A stretch of DNA of 52,356 bases. Source: Synergistaceae bacterium (GTDB taxonomy: Bacteria > Synergistota > Synergistia > Synergistales > Synergistaceae). The notes beneath the pieces were generated by a model, which did no database searches, had not been told where the DNA came from, and saw nothing but the letters and a program-made list of their open reading frames with translations. Shown here piece after piece: positions 1-52,356 of the stretch. The first letter of the stretch is position 1, and each line of letters starts with the position of its first letter. Where the stretch lies: assembly GCA_031260185.1 (NCBI GenBank), contig JAIRKI010000008.1, positions 1-52,356 of the forward strand, given 5' to 3'. The position numbers and the translations under genes are program-made.

Positions 1-825
1 AATTATGAGCATTTCTTTCGAGGCACATTGGACGGGCAAAAAAAAGTTATATCGAATATAACCGTAATTGTTCAGCCGCCAAGTGAATGGGGCGGGGCAT
101 TCACAGGTTTTGTCGGTAGCAATTACGGAACTATCAAAGACATCGGTTTAACTGAAATCTCCATTTCCGGTGTCAACGACGGACTCGTTTTCGCCGGTGG
201 ACTGGTGGGGTGGAATTATGGGGCGATAACGGATTGCGTGGCAGAAAACAGTTATGTTGACTTAACCGGTTACGGATGCGTCGCGGGCGGACTCGTGGGG
301 TCGAATGAAGGAACGATAACAGGCTGCAAGGCAAGCAACAGTACAATTTCAACATCCGACCCCGTATCCAATGTTGGCGTGACCGCGGGTGGACTCGTAG
401 GTCAGATTAGGTCTGGGGGAACGATAACAGATTGCGTTGTGAGCGGCGGTAAAGTCACGGCTACCGCTACCGCCATGAATGATGAAGCAGCCTCCTCGGG
501 CGGTCTCATCGGACTCATAGGTTGGTCTGGGGGAACGATAACAGATTGCGTTGTGAGTGACGGTAAAGTCACGGCTACCGTCATGAATGGTGAAGCCTAC
601 TCGGGCGGTTTCGTCGGCGGTGTTTCCAGAAGCAATTTATCCGGTTGCGTTGTGAGTGACGGTAAAGTCACGGCTACCGCCATGAATGGTAAAGCCTACT
701 CGGGCGGTTTCGTCGGCGGTGTTGCCGAGAGCAATTTATCCGGCAACACTACCACCATCACCGAACTGCCCGCGATAGGTTCTGATGAAAGATTGTCCCC
801 GCCCGGCCCCAGCAACGATATCTAG
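1..825 (+). CDS. GLUG-motif repeat protein, C-terminal part (ORF open to the left window edge)
   Basis: Frame 1 is open from nt 1 (NYEHFFRGTLDGQKKVISNITV...) with a stop at 823-825. Repeated GGLVG/GGFVGG plus TITDC/LSGC units are typical of GLUG-type adhesin-like repeats. Confidence 0.55.
   Translation, partial: NYEHFFRGTLDGQKKVISNITVIVQPPSEWGGAFTGFVGSNYGTIKDIGLTEISISGVNDGLVFAGGLVGWNYGAITDCVAENSYVDLTGYGCVAGGLVGSNEGTITGCKASNSTISTSDPVSNVGVTAGGLVGQIRSGGTITDCVVSGGKVTATATAMNDEAASSGGLIGLIGWSGGTITDCVVSDGKVTATVMNGEAYSGGFVGGVSRSNLSGCVVSDGKVTATAMNGKAYSGGFVGGVAESNLSGNTTTITELPAIGSDERLSPPGPSNDI
436..747 (+). repeat. In-frame tandem coding repeats: one diverged 114-nt unit, then two near-identical 99-nt units (550-648, 649-747)
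   Basis: VVSDGKVTATVMNGEAYSGGFVGGVSRSNLSGC and VVSDGKVTATAMNGKAYSGGFVGGVAESNLSGN are encoded by almost identical DNA. Confidence 0.8.
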
Positions 826-932
826 GAGAAGATTCAACACCGTTCGGCTCATTTCATCGATCCGCCCTCGCTCCGCCCCTGAAGAATCACGCCCGTAGGG
901 GACGGCGGGGGCGGTGTTGTGAATTTGGGGTG

Positions 933-961
933 TGGACAAAATATTTTTCCGGGCGTATACT
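933..961 (+). promoter_or_regulatory. Sigma70-like promoter upstream of the AraC-type gene
   Basis: TGGACA (933-938), a 17-nt spacer, then TATACT (956-961), about 40 nt upstream of the ATG at 1003. Confidence 0.35.
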
Positions 962-1002
962 TTCCCCTGATTTTTACCGGAAACGCGGAGGCTGATCTGA
1001 AT

Positions 1003-1419
1003 ATGAAGAGCATAGCCGGGTCAGGCGGGCCGAGGGTGACGGACGCGGCCGACAGATACGCGGACAATATATCAGATTGTTCCGGGGGCAAAAATACGGA
1101 CGTCATTTACCGCGCCGTGAGTTATATAAGCCGGAATTATTCGAAAAAGATCACTTTGGAAGACGTGGCGAGGGAGGTTTATTTATCGCCGGCGTATTTA
1201 TGCAAAATATTTAAAAAAGAAGTGGGATGCAATTTCAACAAGTATTTGAACCGGCTGAGGATAGAAAAGAGCAAGGAGTTATTGTCGCTGCGCGGCAGCC
1301 GTATTGGCGATGTCGTGGCGACAGTGGGATTCGGGGATCACAGCTACTTCACCAAGGTATTCAAACGGGTCGTCGGCGTGTCCCCGAAGCGTTTCAGGAA
1401 ATCCCCGAAGGCCGCGTAA
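1003..1419 (+). CDS. AraC-family HTH transcriptional regulator, short form (DNA-binding domain only)
   Basis: ITLEDVAREVYLSPAYLCKIFKKEVG...GFGDHSYFTKVFKRVVGVSPKRFRK is a classic AraC double HTH. The start is moved to the ATG at 1003 because the predicted promoter lies inside the longer ORF (919). Confidence 0.75.
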   Translation: MKSIAGSGGPRVTDAADRYADNISDCSGGKNTDVIYRAVSYISRNYSKKITLEDVAREVYLSPAYLCKIFKKEVGCNFNKYLNRLRIEKSKELLSLRGSRIGDVVATVGFGDHSYFTKVFKRVVGVSPKRFRKSPKAA

Positions 1420-1476
1420 GAGGTTTCACGCCGCTTTATCAGCGTATATCCGTAAGTTCCGAGGAGGTATTAGAAT

Positions 1477-2112
1477 ATGTCGGTATTTGACGAAATTTCC
1501 GAACAAGTTCAGAACGGCAGGGTGAAGGGCGTCAAAGAACTGGTTCAGAAGGCCATCGACGACAAAACGGACGCGAAGGAGATTCTGGAGAAAGGCTTAT
1601 TGGCGGGCATGGACATTATAGGTGAAAAATTCAGAACGAACGAGATTTTCGTCCCCCAGGTGCTTCTGGCGGCCCGCGCCATGAACGCGGGAACGGCGCT
1701 TCTGAAACCCTTTTTGACCCGGGCGGGCGTGAAGGCAAGCGGCAAAGTGGTCATCGGCACGGTCAAGGGCGACCTTCACGACATAGGCAAAAATCTCGTC
1801 AAGCTGATGATGGAGGGCAAGGGTCTCGAGGTGTTCGACCTCGGCGCGAACGTCGATCCCGAGAAATACATCGAGACCGCGAAGAAGGAAGATTGCGACA
1901 TCATCGCCATGTCCGCGCTTCTCACGACCACCATGTCGGTAATGCCGGATGTCGTCGACGCCGCCAGGAAGGCCGGGATCCGCGACAAGGTCAAGATAAT
2001 GGTCGGCGGCGCGCCCATCACCCAGGCCTACTGCGAGCGGATCGGCGCGGATTACTACACGTCCGACGCCGCGTCGGCGGCCGACGTCGCGGCGCGAATA
2101 TGCGGATCTTGA
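1477..2112 (+). CDS. Cobalamin-binding corrinoid protein (MtaC/MtbC-like, B12 cap + Rossmann domain)
   Basis: DxHxxG motif (GDLHDIGKNLV), followed by MSALLTTTM and MVGGAP. GAGGAGG RBS at 1461-1467. Confidence 0.85.
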   Translation: MSVFDEISEQVQNGRVKGVKELVQKAIDDKTDAKEILEKGLLAGMDIIGEKFRTNEIFVPQVLLAARAMNAGTALLKPFLTRAGVKASGKVVIGTVKGDLHDIGKNLVKLMMEGKGLEVFDLGANVDPEKYIETAKKEDCDIIAMSALLTTTMSVMPDVVDAARKAGIRDKVKIMVGGAPITQAYCERIGADYYTSDAASAADVAARICGS

Positions 2113-2156
2113 AAAAATAATATCTCCCCGGATCCGCCGGGGGATATTCGACAACG

Positions 2157-3104
2157 ATGCCGATCAAGATTCCGAACGACCTTCCCGCCGCCAAAGTCCT
2201 CGCGCGCGAAAATGTAATGGTGATAACCGAACTGCGGGCCGTTCATCAGGACATCCGCCCCCTGAAAATCGCCGTGCTGAATCTCATGCCGAACAAGAGC
2301 GACACCGAACTTCAGTTGCTGCGGCTGCTCGGCGGGACGTCGCTCCAGGTGGAAGTCGATTTTCTCCACGTCGCGTCGCACATATCGAAGAACACGCCGT
2401 TATCTCATCTCGAAACATTTTACAAAACGTTCGCGAGCGTCCGAGACCAATGTTACGACGGCATGATAATAACGGGCGCGCCTGTGGAGAAACTGCCGTT
2501 CGAGCGCGTCGATTACTGGACGGAATTGTGTTCCGTCTTGGAATGGAGCAAATATAACGTCTACTCGACCTTCCACATCTGCTGGGGCGCCCAGGCGGGG
2601 CTGTACTATCATTACGGCGTTGAGAAATATCCGCTCGGCCGGAAACTCAGCGGCGTTTTCACCCACCGCAGCGTCATGCCGAATCATCCGCTGCTGTGGG
2701 GTTTCGACGACGTGTATTACGCGCCGCATTCGAGATACACGGGCATACGCGCAGAGGATTTGAGAACGCGCCCGCGATTGCGGATGATTTCCCTCTCGGA
2801 GGACGCCGGCGCGTATATAATCGACAGCGCGGACGGCAGGAACATTTTCGTCACCGGACATTCCGAGTACGACCGCGCGACTCTCGCCGACGAATACGCG
2901 AGGGACGCCGGCATGAACGGCGTCCCGGCAAACTATTTCCCGAATGACGACCCGAAAGAGCGGCCCGTGATGAAGTGGGGCGCTCACGCCAATCTTTTGT
3001 TCCGCAACTGGACCAACTTCGTGATTTACCCGAATACGCCGTATGATCTCGCCTCGCTGCGCGAAACGATCACGCGGCGGCGTGACGGCGATTCGGATGC
3101 GTAA
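2157..3104 (+). CDS. metA: Homoserine O-acyltransferase (MetA family)
   Basis: N-terminus MPIKIPNDLPAAKVLARENVMVI...IRPLKIAVLNLMPNK and 315 aa length are typical of MetA. Confidence 0.9.
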   Translation: MPIKIPNDLPAAKVLARENVMVITELRAVHQDIRPLKIAVLNLMPNKSDTELQLLRLLGGTSLQVEVDFLHVASHISKNTPLSHLETFYKTFASVRDQCYDGMIITGAPVEKLPFERVDYWTELCSVLEWSKYNVYSTFHICWGAQAGLYYHYGVEKYPLGRKLSGVFTHRSVMPNHPLLWGFDDVYYAPHSRYTGIRAEDLRTRPRLRMISLSEDAGAYIIDSADGRNIFVTGHSEYDRATLADEYARDAGMNGVPANYFPNDDPKERPVMKWGAHANLLFRNWTNFVIYPNTPYDLASLRETITRRRDGDSDA

Positions 3105-3408
3105 CGGGCGCGATCACCCGCATCCCCGTGAATACCGTCACGTCCATTCGCCTAAGGATCGGAAAGCCATCCTGAACCGCCTCTCGCGCGCGATAGGGCA
3201 CTTGGAATCGATCAAACGGATGGTGGAGGATGACAGGGACTGCGGTGAAGTCCTGGTGCAGCTTGCCGCTGTCCGCTCGGCCGTCACCGGCACGGGCAAG
3301 ATCATAATGCTCCAGCACATCGAGCACTGCATCGTCGACGCCGTGCGAAACGACGAACCCCGGCGAATAGACGAACTGAAAGAAGCGATAAACCGGTTCA
3401 TAAAGTAG
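3097..3408 (+). CDS. CsoR/RcnR-family metal-sensing transcriptional repressor (DUF156)
   Basis: DRKAILNRLSRAIGHLESIKRMVEDDRDC...LQHIEHC gives Cys, then His 25 residues later, then Cys at +4 (x-C-H-C fingerprint). The ATG at 3097 overlaps the metA stop by 8 nt. Confidence 0.8.
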   Translation: MRNGRDHPHPREYRHVHSPKDRKAILNRLSRAIGHLESIKRMVEDDRDCGEVLVQLAAVRSAVTGTGKIIMLQHIEHCIVDAVRNDEPRRIDELKEAINRFIK

Positions 3409-3514
3409 GGGCGAACCCGTGTGCCCGCCCGTGAGCCTAATCTGTATATGTTCGCCGGGTCATCGGGTTCCCGAACACACGCCCAATCAACGCATATTCG
3501 AGGAGGTCCTGCTT

Positions 3515-4909
3515 ATGGCAAGGAAAGAGTTCACAAGCACCGCGTACACCGATCTGAAGGATTTCATCTTCGGTTCGGCGAAGTATCCCGTCAAGCTGAA
3601 AAACGGAATGGTAATCGGCGGCGGCGACGTTTACCCAGAGTTGAACTTCACGCTCCCGACGATGGTTCTCAACGACGACACATGGCCGGCGGCGATAGGG
3701 CACTACAGGGAAATAATCACCAAGACCTGCGAGCGCGCGTATGAGCTGGAATGTCCCGGTTTCACCTGCGAGCTGGAGACTCTCCCCGACATGACCTTCA
3801 AGCCCGAGTGGTGCGTCGAGGCAACGAAGGTCTGCTGCGACATAATCAGCGAATTTCAGTCCAAAAAGGGCATCAGGGGCGCGTTCCGCATCACTCCCAA
3901 CGACAACCGCGAGGGCGACCAGGTCCGGCACATGTACAAGGGCGACCGCTGGGACGAGACCATGAAGGCGTTCGAGGGAAGCGGCAAAGCGAAGGGCGAC
4001 ACCGACCTAATCTTCGCGATCGAGACGATCGGCGGCAAGGAAATTCACGACGACGCCCTCATGATGTGCGACCTCAAAAAGGACGTATTCGCCATGGCGG
4101 CGGTGGCCTGCCCCGATATGGAGAGGATATGGACGGCGATAGTGGATATCGCCCGTAAGACCGACACGATACCTGGCGGCGACACCGCGTGCGGTCTCGC
4201 CAATACCGCTATGGTTCTTGCCGAGAAAAACTATATCCCGCGCGTGTTCGCGGCGATGGATCGCGTCATGGCCGGCGTCAGAAGCCTCGTCGCGGTCGAG
4301 GCCGGCTGCGTTGGCCCCGACAAGGACTGCGGTTACGAGGGGCCTTACGTCAAAGCCATCAGCGGCATCCCGATCGCGATGGAGGGAAAGACGGCTTCCT
4401 GCGCCCACCTCAGCGCCTGCGGAAACATCCCGATGTGCGTGTGCGACCTGTGGTCAAACGAATCAGTGCAGAACATCCAGCTGCTCTCAGGCATAGCCCC
4501 GATCGCGTCCTTCGAGACACTGGAATACGACTGCCGCATGCTGCGCACCGCCAAAAAAAAAGGTTTCGGGGAACAGATGCGGGAAATTCTCTGCGATTCC
4601 GACAGTCTCATCGACCCTCACGCGTGGATACTGCGCCCGGACGTCGTGCTCGATATATCAAAGGGCATCGTGAAGGAGACCGGCTATTACGACAGGGTCA
4701 AGGCCGCGTGCAGGCTCTCGCTGGAATCCATCAGGAAGGGCAGCGACAGCGGCAAGCTCCGCCTCGGCGACAAAGAGAAGGATTGGCTCGGACAGCTTCT
4801 CACCGCGGCGGAAGAATTGCCAGACACGCTCGACGAGCTGTGGGATGAAGTGAAGGACGACTGCGACAAGTTCAATCCCAAAAAGTACGACCTGCCCTAT
4901 GAATTCTGA
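3515..4909 (+). CDS. MtaB-like methanol(or other substrate):corrinoid methyltransferase
   Basis: MARKEFTSTAYTDLKDFIFGSAKYPVKL... resembles the Methanosarcina MtaB N-terminus (MAVKRYTSMAY...FGVSKYPVK, from memory). GAGGAGG RBS precedes the ATG at 3515. About 465 aa. Confidence 0.7.
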   Translation: MARKEFTSTAYTDLKDFIFGSAKYPVKLKNGMVIGGGDVYPELNFTLPTMVLNDDTWPAAIGHYREIITKTCERAYELECPGFTCELETLPDMTFKPEWCVEATKVCCDIISEFQSKKGIRGAFRITPNDNREGDQVRHMYKGDRWDETMKAFEGSGKAKGDTDLIFAIETIGGKEIHDDALMMCDLKKDVFAMAAVACPDMERIWTAIVDIARKTDTIPGGDTACGLANTAMVLAEKNYIPRVFAAMDRVMAGVRSLVAVEAGCVGPDKDCGYEGPYVKAISGIPIAMEGKTASCAHLSACGNIPMCVCDLWSNESVQNIQLLSGIAPIASFETLEYDCRMLRTAKKKGFGEQMREILCDSDSLIDPHAWILRPDVVLDISKGIVKETGYYDRVKAACRLSLESIRKGSDSGKLRLGDKEKDWLGQLLTAAEELPDTLDELWDEVKDDCDKFNPKKYDLPYEF

Positions 4910-4942
4910 ACCGCGGGCAAACACTTCATGGAGCCTAAGCAT

Positions 4943-5899
4943 ATGACGCGCGTTACGGTCATTTCCGGTTTTTTGGGCGCGGGAAAGACGACGTTCGCGA
5001 ACCTGCTGCTGAATTATTATATAAGGAAGGGATTCAAGACGGCGTATATAGTGAACGAATTCGGCAAGGCGGAAGTGGATTCCGGCCTCATCGCCCAAAA
5101 AGGTTTCCGGACGGTCGGCATAGCGGGCGGCTGCGTATGCTGCGCGTTGCGGGGCAAGATATCGGAGGCGCTGCGCGAGGTGGTGAAAAACTTCGCGCCC
5201 GACCGCGCAGTATTTGAGCCGTCCGGAATTTTCATATTCGAGAAATTCCGGGAGATACTCGACGAACCCTTCATCAGGGAAAACTGCGGGATAGACGGCG
5301 TCATAACCGTCGTCGACAGCACGCGCGCCATGGACGCGATGTTCGTCGAAGGCAATTTCTTCGCCAACCAGGTCGCCCACGCCGACACGCTCGTCCTGAG
5401 CAAAACACAGCTTAAAGAGGCGCGCAATCCGCGCATAATCATCGATAAAATAAGAAAACTGAACGAACGCGCCGGAATCTGGGCAAAACCATGGGACAGC
5501 CTCACCGACGATGATTTCACGGCGCTCGACTCCGGCGGCGGCGCGGGATTAGACGCGGACGGCGACGATGACGGTCATGACCGTCATCATGAGCACGATC
5601 ACCATCATCATGGGGACGGGGAAGAACTTCTTCACGAGGAGTTGGATACCATAACCATCACGCCGCGCGACCTCGACGAGGCCTCTCTCGAAGAACTGAG
5701 GCGCATGACGCGGGACGGCGCGTTCGGAAAGCTCTACCGCGCGAAAGGGCGCGTTATGTATGACGGCGTTCCAAAACTGCTTCAGGCCGTGTTCGAGAGC
5801 GTTGACATCGATGAAAATCCTCCGGGGGGAGAGTGCTGCCTGACTTTTATCGGCTGCGAACTCGACGGGGCGAAAATCCGAAAATACTGGGGAGCGTGA
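4943..5899 (+). CDS. COG0523/CobW-family G3E GTPase metallochaperone with His-rich insert
   Basis: P-loop GFLGAGKTT, CxCC motif (GCVCCAL), His/Asp-rich stretch DGDDDGHDRHHEHDHHHHGDGEE (nt 5558-5626), and a CobW_C-like C-terminus. Confidence 0.85.
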   Translation: MTRVTVISGFLGAGKTTFANLLLNYYIRKGFKTAYIVNEFGKAEVDSGLIAQKGFRTVGIAGGCVCCALRGKISEALREVVKNFAPDRAVFEPSGIFIFEKFREILDEPFIRENCGIDGVITVVDSTRAMDAMFVEGNFFANQVAHADTLVLSKTQLKEARNPRIIIDKIRKLNERAGIWAKPWDSLTDDDFTALDSGGGAGLDADGDDDGHDRHHEHDHHHHGDGEELLHEELDTITITPRDLDEASLEELRRMTRDGAFGKLYRAKGRVMYDGVPKLLQAVFESVDIDENPPGGECCLTFIGCELDGAKIRKYWGA

Positions 5900-5932
5900 A
5901 ACGCGTTAAAATCACGCGGGGGAGCTGATCGA

Positions 5933-7444
5933 ATGAGGGATGACGCAACGACCGTCAAGATCAAAACCGCGCGGGGAGAGCGCGAAGTAGAAGCGGCGAT
6001 GGGGGCGAACCTGCTCGGCGTATTCCGCGCCAATGACATTCCGATAGCGGCGGGCTGCGGCGGGCGCGGAACGTGCGGCAAGTGCGGCGTCATAACGGGC
6101 GGCGTGAAAAAACTCGCCTGCGAGACAAAAGTCGAGCCGGATATGCGTGTCGAAATCGAAAACGAAGAGAACAGCTTCGCGATAGTGACCGACTACGCGG
6201 GAGGCGCGGCCGCCGCGCCTCCCGGCGAGTGCCAGCGTCCACGCGTCGCGATAGACGTCGGCACCACTACGGTGGTCTTGCAGTTGATAGACGCGTCGGA
6301 CGGGCGCGTCGTCGGGACGCGCTCGTTTCTGAACGGGCAGAGGATATACGGCGAGGATGTCGTGACGCGCATAAAGTACGCGGGCGAGGGCGGTCTGGAC
6401 ACGCTGAACCGGGCGATACGGGGCGGCCTGCTCTCCGCGTTCTGCGCGCTCTGCGCAGACGCGGGATTGGATCGCGGCCGGCCGGAATATATTTGCGTCG
6501 CCGGAAACACGACGATGATGTATCTGCTGCTGGGTCATCGCTGCGACTCTCTCGGGGCGTACCCGTTCGAGCCGGAATTCCCGATCAGGGAGCGATATAC
6601 TTTTTCGGATGTGTTCGGAAGCGACGCGTTCAGTTGTCCCGTATATCTCGTGCCGTGGGTGTCGGCCTACGTCGGCGGCGACATCACCGCGGGCCGGCTG
6701 GCCTGCCGCGCCGGACCCGATGAAACCGCGCTCCTGATCGACATGGGGACGAACGGAGAGATGATGCTGTGGTCGGGAGACAATATCCGGTGCTGTTCGA
6801 CGGCGGCGGGCCCCGCTTTCGAGGGCGGGGGGATAGAATGCGGCACGGGAAGCATTCCGGGCGCCATAAGCAAAGTCGGCCTCGCGGACGGCAAGTTTGT
6901 TTGCGAGACGATAGGCGGAGCGAGCCCGATTGGAATTTGCGGATCGGGAGCGCTCGACGCGTCCGCCTGTATGCTCAGGGGCGGATATATGGATGAAAGC
7001 GGACGCATGAACGACCCGTACTTCGGCGACGGAGTGGTCATAGCGGAGGGCGCGGGCGGCGGAAAGATAATCTTCACACAGAAGGACATAAGGGAAATTC
7101 AGCTCGCCAAGTCGGCGATCAGGGCCGGGGTGGAGATAATGCTCAAGGTATCGGAACTCTCGGCGGATCGGATCGACACCGTATACCTGGCGGGCGGGTT
7201 CGGGCAGAAACTGTGTCTCGAGAGCGCGGTCGAGATAGGCCTGATTCCGGAGGCGCTGCGGGAGAAAATCCGCGCGAGCGGCAACAGCTCGCTGGGCGGC
7301 TGCGTTAAAATCTGCCGCGACATGAAGATGATGGACGCCGCGCGCGCGCTCGCCAAAAAGGCGAGAGAGATACAGCTCAACACGCATCCCGATTTTCAGG
7401 ATCTGTTCATGGAACACATGATGTTCGGGCAGGAGGATGAATGA
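5933..7444 (+). CDS. RACo/RamA-like reductive activator of corrinoid enzymes (2Fe-2S ferredoxin domain + ASKHA ATPase, DUF4445)
   Basis: N-terminal CGGRGTCGKCGV plant-type ferredoxin motif. Acetate/sugar-kinase-like DVGTTTVV and DMGTNGEM phosphate motifs. Confidence 0.8.
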   Translation: MRDDATTVKIKTARGEREVEAAMGANLLGVFRANDIPIAAGCGGRGTCGKCGVITGGVKKLACETKVEPDMRVEIENEENSFAIVTDYAGGAAAAPPGECQRPRVAIDVGTTTVVLQLIDASDGRVVGTRSFLNGQRIYGEDVVTRIKYAGEGGLDTLNRAIRGGLLSAFCALCADAGLDRGRPEYICVAGNTTMMYLLLGHRCDSLGAYPFEPEFPIRERYTFSDVFGSDAFSCPVYLVPWVSAYVGGDITAGRLACRAGPDETALLIDMGTNGEMMLWSGDNIRCCSTAAGPAFEGGGIECGTGSIPGAISKVGLADGKFVCETIGGASPIGICGSGALDASACMLRGGYMDESGRMNDPYFGDGVVIAEGAGGGKIIFTQKDIREIQLAKSAIRAGVEIMLKVSELSADRIDTVYLAGGFGQKLCLESAVEIGLIPEALREKIRASGNSSLGGCVKICRDMKMMDAARALAKKAREIQLNTHPDFQDLFMEHMMFGQEDE

Positions 7445-7554
7445 CGGTTTGTCCGGATAATTCGGCCGCGTCCAAACCGAAACCGGAAAGCGTATACACG
7501 CTGTCATGATTATACTCTCCATCATTCTAAATGAGCCGCAAGGGGGCTTAAAAT

Positions 7555-10500
7555 ATGCAAACTGTTTCGGCGTTGTGCAGACCTCGCGAGAGCGTATTTT
7601 CCGATACAACACGCGACGATGTGCTGAATCTCAGCGACTTGATCGAAGGCAAAATCGACGCCGCTAAATTCTTCGACGAGAACTTCAAAACGAAGGGGAT
7701 GGAAATCCTCTTTGAAACGGCTTTCAGGAGATTCTCTGGCAAATCCGAAACGGGCGTCATCAAATTGACGCAGGCTATGGGCGGCGGCAAGACTCACAAT
7801 ATGCTGGCCCTGGCTCTGCTTGCCCAATACCCGGAGTTGCGCCAAAAGATAATAGGCGGTGAATTCAGTAATATCGGAGATGTCAAAGTTGTCGCGTTTT
7901 CAGGACGCGAAAGCGACGCGAACTTAGGAATCTGGGGTAGTATCGCTGAGCAACTGGGCATGAAAGAATTCTTCGCGGATCATTACGCGCCGCTCAAAGC
8001 TCCCGGAGAAAGCGCGTGGGTCAATCTGCTCAAAGGCAGGATGGCGCTCATACTGCTAGACGAACTGCCGCCTTATTTAGTGAACGCGAAGTCCATCACC
8101 GTAGGTAACTCTGACCTCTGCTCGGTGACGGTTACCGCGCTCTCCAACCTGTTCACCGCGATAGGCAAAGGAGAACTCGCGAACGTATGCCTTGTATTTT
8201 CCGACCTTAGGGCGACATATGAAGCGGGGAGTCAGTTGCTCTCGTCGAGCTTCAAAGAACTCGAGAACGAAGCGAACCGCGCCGCGTTGAACTTAGAGCC
8301 GGTCGCGCTGAATACCGACGAGGTTTATGACATTCTCCGCAAAAGGCTCTTCGCGGAATGCGCATCGTCCGCTTCGATAGCGGTCAACGAGATTGCCGCG
8401 GCTTATAAAGAAGCTCTCGCCGGCGCCGGCAGATCCGGCCTGACAGGTTATACGGGCGATTCCGTTTTCCTCGGAATCAAGGATTCTTATCCGTTTCACC
8501 CGTCCATTAAAGAGATCTACGCCCGTTTTAAGGAAAACCAGGGATTCCAGCAGACGCGCGGCCTCATCAGGCTGATGCGCCAAGTGGTGCGGAATTTTTT
8601 TGAGAGCGGTCACGCGGAGAAGAAAAATCTCATCAACGTATCCAACATCGATCTGAACGACCGTGGGATATTAGCTCTCATCAAGCAAATAAAACCCTCG
8701 CTTGAAGCCGCGATCAGCCACGATATAGCGCAGGGCGGCAAATCCGTCGCGGAAGTCATTGACGAGCAGAACGGCGAAAAGAAAGAGAAGTACGCTCAGG
8801 ACGTCGCGAGGCTCCTGCTTATGTCGTCGCTCAATGACACGCCAAACGGCGTAATGGGCCTGACCGAATCCGACGCCCTGGGTTTTCTGTGCAAACCGGG
8901 CGTTGACCTCAACAGTCACAGGAAAGCTCTCGACGAGATCGTTTCGCGGTGCTGGTATCTTAAAACAGACAATCGCGGGCGTTTCTACTTCCAAAATACG
9001 AAAAATATGGTAGCGGAGATGAACACGCTCGTTGATTCCTATTCGGACGAGAGCGCGAAGAAAGAACTTCGTAAATTCCTGGAGGGCAATTTCGATCCGA
9101 AGCTGAAAAAATGTTACGAATCTCTTTACGTCCTTCCGGCTATCGACGAAATTCACATCGAGCAGAACAAGGTGTCGCTCGTCATCTTCGAACCGTTCAC
9201 AGGAACAGGGCTTCACCCCGACTTGCGGAATTTCTATGAAAACTGCGCGTACAAGAATCGCGTCCTGTTCCTGTCCGGTCAGCGCAACGTGATGGAAAAA
9301 CTTTACGCCAACTCAAAGCGGCTTGCCGCTATTCGGCATATTATCGCCAATATGAGGAACGAGCACGTTCCCGAAACCGACCAGCAGTACAAGGAAGCGG
9401 AAAATCAGCACGACAAGGCTACTGCCGCGCTTTTACAGACCATACGGGAAACGTTTATCACTATTTACCATCCATCCAAGACAGGGTTGTCCCGCGAGGA
9501 TTTCAAGTTAGAGTTCAAGGAGAATAAGTTCAACGGCGAGGAACAGATTATCGCCGCGCTCAAGGGAGCGATGAAGTTCGAGGATTTTTCCTCCGAGGAC
9601 AATTTCATCGATTCACTCAGGAAAAAGGCCGAAGCGCGTATCTTCACGCAAAAGGAAATTCCGTGGAGTACGATTTCAGAGCGGGCGGCAACGGAAACAT
9701 CATGGCAATGGTATCATCCCAAACAGATGGACGAGCTTCGGAAGAAGTGCCTTGCCAATGGCGCGTGGCGGGAAATCGGCGGCTACATCGTCAAAGGCCC
9801 GTTCAAAAAGGAGCCGACCGACGTAGCCATAGAGCAGATGGACTACAACGAACAGACGGGCGAGTTTACCCTGAAAGTCAAACCCGTGCGCGGCAACAGC
9901 GTCTATTACGACATCGGCGCGGAACCGACGAAAGCGTCAAGCAAAGTCGAACAGCAGACGCTCGTCATTAAAGAACCCTCCGCGTACTTCGTATGCTGTG
10001 ACACGGATGGCGGCGAAAATCCCCATCCTACGGGCAAGGCGAAAAAATGGCTCGGCAAAGCTCCGCTTCGGCGCGAGCAGCGGCAAAACGCGAACGGCAA
10101 CAACGTACTGGAGTTGAAAACCCACAAGGCGTATGAAATCCGCTACACGACCGACGGTTCTAACCCAAAAGAGAGCGGAGGGCTGTACAGCGGCGAAATC
10201 GTACTGCCTCCCGGCTGCAAATTCGTCCGCGTGGCGGCGTACTGTAAGGACGAACTCGTCGCCGACGAGAGTATCCCCGTCGCCGCCGGACCCGGAAAAA
10301 AGAAAGTCGAAATCGACGATGCCAAATCGCTCGAATACACGCTGTCTTCGCAGAAGAAATGCGGCGACACCGAACTTGCTTACGCGGAGTTCGCGAAACT
10401 GAAACAGATAGCGGGGACGTTTATCCGGCAGTTTACCGTGACCATCAGCGAAAAGGGCAATCCCGACAACTACATGGAAATCACCACGGCCAAAGTTTCT

Positions 10501-10689
10501 TGGGATACGGGTAACTTGCAATCAATGGTGGACCTTATTCGCGAAACCGCTTTCGCGGGAAAAGAAGCCGAGGTTGAATTCGAATACAAAACGATTCAGT
10601 TTAACACAGGGATGGCGTTCAAACAGTGGGTCGAGGCGAACAAACTTGACGCCGGCGAGCTGAGTACAAAGGGAACCGTTAAGCAATAG
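7555..10689 (+). CDS. DUF499-type P-loop ATPase (defence locus component)
   Basis: Walker A in KLTQAMGGGKTHNMLALALL and Walker B-like LILLDELPPY. 1044 aa. Synteny with DUF3780 and DUF1156 genes. Confidence 0.7.
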   Translation: MQTVSALCRPRESVFSDTTRDDVLNLSDLIEGKIDAAKFFDENFKTKGMEILFETAFRRFSGKSETGVIKLTQAMGGGKTHNMLALALLAQYPELRQKIIGGEFSNIGDVKVVAFSGRESDANLGIWGSIAEQLGMKEFFADHYAPLKAPGESAWVNLLKGRMALILLDELPPYLVNAKSITVGNSDLCSVTVTALSNLFTAIGKGELANVCLVFSDLRATYEAGSQLLSSSFKELENEANRAALNLEPVALNTDEVYDILRKRLFAECASSASIAVNEIAAAYKEALAGAGRSGLTGYTGDSVFLGIKDSYPFHPSIKEIYARFKENQGFQQTRGLIRLMRQVVRNFFESGHAEKKNLINVSNIDLNDRGILALIKQIKPSLEAAISHDIAQGGKSVAEVIDEQNGEKKEKYAQDVARLLLMSSLNDTPNGVMGLTESDALGFLCKPGVDLNSHRKALDEIVSRCWYLKTDNRGRFYFQNTKNMVAEMNTLVDSYSDESAKKELRKFLEGNFDPKLKKCYESLYVLPAIDEIHIEQNKVSLVIFEPFTGTGLHPDLRNFYENCAYKNRVLFLSGQRNVMEKLYANSKRLAAIRHIIANMRNEHVPETDQQYKEAENQHDKATAALLQTIRETFITIYHPSKTGLSREDFKLEFKENKFNGEEQIIAALKGAMKFEDFSSEDNFIDSLRKKAEARIFTQKEIPWSTISERAATETSWQWYHPKQMDELRKKCLANGAWREIGGYIVKGPFKKEPTDVAIEQMDYNEQTGEFTLKVKPVRGNSVYYDIGAEPTKASSKVEQQTLVIKEPSAYFVCCDTDGGENPHPTGKAKKWLGKAPLRREQRQNANGNNVLELKTHKAYEIRYTTDGSNPKESGGLYSGEIVLPPGCKFVRVAAYCKDELVADESIPVAAGPGKKKVEIDDAKSLEYTLSSQKKCGDTELAYAEFAKLKQIAGTFIRQFTVTISEKGNPDNYMEITTAKVSWDTGNLQSMVDLIRETAFAGKEAEVEFEYKTIQFNTGMAFKQWVEANKLDAGELSTKGTVKQ

Positions 10690-10708
10690 TAGCTGGAGAT
10701 TGGAAAAG

Positions 10709-11272
10709 ATGGCGAAAAGGATAACTTACGGTTTCGGCGTAGACCCGGCGCAAAGCGCGAACCACTTTTTCGTGCTGATACGTCCGAAAACTATTGAAGA
10801 GACGACCACGCCGCCGATACGGATTTTCGAACGTTATTCCTGGACGGACGGAGATGAGCAAATTCTGAATGACGCCGACGTACTGAGGCTTGAAATATCC
10901 AAACACAAATGGACCGAAGTCAAAACGGCCCTGACGATGGAATTCAACGCCCGTTTGAAAAAAGAGGGTTTGAAAACCGGCAAATTTGCCATAAATGGTG
11001 GCACGCCCGTCGAGCGGTTGTTCGGAAAAGAACTGATGGTGTTACTTTGGGCTATCGAGGACAGCGATCCTTCTTTGATTTCCCCTGCCGTTCGAAACTG
11101 GAAAGGGCTTATGCCGGAGGAGCGTTGGTGGCTTTATACGATGACCAACGCCGCGACGGGCGGCCTGACCGACCGAAAGGGCTGGCGCAAGGCCTTGCGA
11201 TATGCCTTGTGCGAGAACCCGGTGGTGGAAAGGCCCCGACAGCTGCCGCTGTTCGACATGGAGGAGGCATGA
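10709..11272 (+). CDS. DUF3780-like small protein of the DUF499/DUF1156 locus
   Basis: 187 aa in the canonical position between the DUF499 and DUF1156 genes. GGAG RBS 10 nt upstream of the ATG at 10709. Family call rests on context and size, not on a motif. Confidence 0.45.
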   Translation: MAKRITYGFGVDPAQSANHFFVLIRPKTIEETTTPPIRIFERYSWTDGDEQILNDADVLRLEISKHKWTEVKTALTMEFNARLKKEGLKTGKFAINGGTPVERLFGKELMVLLWAIEDSDPSLISPAVRNWKGLMPEERWWLYTMTNAATGGLTDRKGWRKALRYALCENPVVERPRQLPLFDMEEA

Positions 11273-11592
11273 ATATGCTCACTCATAAGGATATATGCAA
11301 GGCGGTCGGCAATTCCGCGCTGAAATATAAAATAAAAAACGCTTATTATTTCGGCTCATACGCTAAAGGGACACAGACCGACGACAGCGATTTGGATCTG
11401 CTGGTGGAGTTTGAACCCGCGGCAACGCTGCTTACTCTCGCGGGGTTGATAGGTGATTTGGAAGATACCCTGCGTAAAGAAGTGGATGTCGTTATTCTTC
11501 CGTTAGAAAAGGACAGTCATTTGATTTTGGAAAGGGTGGTGAAGTGCTATGCCGATAAACAGAAACAGGCAAATCATAACGCGAATGTTTGA
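11269..11592 (+). CDS. mntA: MNT-type nucleotidyltransferase antitoxin
   Basis: GSYAKGTQTDDSDLDLLVEF matches GS-x10-DxD of minimal nucleotidyltransferases. The start overlaps the DUF3780 stop (ATGA). Confidence 0.85.
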   Translation: MNMLTHKDICKAVGNSALKYKIKNAYYFGSYAKGTQTDDSDLDLLVEFEPAATLLTLAGLIGDLEDTLRKEVDVVILPLEKDSHLILERVVKCYADKQKQANHNANV

Positions 11593-11995
11593 AGAAGCGA
11601 GTCATATTCCAGAGATGATATTCGGTTTGGATTATAACGCTTTCATGAATGACACTACAAAAAAATACGCCATTTGCATGGTGCTGGTCAATGTCGGCGA
11701 GCTGGCAAACAAATTGTCGGACGATTTCAGAAACGAACATAGCGCTCTTCCGTTGGCGCAAATGCGAAAGACCAGAAACGTTATTGCCCATGATTATGAT
11801 CAGATAAAATGGCCGCTCATCCGGGGAATCGCGACACAGGATGTCCCTGTGCTGCTGCCGGAACTGGAGCGAATATTGAAAGAATATGAAGCAAAGGAAG
11901 GGCCCTTTGATTTTGAGTCGAATCATAATAATAACTTGCGTTTGATCGCCAGGGCAGACAAAACGTTCGATGATGACAGCGAAAACGTGAAATGA
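11549..11995 (+). CDS. hepT: HepT (DUF86, HEPN) RNase toxin
   Basis: Rx4H HEPN motif RNVIAHDY. Overlaps the MNT gene (alternative start at 11585). The stop overlaps the methylase start (ATGA at 11992-11995). Confidence 0.8.
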   Translation: MPINRNRQIITRMFEEASHIPEMIFGLDYNAFMNDTTKKYAICMVLVNVGELANKLSDDFRNEHSALPLAQMRKTRNVIAHDYDQIKWPLIRGIATQDVPVLLPELERILKEYEAKEGPFDFESNHNNNLRLIARADKTFDDDSENVK

Positions 11996-14799
11996 CGATT
12001 TCTTTTATTGAGCGTCAATTCCCCGTTTCGAAGCTCTCCAAAGAGAGCTACAAGGAGCGGAAAGCCGGGGCAAGTCAGACCCTTACAGGGCTTGGCAAGT
12101 GGTGGGGACGCAAGCCGCTCGTGCTTGTCCGCGCCGCTATTTTGGGTTGCCTCATGCCCGCGTCGGACAACCCACGCCGAGATATGGAAATTTTCCTGAA
12201 AATAATGTCCATGGATGACGGCGGGCTGTGGCTCCGCCATAAAGCCTTGGAGAATAAAAGCGACAATTACTGGTGTGAACGGGAGAAAGAACTCTACCGT
12301 GATTTCAACAGGCTCGGCTACGACGAAAAACTGAAAACCTGCGTCCGCCCGGAACAGTTCGAGCGTCCCCCCGACGACCACGCGTGGAACGAGATAAATC
12401 ATCACTTGGGCACTCACGCTTATAACCTGCGAGGCCTCACGCGGCAGCTCTCCGAAAAACGCTTCGGTCAGAACGCCGTTGTCGGCGATTGCTTCTGCGG
12501 CGGCGGCTCCATTCCCTTCGAGGCGGCGCGCATGGGGCTTGACGTTTACGCGTCAGACCTGAACCCCATCGCCGGATTGCTGACGTGGGCGGCGATCAAC
12601 ATCTGCGGCGCGAGCGACGCTGAGATAGAAGGAATAAAGAAATTTCAGCGGGAAGTCTATGACGCGGTGGACAAAGAGATAACCGAACTCGGCATAGAGC
12701 ATAACGAGAAAGGCGAACGCGCTGTATCGTACATCTATTGCGTGGAAGCAATTTGTCCGGAGTGCGGGACAAAAGTCCCTATGGCGCCGTCGTGGGTTAT
12801 CGGCAAAGGGACGAAAACAATTGCCCAACTTGTTGAGGACAATGGGAATTATGATATTCGAGTAAAAATGAACGCGACCGCCGCCGAAATGAAGCAAGCC
12901 GAAAACGGAACGGTAACGTCAAAGGGTCTTGCTTGCCCGCGTTGCGGAAAGACCACCCCGATTGGCGTCCTGCGCCGCGACCGAAAGGATGAGAACGGCA
13001 ATACCGTCTATGGCCTGCGCCGTTGGGAAAAACACGAGTTTGAACCGCGTCCCGGCGACATTTTTCAAGAGCGGTTGTACGCCGTTCGTTATGAACACGA
13101 ATATGCGGAAAACGGCAAAAAGAAAACCAAACGTTACTACCGCGCCCCCAGCGAACGCGACTTGCAAAACGAAGAAAAGGTACGCGAAATTGTCGCCGAA
13201 AATATCGTCAAATGGCAGGAACAGGGCCTTGTGCCGAGCATGGAGATTGAACCGGGAGATAAAACGACCGAGCTTATACGTAATCGCGGCTGGGCGTACT
13301 GGCACCAGTTGTTCAACGCGCGGCAGTTGCTGGTGTTGAGCAGGTTTGCGGAACAGGCAAATAGCGCAAACTCTTTACTGAATCAGATCGCAAGTTTACT
13401 TTGTGTTTATAGGCACGTCGGTTGGACTTCGCGGCTTTGTATTTGGGACGTTTCTCGTGATGAATCCAAAAATACGCTTATGAATCAGGCATTGAACACA
13501 TTATTTAATTACGGTTCAAGAAGCGTTACGATGTGCAGTTCGTGTTGGAATACGAAATACAACCAATACCGCAAAATGACCGACACAAGCGTTATTTTAA
13601 CAGATGCCCGCAATATAACGCATAACGCCAATATCTGGCTCACCGACCCGCCTTACGCCGACGCGGTGAACTACCACGAACTCTCCGAGTTTTTTCTCGC
13701 GTGGGACAAGCGGCTGCTGAAAGAGGCCTTCCCCGGCTGGTACGCGGACAGCAAGCGCGTCCTGGCCGTTCGCGGGGGCGAAAACTTCGCGCAGAGCATG
13801 ATCGACATATACTCCAACCTCACCGCGCATATGCCGGACGACGGAATGCAAATCGTGATGTTCACGCACTCCGACCCGGCTGTGTGGGCGCAGCTCGCGT
13901 TGATAATGTGGAAGGCGGGGCTGAAAGTCACCGCCGCGTGGAACGTCGCCACCGAGACGGACGCGAGCGGCCTAAAAGACGGTAACTACGTCAAGGGCAC
14001 CGTGCTGCTCGTGCTTCGCAAGCGCACAGGCGCGAGTGAGGCGTTTCTCGACGAGATCAACTCGGACATCAAGAATGAGGTCAAGAGCCAGATCGAGAGT
14101 ATGCAGACGCTCGACGACAAAGAAGACCCGAATTTCTCCGACCCGGACTACGTGCTGGCCGCCTACGCGGCCTCGCTGAAAGTGCTGACGAGTTACGGCG
14201 CGATCGGCGAAATCGATTTGGACTACGAACTTGACCGCGCCATATACAAACCGGCGGAATCGAAGGTCGTCGCTCTGATCGAACGTGCCAAGAAGCAGGC
14301 GTATGACTGCGTAATCCCGAAGGGCTTCGACAGTTTCCTGTGGAAAGATCTGACCCCCGCCGAGCGGTTCTACGTCAAGGGCCTGGAGAGCGAGAAAAAC
14401 GGCGGCTATCAGATTTCGACGTATCAGGAGTACGCGAGGGGCTTTGCGTTGTCCGGTTACGGCCAGCTCATGGCAAACGAGCGGGCGAACACCTGCCGCC
14501 TGAAGACGCCATCCGAGTTCGCGATGCGGACGGTGGGCGACGCGCCTGGATTCGAGGACTCCACCCTTCGGCTCGTCCTGGCTGCGATCCACATCGCGCT
14601 GAAAGAGGACGAGCAGCCTGTCAAGGGCTTGTACCACCTGAAAAGCAACCTGCGGGATTATTGGGGCAGCCGCGACATGGTAAAACAACTGCTCGCGTTC
14701 CTGAAAGACACGCGGGACATATCGAATATGCCCCACTGGAAAGAAGCCGCTCAAATGGCGGAACATCTGTACGTGCTGGTGGATAACGACCATGTGTGA
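11992..14799 (+). CDS. DUF1156-type DNA methyltransferase with zinc ribbon (COG1743-like)
   Basis: N-terminus FIERQFPVSKLSKESYKERKAG...GLGKWWGRKP, CPECG...CPRCG zinc ribbon, and catalytic TDPPYAD motif. Confidence 0.8.
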   Translation: MTISFIERQFPVSKLSKESYKERKAGASQTLTGLGKWWGRKPLVLVRAAILGCLMPASDNPRRDMEIFLKIMSMDDGGLWLRHKALENKSDNYWCEREKELYRDFNRLGYDEKLKTCVRPEQFERPPDDHAWNEINHHLGTHAYNLRGLTRQLSEKRFGQNAVVGDCFCGGGSIPFEAARMGLDVYASDLNPIAGLLTWAAINICGASDAEIEGIKKFQREVYDAVDKEITELGIEHNEKGERAVSYIYCVEAICPECGTKVPMAPSWVIGKGTKTIAQLVEDNGNYDIRVKMNATAAEMKQAENGTVTSKGLACPRCGKTTPIGVLRRDRKDENGNTVYGLRRWEKHEFEPRPGDIFQERLYAVRYEHEYAENGKKKTKRYYRAPSERDLQNEEKVREIVAENIVKWQEQGLVPSMEIEPGDKTTELIRNRGWAYWHQLFNARQLLVLSRFAEQANSANSLLNQIASLLCVYRHVGWTSRLCIWDVSRDESKNTLMNQALNTLFNYGSRSVTMCSSCWNTKYNQYRKMTDTSVILTDARNITHNANIWLTDPPYADAVNYHELSEFFLAWDKRLLKEAFPGWYADSKRVLAVRGGENFAQSMIDIYSNLTAHMPDDGMQIVMFTHSDPAVWAQLALIMWKAGLKVTAAWNVATETDASGLKDGNYVKGTVLLVLRKRTGASEAFLDEINSDIKNEVKSQIESMQTLDDKEDPNFSDPDYVLAAYAASLKVLTSYGAIGEIDLDYELDRAIYKPAESKVVALIERAKKQAYDCVIPKGFDSFLWKDLTPAERFYVKGLESEKNGGYQISTYQEYARGFALSGYGQLMANERANTCRLKTPSEFAMRTVGDAPGFEDSTLRLVLAAIHIALKEDEQPVKGLYHLKSNLRDYWGSRDMVKQLLAFLKDTRDISNMPHWKEAAQMAEHLYVLVDNDHV

Positions 14800-14821
14800 A
14801 TATCCTCAGATGGACAGGGTT

Positions 14822-14838
14822 ATTGTGACTATCACAAT
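14822..14838. promoter_or_regulatory. Perfect 7-3-7 palindrome ATTGTGA-CTA-TCACAAT in the only true intergenic gap of island 1
   Basis: Read directly. Lies 20 nt upstream of the ATG at 14858, just 5' of the AAGGTGA RBS. Confidence 0.4.
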
Positions 14839-14857
14839 TTAAGAAGGTGAAATTGAG

Positions 14858-16243
14858 ATGCGGGAGAAATGCCAATCGCCGTCGTCGCAGTCGTTTTTTA
14901 AGATTCATGTAGAAGATTTCGGGAAAATTGCCAAAGCGGACATCGAATTGTCTCCTCTTACGCTGTTTATCGGAGACAACAACAGCGGCAAGAGTTATTT
15001 GCTCACATTGATTTACGGCTTGCTGAGCAAACCGTTTTTCGATTTGTTTCGACAAAATAAGGATTTTATATCCAAGCGTTTCATACCGATGATTGAGGAT
15101 GGATTGTCCGGCAAAACGGAACGATACCGCTTTAGTCCCGACGATTTCGGTCTTTTGGAACGCACGGTAAATGACATTTTGGAAAGGGATAAAAAAATAT
15201 TTATAGAACGGATTTTCAACAAAAAAATCCCGATAGGAAAGCTGGCGGTCGAATTTTGTCCGCCGTTTCCGGAAATCGACCTTTGCTTCGACGCCGTGGC
15301 GAACGATGGGGAGATGAGTTATCTGCGCCTGGAAACGCGGCCGAAAAAATGCTGTTATTCAAGGCTGATTAATACTTCGAGATTTATGGACGGCATAGAC
15401 AGGAAATCTCTTGTTGCATTGATGGTGAGCGCGATAATCAGAACTTTACTCGCGATGGATCGCCCCGCGTATCTGCCCGCGTCGAGGACGGGGTTTCTAT
15501 TGGCTTTCAAATCTCTGGTCGGAGGTTCGATAGAAAAAGCGTTCGGCATCGCCGGCGCTGTTAACGCCGCGGGAAACGCCGATAAACTGACGGTTCCGGT
15601 CATCGATTTCCTAAAAATGCTCGCCGCGTTTTCAACAGACGAGGAATCGCGTCACATAGATTATCGCGCGCGGACTGCGGAGTTCGTCGAAAATAAAATT
15701 CTGGACGGCAAAATCATAGTGACTAAAACCCCCGTGCCGGATTACATGTATTTGCCTCTGGGGTTTTCGGAATCTTTGCCGATGTTCGTTTCCTCCGGGG
15801 TCGTTACCGAAACTTTGCCGCTGTGGCTGGTTCTAAACAAACCCGGGATAAACTGCCTGATGATCGAGGAGCCGGAGACGGGCCTGCATCCCGCGCTTCA
15901 AAAGGAAATCGCGCGCGCGCTCGCTAAAATCGCGAACCTCCATTTTCCGGTCATCGCTTCGACACACAGCGACATCATTCTTCAGCATGTCAATAATATG
16001 ACGCGCCTCAAAAAACGCCCTGACCGCGAACAAGTGATGTCGAAACTTGAATACGGCGAAGATGATCGGCTGGGCTCGGAGCGCGTTGCCGTTTATCAGT
16101 TTGACGCAAGCGATGGCGGGACAACCGTGACGAAGATCGAATACGATGAAGAGCGGGGTTTTGCCGCTCCGACGTTTATCGACGCGCTCGGCGGGATACT
16201 GGACGAGACGATGGACATCGAATCGGAGGAGTTTTCCGGATGA
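14858..16243 (+). CDS. ABC/SMC-type ATPase (AAA_15/AAA_21-like), nested module 1
   Basis: Walker A GDNNSGKS, LPASRTG, Walker B LMIEEPETGLHP, H-loop ASTHSD. Confidence 0.8.
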   Translation: MREKCQSPSSQSFFKIHVEDFGKIAKADIELSPLTLFIGDNNSGKSYLLTLIYGLLSKPFFDLFRQNKDFISKRFIPMIEDGLSGKTERYRFSPDDFGLLERTVNDILERDKKIFIERIFNKKIPIGKLAVEFCPPFPEIDLCFDAVANDGEMSYLRLETRPKKCCYSRLINTSRFMDGIDRKSLVALMVSAIIRTLLAMDRPAYLPASRTGFLLAFKSLVGGSIEKAFGIAGAVNAAGNADKLTVPVIDFLKMLAAFSTDEESRHIDYRARTAEFVENKILDGKIIVTKTPVPDYMYLPLGFSESLPMFVSSGVVTETLPLWLVLNKPGINCLMIEEPETGLHPALQKEIARALAKIANLHFPVIASTHSDIILQHVNNMTRLKKRPDREQVMSKLEYGEDDRLGSERVAVYQFDASDGGTTVTKIEYDEERGFAAPTFIDALGGILDETMDIESEEFSG

Positions 16244-16842
16244 TCTCCGAATACACGCGAGCAAGGCTGTCGGAAATCAACAAGGACAGATACGAGGAAT
16301 CCGATAAAGAATTTATTCTGGAAGAAACAGAGAAAGAGGGCCGCGCGCGGTATCATTTGTCAATTTCGATCCCGTCCTTGCTTTTTAAAAAACTCGACGA
16401 AAAATGGGGGTTTGATTTTCTGAAGCGGAAAAAATGCGCCGACCACATCGTTTTTGAACTGAAAAGCGCAGATAAATGCGCGCTTCATATCTTCGAGCTC
16501 AAAAGAACCATAACTAAAAAAACGTGGCTTCGCATTGTCGAACAATACAACGGCGCCTACGTCAGAGGAGAGGTCATAGCGGCTTTTCTCGGATTAAAGA
16601 TTGAAAAAACGACCGTGAACGCGTGTTTTAAGGAAGATAAATTGAAGCAATGCCACGAAACAATTACCCCGCGCGCGGAGATCTCGGATGCCAAACTACG
16701 TAAAGCACTGAAAATCCGGAGTGATGAAGAAATCGATTTGAACTGCGTTGGTGGTATCGGCGGCATTCATTGCGTACATAAAAAAAACATCCTCTACGAA
16801 AACGGAGAAGGCTGTCTATATGGAGAAGGCTGTTTATGCTGA
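16240..16842 (+). CDS. Small partner protein, possible PD-(D/E)xK nuclease fold
   Basis: ATGA overlap with the ATPase stop. D-x19-ExK pattern (CADHIVFEL...ALHIFELKRT). No HNH or Toprim motif seen. Confidence 0.4.
   Translation: MISEYTRARLSEINKDRYEESDKEFILEETEKEGRARYHLSISIPSLLFKKLDEKWGFDFLKRKKCADHIVFELKSADKCALHIFELKRTITKKTWLRIVEQYNGAYVRGEVIAAFLGLKIEKTTVNACFKEDKLKQCHETITPRAEISDAKLRKALKIRSDEEIDLNCVGGIGGIHCVHKKNILYENGEGCLYGEGCLC
16804..16839 (+). repeat. 18-nt tandem duplication GGAGAAGGCTGTCTATAT / GGAGAAGGCTGTTTATGC spanning the helicase RBS and start codon
   Basis: 15/18 identity read directly. The second copy supplies GGAGAAGG plus a 6-nt spacer plus the ATG at 16836. Confidence 0.8.
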
Positions 16843-19586
16843 ACAGATATTCGTCGAGAACCGATAAATTGGGACAGTTCATCAACGATAATCTGTCCGG
16901 CGCGGTCGGCTACGACCGTATCGCCGGGTACTTCTGCTCGTCCATTCTGGAAGTCGCGGGCGAAGCGATAGAGGCTGTGGGTGGCAAAGTTCGCGTTGTC
17001 TGCAACTCGGGGCTTGCCCCGTCCGACGTCGCGGTCGCCAGGCTCGGGCAGCGTGTGGAATGGAACGACTTCAAGCCTGAGAAAGTCTACGCCTCCGATG
17101 GCGCTGTCGCGCGGCTGAAAAAGCTGTACGAGTTATTGAAGTCCGGCAAACTCGAAGTTCGAGTGCTGCCCGACGAGGTTTACGGTCTGATGCACGGCAA
17201 GGCGGGCGTAATCACGTATTCCGACGGAAAAAAGACTTCATTTCTAGGCAGTATCAACGAGACGAAGAGCGCGTTCACTACCAACTACGAAATGGTCTGG
17301 GAGGACGACGACCCCGCTTCCGCGGCGTGGGTGCAGGAGGAGTTCGACTGTCTGTGGAACGACAAGTACGCCGTCGCGCTCGCCGACTATGTGATCGAGG
17401 ACGTGAAGCGCGTTTCCGAGCGGCGGCCCATCCCTCTGAAGAAATGGCGCGAGATGGAAGAGGAGCCTATCCCATCAGTCGCGGCCGAGGAACCGATTTA
17501 TCGCGAACAGTTTGGATTATGGACGCATCAGAAATACTTTGTCGCCCGCGCTTTCAACGAGCATAAACAGCGAGGCGGGGCGAGGCTGCTGCTTGCGGAT
17601 CAGGTCGGTTTGGGCAAGACGGTTCAGCTTGCGATGTCCGCGAAGCTGATCGCGCTGTATGACGATAAGCCTGTACTGGTAATCGTCCCGAAAACGCTGA
17701 TGTTTCAGTGGCAGGATGAATTGAAAACGCTGCTGAATATGCCTTCCGCGGTCTGGACTGGACGTTTTTGGATTGACGAAAACGGCTACGAGTATCCAAT
17801 CGACAGCGCAAAGGCGATTTTAAAATGCCCGCGCAAGGTCGGGATTGTATCGCAAGGCTTGATTATCCGCAAATCGGAATCCGCGGAGCTTCTGAAGTCG
17901 ATGAGGTTTTCCTGCGTCATCCTCGACGAGGCGCACCGGGCGAGGCGCAAAAACCTCGGCAAAGACCCGGATAAACACAGGGCCCAACCAAACAACTTGT
18001 TAGCGTTTCTCGATGAAATAACTCTCAGGACAAAGAGCCTACTGCTTGCTACGGCGACGCCCGTTCAGATCGATCCGATCGAGGCATTCGATCTTTTGCT
18101 GGCTCTGGCGCTGCCGCAGGACGCGGATAAGGTATTGGGCGACAATTACAGCGTTTGGAGGCATACGCCGGGATTGAGCATCAAATATATTCAAGGTGAA
18201 GAACCTTACCCGAACGCCGAAGCCGAGATGTGGGAGATTGTCCGTAACCCGTTTCCGCCGCGCACCGAAGACAACAATCGCATTGGAACACTTCGAGATC
18301 AGCTTGACATTGCCGACGACGTGTTCGTCATTTCCCAGAATCGCTATGACGAGTTCTCAAATCCGCGGAAAAACAGAGTCAGGATACTCTATGACGACGA
18401 TGATTTCATCAAAAATTACAATCCGTATATCCGAACGATCGTCCGGCGAACCCGTGAATTTTTGGAAAACCACAACAATCCTGATACCGGCGAACCGTAT
18501 CTGAAAAAAATCGACGCGGTACTGCTCGGAGAAAAGGACACCGAAGCCCTCGAGCTCTCCGGTTATCTGGCGCAGGCGTATGGAATCGCCGAGGAGTTCT
18601 GCGATATGCTTTCCGCGAGAGTCAAAAACGGCGGTTTTATGTCCACTCTGCTCTTAAAACGCATTGGCAGCACAATGTTCGCCGGGGAGAACACGGCAAA
18701 GAAAATGCTCGCCTGGACGACAGAGGGTAAAGAGAAACTCCGTTCCCTGTATGACGAACTTGCTGACGAAGACGACGAAGCGGAAGACGCGGCGCAAAGC
18801 GATATCAAAGATTTGACCGCGGAGGAAACCGAATGTTTGGAAAAACTCGTCAATGTGCTGAAATCCAATACCGATACCGACCCTAAGTACAACCGAGTCA
18901 AAACTATACTTACCCAAGGCGTCGAAGACGAAGGCGCCTGGAAAGACAATGGATGCATACTTTTTACCCAATATTACGACAGCGCGGTCTATGTTGCCGA
19001 CCGCCTGTCCGATGACTTCCCAAATATCGCGATTGGATTGTACGCGGGAGGCTATAAATCAGGGATATACAGGCGCGGTTTATTCAAGAAGGAGAGCAAG
19101 GACGAGATCAAGCGGCTAGTCAAAACACGAGAGTTGACGATACTCGTCGGCACCGACGCCGCCTCTGAGGGTTTGAACCTGCAAGCGTTGGGCACTCTGA
19201 TCAACATCGACTTGCCGTGGAATCCAACGAGACTCGAACAGCGTAAGGGGCGCATTCAGCGTATAGGCCAACTGGCGGAGAGAATATATATCTACAATAT
19301 GCGATACAAAGGCTCTGTGGAGGACAAGGTTCACAGTAAACTTTCCGGGCGCTTGCGGGAAATTTACGCTCTCTTTGGGCAAATTCCCGATGTATTGGAG
19401 GATGTGTGGGTAGCTATCGCGCAGAAACGCGAAGACCTCGCCGAGGAAGCGATCCGAAAGCTGCCCGGGAAGAATCCGTTCATCCTCAAATACGAGGAAA
19501 CGATCCCCGACTGCGGCGATTGGGAAAAGTGCGCCGTGGTGTTGGACAAGCGAGACGAACTCAGAGAACTGCTAAAAGGGTGGTGA
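16836..19586 (+). CDS. PLD-domain + SNF2-family helicase
   Basis: N-terminal HxK...GSxN (LMHGKAGV...FLGSINET). SNF2 motifs LLLADQVGLGKT, ILDEAHRAR, ILVGTDAASEGLNLQ and QRKGRIQRIGQ. Confidence 0.85.
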   Translation: MLNRYSSRTDKLGQFINDNLSGAVGYDRIAGYFCSSILEVAGEAIEAVGGKVRVVCNSGLAPSDVAVARLGQRVEWNDFKPEKVYASDGAVARLKKLYELLKSGKLEVRVLPDEVYGLMHGKAGVITYSDGKKTSFLGSINETKSAFTTNYEMVWEDDDPASAAWVQEEFDCLWNDKYAVALADYVIEDVKRVSERRPIPLKKWREMEEEPIPSVAAEEPIYREQFGLWTHQKYFVARAFNEHKQRGGARLLLADQVGLGKTVQLAMSAKLIALYDDKPVLVIVPKTLMFQWQDELKTLLNMPSAVWTGRFWIDENGYEYPIDSAKAILKCPRKVGIVSQGLIIRKSESAELLKSMRFSCVILDEAHRARRKNLGKDPDKHRAQPNNLLAFLDEITLRTKSLLLATATPVQIDPIEAFDLLLALALPQDADKVLGDNYSVWRHTPGLSIKYIQGEEPYPNAEAEMWEIVRNPFPPRTEDNNRIGTLRDQLDIADDVFVISQNRYDEFSNPRKNRVRILYDDDDFIKNYNPYIRTIVRRTREFLENHNNPDTGEPYLKKIDAVLLGEKDTEALELSGYLAQAYGIAEEFCDMLSARVKNGGFMSTLLLKRIGSTMFAGENTAKKMLAWTTEGKEKLRSLYDELADEDDEAEDAAQSDIKDLTAEETECLEKLVNVLKSNTDTDPKYNRVKTILTQGVEDEGAWKDNGCILFTQYYDSAVYVADRLSDDFPNIAIGLYAGGYKSGIYRRGLFKKESKDEIKRLVKTRELTILVGTDAASEGLNLQALGTLINIDLPWNPTRLEQRKGRIQRIGQLAERIYIYNMRYKGSVEDKVHSKLSGRLREIYALFGQIPDVLEDVWVAIAQKREDLAEEAIRKLPGKNPFILKYEETIPDCGDWEKCAVVLDKRDELRELLKGW

Positions 19587-19736
19587 CCGATATATAGATA
19601 TATCGTTTGCGGAGGCTCCGACAATCATTAATTTGCGCATTATTCATCGGCGTAACCGGTAAAGTATTGTCATAACCAGGTGCGCGAGCAATTTATCTAT
19701 ACATCGGTCACCTCTCTCTAAAATCGCGAAAAACGC

Positions 19737-19780
19737 TTGACTGTAGTACGTGTTTGAATCACAATGATATTGTGATTCAA
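19737..19780 (+). promoter_or_regulatory. relB promoter with overlapping operator palindrome
   Basis: TTGACT (19737-19742), a 17-nt spacer, then CACAAT. Perfect 12-3-12 palindrome TTGAATCACAAT-GAT-ATTGTGATTCAA at 19754-19780. Confidence 0.5.
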
Positions 19781-19804
19781 TATGATGCTTATGAGGTGAG
19801 CAAA

Positions 19805-20089
19805 ATGGCAACACGGACACACAGCGCGTTAATTCAAGTAAGGCTCGACGAAAGCGTAAAGCGCGAAGCGGACGCGTTGTTCGCGGACCTCGGGTTAGAC
19901 ACTCCCACAGCGATTCGCATTTTCCTCAATCAAGCGATAAGACACGAAGGAATGCCGTTTGAAGTCGCGAAACCGCGGCCGAACGCCGAAACGCTCAACG
20001 GAATGAAGATACTTCCGGAACGGTACGGCAGTTTCCGTGAACTCCGCGACGAAGCGGAACTGAGGGCTGAGGAAGCCGATGAAATATGA
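19805..20089 (+). CDS. relB: RelB/DinJ-family antitoxin
   Basis: IQVRLDESVKREADALFADLGLDTPTAIRIFLNQAIRHEGMPFEV is a typical ribbon-helix-helix DinJ/RelB. GAGGTG RBS. Confidence 0.8.
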   Translation: MATRTHSALIQVRLDESVKREADALFADLGLDTPTAIRIFLNQAIRHEGMPFEVAKPRPNAETLNGMKILPERYGSFRELRDEAELRAEEADEI

Positions 20090-20207
20090 AATCCAACGAT
20101 CGGCGAGATTTAAGCGTGATTTGAAAGTCGCGATAAAACGAGGTTACGACATCGACAAACCGGAAGCGGTCGTTGACCCGCCCGCAAACGCCCCAATGGG
20201 GTATTGA
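20079..20207 (+). pseudogene. Truncated YafQ/RelE-type toxin remnant (42 codons)
   Basis: MKYEIQRSARFKRDLKVAIKRGYDIDK... matches the toxin N-terminus and overlaps the relB stop. It terminates after 42 aa, before the catalytic C-terminal half. Confidence 0.6.
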
Positions 20208-20230
20208 CGAAATCATACGGGAGGTTCGGC

Positions 20231-21136
20231 ATGGGTAAGATCGTTGATGTGCTAAAAAGCGGCAAGGTGCTTGTTTCGGATGGGGCATGGGGAACGTTTC
20301 TCTATGAAAAGGGCTTGAAGGCCGGGGAGTGTCCCGACGCCTGGTCGATCGACCGTTTCGACGACGTGGCGGATATCGCGAAGAGTTACGCGGACGCGGG
20401 AGCCGACATGGTGAAGAGCGACAGCTTCGGCGCGAATTATTACAAACTCGAGCACTTCGGCCTCCAGGACAAGGTGACCGAGATAAACGAAGCCGCGGCG
20501 AGGGCTTCCAGGAAAGGCGCGGGGCCGGACAAGTTTGTCATCGCTTCCGCGGGCCCCACCGGAAAACTTCTGGTGATGGAAGAGGTCACGGAAGAGGATC
20601 TGTACAACGCGTTCAGGGAGCAAGCCGTCGCGCTCGAGAAAGGCGGCGCGGACGCGATATGCGTCGAGACGATGAGCGACGCCGGGGAAGCGAAGTGCGC
20701 CGTCAGGGCCGCCAGGGAAAACACCAAACTCGAGGTCATCGCCACATTCTCGTTCGACAAGACAATCCGGGGCGATTACAGGACCATGATGGGCCTGTCG
20801 CCGACGGACGCCGCGAGGGAAGCGCTCGATGCCGGCGCCGACATTGTCGGCACAAACTGCGGCAACGGCATCGGGCGCATGATCGATATCGTGAGGGAGA
20901 TGAAGACCGCGTATCCGGACGCGTTTATCCTCGTCCACGCGAACGCCGGCCTGCCCGAGAACAGAGACGGCAAAGATTTTTTCCCGGAAACCCCGCGGAT
21001 GATGGCGGATCAGATCGGGTCTCTGATAAAAGCCGGAGCCAACATAGCAGGCGGTTGTTGCGGCACGACTCCCGCGCATATCGCCGCCATAAGCGAAGTT
21101 GTGAAAAATTACAACCTTCGTCCCGCTTTTCAGTGA
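20231..21136 (+). CDS. Stand-alone homocysteine S-methyltransferase-domain protein (MetH N-terminal-module-like, Zn-thiol)
   Basis: VSDGAWGT, GTNCG and GGCCGTTPAHI (three Cys Zn ligands). GGGAGG RBS before the ATG at 20231. Confidence 0.8.
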   Translation: MGKIVDVLKSGKVLVSDGAWGTFLYEKGLKAGECPDAWSIDRFDDVADIAKSYADAGADMVKSDSFGANYYKLEHFGLQDKVTEINEAAARASRKGAGPDKFVIASAGPTGKLLVMEEVTEEDLYNAFREQAVALEKGGADAICVETMSDAGEAKCAVRAARENTKLEVIATFSFDKTIRGDYRTMMGLSPTDAAREALDAGADIVGTNCGNGIGRMIDIVREMKTAYPDAFILVHANAGLPENRDGKDFFPETPRMMADQIGSLIKAGANIAGGCCGTTPAHIAAISEVVKNYNLRPAFQ

Positions 21137-21241
21137 CTTACGGACACGCTTCACAAATAAAAAAACAAAAATTTGGGTTGCGGGCGCGGCCATTTTAGGT
21201 GTTAAAATTATATGCCATGATGAACCATTAGGAGGCTTCAA

Positions 21242-22585
21242 ATGCGTCTGCCTACATTCAGGGGCGGCATACACCCGCCCGAGAGTAAATATCTCACCGA
21301 AAACAAGGAAATCGAGACGCTCGTTCCGCGGGGAGAACTCGTTTATCCCATGTCGCAGCATATCGGAGCGCCTTGCGCTCCGATCGTGAAAAAGGGCGAC
21401 AGGGTTCTCGCGGGGCAAAAAATAGCGGACACCGGCGCGTTTGTCTCCGCGCCGGTCATGTCATCGGTGTCGGGAACCGTGAAAGAGATCGGAAACCGCA
21501 TGACCATATCGGGCGCGCTCGAAACCTGCGTCGCCGTCGAAAGCGACGGCCTGTTCGAACGCGCCGCGCCGCCGCGCCGCAAGGATTTCAGGAAACTCAA
21601 ACCCGCGGAATGTATAAAGATAATACGCGAGGCAGGGCTCGTCGGCATGGGAGGCGCCACTTTCCCCACTCACGTAAAACTCTCGCCGCCTCCCGGCAAA
21701 AAAATAAAATGGATAATAGTCAACGGTGCTGAATGCGAACCGTTTCTCAACTGCGACAACAGGCTGATGATAGAACATCCCGAGCCTATCATCGGGGGGC
21801 TCGAAATCTGCCTGCATATATTTCCCGAGGCGAAGGGAATCATCGCGGTCGAAAACAACAAGCCGGAGGCCATCATGCGGATGTCGGGCGAACTCTCCAA
21901 ACGCCGGGGCAAAATCGGCGTGATTCCCCACAAGGTAAAATACCCGCAGGGCGCCGAAAAAATGCTCATATACACGGTAACCGGACAGGAAATACCGCCG
22001 GGGGCGTTGCCGGCGGAAGTGGGATGTCTCGTGCTCAACGTGAGCACGCTCGCCCACATCTGGTACGCGGTTACGGACGGCGTGCCCGTGCTCGACAGGG
22101 TGATATCCGTCACGGGCGACGCCGTTGTCTCGCCCAAAAACATCATCGCGCCGCTGGGCACGTCTGTCCGGGAACTCATCGACGCGGCGGGCGGTTTTTC
22201 CCGCGAACCGGCGAGAATACTCTCCGGAGGGCCCATGATGGGCATATCCATGAGGTCGATAGACGTTCCAATAGTGAAGGGAACATCGGGCATCCTGGCG
22301 CTCTCGTCGAAATCCGCCCCGACGTTTGAGGAGTCAAATTGCGTCCGCTGCGGCAGGTGTATCGCGGCGTGCCCGATGGGCTTGTGGCCCTCGGCGCTCG
22401 ACAGGGCGGCGAGGCTGAGGCAATATTCGGTCTTCGAGCAAAACGGCGGCATGAATTGCGTCGAATGCGGAAGCTGCGCATACGTCTGCCCGTCGCGGCG
22501 CTTTCTCACCCAGATCTGCAGGGACGGCAAAGCCGGAGTCGTGGCCGAGCGCAAAAAACAAAAAGAAGGGAGCGCGAAGCGATGA
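21242..22585 (+). CDS. rnfC: Rnf electron transport complex subunit C
   Basis: MRLPTFRGGIHPPE..., GMGGATFPTHVK, and two CxxCxxCxxxCP clusters. Confidence 0.9.
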   Translation: MRLPTFRGGIHPPESKYLTENKEIETLVPRGELVYPMSQHIGAPCAPIVKKGDRVLAGQKIADTGAFVSAPVMSSVSGTVKEIGNRMTISGALETCVAVESDGLFERAAPPRRKDFRKLKPAECIKIIREAGLVGMGGATFPTHVKLSPPPGKKIKWIIVNGAECEPFLNCDNRLMIEHPEPIIGGLEICLHIFPEAKGIIAVENNKPEAIMRMSGELSKRRGKIGVIPHKVKYPQGAEKMLIYTVTGQEIPPGALPAEVGCLVLNVSTLAHIWYAVTDGVPVLDRVISVTGDAVVSPKNIIAPLGTSVRELIDAAGGFSREPARILSGGPMMGISMRSIDVPIVKGTSGILALSSKSAPTFEESNCVRCGRCIAACPMGLWPSALDRAARLRQYSVFEQNGGMNCVECGSCAYVCPSRRFLTQICRDGKAGVVAERKKQKEGSAKR

Positions 22586-23511
22586 ACACCCCTCTGGTTA
22601 TATCCAGTTCCCCTCACATCCGCGCCGGCACGAGCACGCGAGAAATAATGGCGAACGTGATAGGCGCCCTTGTCCCGGCGGGTCTGGCGTCGGTATATTT
22701 CTTCGGGCAGGAGGTCGTCGCCGTAATCGCTGTCTGCGTGGCTTCCTGCGTGATATCCGAGGCCGCGTGGCAAAAACTGTCGGGCGCGAAAATCACCGTC
22801 TCCGACCTTTCCGCGGCGCTTACGGGCCTGCTTCTCGCCTATAACCTGCCCCCGACGATTCCGCTCTGGATGGGAGCGATCGGCGGAGCGTTCGCAATGA
22901 TAATCGTGAAACATTTCTTCGGCGGTCTCGGACAGAACATCATGAACCCGGCTCTCGCGGCCAGGGCGATGATGCTGAGCAGCTGGCCCGTCGCCATGAC
23001 GACGTGGACGCTCGACGGGGTGAGCGGGCCGACGCCCCTCGCCGTCATAAAACTCCAAGGCGCGTTGCCGTCCATCGCGGATATTTTCATCGGCCGCGTC
23101 GGCGGCTGCATAGGAGAGACGTCCTCGGCGGCGCTCTTGCTCGGGGGGGCGTATCTAATATGGAAGGGAATCATCTCCTGGAGGATACCGGCGGTCTATA
23201 TAGTCACGGTCGCGGCGCTGTCGGCGCTGTTCGGGCGAGAGGGCGGGCCTGTCGCCGAAGTTTTGTCGGGCGGCCTCATTCTGGGCGCGTTTTACATGGC
23301 GACCGATTACGCGACCAGCCCGATGACGCCTCACGGACAGATCGTCTTCGCGTTCGGCTGCGGGCTGATCGCCTCGCTGATAAGGGCGTTCGGCGGTTAT
23401 CCCGAGGGAGTTTCGTACTCGATACTCATAATGAACCTCGCCGTTCCGATCATCGACAGACTGACGCCGCCGCGCGTTTTCGGGGAGGCGAAACGTCATG
23501 CGGCAAAGTAG
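22582..23511 (+). CDS. rnfD: Rnf complex subunit D
   Basis: SSSPHIRAGTSTREIM N-terminus, polytopic membrane protein, ATGA overlap with rnfC. Confidence 0.9.
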   Translation: MNTPLVISSSPHIRAGTSTREIMANVIGALVPAGLASVYFFGQEVVAVIAVCVASCVISEAAWQKLSGAKITVSDLSAALTGLLLAYNLPPTIPLWMGAIGGAFAMIIVKHFFGGLGQNIMNPALAARAMMLSSWPVAMTTWTLDGVSGPTPLAVIKLQGALPSIADIFIGRVGGCIGETSSAALLLGGAYLIWKGIISWRIPAVYIVTVAALSALFGREGGPVAEVLSGGLILGAFYMATDYATSPMTPHGQIVFAFGCGLIASLIRAFGGYPEGVSYSILIMNLAVPIIDRLTPPRVFGEAKRHAAK

Positions 23512-24082
23512 CGCGAAAAACGCCGAAAAAATAATCTCGCTGGGCGTGACGCTGTTTATTATCACAGTCGTCACCGGACTGATTTTGGGCGTCGTGCACG
23601 ACATCACCCTCGAACCGATACGCGTAACGCGGGAAAACCTCAAGACAGTAGCGCTGAGGGGCGTGATGCCCGGCGCGGACGAGTTCAAGACAGCGCAAAA
23701 AGCCGAAGACGCCGACCCGATGATAAAGGACGTTCAGGAAGCGCTGTCGGGCGGAAAAACCATCGGCTACTGCGTCACCGTCACGCCGCGCGGTTACGCC
23801 GGCACAATCGAGCTGGTGGCGGGAATAACGAACAACGGGCAGCTCGCCGCCGTCAGAATTTTAAACCACTCGGAAACGCCGGGCCTGGGAGCGAAATCCG
23901 TGCTGCCGGAATTTTACGAGCAATTCAGGGACAGCGATAAAGTGACCGTCGTCAAAAACGCGCCGGAAGCGCCGGGTGAAATACAGGCCATATCGGGCGC
24001 GACCATCACGTCAAACGCCGTTGCGGGAGGCGCGAACGCCGCTTTGGAATATTGGCGCGGTCATCTTGCCGAAGGAGAATGA
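23498..24082 (+). CDS. rnfG: Rnf complex subunit G (FMN-binding)
   Basis: SGATITSNAV FMN-attachment motif. Position in the operon. Confidence 0.85.
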   Translation: MRQSSAKNAEKIISLGVTLFIITVVTGLILGVVHDITLEPIRVTRENLKTVALRGVMPGADEFKTAQKAEDADPMIKDVQEALSGGKTIGYCVTVTPRGYAGTIELVAGITNNGQLAAVRILNHSETPGLGAKSVLPEFYEQFRDSDKVTVVKNAPEAPGEIQAISGATITSNAVAGGANAALEYWRGHLAEGE

Positions 24083-24144
24083 AGTTTGAAACAAAATTGT
24101 TTCATGCCGTTTTGTGCCTTCCATAGAAAGGAATGGTCATAATA

Positions 24145-24840
24145 ATGAAAATGAATCCGCTTAAAGTCATCAAAAACGGCGTCATCACCGAAAATCCCAT
24201 ACTGGTGCAGTGCATAGGGCTCTGTCCGGCGCTCGCCACGTCGACCAGCGCGGTGAACGGCATGGGCATGGGGATCGCGGCCGCGGCGGTACTCGTCGGC
24301 TCCAACGTCGTCATCTCGGCCATACGGAAATTCGTGCCCGACGAGATACGGATACCGATATTCATCGTCCTGATAGCCGGTTTCGTCACCGTGACCCAGT
24401 TTCTCATATCGGGATTTTTCCCGGAACTCGACAAATCGCTGGGGATATTCATACCGCTGATCGTAGTGAACTGCGTCATACTCGCCCGCGCGGAGGCGTT
24501 CGCCTTTAAAAACGGCGCGCTCGACTCGCTGTTCGACGGAATCGGGACGGGACTGGGCTTCACGATAGCGCTGACGGCTCTGGGCGCGGCGCGCGAGTTG
24601 TTGGGCAACGGCACGATATTCGACATCAAACTGACGCCCGCCGGTTTCCAGCCGGGACTGCTGGCGATACTTCCTCCCGGGGGATTCATCGCCCTCGGGA
24701 TTTTCATGGGAGCGTTCCGAAAATATCAGGAACGGAAGGCCGCGAGACAGGGTAAGCCGGAGCCCGTTCACGCCGCCGGCTGCGCGGGCTGCGCCATGTC
24801 CGGACAATGCGGCGCCGCCGCGAAAGGCGGCGGTAACTGA
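24145..24840 (+). CDS. rnfE: Rnf complex subunit E
   Basis: NPILVQCIGLCPALA signature. Cys/Ala/Gly-rich C-terminal tail. Start uncertain (24133, 24145 or 24151). Confidence 0.85.
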   Translation: MKMNPLKVIKNGVITENPILVQCIGLCPALATSTSAVNGMGMGIAAAAVLVGSNVVISAIRKFVPDEIRIPIFIVLIAGFVTVTQFLISGFFPELDKSLGIFIPLIVVNCVILARAEAFAFKNGALDSLFDGIGTGLGFTIALTALGAARELLGNGTIFDIKLTPAGFQPGLLAILPPGGFIALGIFMGAFRKYQERKAARQGKPEPVHAAGCAGCAMSGQCGAAAKGGGN

Positions 24841-25418
24841 TGGAACTGCTCTGGATTTTCCTCGGCTCGATATTCGTAAACAACATAATCCTGTCGCTCT
24901 TTCTCGGCAACTGCCCGTTTCTGGGCGTCTCCACGAAGAGCGGGACCGCGAAGGGAATGGGCGTCGCGGTGATATTCGTGCTGGTGCTCGCGTCGATAAT
25001 GACGTGGCTCGCCTACAACTTCGTGCTGGTGCCGCTCGACCTGCGATATCTGTACACGCTCGCGTTCATACTGATAATAGCGGCGCTGGTGCAATTCGTC
25101 GAATTGGCGCTCAAGAAAATAAACCCCGCGCTTTATAAATCGCTCGGGATATTCCTGCCGCTCATCACGACCAATTGCGCAGTGCTGGGCGTCGCGGTCA
25201 TCAACATGAACGAGGGATACGGACTTGCCGCTTCCGTCGTGAACGCCTTCGGGTCGTCGGCCGGATTTCTTCTCGCGATCATCCTGATGGCCGGAATCAG
25301 GGAGCGAATCGACGACAACGCCGATATCCCGAAATGTCTCAGGGGGCTGCCGATAGCTCTCGTGACCGCCGGCCTGATGTCCATTGCCTTCATGGGCTTC
25401 GCCGGCCTCATAAAGTGA
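24840..25418 (+). CDS. rnfA: Rnf complex subunit A
   Basis: 192-aa polytopic protein with FLGNCPFLGVS. Position in the operon. Confidence 0.9.
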   Translation: MELLWIFLGSIFVNNIILSLFLGNCPFLGVSTKSGTAKGMGVAVIFVLVLASIMTWLAYNFVLVPLDLRYLYTLAFILIIAALVQFVELALKKINPALYKSLGIFLPLITTNCAVLGVAVINMNEGYGLAASVVNAFGSSAGFLLAIILMAGIRERIDDNADIPKCLRGLPIALVTAGLMSIAFMGFAGLIK

Positions 25419-25431
25419 GGGGGTATCGTAA

Positions 25432-26259
25432 ATGATAACTTTCGCTGGAACCGTTTACCCGGCGATGGTGATGGGCGTATTGGGGCTCGCGTTCGGGGCG
25501 TTGCTCGCGTACGCCTCGATCAAATTTTTCGTGAAGACCGACGAGCGCGTCTCCAAAATACGCGAGATACTGCCCGGGGCAAACTGCGGCGGCTGCGGAT
25601 ACCCCGGATGCGACGGCTACGCCGACGGCGTTGTGACGGGAGGCGCGAAAATCAACCTATGCGCCGCCGGAGGCCCCGAGGTCTCGCGGCAAATAGCGGA
25701 GATAATGGGCGCGTCGGCGGAAGATTCGGCGCCGACGCGGGCTTATCTGAAATGCGCCGGCTCGCCCCGAATTTCTCCCCGCAACGCGTCATACGAGGGA
25801 GTGCGCGACTGCAAGTCGGCCGCGGTACTGCCGGGCGCCTCGCCCAACGCCTGCCCCTTCGGCTGTATCGGACTCGGCACTTGCGTCGATGTCTGCGTCT
25901 TCGGAGCGCTGAGCACGGTGAACGGGCTCGCCGTCGTCGACCCCGACAAATGCGTGGGATGCGGCGCTTGCGTCGCGATATGCCCGAAATCCGTCCTCGC
26001 CCTCGCGCCGAGAACATCATGCGTACAGGTGGCGTGCAATTCGAAATGGCGCGGCCCCGACGTCAAGAAAGTCTGTTCTGCGGGCTGCATAGCCTGCGGC
26101 ATCTGCGCGCGCGACTGCCCCGCGAAAGCGATATCCGTCGAAAACAATCTGGCCGTGATAGGCGAAAACTGCATCAACTGCGGAACCTGCGTCTCCAAAT
26201 GTCCGGTCAAGTGCGTCGCGTACATCACGGAAAGGGAGGCCTCGCGCGTATCGGCTTGA
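25432..26259 (+). CDS. rnfB: Rnf complex subunit B (polyferredoxin)
   Basis: N-terminal TM helix, CGGCGYPGC, and several CxxCxxCxxxCP motifs. Confidence 0.9.
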   Translation: MITFAGTVYPAMVMGVLGLAFGALLAYASIKFFVKTDERVSKIREILPGANCGGCGYPGCDGYADGVVTGGAKINLCAAGGPEVSRQIAEIMGASAEDSAPTRAYLKCAGSPRISPRNASYEGVRDCKSAAVLPGASPNACPFGCIGLGTCVDVCVFGALSTVNGLAVVDPDKCVGCGACVAICPKSVLALAPRTSCVQVACNSKWRGPDVKKVCSAGCIACGICARDCPAKAISVENNLAVIGENCINCGTCVSKCPVKCVAYITEREASRVSA

Positions 26260-26319
26260 AAGTGAGCGGGAAGTCGATGTTTTACGCGGCGTTTTCGGTT
26301 TTGAGCCGGGAGGCGGGGC

Positions 26320-29300
26320 ATGGAAATATTTGACAATATCACCAAAATCGTGAAAGACGATCTTTCCGCGACTATCGGGAAAGGCAGTCGCGTCTCCGTA
26401 GCCGCCGCGTGTTTTTCGATCTATGCTTATCAAACGTTGAAAAAGCAGCTCGACGGTATCGATGAACTGCGTTTTATCTTTACTTCCCCGGCCTTTGTGA
26501 CTGAGAAAGCCCCGAAAGAAAAACGCGAGTTTTACATTCCGCGTCTCAACCGCGAACGCAGTCTTTACGGAACGGAGTTCGAAGTGAAACTCCGCAACGA
26601 GCTTTCCCAAAAAGCCATCGCGCGTGAGTGCGCGGACTGGATACGGAAAAAAGTCAAATTCATGTCTAACGTCACTGACGAAAATATGGGCGGATTCCTG
26701 AACATCATCAATACGAGCGATCAGCTAACGTATATGCCGCTGAACGGTTTTACAACCGTGGATATCGGCTGCGAGCGCGGCAATAACAGCTATAACATGG
26801 TGACACGTTTTGAAGCGCCGAACAGCGGCGAATTTGTCCGATTGTTTGACGCGATATGGCGTGATAAAAGCAAATTGCAGGACGTGACGGAAGAAGTCAT
26901 TGACAGCATCACTGCCGCCTATAACGAAAACTCCGCCGACTTCCTGTATTTTTTCACGCTGTACAACATCTTCAACGAGTTTTTGGAGGATCTTTCCGAT
27001 GACGTTCTGCCCAACGAAGCGACCGGGTTCAAAAACAGCAAAATCTGGAACATGCTTTACGATTTTCAACGCGACGCCGCGCTCGCGATTATCAACAAAC
27101 TTGAGCGATACAACGGTTGCGTCCTTGCCGACAGCGTTGGGCTTGGCAAGACGTTCACCGCGCTCGCGGTCATTAAATATTACGAGAACCGCAACCGCGG
27201 CGTTCTCGTGTTGTGCCCCAAGAAGCTGAACGACAACTGGCGGACATTCCGGGAGAACTATTAAAAACAATCCCGTAGCCGCCGATCGTCTGCGATATGA
27301 CGTGCTTTATCATACCGACCTGTCCCGCGAACACGGGACTTCGGGCAATATCGACCTCGAAAAATTGAGCTGGGGAAACTATGACTTCGTGGTCATCGAC
27401 GAATCCCACAACTTCCGCAACGGCGGCGAAGTATACGGAGAGGACGAACGCGACAACCGCTACAATATCCTGATGAAAAAAGTTATCCGCGCCGGCGTGA
27501 AGACGAAAGTGCTTATGCTCTCGGCTACGCCCGTGAACAATCGTTTTACTGACCTGCGAAATCAACTTGCTCTTGCCTATGAGGGCAAACCCGCTTTGAT
27601 AAACGACAAGCTCGATACCACGAAACCGATCGACGAAATATTCCGCGGCGCCCAAAAAATATTCAACCGGTGGAGCGAGAAAGCGCCCGAACAGCGGATC
27701 ACCGCATCCCTGCTCAAGACGCTCGACTTCAATTTCTTCGAACTGCTGGACAGCGTGACGATAGCCCGCTCGCGCAAACACATCGAAAAATACTACAACA
27801 TGGAAGAGATAGGCAAATTTCCTGAACGGCTGAAGCCCCTCTCGCTGCGTCCCGACCTGACCGATTTGGACGACGCCATAAATTACAACCAAATCTTCGA
27901 AGAACTTATCAGCCTCAATCTTGCGATATATATCCCGACGGATTTCCTGCTTCCAAGCGCGCTGGAAAAGTATGTCGATACAGGCGTCAATATCAACCGC
28001 GCCGGGCGTGAGCGCGGCATACGCCGCCTGATGAGCATAAATCTCCTGAAACGCCTCGAAAGTTCCGTCTGCGCTTTTCGCCTGACGCTCGGCCGCATTA
28101 AATCTTTGATTGAATACACTATCGTAGAAATCGACAATTTCGCCAATGGCGGCGGTTCGGTTATAGAAGCCACAGAGCTTTCCGACGACACCGAATTCGA
28201 TGGCGACGACATCAACACCGACTATTTCGTCGCAGGCAGAAAACTCAAAATTGACCTCGCCGATATGGATTACATTTCCTGGCGGCGCGAACTGCGGCAT
28301 GACGCTGAAACTCTCGGTTTGCTCGTGCTGATGGTCAAGGACATCACGCCCGAACATGATACGAAACTGCAAACGCTCCTGCGGCTGATCTCGGATAAGA
28401 TAGAACGCCCGATCAACGATGAGAACAAAAAAATCCTGATTTTTTCGGCTTTTTCAGACACAGCCGAATATCTTTATGACGCCGTCAGCGTTTTCGTGAA
28501 GAAGAGATTCAGTATCGACACCGCGATGGTGACGGGCTCTGTAGAGGGCAAGACAACCATTCCAAAGTTCCGCGCGACGCTCAACAATGTTTTGACCTGT
28601 TTCTCTCCCAGATCGAAGGACAAAGAGCTTCTTATGCCGAATTACAACGAGGAGATTGATATTCTCATCGGCACGGATTGCATCTCCGAAGGACAAAACC
28701 TGCAGGATTGCGACTACTGCGTGAACTACGACATCCACTGGAATCCCGTGCGCATCATTCAAAGGTTCGGGCGAATCGACCGCATCGGCAGCAAAAACGC
28801 GGTCATTCAGCTCGTGAATTTCTGGCCCAACGTCACACTCGACGAATATATCAACTTGAAAAACCGAGTGGAAACGCGCATGAAAATTTCGGTCATGACC
28901 GCCACCGGCGACGATGACCTCATCAACGCCGAGGAAAAAGGCGACCTCGAATACCGCAAAGCCCAGCTCGAACGTCTGCAAAACGAGATTGTGGACATAG
29001 AAGAGATGCAGAGCGGCGTTTCCATCATGGATTTGGGGCTGAACGAATTCCGGCTCGACCTGCTCGGCTATATCAAAGCTCACGGAAATTTGGACAAGAC
29101 CCCGTTTGGGCTTCACGCGGTCGTTTCCTCCTCCGGAGATTTCCCGCCCGGCGTCGTTTTCGTATTGAAAAATATAAACGGCGGGGTAAATATCGACAAT
29201 CGCAACCGATTACACCCGTTTTATATGGTATACATTTCAACCGACAACGAAGTCGTCTGTGACCACCTTTCGCCCAAAGAAATGCTCGACGCGCTGCGTT

Positions 29301-29545
29301 TGCTGTGTAAGGGCAAAACCGCCCCTATTGTCGAACTGTGTAAAGCGTTCAACGCGGAAATAAAAGACGGCAAAGATATGCGGAAGTATTCGGCGCTGCT
29401 TGGCGGGGCTATCAACTCAATCATAGACGTGAAAACAAAGAGCGAGATCGACGGTTTCCTGTCCGGCGAAACGGTCAGTTTTTTGTCGAACAAAATCAGC
29501 GGCCTGGATGATTTCGAGCTGATTTGTTTTTTCGTCGTAAGGTGA
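26320..29545 (+). pseudogene. PLD-like N-terminal domain + SNF2 helicase, interrupted by a +1 frameshift (fragments 26320-27264 and 27263-29545)
   Basis: Motif I (ADSVGLGKT) lies in fragment 1. DESH (VVIDESHNFRN), GTDCISEGQNLQ and QRFGRIDRIG lie in fragment 2. Removing one T at 27261/27262 gives a continuous ...RENYKNNPVAADRLRYDVLYHTD... (about 1074 aa). Confidence 0.8.
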
Positions 29546-29549
29546 CGCG

Positions 29550-30155
29550 ATGCTCGGGTTGCCCAAAAACACAGAAATGAACCACCCTCTGCCGAAGAAA
29601 GCCATTTTCGACAAATTCAAGCCCAACGCGGCCGACAGGCAAAGGTTCGACGCGGAAATCCGGCGTCTTTCCGTTATCTACGAGGTGTCCGCCGTGACGA
29701 CGAACATCGCGGCGGGTGAAAACGCAGCGGCGTTTTATGTGGTGCTTGTTACTCTGCGGAGCGCTGAGTGTGATAAGAAGAATCTTGCCATGCTGTCGAA
29801 GTTGATAGAGCAAAATATGCTTTTTGTCCTCGAACACGACGGCAAAGCGCGGCTCGCGGCATATCGCGCGGGCAGGGTAATCCAGTCGGGCTGGAAGCTG
29901 CTGGACGAATGGACGATCAATCTGATAGGATTGAATCTCGACAGCGTATGGGATAACATCATCGTGCAAATCGGCGGCATAACGATTGCAGAGGGGAACA
30001 CGCTTGACGAACAGATTGTGGCAGACGAGGAATGCAAGAAACTGCTCAGGCGCGTTGAACAGCTTGAAAAACAAGCCCGGACAGAAAAACAGCCGCGGCG
30101 GAAGTGGGAGTTGGCGGAGGCATCAGCAAAATTAAGAAAAAAATTAGAGAAATAA
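29550..30155 (+). CDS. DUF4391-family protein
   Basis: MLGLPKNTEMNHPLPKKAIFDKFKPNAADRQRFDAEIRRLSVIYEVS... matches the remembered DUF4391 N-terminal pattern. Typical position after the SNF2 helicase. Confidence 0.65.
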   Translation: MLGLPKNTEMNHPLPKKAIFDKFKPNAADRQRFDAEIRRLSVIYEVSAVTTNIAAGENAAAFYVVLVTLRSAECDKKNLAMLSKLIEQNMLFVLEHDGKARLAAYRAGRVIQSGWKLLDEWTINLIGLNLDSVWDNIIVQIGGITIAEGNTLDEQIVADEECKKLLRRVEQLEKQARTEKQPRRKWELAEASAKLRKKLEK

Positions 30156-30253
30156 CCATGAAGAGCCTGAAAAGGTTTTCCGATGATGTTATTAAAGAAT
30201 TATTGTAGCTATTCAGAGGAAATTCAGGGATTTATTTCCGGAGGGTTCAGTCG

Positions 30254-31390
30254 ATGAAACTAAAAAAAATATCTCTTGTAAACTGGAAAAACTTTCAGTC
30301 TGTCAGCGCCGAAATACAAGACCGATTGTTCATTGTGGGCGCGAACGCTTCCGGAAAGTCCAATTTTCTGGACGCGATTCGTTTCATGCGCGATATCGTG
30401 AAACATGGCGGCGGGTTACAGTACGCCGTGTCTTCGCGCGGAGGTCTTTCAAAAATACGTTGTCTTTCGGCGCGCGAGGATCCGAACGTGCAGATCTATA
30501 TGGTATTTGAGGATGACGAGAACACGCAATGGGGATATTCCTTATCTATCGGGCAAGAACAAAGAGGGAAAAGAAATGCGATTATAAAGCAAGAATGCAT
30601 AAAGCGAGATGGCGTCGAAATTCTTTCACGCCCGAACAAAAACGATACAGAGGACGAAGACATGCTCACTCAGACACATCTCGAACAAATTACGACGAAC
30701 AAAGAATTCAGAGACATCATTCGTTTTCTGGAGCCCATCAAATATACGCACCTTGTCCCTCAGTTGTTGAAGTTTCCGGATGCGTTCTCAGGGCCGGATT
30801 TACCAGAAGATCCATTCGGCAAGGGTTTTCTGAAGACTATCGCCAAAACTCCTCTTAAAACGCGGGACAGCCGTCTCCAAAAAATCCAGGGCATATTGCA
30901 AACAGCGGTTCCTCAATTGAATAACTTGACTTACGTAGAGGACATTGGACAACCTCATCTCGAAGTGACTTATAAGCATTGGCGTCCTCACGGCGCCAAG
31001 CAGTCGGAAAACCAATTATCGGATGGAACGCTGCGGCTTATCGGATTGTTGTGGTCATTGCTTGATGGACAGGGACTTCTTTTGCTGGAAGAACCGGAAT
31101 TGTCGTTGCACACGGCGATTGTCGAGAAATTGCCTGAAATGTTGTATTCTATAACGCGCGCTAAAAAACGCCAAATCATCATGACTACGCACAGTTCCGA
31201 ATTATTGTCGGACAAGAGTATTTCCCTATCTCAAATTTTGTTGTTGAAAACAGGCGCCGAAGGAACGACCGCATATCTGGCAAGTGAAAGAGAGGAAATC
31301 AAAGCCATGCTTGCCAGTGGGATGACCCCCGCTGAAATGGTCATTCCGTTTACTCAGCCCGACGAGAAACAAAGGCTGCTCTTCGAATGA
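30254..31390 (+). CDS. ABC/SMC-type ATPase (AAA_15/AAA_21-like), nested module 2
   Basis: Walker A GANASGKSN, signature LSDGTLRLIGLL, Walker B LLLLEEPELSLH, H-loop TTHSSE. Confidence 0.85.
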   Translation: MKLKKISLVNWKNFQSVSAEIQDRLFIVGANASGKSNFLDAIRFMRDIVKHGGGLQYAVSSRGGLSKIRCLSAREDPNVQIYMVFEDDENTQWGYSLSIGQEQRGKRNAIIKQECIKRDGVEILSRPNKNDTEDEDMLTQTHLEQITTNKEFRDIIRFLEPIKYTHLVPQLLKFPDAFSGPDLPEDPFGKGFLKTIAKTPLKTRDSRLQKIQGILQTAVPQLNNLTYVEDIGQPHLEVTYKHWRPHGAKQSENQLSDGTLRLIGLLWSLLDGQGLLLLEEPELSLHTAIVEKLPEMLYSITRAKKRQIIMTTHSSELLSDKSISLSQILLLKTGAEGTTAYLASEREEIKAMLASGMTPAEMVIPFTQPDEKQRLLFE

Positions 31391-31977
31391 TTGACGTAAC
31401 CTGTGTTTATGAAGACGATCCTACATATCATGTAATGCTGAAAATGTTAGGCCATTTTCCGGACAACCTTTGCGTGTCCCGCGGAATCCATTGTCATGGT
31501 TTCGGCAAAATAAAAAAGAACATCGCGGGGTACAACAGTGCCGCTATGTTCAGCTATTTTTTTGTGATAACTGATCTTGACAGGCATGAATGCGCTCCGT
31601 CGTTGATCCGAGAATGGTTGCCGGCGAAGCGAAATCTCAAGCTCATATTCAGAGTGGCAGTCCGCGAAGTAGAGTCGTGGCTGCTTGCCGATAGGGAGAA
31701 TTTTGCGCGTTTCTTTGCGGTCAACCCTGCCCTGGTTCCCTTCCCGCCCGACGAAATCAACGATCCTAAGCAAGTTGTTTTCGCCATCGCGAAAAGATCG
31801 CGTAAACGGAATATACGGGAGGGAATTCCTCCTACAGACGAATATGTTTCTATTGGGCCGGGATATAATATTGAATTCCGAGATTTTATAAAAAATTATT
31901 GGAGTTTGGGCGACGCGCGTAAAAATTCACCGAGCTTAGATAAAGCGCTGAAATCACTGGAAAAATTGCCTGACTAG
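31387..31977 (+). CDS. Small Toprim-like partner protein (DUF4276/DUF4435-like)
   Basis: ATGA overlap with the ATPase. Acidic motifs in Toprim order: VYEDDPT ... VITDLDR ... REVESWLLAD. Confidence 0.5.
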   Translation: MIDVTCVYEDDPTYHVMLKMLGHFPDNLCVSRGIHCHGFGKIKKNIAGYNSAAMFSYFFVITDLDRHECAPSLIREWLPAKRNLKLIFRVAVREVESWLLADRENFARFFAVNPALVPFPPDEINDPKQVVFAIAKRSRKRNIREGIPPTDEYVSIGPGYNIEFRDFIKNYWSLGDARKNSPSLDKALKSLEKLPD

Positions 31978-32020
31978 GCTGAATGTGTTTTCAGTATAGG
32001 AAAAAAGGAGAAAGAATGTC

Positions 32021-33929
32021 ATGAACAAACTCTACCTCCACACCCCCAACCTCGCCGACCGCAACTTCGCCGCACTCGCCGCGTTGTTCCCCAACGCCGT
32101 CACGGAGACCATCGACAAAAACGGCGATGTCGTCCGCGCGATCGACGCCGATGTTCTCGCGCAGGAAATAAATTCGCACGTCGTAAAAGGCAAGGAGGAA
32201 CGTTACCAGTTCATCTGGCCGGACAAGAAGAAATCCGTCCTGCTGGCGAACGCGCCGATTGCGGCGACGCTGCGCCCGTGCCGCGAGGAAAGCGTGGATT
32301 TTGATAATACTGAAAACCTATACATTGAAGGGGACAATCTCGACGTATTGAAACTACTGCGAGAAACGTACCTGAACCGCGTCAAGATGATTTACATCGA
32401 TCCGCCGTACAACACAGGAAATGATTTTATGTTCAATGACGATTTCGCGGAGGATGCTGACGAATTTTACGCCCGTGATTATCAATACGACGGCGACGGC
32501 AATCGCATGGTGCGGAATCTGGACAGCAACGGACGGTTTCATACGGATTGGTTGAATATGATTTATCCTCGGCTGCGACTGGCGAGGGATTTGCTGACGG
32601 ATGACGGAGTTATTTTTATCAGTATTGATGATAATGAAGTTCAAAATTTACGCAAAGTTTGTGATGAGTTATTCGGGGCAGATGCCTTTGTTACTGAGTT
32701 TGCTTGGGAAAAAAAGAAAAAACCATCCTTTCTGCATAAGAATATTGGCAAAATGAATGATTATATTCTTTAGTTATGTCAAAAATTCATTTAAATCTAA
32801 ACCTTTTTCTGTTGAAACAACTACCGAGGGCAAAAAATATCCTTTCAACAATGCTGGTAATGGTTTAAGCGTCCTTGCCTTTCCCGCAAGGTACGTAGAA
32901 TTCAATATGCCGGATTGCACCATTAAACCACAGGATATGTCGGAGGGACCTATTATTACAACATTATTAGATCAGGTTCGGATTGTCAAGGGACAAAATG
33001 TTGATGGTTTTCGTTTGGAGGGTGAGTGGAGATATTCACAAGAAAAGCTTAATGAAATCATTACTAATCGTGAGCGGATTGTTATCAGTAAGATTCCATT
33101 CAGACCCAATCATATAAAATCAGGCGGGGAAATAAAAAAAATGAAGAATGTGCTTAGTCCTGCACACTATCAGATGGAAACAAATGAAGATGCTACAAGA
33201 CAACTCACAGAACTTTTTGGAGTAGATATTTTTGACAATCCAAAGCCTGTTAAACTTATAAATTATCTTATACGTGCTGTAACTTATGACATTCAAAACT
33301 CCATCATCCTCGACTTCTTCTCCGGTTCCGCCACAACCGCCCACGCCGTCATGCAGCTCAACGCCGAGGACGGCGGCAAGCGCAAATTCATCATGGTACA
33401 GCTTCCCGAAGTCACGGATGAGAACAGTGAGGCATTCAAAGCCGGTTATAAGAACATCTGCGAGATCGGCAAGGAACGTATCCGCCGCGCCGGGGCGAAG
33501 ATAAAATCTGACAGCCCTTTGACCACACAAGACCTCGACACCGGTTTTCGTGTCCTCAAGCTCGACAGCACAAACATGAGGGACGTGTACTACACGCCGC
33601 AGGGATATACGCAGCTTGATCTCGATGGCCTTATCGACAACATCAAGCCCGACCGAACGCCGGAGGATTTGCTGTTTCAGGTCATGCTCGACCTCGGCAT
33701 TCCGCTTTCAGCTAAAATTGAGCGCGACGGAAGCGTGTTTCGCGTCAACGGCGACTACCTGATCGCCTGTTTCGAGAAGGCTGACGACGCGCTTGTGACG
33801 GCGATAGCGCAGGCAAAGCCGTATTACGCCGTTTTTCGCGACAGCGGCTTCGCTTCCGACAGCACGCTCGTGAACTTCGAGCAGATTTTCACGACGTACA
33901 GCCCGAACACGATAAGGAGGGTGCTGTAA
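32021..33929 (+). pseudogene. mod: Type III R-M Mod methyltransferase interrupted by a +1 frameshift (fragments 32021-32773 and 32772-33929)
   Basis: Motif IV IYIDPPYNTGNDF lies in fragment 1 and motif I ILDFFSGSATTAHAV in fragment 2 (beta-class order). Removing one T of the TTT at 32769-32771 gives ...KMNDYILSYVKNSF... (about 635 aa). Confidence 0.8.
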
Positions 33930-35119
33930 TGGATGAGAAGGAACTGAGCAAGCCGGAGATTCAGCAGACACCGTCTGCTAAATCTGAAATTCGCCAATCA
34001 ATGATTAGCGAATCTGAAAACCAAAAACACGACGCGGTGTGTAGCGAATTCAGCGGCGGGAATTTGGCAACGCCGGAATTCTTTAACGGTATTGCGAAAG
34101 TCGTTGAACAGGCGCGGGCGCATATCGAGCGTTCCGTGAACGTGGCTATGTGCGTAACGTATTACGAGGTCGGGCGGCTGATTGTCGAGCAGGAACAGTC
34201 CGGCGCAAGCCGTGCGGCTTATGGCAAGAAACTGCTTGATGAATTGTCAGCGTACCTCACCGAGCGTTGCGGAAAAGGCTGGTCGGTCGGCAACCTCAAA
34301 AACGCAAGGCAGTTTTATCAGGTTTATTCGCCTTCAATTCGCCAATCACTGATTAGCGAATCTGAAAAATGGCAGACATTACCTGCCCAATTCGCGTTAA
34401 GCTGGACGCATTATCTAATTCTGATGAGAATCAAGGATGCCGATGCCCGCCGCTTTTATGAAATCGAGGCGGCAAGCCGGCAATGGACGGTCAGGCAGTT
34501 GAAACGGCAAATCGGTAGCAGTTTGTATGAGCGACTTGCTTTGTCGCGGGACAAGGACGAGGTTATGCGCCTTGCGTTAGAGGGACAGACGATGGAAAAG
34601 CCCCGCGATATGCTGAAAAGTCCGTTGGTGCTTGAGTTCCTCGATTTGGAGCAGAACCAGGCGTATTCCGAGTCCGACTTGGAGTCGGCTATTATCGCTA
34701 ACTTGCAGACGTTCTTGCTTGAACTGGGAAAAGGCTTTCTGTTCGAGGCGCGTCAAAAGAGGTTTGCCTTTGACGAGAAGTCTTTCTTTGTCGATTTGGT
34801 GTTCTATAATCGGCTTTTACAGTGCTATGTCCTAATAGACCTGAAAACAGGTGAACTCCACCATCAGGACTTGGGGCAAATGCAAATGTATGTTCACTAT
34901 TTTGACCGCTATGTTAAAAAGGACTTTGAGAAACCGTCAGTCGGCATACTGCTCTGCCAAGAGAAGAACGACAACATCGTCGAATTGACACTGCCGGAGA
35001 GTAGCAATGTCTACGCCTCCGAATACAGCCTGTATCTGCCCGAGAAGGCGTTATTGCAACGCAAGCTGGCCGAGTGGATCCGCGAGTTCGAAGAAACGCA
35101 CGGAAGCGACGCCGAATGA
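33929..35119 (+). CDS. YhcG/DUF1016 PD-(D/E)xK nuclease-domain protein
   Basis: FFVDLVFYNRLLQCYVLIDLKTGELHHQDLGQMQMYVHYF is the DUF1016 core. The start overlaps the Mod stop (TAATG) and the stop overlaps the Res start (ATGA). Confidence 0.8.
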   Translation: MDEKELSKPEIQQTPSAKSEIRQSMISESENQKHDAVCSEFSGGNLATPEFFNGIAKVVEQARAHIERSVNVAMCVTYYEVGRLIVEQEQSGASRAAYGKKLLDELSAYLTERCGKGWSVGNLKNARQFYQVYSPSIRQSLISESEKWQTLPAQFALSWTHYLILMRIKDADARRFYEIEAASRQWTVRQLKRQIGSSLYERLALSRDKDEVMRLALEGQTMEKPRDMLKSPLVLEFLDLEQNQAYSESDLESAIIANLQTFLLELGKGFLFEARQKRFAFDEKSFFVDLVFYNRLLQCYVLIDLKTGELHHQDLGQMQMYVHYFDRYVKKDFEKPSVGILLCQEKNDNIVELTLPESSNVYASEYSLYLPEKALLQRKLAEWIREFEETHGSDAE

Positions 35120-38100
35120 AATTCCAGTTTAAGATACAGCCGTTTCAGACGGAAGCCGCCGAGGCGGTGGCGCGCGTGTTCAATGGACAGCCCAAACAGG
35201 AGGGCGTGACTTACCGCCGTGATTTAGGACAGATGATAGACCGAAGAACAGGGCAATATGAAATTCAATTCGACGATGACCCAGGTTATCGTAACGCTGC
35301 CGTGGAACTGTCCGACGAACAGATTCTCAAAAATATCCGCGGACTGCAAGCGGAGCACAACATCAAACTCTCGCCGTCGCTTGTCAAAGAACTTGGCGCG
35401 GCATCGCTGGATGTCGAAATGGAAACCGGCACTGGCAAGACCTACGTCTACATCAAGACGATGTTCGAGCTTCACAAACGCTTCGGATGGAGTAAATTTA
35501 TCGTCGTCGTGCCGTCCATAGCGATCCGCGAAGGAGTGAAGAAGTCGTTCGAGATGACGCGGGAACACTTTATGGAATTGTACGGCATAAAGGCGCGGTT
35601 CTTCGTGTACAATTCCTCGAACTTGCACCAGTTGGACGAGTTTTCCAGCGGAACCGGCATCAACGTGATGATTATAAACACGCAGGCCTTCAACACGACG
35701 CTCAACGAAAGCAAAAATGTCGAGGGACGAAGCGGCAACGAGGCGGCGCGTATCATTTACACAAAACGCGACGAATTCGGATCGCGCAGACCTATAGACG
35801 TAATCAAGGCGAACCGCCCGATCATCATACTGGATGAGCCTCAAAAAATGGGCGGCGCGGCGACGCAAAACGCGCTGAAAAACAACTTCAACCCGCTGTT
35901 TTCGTTGAATTACTCCGCGACGCACAAGACATCGCATAACCTTGTCTATGTTCTCGACGCGCTCGACGCGTTTAAGAAAAAGCTCGTCAAAAAGATCGAG
36001 GTAAAAGGTTTCGATATAAAGAACCTGCGCGGCACGGACAGGTATCTGTATCTGGAAGAAATAATTGTGGACCGCAAAAAGCCGCCACGCGCCCGCATGG
36101 AGTTCGAGGTAAAATATCAGTATGGCATAAAGCGCGAGGTTCATATCCTCGGCGCGAACGACAGCCTGTACGCCGCGTCCAATGGACTGGAGGAATACAA
36201 AGACATCGTGATTGCCGAAGTTGTGCCGGAACAAAAAGGTGTGACGAAGCGCGGCTATGTGGTATTCAGCGATGGCGAATCACTGCTCGCGGGATTGGCC
36301 AGCGGCGACGTCAACGAGGACGACATCAGACGCGTCCAGATACGCGAAACGATACGCTCCCACTTCGACAAAGAGGAAGCGCTGTTCAAGCAAGGAATAA
36401 AGTGCCTGTCGCTTTTCTTCATCGACGAAGTGGCGAAATACCGCGCCTACGCTGAGGATGGCGAGGAATTGTCGGGCGAGTATGGCAAAATTTTCGAGCG
36501 GGAATATACCGCTGAGCTTAACGAGCGGAAGACGCTGTTTCCCGACGAATATCAGGAGTATTTGAGGAAGATCGATGTAAACGCCACACATCGCGGGTAT
36601 TTCTCCATAGACAAGCAAGGTCGGGCCATGAACAGCGCGGTCAAACGCGGCAGCGAATTTTCGGACGACATTTCCGCCTATGACCTGATTTTGAAGAACA
36701 AAGAACGGCTGTTGTCGTTCGAGGAGCCGACGCGGTTCATTTTCTCGCATTCCGCGCTCCGAGAGGGCTGGGACAACCCGAACGTATTCCAGATATGCGC
36801 GCTGAAACACTCCGACAACGCGACGGCAAAACGCCAAGAGGTCGGGCGCGGCCTTCGCCTGTGCGTCAATCAGTCCGGCGACAGGCAGGACATTGACGTT
36901 TGCGGGGGAACACTCGTGCATGATGTCAACAAATTGACCGTTGTCGCCGGCGAGAGTTACGCCGGTTTTGTGGCCGACCTGCAAAGCAAAATCCGCGACG
37001 ACCTGTATGAACGCCCGACAAAGGCGAGCGTTGAATATTTCACGGATAAGCGCGTCCGTCTGAACGGCGAAATCCATACATTGACTGTCCAACAGGCGAC
37101 GGCGGTTTACAACTACCTTGTCAGAAACGACTACGTCGACGACAACGGGGCGATAACTTCCGAATACCGCAACGCGGTTGAAAATGGGCTGCTCGCGCCG
37201 CTGAAAAACGATCTCGCGCCATTGGCTGACGGAATACATGCTTTGGTGCGGGCAATCTTTGACCCAAGCGTCCTGCAAGACATGATCGAGGACGGACACG
37301 ATACGAAACTCAAAAGCAACCCGCTCAACGAGAACTTTTACAAGCAGGAGTTTCAGGACTTGTGGAAGGCGATCAACAGACGCTACGCCTATACGGTCGA
37401 ATTCGACAGTCATGAACTGATCGAGAAATCCGCCGACGCGCTGAACGCGAATTTGCGCGTCGCTGAACTGATGTATACCACAACGACGGGCGCGCAAAAG
37501 GACGGTATGGACCTGGGCGTCACGGAAACGAAAACCCGGAAGCTCAAACACTCGCAGGGCAGTTCAGTAGCCTATGACCTCATTGGCAAAATCGCGGAGG
37601 GCACGGCGCTGAGCCGGCGTACAGCCGCCGCTGTCCTCAAAAAACTGAACCGGGAAAAACTGTATTTGTTCCAATTGAACCCCGAAGAGTTCATACAGCG
37701 GGTGATCGAGGAAATCAACAGGCAAAAGGCGGCTGTGATCGTGGAGCATATTTCCTATCAACCGAGCGCGGATGAGCCGTACTCGCAGGACATATTCAAC
37801 GTGAGCAAATCGTCGCCGGAGTACGCGAAAGCGTTTCGCGCGAAGAAGGCGATACAGGATTTCGTTTTTACCGACGGCATCGCGGAAAACAGCGTCGAAC
37901 GCCGCTTCGCGGAGGATATAGACACCGCCGAAGAAGTGGCGGTCTACGCGAAATTGCCGCGCGGCCCAAAAGGGTTTTATATCCCGACGCCTGTGGGAAA
38001 CTACAGCCCTGATTGGGCTATCGCGTTCAAACGGGGAACCGTGAAACATATTTTCTTCATCGCCGAAACGAAAGGCACGATGGACAGCCTGAACCTGCGC

Positions 38101-38223
38101 CCCATCGAGCAGGCGAAGATACGCTGCGCGAAGAAACTGTTCAACGAGATTTCCACCGCGGGAGTGAAGTACCACGACGTGGACAGCTATCAGACTCTGC
38201 TGGAAATCATGCGGACGCTGTAA
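35116..38223 (+). CDS. res: Type III restriction endonuclease Res subunit (SF2 helicase + C-terminal PD-(D/E)xK)
   Basis: METGTGKTYVY (Walker A), IIILDEPQKM (motif II), C-terminal YSPDWAIAF...FFIAETKG nuclease motif. Confidence 0.85.
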   Translation: MKFQFKIQPFQTEAAEAVARVFNGQPKQEGVTYRRDLGQMIDRRTGQYEIQFDDDPGYRNAAVELSDEQILKNIRGLQAEHNIKLSPSLVKELGAASLDVEMETGTGKTYVYIKTMFELHKRFGWSKFIVVVPSIAIREGVKKSFEMTREHFMELYGIKARFFVYNSSNLHQLDEFSSGTGINVMIINTQAFNTTLNESKNVEGRSGNEAARIIYTKRDEFGSRRPIDVIKANRPIIILDEPQKMGGAATQNALKNNFNPLFSLNYSATHKTSHNLVYVLDALDAFKKKLVKKIEVKGFDIKNLRGTDRYLYLEEIIVDRKKPPRARMEFEVKYQYGIKREVHILGANDSLYAASNGLEEYKDIVIAEVVPEQKGVTKRGYVVFSDGESLLAGLASGDVNEDDIRRVQIRETIRSHFDKEEALFKQGIKCLSLFFIDEVAKYRAYAEDGEELSGEYGKIFEREYTAELNERKTLFPDEYQEYLRKIDVNATHRGYFSIDKQGRAMNSAVKRGSEFSDDISAYDLILKNKERLLSFEEPTRFIFSHSALREGWDNPNVFQICALKHSDNATAKRQEVGRGLRLCVNQSGDRQDIDVCGGTLVHDVNKLTVVAGESYAGFVADLQSKIRDDLYERPTKASVEYFTDKRVRLNGEIHTLTVQQATAVYNYLVRNDYVDDNGAITSEYRNAVENGLLAPLKNDLAPLADGIHALVRAIFDPSVLQDMIEDGHDTKLKSNPLNENFYKQEFQDLWKAINRRYAYTVEFDSHELIEKSADALNANLRVAELMYTTTTGAQKDGMDLGVTETKTRKLKHSQGSSVAYDLIGKIAEGTALSRRTAAAVLKKLNREKLYLFQLNPEEFIQRVIEEINRQKAAVIVEHISYQPSADEPYSQDIFNVSKSSPEYAKAFRAKKAIQDFVFTDGIAENSVERRFAEDIDTAEEVAVYAKLPRGPKGFYIPTPVGNYSPDWAIAFKRGTVKHIFFIAETKGTMDSLNLRPIEQAKIRCAKKLFNEISTAGVKYHDVDSYQTLLEIMRTL

Positions 38224-38367
38224 AATGTTCTTAAAACCGTTGTACCGCAATGATTTATACTCGACAGCGATAACATTATTACATCGTTATAACTATTTGC
38301 GCGGCTTGCTGCTATGGTTTATGGCTTTCAGCGCGCCGCGCGGATTTCTGTCGGGACTCGTTGAATC

Positions 38368-39657
38368 ATGATGGAACTTTTCGAGATTTCTGAGGAAAAA
38401 ACGCTTTTCGAGACTCCGCTTGCCGAGCGTATGCGCCCTGCGAGCCTGGATGAGTACGCCGGGCAGGAGCACATACTAGGCCCCGGGAAACCACTGCGCG
38501 CGCTGATCGAACAGGGGCGAATCCCCAGTTGTATTCTTTACGGCAATCCCGGAGTGGGCAAGACCACGCTTGTCAGGCTGATGGCGCATACCGCCGCCCG
38601 CCGGATGTTCGAGATAAACGCGGTGAGCGCGAATGTCTCGCAGATACGCGACATCACCGACGAGGCCGCCGCGTCGAAAAAAGCCTCCGGCAGAACCGCG
38701 ATCGCGTTCGTGGACGAGATTTATCACCTCAACAGCAGGCAGCAAAACGTCCTGCTGCCCGCCGTTGAGCGCGGCGATGTCATTCTCGTCGGAACCACGT
38801 CCGAAAACCCATGGTTCGAGATAAACAAGACCCTCCTGTCGAGGATGATAGTTTACACATTGAATCCGCTCGGCGCACTCGACGTCGAGCGCCTCCTGGC
38901 CCGCGCGCTGTCCGACGAAACGCGCGGACTGGGACGACTCGGCATGGAGTGCGAGGACGGAGCGCTCGCGTACATAGCCTCGCTGTGCGGGGGCGACGCG
39001 AGGCAGGCGCTGACGAGGCTCGAAACCGCCGCGACCGGCGTGGCTATGGGCGGAGGCAGCCGTTTGACGCGGGAGGCGATAGACAGGGCGACGGGGCGCG
39101 GAACCCTGAGATACGACAGGGCGAGCGCGGACCATTATTCCGTGATATCCGCGCTGATAAAAAGCGTCCGGGGTTCAGACCCCGACGCCGCGTTGTACTG
39201 GATGGCGCGGATGCTGGCCTCCGGCGACGACGTGAAATTCATATGCAGGCGCTTATGCATTCTCGCCTCGGAGGACATCGGGCTGGCCGACACGATGGCG
39301 CTGGTTGTGGCCGAGAGCGCGGCCGCCGCGTGCGACCGCGTTGGCCTGCCCGAGGCGAAACTCATTTTGGGCGAAGCGGTCATCTATCTCGCGGCCGCTC
39401 CCAAGAGCAACAGCGCGTACAAGGCGATAAGCGCGGCGGAGAACGCCGTGCTGTCTGGCAACATGATGGAAGTCCCGTCGCACCTGCGAAACGACGGCGA
39501 AGGATACGTCTACCCTCACGACGACCCGAGGCACTGGGTTCCGCAGAGCTATCTTCCGGAGCCGTCGCGTTTTTATTTCCCAGGCAAAATCGGCGCGGAA
39601 GTAAAACTCGCCGAACGGCTCAAGCGCTTCTGGAAACGTTTCTCAGAGGAATCGTAA
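38368..39657 (+). CDS. rarA: Replication-associated recombination protein A (MgsA/RarA AAA+ ATPase)
   Basis: LAERMRPASLDEYAGQEHILG, GNPGVGKTT, FVDEIYHLN, MgsA C-terminal domain (ALYWMARML). Confidence 0.9.
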   Translation: MMELFEISEEKTLFETPLAERMRPASLDEYAGQEHILGPGKPLRALIEQGRIPSCILYGNPGVGKTTLVRLMAHTAARRMFEINAVSANVSQIRDITDEAAASKKASGRTAIAFVDEIYHLNSRQQNVLLPAVERGDVILVGTTSENPWFEINKTLLSRMIVYTLNPLGALDVERLLARALSDETRGLGRLGMECEDGALAYIASLCGGDARQALTRLETAATGVAMGGGSRLTREAIDRATGRGTLRYDRASADHYSVISALIKSVRGSDPDAALYWMARMLASGDDVKFICRRLCILASEDIGLADTMALVVAESAAAACDRVGLPEAKLILGEAVIYLAAAPKSNSAYKAISAAENAVLSGNMMEVPSHLRNDGEGYVYPHDDPRHWVPQSYLPEPSRFYFPGKIGAEVKLAERLKRFWKRFSEES

Positions 39658-39732
39658 ATCAAAACCAAAACCTCGAGGCTCCGCCCCGAACCCCGCAAGG
39701 GGCGAGCCCCTTGACCCCGATATTGAGAGGGT

Positions 39733-39780
39733 GCAGGGAGCTTGCTCCCTGCCGGGTGCGGGCAGCGCCCGCGGTTTTTT
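39733..39780 (+). terminator. Tandem hairpins ending in a rho-independent terminator after rarA
   Basis: GCAGGGAG-CTTG-CTCCCTGC (39733-39752), then GCGGGC-AGC-GCCCGC followed by GG and T6 (39758-39780). Confidence 0.7.
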
Positions 39781-39868
39781 GAACGGCGCGGCGCGATTGA
39801 CGATCGGAAATCAAACAATTATCATAAACGGCGTGCATGTTTGTTTTTGACCGAGGGAGGGGAAATTT

Positions 39869-41266
39869 TTGCATTCGAACGCTCCGCGAGTTCCGCGGCA
39901 TATTTTCAGGGAGTACGACATAAGGGGCCTCGCCGAAAGGGAGCTTTCCGACGAAATCGCGGGCGCGATCGGAGCGGCGTATGGGACCTACCTCTCGGGC
40001 AAGGGCATTTATTCGGCTGTGGCCGGAGGCGACGCCAGATTATCCACGCCACGGATAAAATCCGCCGTCGTCGACGGACTTACGTCCGTCGGGATTTCCG
40101 TCACCGATATCGGACTTTCGGCGACGCCGGCGTTTTACTGGAGCCTTTACCATTTCGACGTCTCAGGGGGCGTGATGGTGACAGGCAGCCACAATCCGCC
40201 AGAGTTCAACGGACTCAAGCTCGCCCGCGGAAAATCCACGATATGGGGCGGCGACATCGTAGAAATATACAAGATAATATCGGAAGGGCGATCGGAAAAA
40301 CCGGGGACGAGAGGCGCCGTCCGCAATGCCGACATTACCGAGGCGTACATCGAGACGCTCGTCTCCAAGATTCGCCTGGGCCCGCGAAAATTGAAGCTGG
40401 TTCTCGACTCGGGCAACGGGACGGGCGGCATATACGCGCCCGCGTTCCTGCGGGCCGTAGGCGCGGACGTGGAGGAGATGTTCAGCGAGCCCGACGGGCG
40501 TTTTCCGAACCACCATCCCGATCCCACAAAGCGCGAATATCTTTTGCCGCTCATGAACACCGTAAAACGCTCGCGCGCGGACGCGGGCATCGGCTTCGAC
40601 GGCGATTCCGACCGCATAGGCGTCGTGGACGACGAGGGAAATATGATTTTCGGCGACCAGCTCATGGCCATATACTGGCGCGAGATACTGCGAAAACACC
40701 CCGGGGCTCTCGCTATCACCGAAATAAAAAGTTCAGCGATGCTGCCGGAGGAGATCGCGCGTCTCGGAGGCAAACCCATGTGGTGGAAATCGGGCCACTC
40801 GCTGGTGAAGGCCATGATGCGCGAGGAAAACGCGCTGTTCGCGGGCGAAGTCTCCGGACACATGTTCTTCGCCGACGAATACTACGGCTACGACGACGCT
40901 TTTTACGCCGCCGGACGCCTCGCGCGCATACTGTCGAACACCGAAAAAAAATTATCGGAACTCGTTGCCGAGCTGCCGCGCTATCACTCCACCGCCGAGA
41001 CGCGATTCCCCTGTCCCGACGAGACGAAATTCGGCGTGGTCGAACGCGTCAAGGAACGCGCACTGAAAGAGGCCGATACCATCACGGTCGACGGCGTTCG
41101 GATAATTTATCCCGACGGATGGAGCCTGCTCAGGGTATCGAACACACAGCCGACACTGGTGTCACGGTGCGAGGGAAAAACCGAAGAAGCCCTGCAACGG
41201 ATATCTGACGACATGAAACGCCGCGTGAGAGAGGCTGGCGGCCCCGATTTCGAGTGGGAATACTGA
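39869..41266 (+). CDS. Phosphomannomutase/phosphoglucomutase-family enzyme
   Basis: Active-site loop VTGSHNPPEFNG and metal loop GFDGDSDR. TTG start 6-7 nt after the GGGAGGGG RBS. Confidence 0.85.
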   Translation: MHSNAPRVPRHIFREYDIRGLAERELSDEIAGAIGAAYGTYLSGKGIYSAVAGGDARLSTPRIKSAVVDGLTSVGISVTDIGLSATPAFYWSLYHFDVSGGVMVTGSHNPPEFNGLKLARGKSTIWGGDIVEIYKIISEGRSEKPGTRGAVRNADITEAYIETLVSKIRLGPRKLKLVLDSGNGTGGIYAPAFLRAVGADVEEMFSEPDGRFPNHHPDPTKREYLLPLMNTVKRSRADAGIGFDGDSDRIGVVDDEGNMIFGDQLMAIYWREILRKHPGALAITEIKSSAMLPEEIARLGGKPMWWKSGHSLVKAMMREENALFAGEVSGHMFFADEYYGYDDAFYAAGRLARILSNTEKKLSELVAELPRYHSTAETRFPCPDETKFGVVERVKERALKEADTITVDGVRIIYPDGWSLLRVSNTQPTLVSRCEGKTEEALQRISDDMKRRVREAGGPDFEWEY

Positions 41267-41314
41267 TGACGGCGTCGTGTCGCGGACGTTTTAAAAAAAT
41301 CGGGAGGCAGACGC

Positions 41315-42388
41315 ATGGAACTTAAATTTGAACCGACCAAAAATCCAAAACACATACCGACGCCGGAAGAATTGGCACGCTCGCGTTTCGGCACGGTGTT
41401 CACAGACCACATGCTGATAATCGACTATGACAGGGGCAAAGGCTGGCATGACGCCCGCGTTGTCCCTTACGGTCCGCTCTCGTTCGAGCCGGCCGCGTGT
41501 TGTTTCCACTACGGGCAGCTCGTCTTCGAGGGGCTGAAGGCGTATAAGACGAAGGACGGACGCGTCGTGATGTTCCGTCCCGAACAGAACATGCGCAGGA
41601 TGAACGATAGTTGCGAGCGCATGTGTATCGCCAAAATCGACGAGAGTGAATTTCTCGAAGCGATAGCCGGGCTGGTGAAGACCGATTCGGCGTGGATACC
41701 GTCCGAACCCGGAACGTCGCTCTACGTGCGCCCGTTCATAGTGGCGAACGAAGCCTTTCTCGGCGTGCGTTCGTCAAATTCGTTCATCTTCATGACGATA
41801 CTGTCGCCCGTCGGTCCCTACTTCACCGGCGGTCTGTCCCCGATTCGGATACGCGTGGAGGACAAATACGTCCGCGCGGTGCCCGGCGGCACGGGTTTCG
41901 CCAAGTGCGCCGGCAACTACGCCGCGTCGCTGAAATCCCAGGAGGAAGCCGACGCGGCCGGTTACTCGCAGGTGCTCTGGCTTGACGGCGTGGAGCGCAA
42001 GTACATCGAGGAAGTCGGCGGAATGAACATAGCTTTTGTCATCGACGGCGAGGCGGTGACGCCGGAACTCAACGGCAGCATTCTTCCCGGCGTCATCAGA
42101 AAATCGGTGATCGAGCTGGTCAAGAGCTGGGGCAAACCGATGATCGAGCGCAAGATATCCATCGGGGAACTCGCCGATTTCCACAAGGCGGGCCGCGTAT
42201 CCGAGGCGATGGCGATAGGCACCGCGGCCGTGATATGCCCGGTCGGCGAACTCAAATGGGGCGATAACGCGATGAAATTCAACGACGGCAAAATCGGTCC
42301 CGTTGCCCAGAGACTGTACGACGAAATCACAGCCATTCAGACCTGCGACGCCCCCGACAAATTCGGCTGGGTGTACGAGGTGAAATAG
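41315..42388 (+). CDS. ilvE: Branched-chain amino acid aminotransferase (class IV, long form)
   Basis: FGTVFTDHM, YGQLVFEGLKAYK, 357 aa. Confidence 0.9.
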   Translation: MELKFEPTKNPKHIPTPEELARSRFGTVFTDHMLIIDYDRGKGWHDARVVPYGPLSFEPAACCFHYGQLVFEGLKAYKTKDGRVVMFRPEQNMRRMNDSCERMCIAKIDESEFLEAIAGLVKTDSAWIPSEPGTSLYVRPFIVANEAFLGVRSSNSFIFMTILSPVGPYFTGGLSPIRIRVEDKYVRAVPGGTGFAKCAGNYAASLKSQEEADAAGYSQVLWLDGVERKYIEEVGGMNIAFVIDGEAVTPELNGSILPGVIRKSVIELVKSWGKPMIERKISIGELADFHKAGRVSEAMAIGTAAVICPVGELKWGDNAMKFNDGKIGPVAQRLYDEITAIQTCDAPDKFGWVYEVK

Positions 42389-42440
42389 ACGGCCGCGCCG
42401 TGAGACGAACCGGGCCGGTTGCAGCCGGTGTAAACACGCT

Positions 42441-43283
42441 CTAATAGCACCCCTTGAATCTCTTGTGCTGGGCGAGCCACTGATCGGGGGCCTCTCTCAC
42501 CATTCGCTCGATCTCCCGGTTCACGGCGGCGGTTATTCCGTAAATTGTACTGCCGCGGTCGCCCGTGTCACCCCACTTTATCGGTTCGCCGACGCGCATT
42601 GTGTGTTTGAACGGGCGTATGCGCCTTATATAAACGGGTATTATGGGTTTTTTCGTCAGGTACGCGAAAACCGCCGGCCCCTGCGGAGTTGACGTTTCAA
42701 GACCGAAAAAAGGGACGGCGATTCCGGCTGGGCCTCCGTGCTGATCCGGCATTATCGCGAGAAACGCGTTTTTTTTCAGCACGGCCAGCGCGCGCGTCAT
42801 CGGGCCTGTGTGTGAGAGAAATTTCCATCCCGCGCGGGCGCGCATCTCGGCTATGACGCCGCGCTCCCCTCCGTCGTCCGATTCGCGCACTATGGCGGTG
42901 ACGTCGTGCCCGCCCTGCGCCAGACGCGAGCAGCACAACTCCCAGTTGCCCACGTGGGCCGCAAGCAATATGCCGCCCTTCGAGCCGTCGAGCGCGGATT
43001 CGTTTTCGAAATCGACCCAGTCCAGGACGAGACGCGGGTCGCGTTGCAGCGCGGCGAACTCTATTCCCATCCAGACGAGATGGTCGTATGTCTTACATAA
43101 AATCGCCACGCGCTCGCGCGGCGTTTTTTCGGGCAACGCTATTTCGAGGTTGCGCGCCGCCGTTCGCTTCCTTATCGGAACCAGCCTGAAGAACCCCCTG
43201 AAGAACAGGGCGAGGCACGCGGCCACGGCGCCGGGCCGCACTATCCTCATCAGGAACCTGATCGCCGACGCCTTGAAACTCAT
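42441..43283 (-). CDS. Lysophospholipid/lipid A (LpxL/HtrB-family) acyltransferase
   Basis: N-terminal TM segment and the HVGNWEL catalytic His motif. The start is moved to the ATG at 43283 (AGGA RBS directly after the tyrS stop). Confidence 0.7.
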   Translation of the reverse strand: MSFKASAIRFLMRIVRPGAVAACLALFFRGFFRLVPIRKRTAARNLEIALPEKTPRERVAILCKTYDHLVWMGIEFAALQRDPRLVLDWVDFENESALDGSKGGILLAAHVGNWELCCSRLAQGGHDVTAIVRESDDGGERGVIAEMRARAGWKFLSHTGPMTRALAVLKKNAFLAIMPDQHGGPAGIAVPFFGLETSTPQGPAVFAYLTKKPIIPVYIRRIRPFKHTMRVGEPIKWGDTGDRGSTIYGITAAVNREIERMVREAPDQWLAQHKRFKGCY

Positions 43284-43287
43284 TCCT

Positions 43288-44568
43288 TCACCTGTTGAAC
43301 CGCAGCAGCCTGAAGTCTTTCTTGCCGATCCTCGTTTGGACGTATCCGCCATCCAGCAGGTCGTCCGAATCCAGGACGCGCGACTCGTCCGTCACGCGTT
43401 CGCCGTTGAGGTAGATTCCGCCCTCGCGTATTTTTCGCCTCGCCTCGCCCTTGCTGGACACGCCGCCCGATGCCAGCAGGCAGTCGACGAGCGGCAGCGG
43501 CAGCGGGGACGCGATGTCCGCCGTGGGTATCTCGGCGGCGAGCGTGTCCAGCAGCGACGCGTCCGACGAACGCGCGTCGCGTTCACCGAAAAGCGCCGCG
43601 CTCGCGCCGCGAACTTTCGCGGCCGTCTCGCTTCCGTGAACGCGCTCCGTCATCTCCCACGCCAGGAGTTTTTGGGCTTCGCGGCGCTCGGGGTGTTCCT
43701 CGTGACGCTTCATGATGTCGTCTATGGATTCGAGGCTCCCGAACGAATACGTCCTGTGCAGCCGGGCTATGTCGCGGTCGTCGGTGTTTGTCCAGAACTG
43801 ATAGAACTTGTAGGGGCTGGTCTTGACGGGGTCGAGGTACACCGCGCCATCCTCGGATTTGCCGAATTTCGCGCCGGACGCGGTGAGCAACAACGGGAAC
43901 GTCAGACCGTACGCCTGCCCGCCGCCGCGTTTTCTGATGAGGTCTATTCCACCCGTTATATTGCCCTGCTGGTCGTTGCCGCCCATCTGAAGCGCGCAGC
44001 CGAACTCGCGGTAGAGATGGTCGAAGTCGTAAGCCTGCAGGAGTATGTATGACAGCTCCGTGTACGTGATGCCCTTTTCGGGGTCGTTGACGCGGTTGCG
44101 CACGTATTCGCGGTTGACCAGGGCGTTTACTGAAAAAAATTTTCCCGTGTCACGCAGGAATTCGATGAAACCGAGCCTCGACAGCCAGTCGTGGTTGTTC
44201 GGCATGATGGCTGACGCGCCGCCGCGGTCGAAGTCGAGAAATTTCGCGAGCTGTTTTTTGATGCGCTCGGCGTTGTGCGCGACCATATCCGCCGACAGCA
44301 ATCGACGCTCTTTCGTCTTGCCGGAAGGATCGCCGATCAGTCCTGTGCCGCCCCCCGCCAGCGCTATCGGGCGGTGTCCCAGTTTTTGCAGCCAGGCGAG
44401 CCCCATGATGGGGATCATATTGCCGACGTGAAGGCTGTCGGCGCTAGGGTCGAACCCGACGTAACCCGTGACCGTCTCCCGCTCCATCTTTCGGCCCAAT
44501 CCGATTGCGTCGCTGCACCACTCGACGAAGCCGCGCCGGGACATTATCTCGCAGAAGTTCTGGGGCAT
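43288..44568 (-). CDS. tyrS: Tyrosine--tRNA ligase
   Basis: HIGH-type motif (SLHVGN), KFGKS (KMSKS), C-terminal S4 domain. Confidence 0.9.
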   Translation of the reverse strand: MPQNFCEIMSRRGFVEWCSDAIGLGRKMERETVTGYVGFDPSADSLHVGNMIPIMGLAWLQKLGHRPIALAGGGTGLIGDPSGKTKERRLLSADMVAHNAERIKKQLAKFLDFDRGGASAIMPNNHDWLSRLGFIEFLRDTGKFFSVNALVNREYVRNRVNDPEKGITYTELSYILLQAYDFDHLYREFGCALQMGGNDQQGNITGGIDLIRKRGGGQAYGLTFPLLLTASGAKFGKSEDGAVYLDPVKTSPYKFYQFWTNTDDRDIARLHRTYSFGSLESIDDIMKRHEEHPERREAQKLLAWEMTERVHGSETAAKVRGASAALFGERDARSSDASLLDTLAAEIPTADIASPLPLPLVDCLLASGGVSSKGEARRKIREGGIYLNGERVTDESRVLDSDDLLDGGYVQTRIGKKDFRLLRFNR

Positions 44569-44670
44569 TTCGTCACATCTCCTTTTTCACGGACATTGGA
44601 ACAGTCACCTCTTGACGATTCAGATTCCCGATATTCTGCATCAATCGCGGGAAAAACGTTAAAAACGGCG

Positions 44671-45666
44671 TCAGGGCAGCAATCCCCTTACGCGGGTGCC
44701 CTTGCCGCGGCGCGAAATTATCTCGAGCGCGCCCCCCACGAGGGCCATCCTCTCCTCCATGTTGGACAGGCCCCTGTGCCCTTCCGCGCGCAGTCCAGCG
44801 GTGTCGCCTTCCTTTATGTCGAATCCGCGCCCGTCGTCCTGTACGGTGAGTTCTGTGCCTCCCGTCCCTTCGCGCTTCAAATCCACCCGGATGTTCTTCG
44901 CCTCCCCGTGCCGCACCGAGTTGGTGACGGCTTCCTGCACCACGCGGAAGAACGCCAGCGTGGCGGCGTCAGGCAGTTCGATGTTCTCGTCGAGATCGAG
45001 GTAAATTTTCACCCCGTATTGCAGGGACTGGCGTTCGGTGAGTTCCGTCAACGCCTGCGAGAGGCCCAGCTCCAGCCACGGCGGATTGAGAAAATTGCAC
45101 ATGGCGCGCATTTCCTTTACCGTCGTGAAGGCTATTTTTTCGGCGAGATCGAGTTCCCTCTTGGTGTCCTCTTCCGTGTTGTCCGCGCTTCTCGCCAGAC
45201 GGAGACGCTGTATGAGCGCCGTCACGTCCTGGAGCGGACCGTCGTGGATATCGCGCGATATCTTGGTACGCTCTTCCTCCAGAACATTCACCAGGTCGTT
45301 GATGTACATTCTGTCAGCTTTCACGGTGTGGCACGCGTCTCGCGACGCGCGCGCCAGCGTGCCGCGCATACTGAGTATCCGCGAATCGGCTCCGGGCAAC
45401 CGGATTTCCAGCGTCTCCGAGCCCCATTTGAGCGCCGAAACCGCCTGTTCCAGAAGGGTTATCGGATGTATCACGCTGTGAAAAAGATTCCATATCGCCG
45501 CCGCGCCGCAAACAGCGGCAAACACGATGAGGATGGGCCACAAAAAAGCCGGGAGCGCGGTCATGTTTTTCCGCGAATTCACGAGGTCCGCCGCGAGCGC
45601 CAAAATGACGAGCGACAGCGGCAAAACCGACAAAACAATATAAAACAGCCGGTTTTTATCCTTCAA
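44671..45666 (-). CDS. Sensor histidine kinase, HisKA_3 (NarX/LiaS-type)
   Basis: Two N-terminal TM helices, H-box RDIHDGPLQD, HATPase N and G boxes. Confidence 0.85.
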   Translation of the reverse strand: MKDKNRLFYIVLSVLPLSLVILALAADLVNSRKNMTALPAFLWPILIVFAAVCGAAAIWNLFHSVIHPITLLEQAVSALKWGSETLEIRLPGADSRILSMRGTLARASRDACHTVKADRMYINDLVNVLEEERTKISRDIHDGPLQDVTALIQRLRLARSADNTEEDTKRELDLAEKIAFTTVKEMRAMCNFLNPPWLELGLSQALTELTERQSLQYGVKIYLDLDENIELPDAATLAFFRVVQEAVTNSVRHGEAKNIRVDLKREGTGGTELTVQDDGRGFDIKEGDTAGLRAEGHRGLSNMEERMALVGGALEIISRRGKGTRVRGLLP

Positions 45667-45687
45667 CCGCCGGTCTCCTTTACGGTA

Positions 45688-46326
45688 TCAGTCGAGAAGT
45701 TCTTCCAGCATCACGACTCCGAATTTCAGGGCGAGCAGCATGGACTCGGTTTTGTTTCTCGCGCCCAGTTTATCGTAAATGGACGCCAAGTGAGTCTGAA
45801 CCGTCCGTTCGCTGATGAACAGCTTCGACGCTATCTCCTTGCCGGACTGCCCTTTGGCGGCGAGCAACAGCACCTCGCGCTCGCGCGCGGATATGGGTTC
45901 CGGTGACATATTTTCGCCCTCCTCGACCGTGTTCGCGACCTCGCTGTCGAGATACAGACCGCCTCGCGCCACTATGCGAATGGCCCTCGACAGCGTGTCG
46001 GCCGGCGACGATTTGAGGACGTACCCGCGCGCCCCGGCCCGAAGCGACGACAGCACGTACTGCTGCGCGTCGTAACTCGTGAGAATGAGAGCCGTCACCG
46101 GCAATCCCTCTTCTTTGATCTTGCGGGTGATGGTCACTCCGTCCATGCCGGGCATCCTGATGTCCAGAAGCGCCACCCGCGGCTTCAATTCCCTTATGCC
46201 CGCCATCGCGGACTCGCCGTCCGCGTATTCGCCCACGACGTTCATGTCCTGTTCCTTCGCGAGATACGCCAGGAGCCCCGCCCTTGTCAGCGGATGGTCG
46301 TCAGCGAGAATCAATTCTATCGACAT
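45688..46326 (-). CDS. NarL/LuxR-family response regulator
   Basis: Receiver domain (LILADDHPL...DIRMPGMDG) plus a LuxR HTH (SEREREVLLLAAKGQSGKEIASKLFISERTV). Confidence 0.9.
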   Translation of the reverse strand: MSIELILADDHPLTRAGLLAYLAKEQDMNVVGEYADGESAMAGIRELKPRVALLDIRMPGMDGVTITRKIKEEGLPVTALILTSYDAQQYVLSSLRAGARGYVLKSSPADTLSRAIRIVARGGLYLDSEVANTVEEGENMSPEPISAREREVLLLAAKGQSGKEIASKLFISERTVQTHLASIYDKLGARNKTESMLLALKFGVVMLEELLD

Positions 46327-46404
46327 TTGTCCCCCTCCATATGCCTTTTTCCATCTTGAAAATGGAAATAACGCGTATTATGCGAATTTTAAGACATAAC
46401 CGCA

Positions 46405-47013
46405 TCAGCAGTTAGGCGTAGATGTTGTCCCGGGGGGTTGCTCCGCCGTGCCGAGGCCAATCTCGTTTTCCACAGGCTTCAATCCCTCGATAGTCCGCTC
46501 TATCAGCCATTCGAGAGATTCTCCCATCAATTTTACGCCGCGCTCGACGACCTCTCTGTTCACGCCCCGCGCGAACGCTTTGTCCTTCCATTTTTTCTTC
46601 ACGGATTTTACCCCGAGATCGGAGAGGGAACGGCCGGGGCGCACCAGCGCGACCGCCGTCACAAATCCGGTCAGTTCGTCGACGGCGTACAGCGCTCGTT
46701 CCATGCGGCTTTTCGGCTCGACTCCGGAAAACTCCCATCCGTGCGCCAGTTCGGCGCGGATTATCTCCTCCTCGTAACCCTGTTCGCGCAACATCTCGCC
46801 GCCTTTGACGGGATGCCCTCTCTCGGCCGATTGCGTAGTCTCCCAGTCGATGTCGTGCAGCAGGCCGGCCCTCGCCCAAAGTTCCTCGTCCTCGCCGTAG
46901 CGCCGCGCCAGATGTTTCATGGCTGCCTCAACCGCCAGCGCGTGCCGGAAGTACATGTCATCACTGTTGTGTTCCTTGAAAAAAGCTATGGATTCCTCCC
47001 TGGTGTATTTCAT
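46405..47013 (-). CDS. HD-domain phosphohydrolase (HDIG-like)
   Basis: RHALAVE...AGLLHDIDWE. The start is moved to the ATG at 47013 because the upstream part of the ORF is Arg/Gly-rich and overlaps the deaminase gene. Confidence 0.7.
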   Translation of the reverse strand: MKYTREESIAFFKEHNSDDMYFRHALAVEAAMKHLARRYGEDEELWARAGLLHDIDWETTQSAERGHPVKGGEMLREQGYEEEIIRAELAHGWEFSGVEPKSRMERALYAVDELTGFVTAVALVRPGRSLSDLGVKSVKKKWKDKAFARGVNREVVERGVKLMGESLEWLIERTIEGLKPVENEIGLGTAEQPPGTTSTPNC

Positions 47014-47045
47014 TACGCCGCTGCCGCCTCCAATTTTAAGATTGT

Positions 47046-49476
<2,431 letters not shown>

Positions 49477-49575
49477 TCAGCCCTTTGATTCCGCCGCCGT
49501 CTTCGCGGTTTCCCAAATTCCCGTATTATATTATAATGTACCGCATTATATCAGAATAGTCGGGAGGCCGTTCAG

Positions 49576-51117
49576 ATGAGAGAGCGAAGAAACCGCGCGG
49601 CGGGAGTGTTGTTGCACATATCGAGCCTTCCCGGTTCATACGGATCGGGGGATTTCGGCGAGTCGGCGGAGCGGTTCGCGAGCCTGCTCGCGGGCGCCGG
49701 CTTTGGCGCGTGGCAGATGCTGCCCCTTGTTCCCGTGAGCGGGACTTTTTTTCATTCCCCGTACAGCAGCCGATCGGCATTCGCGGGCAACCCGGCGTTC
49801 ATCTGCCTCGAAAAACTTGCCGTGTTGGGCTTGGTCGCCGAGGACGAGATCGTCCGTATAAAACCGCTCCCGTCCGGGCGCGCCGATTTCGGCGCGGCGA
49901 TGAGGATAAAGAGCGGGATTTTGAAAATATGCCGCGACAATTTCAGGCGCGGCGAACCGTTCGGGGATTTATCCGGCAAATTTCTGAGTTTCCTCGCCGC
50001 CGAGGCGTACTGGCTGGATGATTACGCGCTGTATTGCGTCATCAAAAACATCGAGGGAGGGCGTCCGTGGCGCGAATGGCGTCCCGAATACCGCGTTCAC
50101 GACCGGGAAGTTCTCGGCGCGCTGAAGGATGTCCCCGAAATATCGGACGCGCTCGACGAAAAACGTTTCGAGCAATTTTTGTTTAACCTGCAGCTTCAGG
50201 AACTGCGGGCGCGCTGCGCGGAACTCGGGGTGACGCTGATCGGCGACCTTCCAATATACGTGGCCCACGACAGCGCCGACGTGTGGGGACATCAGGAGTT
50301 GTTCAAACTCGACGCCGAGGGGGCGCCCGTGACGGTGTCTGGCGTCCCTCCCGATTATTTCAGCGAGACCGGGCAGCGATGGGGAAACCCGATATACAGA
50401 TGGGACGAAATGAAACGCGACGGCTACGCGTGGTGGCTGGGCCGTTTCAGGCGGGCGCTGTCGCTCGCCGATGTCGTCAGGATCGATCATTTCAGGGGGT
50501 TTTTGCGATTCTGGGAGATACCGGCTTCCGAGGCGACCGCCGAAAACGGATGGTGGTCACCCGGCCCGGGGACTGAGCTGTTCAGCGCGATGCGCGACAA
50601 TTTTCCGCACGTCGGGGGCAAGACGCCCTTTATAGCCGAGGACTTGGGCGTCATCACCGACGACGTATCGCGCGCGATGGAGGATTTTTCCTTTCCCGGA
50701 ATGAAGGTACTGCAGTTCGCCTTCGGCGAAGGGATGCCGAAAAATCCCTACATACCGCACAATCACAGGCGCAACTGCGTCGTCTACGCCGGAACTCACG
50801 ACAACGACACGTCCGCGGGCTGGTGGGAGTCCGGGACCACGGCGGAGGAGAGGCGTAATTTCCTCGCATACACCGGTCTCGAAAATCCTACCCCCGCGCT
50901 CGTGACGGACGAGATGACGCGCATGGCGCTGTCGAGCACCGCCGACCTCGCGGTCATCACCGCTCAGGATATAATGCGCCTGGGCGGGGAAGCGAGGATG
51001 AACAAGCCTTCCACCGTCACCGGCAACTGGCAGTGGTGTCTTGAAAATCTCGACATTTTCGAGCGGGAACTGGGACGTTTCGCCGAATTGAACGCCCTGT
51101 TCGGACGAGGGATATAA
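49576..51117 (+). CDS. malQ: 4-alpha-glucanotransferase (amylomaltase, GH77)
   Basis: GVLLHISSLPG N-terminus, IGDLPIYV, VRIDHFRG, and AEDLG catalytic regions. Confidence 0.9.
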   Translation: MRERRNRAAGVLLHISSLPGSYGSGDFGESAERFASLLAGAGFGAWQMLPLVPVSGTFFHSPYSSRSAFAGNPAFICLEKLAVLGLVAEDEIVRIKPLPSGRADFGAAMRIKSGILKICRDNFRRGEPFGDLSGKFLSFLAAEAYWLDDYALYCVIKNIEGGRPWREWRPEYRVHDREVLGALKDVPEISDALDEKRFEQFLFNLQLQELRARCAELGVTLIGDLPIYVAHDSADVWGHQELFKLDAEGAPVTVSGVPPDYFSETGQRWGNPIYRWDEMKRDGYAWWLGRFRRALSLADVVRIDHFRGFLRFWEIPASEATAENGWWSPGPGTELFSAMRDNFPHVGGKTPFIAEDLGVITDDVSRAMEDFSFPGMKVLQFAFGEGMPKNPYIPHNHRRNCVVYAGTHDNDTSAGWWESGTTAEERRNFLAYTGLENPTPALVTDEMTRMALSSTADLAVITAQDIMRLGGEARMNKPSTVTGNWQWCLENLDIFERELGRFAELNALFGRGI

Positions 51118-51119
51118 CC

Positions 51120-52356
51120 TAAAACCCCGATAATGCTCACTCAAAACAATTCATTATAACCGTGAAGTATTGCTATTCCTCTTTATTTTATTGAGTATCT
51201 ATTATATAATATAGTTACTCAATAGAGGAGGGATGCCACATGCCAAGGAAAGCCTCGCTAGCCCCAAAAACCAGTCGCATCAATGTGAAGCGTAATAACG
51301 GCGATATATACGTTTATGAAAGAATTACCAAATACAACCCGGGAAAACGCTTTAATGAGGTTGTAAGCAGCCAATTAATTGGTAAAATACCTGCCGGGAG
51401 TACGGAAGTTACACCGACACGACCGCGCCGCAATAAGCTTGACGCGATCCGAACAGCAAGCTGCAAGCGAGTTGGTGTCACTGATATCCTGGATTGGGTC
51501 GGAAAAGAGTCCGGTATTGACCAAGACCTTCTCAGTTCCACGGATCGCGCTACAGCCGAAAAGGTGCTCTCTATTGCCCGCTACTGGACAGCAAATCCGG
51601 GGAAAACCATACCGTATATTGAGGAGTGGCAAATCACCCATGAGATACCGTATTCGGACGGTATCTCGCAGGACAGTTGCTACTTGCTGATGAAGACAAT
51701 TGGCACAACTGCACAGCTGCGTCAAAAATTCTTTAAAGCCAGAGCCGACAGAGCGCCATCTAAGGCGTCAGTGGCCTTTGACTCCACGACGGTCTCTTCT
51801 TATTCGGAGAACCAGATCGAAGCGAGGTACGGATACAATAAAAGCGACGATGGCCTGAAGACCATAAAGCTGCTCACCCAATATTGCCTTGACACATGCC
51901 AGCCTGTCGCATACTCCAGGCAGCCGGGGAACATACCGGATGTCATCTCCGTGCTCAACGCTGGCGAGCAACTGTCTGCGCTTGGGATGGAGAAGCCTCT
52001 GCTGGTGATGGACGCAGGTTTTTACTCGGAAGATAGTATGTCCACTCTGGTACGAAGCCATCTCAAGTTTCTTATTGCAGGGAAGATCGGTGTGAATTGG
52101 ATCGAATCCATATTTGAGGGCAATTTGGACTCCATGCGGCAGTTGTCCAACTGTTGTCCGTTTGATTCCAGCATCTATGGAAGAACCATCACAACGACGC
52201 ATGATTTTCAATGGGGCAGGAAGCGGAGCCGAGGCAGCAACGCCAGAGGGGATACTGTCACAGAGGAACACAGAATCTATCTGCATTTATTCCTGAACAA
52301 AGCGAAGGCCGAATACGAATCAGCCGCCTTGGCTAACGAAATCAGAACTGTCCAGG
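51120..52356 (+). mobile_element. Left part of an IS element (IS4/IS1634-like), continues beyond the window
   Basis: Abrupt drop in GC directly after the malQ stop. AT-rich leader with ACTCAA/TTGAGT repeats, followed by a DDE transposase ORF. The exact left end is not determinable without the right end. Confidence 0.55.
51240..52356 (+). CDS. DDE transposase, N-terminal 372 codons (ORF open at the window end; absent from the ORF track for that reason)
   Basis: My own translation from the ATG at 51240 (GAGGAGGG RBS): MPRKASLAPKTSRINVKRNNGDIYVYERI...VAFDSTTVSSYSENQIEARYGYNK...LLVMDAGFYSEDS, with no stop to nt 52356. The DSTT and MDAGF acidic motifs resemble IS1634/IS4 transposases. Confidence 0.65.
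   Translation, partial: MPRKASLAPKTSRINVKRNNGDIYVYERITKYNPGKRFNEVVSSQLIGKIPAGSTEVTPTRPRRNKLDAIRTASCKRVGVTDILDWVGKESGIDQDLLSSTDRATAEKVLSIARYWTANPGKTIPYIEEWQITHEIPYSDGISQDSCYLLMKTIGTTAQLRQKFFKARADRAPSKASVAFDSTTVSSYSENQIEARYGYNKSDDGLKTIKLLTQYCLDTCQPVAYSRQPGNIPDVISVLNAGEQLSALGMEKPLLVMDAGFYSEDSMSTLVRSHLKFLIAGKIGVNWIESIFEGNLDSMRQLSNCCPFDSSIYGRTITTTHDFQWGRKRSRGSNARGDTVTEEHRIYLHLFLNKAKAEYESAALANEIRTVQ

Follow-up and report, generated by a model that had tools for sequence, protein, structure and literature searches.

The region between positions 7555 and 19586 of the window (the whole stretch of DNA analysed, 52,356 nt) is very likely a horizontally acquired restriction-modification-like operon of the Type-2 BREX-related (BR) class, with two independent mobile defence cassettes inserted precisely at gene junctions. 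It is filled by eight genes, all on the same strand, and contains a single intergenic gap:

7555..10689, + strand: DUF499 STAND/ORC-like AAA+ ATPase (BrxC-like), Type-2 BR core
10709..11272, + strand: standalone DUF3780 protein, marker of Type-2 BR; the reading frame opens at TTG 10700
11269..11592, + strand: MntA-like minimal nucleotidyltransferase (antitoxin), cargo 1a; motif GSx10DSDLD; start ATG 11269 or 11275
11585..11995, + strand: HepT-like HEPN RNase (toxin), cargo 1b; motif RNVIAH (Rx4-6H); the reading frame opens at 11549
11992..14799, + strand: DUF1156 N6-adenine DNA methyltransferase, by family models and motifs
14800..14857, + strand: gap with a promoter-like TGGACA-16-CACAAT (14811-14838), the palindrome ATTGTGActaTCACAAT (14822-14838) and a candidate ribosome-binding site AAGGTGA
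14858..16243, + strand: ABC/OLD-type ATPase, cargo 2a; Walker A GDNNSGKS; distantly similar to PD-T4-4_A and PDC-M47A
16240..16842, + strand: 200-aa protein of an uncatalogued family, cargo 2b; invariant D68, E86, K88
16836..19586, + strand: N-terminal PLD/HKD nuclease fused to a Swi2/Snf2 helicase, by family models and motifs

The junctions were read directly off the DNA letters. Stop and start codons overlap as ATGA at 11269-11272, 11992-11995 and 16240-16243, and as ATGCTGA, a 7-nt overlap, at 16836-16842; the only real gap is the 58 nt at 14800-14857. The preliminary description had proposed a translationally coupled array of this kind, with one gap and with two extra modules inside a core. 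The open reading frame list and the overlaps confirm the layout, and profile HMMs of Pfam, PADLOC and NCBIfam, together with a motif check and the gene order, confirm the gene identities and the two modules. Some starts are ambiguous. For DUF3780, ATG 10709, which has GGAG 10 nt ahead of it, is a more likely start than TTG 10700. For the nucleotidyltransferase (MNT) gene, ATG 11275, located 7 nt after GGAGGAGG, is a possible alternative to 11269, and with it the 4-nt overlap with DUF3780 would become a 2-nt gap. The start of HepT is most likely ATG 11585, not 11549, giving an 8-nt overlap with MNT (ATGTTTGA) instead of 44 nt. Candidate ribosome-binding sites were found at the junctions, no intergenic terminator-like site was found within the array, and a promoter-like site between its genes was found only in the 58-nt gap. 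This fits the proposal of at most two transcription units, and co-transcription is plausible. Such tight packing is normal for the family, as the median spacing of core genes in 80 related loci is 3-19 nt. An AT-rich hairpin at 19588-19605, considered as a terminator after the helicase, was rejected: it folds no better than shuffled sequence (z = -0.04). The edge of the island is marked by a decayed toxin-antitoxin pair consisting of a RelB-like gene and a truncated YafQ-like ORF. In a neighbouring island within the window, one Snf2 gene and one Mod gene are split.

The DUF499 protein matches Pfam PF04465 (E 3.6e-26) and is aligned over its full length with PADLOC DUF499 (E 1.3e-184) and NCBIfam NF042962 (767.6 bits, under the equivalog cut-off of 1200). 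Its Walker motifs are GGGKTH (A, residue 76) and LILLDE (B, residue 165). Matches to Fn3_assoc and CHB_HEX_C_1 at residues 852-898 correspond to an Fn3-like domain, one of two tandem domains being detected by Pfam. The DUF3780 protein, with 1331 homologues, matches PF12635 (E 3.6e-45), PADLOC DUF3780 (E 4.8e-39) and, over its full length, NF042961 (145.9 bits, under the equivalog cut-off of 200). The methylase scores 1284.6 bits against NF042963, above the cut-off of 1000, and matches PADLOC DUF1156_MTase (E 3.7e-279) and Pfam DUF1156 (E 6.7e-23); it contains motif I VGDCFCGGG (164), the zinc-ribbon motifs CPECG (255) and CPRCG (315), and DPPY (552). The helicase scores 1214.5 bits against NF042964 (cut-off 1100) and matches PADLOC PLD_Helicase (E 2.9e-239). 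Its Pfam domains follow in the order PLDc_2 (residues 43-174), SNF2-rel_dom, Helicase_C, with PLD motifs HGK (120) and GSIN (138) preceding GLGKT (258) and DEAH (364), and its PDB relatives belong to the Snf2 family. This protein is presumed to be the restriction effector. No solved structures were found for the DUF499 protein or the methylase.

None of the eight ORFs is truncated with respect to its family profile, and the catalytic motifs are intact wherever checked. Together with the ribosome-binding sites at the junctions, this makes it highly improbable that the array is an inactive relic, a decaying island whose expression or function has been lost. Such decay would agree with the split genes of the neighbouring island, the truncation of the adjacent YafQ-like toxin and the region of 110 nt upstream of DUF499, where no consensus sigma-70 promoter was detected.

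By its gene content and domain models the core belongs to Type-2 BR in the sense of Rakesh & Krishnan 2026, that is, a sister subtype of Hma and not Hma itself; the latter is Type-1 BR in the current classification (PMC12839542). Type-2 BR is defined by a DUF3780 gene that stands alone, a helicase with HKD at its N-terminus, and Fn3-like domains in DUF499, these beta-sandwiches preceding the DUF499 C-terminal domain in 53% of members (PMC12839542). All of them were found in the locus alongside the DUF1156 methylase. The four core proteins and their order are the same, auxiliary OLD-ABC + nuclease and HEPN/MNT modules likewise lie inside Type-2 loci, and nothing essential is different. The models of this subtype are NCBIfam NF042961-NF042964 ("anti-phage-associated" proteins) and PADLOC PDLC02189-PDLC02193.

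The preliminary description identified the locus as Hma. The general kinship holds, as the DUF499 ATPase, the DUF1156 methylase and the Snf2 helicase are homologous, but the subtype does not. The best PADLOC and NCBI models are DUF499, DUF3780, DUF1156_MTase and PLD_Helicase, not HmaA, HmaB or HmaC, and the Hma models match only partially, with E from 1e-30 to 1e-52 against 1e-184 to 1e-279 for DUF499, DUF1156_MTase and PLD_Helicase. The individual values are 2.2e-30 for HmaB on the methylase, 3.7e-52 for HmaC on the DUF499 ATPase, and 2.8e-38 for HmaA, which aligns only to helicase residues 640-875. Moreover, DUF3780 is absent from Hma, and HmaA has a C-terminal PD-(D/E)XK nuclease (NOV_C/DUF3883) and an N-terminal TUDOR domain, whereas the helicase considered here has an N-terminal PLD/HKD, and a profile search matched no TUDOR domain in it. 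Hma is similar in its embedded defence cassettes, present in 62.7% and about 66.5% of loci according to two surveys, and in the occupied methylase/helicase junction: Halomonas has Septu between hmaB and hmaA.

A homologous ATPase-methylase-helicase triad is also present in Type-3 BREX (BrxC, PglXI/BrxXI methylase, BrxHII helicase, PglZ; PMC12839542), and the PglXI and BrxHI/BrxHII models produce weak PADLOC matches in the locus. However, a profile search of the eight proteins and the flanking ORFs gave no match for PglZ, BrxA or BrxB, which sets the locus apart from BREX types 1-6, and its predicted effector is an HKD nuclease.

No experiments on any Type-2 BR (DUF3780-type) system were found in the literature searched, and thus its defence, methylation and restriction are all inferred. 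The earlier statement that there is no mechanistic work stands for Type-2 BR in that literature, but not for Type-1, where HmaA was tested (PMC11232893). In Type-1, over-expression of HmaB left T4 sensitivity unchanged (PMC11232893), so that restriction-modification is a putative mode of action in the sister subtype as well.

Homologous loci were compared for variable slots, as suggested in the preliminary description. The core order is fixed, whereas the slots vary. The order DUF499-DUF3780-MTase-helicase is observed in 79 of the 80 loci, i.e. those whose contig carries at least two core genes. Among evaluable loci, slot A is occupied in 2/70 (3%), slot B, the DUF3780/methylase junction, in 6/74 (8%), and slot C, the methylase/helicase junction, in 13/56 (23%), so that 77-97% of evaluable slots are empty and slot C is the main insertion hotspot. 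The cargo is on the strand of the core in all 21 occupied slots. Elsewhere the cargo of slot B includes MNT+HEPN pairs (L038, L048, L055), a Schlafen-type protein and an OLD-type ATPase; that of slot C includes an ABC ATPase and its partner, Schlafen-type proteins, SMODS, Abi_2, EVE, Fic and MazF. The double occupancy of B and C seen in the window is absent from the 80 compared loci; two loci have A+B and A+C.

The first insert occupies slot B. Its nucleotidyltransferase matches Pfam Polbeta and NTP_transf_2 (E about 4e-13), PADLOC PDC-S09 (E 1.2e-18) and NCBIfam MntA_antitoxin (51.8 bits), and the second protein matches Pfam PF01934 (E 1.2e-16) and NCBIfam HepT_toxin (27.6 bits). As in type VII MntA-HepT systems, the MNT gene lies upstream of the HEPN gene and overlaps it, with the antitoxin first, and both motifs are present, GSYAKGTQTDDSDLD (GSx(10-12)DxD, here GSx10DxD) and RNVIAH (Rx4-6H). 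On the other hand, both NCBIfam scores are under the equivalog cut-off of 60, and the pair is located inside a defence operon and is not free-standing. The slot-B pairs of the three other loci contain HEPN of another family, PF05168, and have no homology to the pair in the window detectable at tblastn E<1e-5.

In the three nearest relatives (L102, L101 and L001, with DUF3780 identity 88, 84 and 80%), DUF3780 and the methylase overlap by 4 nt with nothing between them. The MNT-HepT pair is a recent gain. In L001 the ATPase of the second insert is retained and fused to the last ~11 residues of its nuclease partner, and the core is intact; this deletion scar means that a cassette can decay while the core persists. 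Gain and loss of cassettes take place over short evolutionary times, with the ATGA coupling preserved. The composition also differs: GC3 is 0.72-0.77 in the chromosome, 0.64-0.69 in the core and 0.50-0.59 in the cargo (MNT 0.51, HepT 0.52). Both inserts are variable cargo with an evolutionary history separate from that of the core.

The second insert, in slot C, consists of the ATPase and the 200-aa protein. The ATPase matches Pfam AAA_15 (E 4.1e-23) and AAA_21 (E 1.3e-12); the best PADLOC models are PD-T4-4_A (E 3.9e-36) and PDC-M47A (E 3.8e-25), each as two partial stretches, and the best PDB relative by sequence is the OLD-family endonuclease 6p74 (E 8e-07). The 200-aa protein has no match in Pfam, PADLOC or NCBIfam. 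Word-indexed searches gave 2 homologues, then 6 with a profile; an exhaustive HMM search was used instead and yielded 322 representative homologues (clusters at 50% identity). The residues D68, E86 and K88 (D...ExK) are invariant across 68 family members. An AF2 model built from the 68-sequence alignment has pLDDT 91 (48 from three sequences). Foldseek found no relatives at E<=0.001 in PDB or BFVD (best 0.2 in PDB and 0.075 in the viral library), and a profile search of PDB sequences gave no match; the weak Foldseek matches are enriched in PD-(D/E)XK nucleases. Given the invariant triad, the order of secondary-structure elements and these non-significant fold matches, the protein is probably a PD-(D/E)XK nuclease. 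We also considered it as a divergent DUF4276/TOPRIM partner. However, BLASTP found no similarity to the DUF4276 protein at 31387-31977, and the AAA_21 ATPase beside the latter is unrelated to the cargo ATPase at the BLASTP level.

In every locus with available upstream sequence, namely 18 of 19 metagenome loci (found with a 12-sequence alignment) and L081, a full-length ATPase homologue is encoded directly before the homologue of the 200-aa protein. No BR core genes were found on these contigs within 7 kb of the cassette copies; the free-standing copies occur near PglZ, polysaccharide-synthesis loci and a DNA methylase. Hence the pair is a conserved two-gene cassette that also exists outside BR loci. 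PD-T4-4 (Vassallo et al. 2022), PDC-M47 and HEC-02 (ABC ATPase + NERD nuclease) likewise pair an ABC/OLD-type ATPase with a small PD-(D/E)XK-type protein encoded after it, and are often embedded in Hma or BREX loci; PD-T4-4 has been described as an NTPase + PD-(D/E)XK system (10.1101/2025.07.10.664194). The component A ATPase and the conserved A-B gene pair are both found here. However, the ATPase match covers only part of the profile, and the partner in the window matches neither the PD-T4-4_B nor the PDC-M47B model. Among the 68 family members, one matches PD-T4-4_B (9e-5) and four match PDC-M47B weakly (best 0.0046).

The preliminary description read the array as functionally integrated. 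One possibility is that the inserts are subunits or dedicated regulators of the BR core, forming an eight-component machine with stoichiometry set by translational coupling. The overlapping junctions on both sides of each insert, the single strand free of intergenic terminator-like sites, the recurrence of MNT+HEPN pairs in slot B of three other loci, and the fusion of HEPN to DUF499 in many Type-1 BR systems (PMC12839542) would agree with such a machine. It is nevertheless very unlikely: MNT-HepT is missing from the three nearest relatives, the recurring pairs are of a different HEPN family, the ATPase-nuclease cassette occurs without BR genes, the core of L001 survived the loss of the nuclease, and the slots are mostly empty or, in other genomes, carry many unrelated cargoes.

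The inserts could instead be selfish, above all MNT-HepT: addiction or stabilisation modules acting by post-segregational killing, with no role in phage defence and the junction merely permissive. MntA-HepT is a bona fide toxin-antitoxin family by its NCBIfam names, a second, decayed toxin-antitoxin pair lies at the island edge, the GC3 of the cargo is distinct, and cargo decays, as in the L001 scar. We consider this unlikely, as the great majority of the slot cargo in the 80 loci belongs to defence types (Schlafen, Abi_2, SMODS, OLD/ABC ATPases, EVE, Fic), 7 of 9 tested Hma-embedded candidates gave phage protection (10.1101/2024.01.29.577857), and PD-T4-4 was experimentally selected as an anti-phage system (PMC9519451; 10.1101/2025.07.10.664194).

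The palindrome ATTGTGActaTCACAAT in the 58-nt gap is perfect and contains the promoter-like -10 box. The gap sequence is not conserved in the close relative L001, and in the free-standing cassette copies the promoter has the consensus form TTGATA-17-TATAAT. The RelB/DinJ-like gene immediately past the helicase has its own promoter-like site over a second palindrome, TCACAATgatATTGTGA, and the two palindromes share 7-mer half-sites nearly absent elsewhere in the window. If one repressor, e.g. the RelB-like antitoxin, bound both, a toxin-antitoxin-derived regulator would gate an embedded nuclease module in a BREX-related operon, and the 200-aa protein would be a new effector family for PD-T4-4-like systems. 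Such transcriptional wiring of the cassette to the neighbouring toxin-antitoxin remnant is an improbable conjecture. A CRP-like reading of the TGTGA/TCACA palindromes was rejected, as the spacing is 3 or 7 nt instead of 6 nt. Neither the RelB-like gene nor the palindrome appears to belong to the mobile BR island: a RelB-like gene (32% identity) follows the helicase in 1 of 80 loci, and the palindromes in none.

For the preferred reading, a BR operon with two independent cassettes, we infer from family knowledge the biochemical steps, co-transcription and the anti-phage phenotype. The methylase would mark host DNA. Unmarked or foreign DNA would be recognised by the DUF499 STAND-like ATPase, possibly with DUF3780 as modification reader, and the ATPase would license the HKD-Snf2 translocase-nuclease to cut such DNA. 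The first cargo would act as a type VII-like toxin-antitoxin pair, in which the MntA nucleotidyltransferase keeps the HepT RNase inactive, as type VII systems do by nucleotidylylation, and the second as a PD-T4-4-like pair, in which the ABC/OLD-type ATPase is a sensor controlling the small PD-(D/E)XK-type nuclease. Both are most likely autonomous back-up or abortive-infection layers, which would be co-expressed with the core because they are located in its operon; for the ATPase-nuclease cassette, an additional promoter of its own in the 58-nt gap is probable.

Embedding of defence systems in such operons has already been published (Payne 2024; Liu 2024; Rakesh & Krishnan 2026), and the catalogued contents of BR systems include OLD-ABC + REase dyads and HEPN/MNT modules (PMC12839542). 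Restriction-like anti-phage operons of this type are already catalogued, the locus is one intact example, and the current picture is unchanged. The additions are small: slot C as a hotspot, rapid turnover of cassettes with ATGA coupling, and a sizeable D...ExK family absent from Pfam. As a clean, intact Type-2 BR locus, it represents a class without published experimental characterisation in the literature searched. Its two back-up modules lie in a single co-oriented array, which would make the locus a reasonable choice of construct to test layered immunity and to find the DUF1156 methylation motif.

Eight consecutive ORFs on the plus strand were found at positions 7555-19586 of the window. 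The array, its overlaps and its gap, as given in the preliminary description, were confirmed by direct reading of the sequence, with small caveats about start codons, and all the motifs listed there (GGGKTH, CPECG, CPRCG, DPPY, HGK...GSIN, GLGKT, DEAH) were recovered. The DUF499 gene stops at 10689, and the DUF3780 gene starts 10-19 nt past this stop, either at TTG 10700 or, more likely, at ATG 10709, which is preceded by GGAG. With HepT starting at ATG 11585, a start consistent with the point where the Pfam match begins, the MNT and HepT genes share 8 nt. The other junctions, read from the sequence, and the two inserts are as follows.

11269-11272, 11992-11995 and 16240-16243, plus strand: ATGA overlaps
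11269-11995, plus strand: insert 1, MNT/HEPN pair (Pfam Polbeta/NTP_transf_2 and HepT-like)
14800-14857, plus strand: the only real gap, 58 nt
14858-16842, plus strand: insert 2, ABC/OLD-type ATPase (profile matches) followed by a 200-aa protein
16836-16842, plus strand: ATGCTGA, overlap of 7 nt

Pfam, PADLOC and NCBIfam profiles give concordant assignments for the four core proteins. Each of the four has its own 'anti-phage-associated' model at NCBI (NF042961 to NF042964), and the NCBIfam scores are:

DUF1156 methylase: 1284.6 bits, cut-off 1000
PLD-helicase: 1214.5 bits, cut-off 1100
DUF499: 767.6 bits, under the equivalog cut-off of 1200, full-length alignment
DUF3780: 145.9 bits, under the equivalog cut-off of 200, full-length alignment

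The top PADLOC models are DUF499, DUF3780, DUF1156_MTase and PLD_Helicase (E 1e-39 to 1e-279). The DUF499-centred BREX-related (BR) systems were defined by Rakesh & Krishnan (NAR 2026, PMC12839542). Type-1 BR is Hma, and Type-2 BR, observed in 1120 taxa, is marked by a standalone DUF3780 and an HKD nuclease replacing TUDOR at the N-terminal end of its Snf2 helicase, often with Fn3-like domains in DUF499 (PMC12839542). The window DUF499 has an Fn3_assoc match at residues 852-898 (Pfam). As all hallmarks are present, the locus is, by sequence, a Type-2 BR system. The kinship with Hma suggested earlier holds insofar as the HmaA/B/C models produce partial matches (E 1e-30 to 1e-52); however, the best models and the published hallmarks place the locus outside Type-1. 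No experimental study of any DUF3780-type system was found in the literature searched, and a PDB sequence search found no relatives of the DUF499 protein or the methylase. In Type-1, HmaA by itself gave protection against T4, via a nickase domain, and over-expression of HmaB left T4 sensitivity unaltered (PMC11232893).

The alignment of homologous loci proposed in the preliminary description was done for 80 related loci, each species being represented by a single genome, fetched with the DUF3780 profile, onto which the window proteins were mapped. The order DUF499-DUF3780-methylase-helicase is retained in 79 of them; the remaining one, L059, has only the DUF3780 match. Where a junction is empty, the median spacing is 3-19 nt. 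All three core junctions, or slots, are variable: DUF499|DUF3780 (slot A) is filled in 2/70 loci, DUF3780|methylase (slot B) in 6/74, and methylase|helicase (slot C) in 13/56, the highest number. The cargo lies on the core strand in all 21 filled slots. Its predicted composition is diverse and of the defence type: Schlafen/AlbA_2-HATPase_c_4-wHTH proteins in six slots, an OLD-type ATPase, an AAA_21 ATPase with a 170-aa partner, and SMODS, Abi_2, EVE, Fic, MazF and 23S-rRNA-IVP proteins. Slot B of three loci (L038, L048, L055) contains MNT+HEPN pairs whose HEPN family, PF05168, is unlike that of the window. Small genes of PF05635 ('23S rRNA-intervening sequence protein') occur in slot B of L052 and slot A of L079. 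Two loci have double occupancy (A+B; A+C), and the window's combination B+C is absent from the 80 loci compared.

GSx10DxD and Rx4-6H are both present in insert 1, whose scores lie under the NCBIfam MntA/HepT cut-offs. The loci nearest to that of the window are L102, L101 and L001 (88, 84 and 80% DUF3780 identity). In each of the three, the DUF3780 and methylase genes overlap by 4 nt, as ATGA in L101 and L001, and the junction is empty. Since slot B is empty in all three, the MNT-HepT pair is a recent and precise insertion, with the ATGA coupling re-created on both sides.

The ATPase of insert 2 matches Pfam AAA_15 and AAA_21. In PADLOC it scores best with PD-T4-4_A (E 3.9e-36) and PDC-M47A (E 3.8e-25), and among PDB sequences its nearest relative is an OLD-family nuclease. 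For the 200-aa protein, Pfam, PADLOC and NCBIfam give no match. An exhaustive profile search retrieved 322 representative homologues, and aligning 68 diverse members shows D68, E86 and K88 as the only invariant residues. In the AlphaFold2 model (pLDDT 91), D68 begins one strand and E86-x-K88 lies inside the next; as modelled, this is the arrangement expected for a PD-(D/E)XK nuclease. Foldseek returned no significant match for the model, and the weak matches are enriched in PD-(D/E)XK enzymes (NucC, HamA, BsmI, Bse634I, SduA, viral cap-snatching endonucleases). The partner models of the two best ATPase models also match the family: PD-T4-4_B is matched by one of the 68 members (9e-5) and PDC-M47B, weakly, by four. 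As PD-T4-4 is described as consisting of an NTPase and a PD-(D/E)XK nuclease (10.1101/2025.07.10.664194), insert 2 is here named a distant PD-T4-4/PDC-M47-like cassette of an ATPase and a probable nuclease.

A homologue of the 200-aa protein lies directly downstream of a full-length ATPase homologue (30-49% identity) in 18 of 19 metagenome loci and in L081; upstream sequence is missing from the nineteenth. BR core genes are lacking within 7 kb on all of these contigs. Free-standing cassettes of this kind are found in contexts such as PglZ, polysaccharide-synthesis clusters and a DNA methylase, and the copies have a consensus TTGATA-17-TATAAT promoter. In L081 (Logan SRR31169012 contig, 226-4765) the cassette is immediately upstream of a PglZ gene, and thus the family also occurs in or beside BREX-type loci.

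Slot C of L001 (Synergistaceae MAG JAISMH010000168.1) retains the ATPase (70% identity). Its ORF at 7552-8844 ends with ...TKIECDENGIGEGCL, where the final ~11 residues of the 200-aa protein are joined to the ATPase. The fusion is a deletion scar and points to in-frame loss of the nuclease gene and the ATPase tail. The cassette was thus ancestral to the window and L001 lineages, the nuclease being lost later in L001 with the core intact.

The GC3 values form strata: 0.72-0.77 in the chromosomal flanks, 0.64-0.69 in the core BR genes and 0.50-0.59 in the cargo. Taken together, the variable slots, the relatives free of insert 1, the L001 scar, the free-standing cassettes and the GC3 strata identify both inserts as independently mobile cargo rather than dedicated subunits. 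The functional integration of all eight genes, proposed initially, is at odds with the lack of insert 1 in the nearest relatives and the free-standing state of insert 2 elsewhere.

Simple scans found no terminator-like sites at plus-strand intergenic positions, with fewer sites overall than in shuffled sequence. A hairpin downstream of the helicase was rejected as a terminator, being no better than shuffles. Of the intergenic positions, only the 58-nt gap has a promoter-like site (TGGACA-16-CACAAT, 14811-14838); upstream of DUF499 a simple scan detected no consensus promoter. A single operon is therefore plausible, with an internal promoter serving the ATPase-nuclease cassette. Two perfect palindromes consist of the same 7-mers in opposite arrangement, ATTGTGActaTCACAAT at 14822-14838 and TCACAATgatATTGTGA at 19759-19775, the latter within the promoter-like region of a RelB/DinJ-like gene. 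Both overlap a CACAAT resembling a -10 element, which belongs to the promoter-like site TGGACA-16 in the first and TTGACT-17 in the second. On the plus strand of the 52 kb, ATTGTGA occurs only at the two palindromes, and TCACAAT there and at 7794. Both palindromes are absent from all 80 related loci.

The island lies between methanol/corrinoid methyltransferase genes (B12-binding protein, MtaB, CobW, RACo; 1-7444) and a homocysteine S-methyltransferase-like gene followed by the Rnf operon rnfCDGEAB (20204-26259). The metabolic region that it splits is of a kind typical for a methylotrophic anaerobe; GC3 is 0.72-0.77 in the flanking metabolic genes versus 0.50-0.69 in the island. Downstream of the helicase, 19754-20207 contains the RelB/DinJ-like antitoxin gene (PF04221, E 9.7e-13) and a 42-aa ORF, MKYEIQRSARFKRDLKVAIKRGYD... 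(20079-20207), which we take to resemble the N-terminal part of a YafQ/RelE-type toxin. The region is thus likely to be what remains of a truncated toxin-antitoxin pair at the edge of the island. A second, lower-GC defence island, type III RM-like, follows.

26320-38223, plus strand: core of HKD+Snf2 (PADLOC C3a139), DUF4391, Mod and Res (REase_III E 1.9e-278)
30254-31390, plus strand: HEC-01A (E 3.5e-152), with HEC-01B between DUF4391 and Mod
31387-31977, plus strand: HEC-01B/DUF4276
33929-35119, plus strand: PDC-S02/YhcG-DUF1016 nuclease, between Mod and Res

Here Snf2 (26320-27264 / 27302-29545) and Mod (32021-32773 / 32757-33929) are split, the Mod break being just downstream of an A-rich run, GGGAAAAAAAGAAAAAACC (~32707-32725). 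The split ORFs could reflect a frameshift, a pseudogene or phase variation.

Following the model of PMC12839542, the core would act like a restriction-modification system. The DPPY methylase would provide m6A marking, the STAND-like ATPase DUF499 would recognise and scan DNA, DUF3780 might be a modification reader, and the HKD-Snf2 translocase-nuclease would perform cleavage. In type VII toxin-antitoxin systems the HepT RNase is kept in check by MntA, and HepT of insert 1 would be similarly restrained. Insert 2 would pair a sensor with an effector, as in dyads of the OLD/PARIS/Septu/PD-T4-4 type. Both inserts are probably back-up or abortive layers acting when a phage disables or evades the core, a role proposed for embedded modules by Payne et al. 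(10.1101/2024.01.29.577857) and Rakesh & Krishnan (PMC12839542).

Embedded systems were reported in 62.7% (10.1101/2024.01.29.577857) or ~66.5% (PMC11232893) of Hma loci. The commonest Hma cargo is the ABC-ATPase + nuclease dyads HEC-01, -02 and -03, and 96.7% of embedded genes share the orientation of the host system (10.1101/2024.01.29.577857). OLD-ABC + REase/HNH/PIN dyads and HEPN/MNT modules are already catalogued in BR systems (PMC12839542). As both embedding and the two cargo kinds have been published, the locus adds modestly to this picture: slot statistics for Type-2, evidence for a recent gain of MNT-HepT, the L001 deletion scar, and the identification of the 200-aa family, for which current libraries have no model, as a likely PD-(D/E)XK partner.
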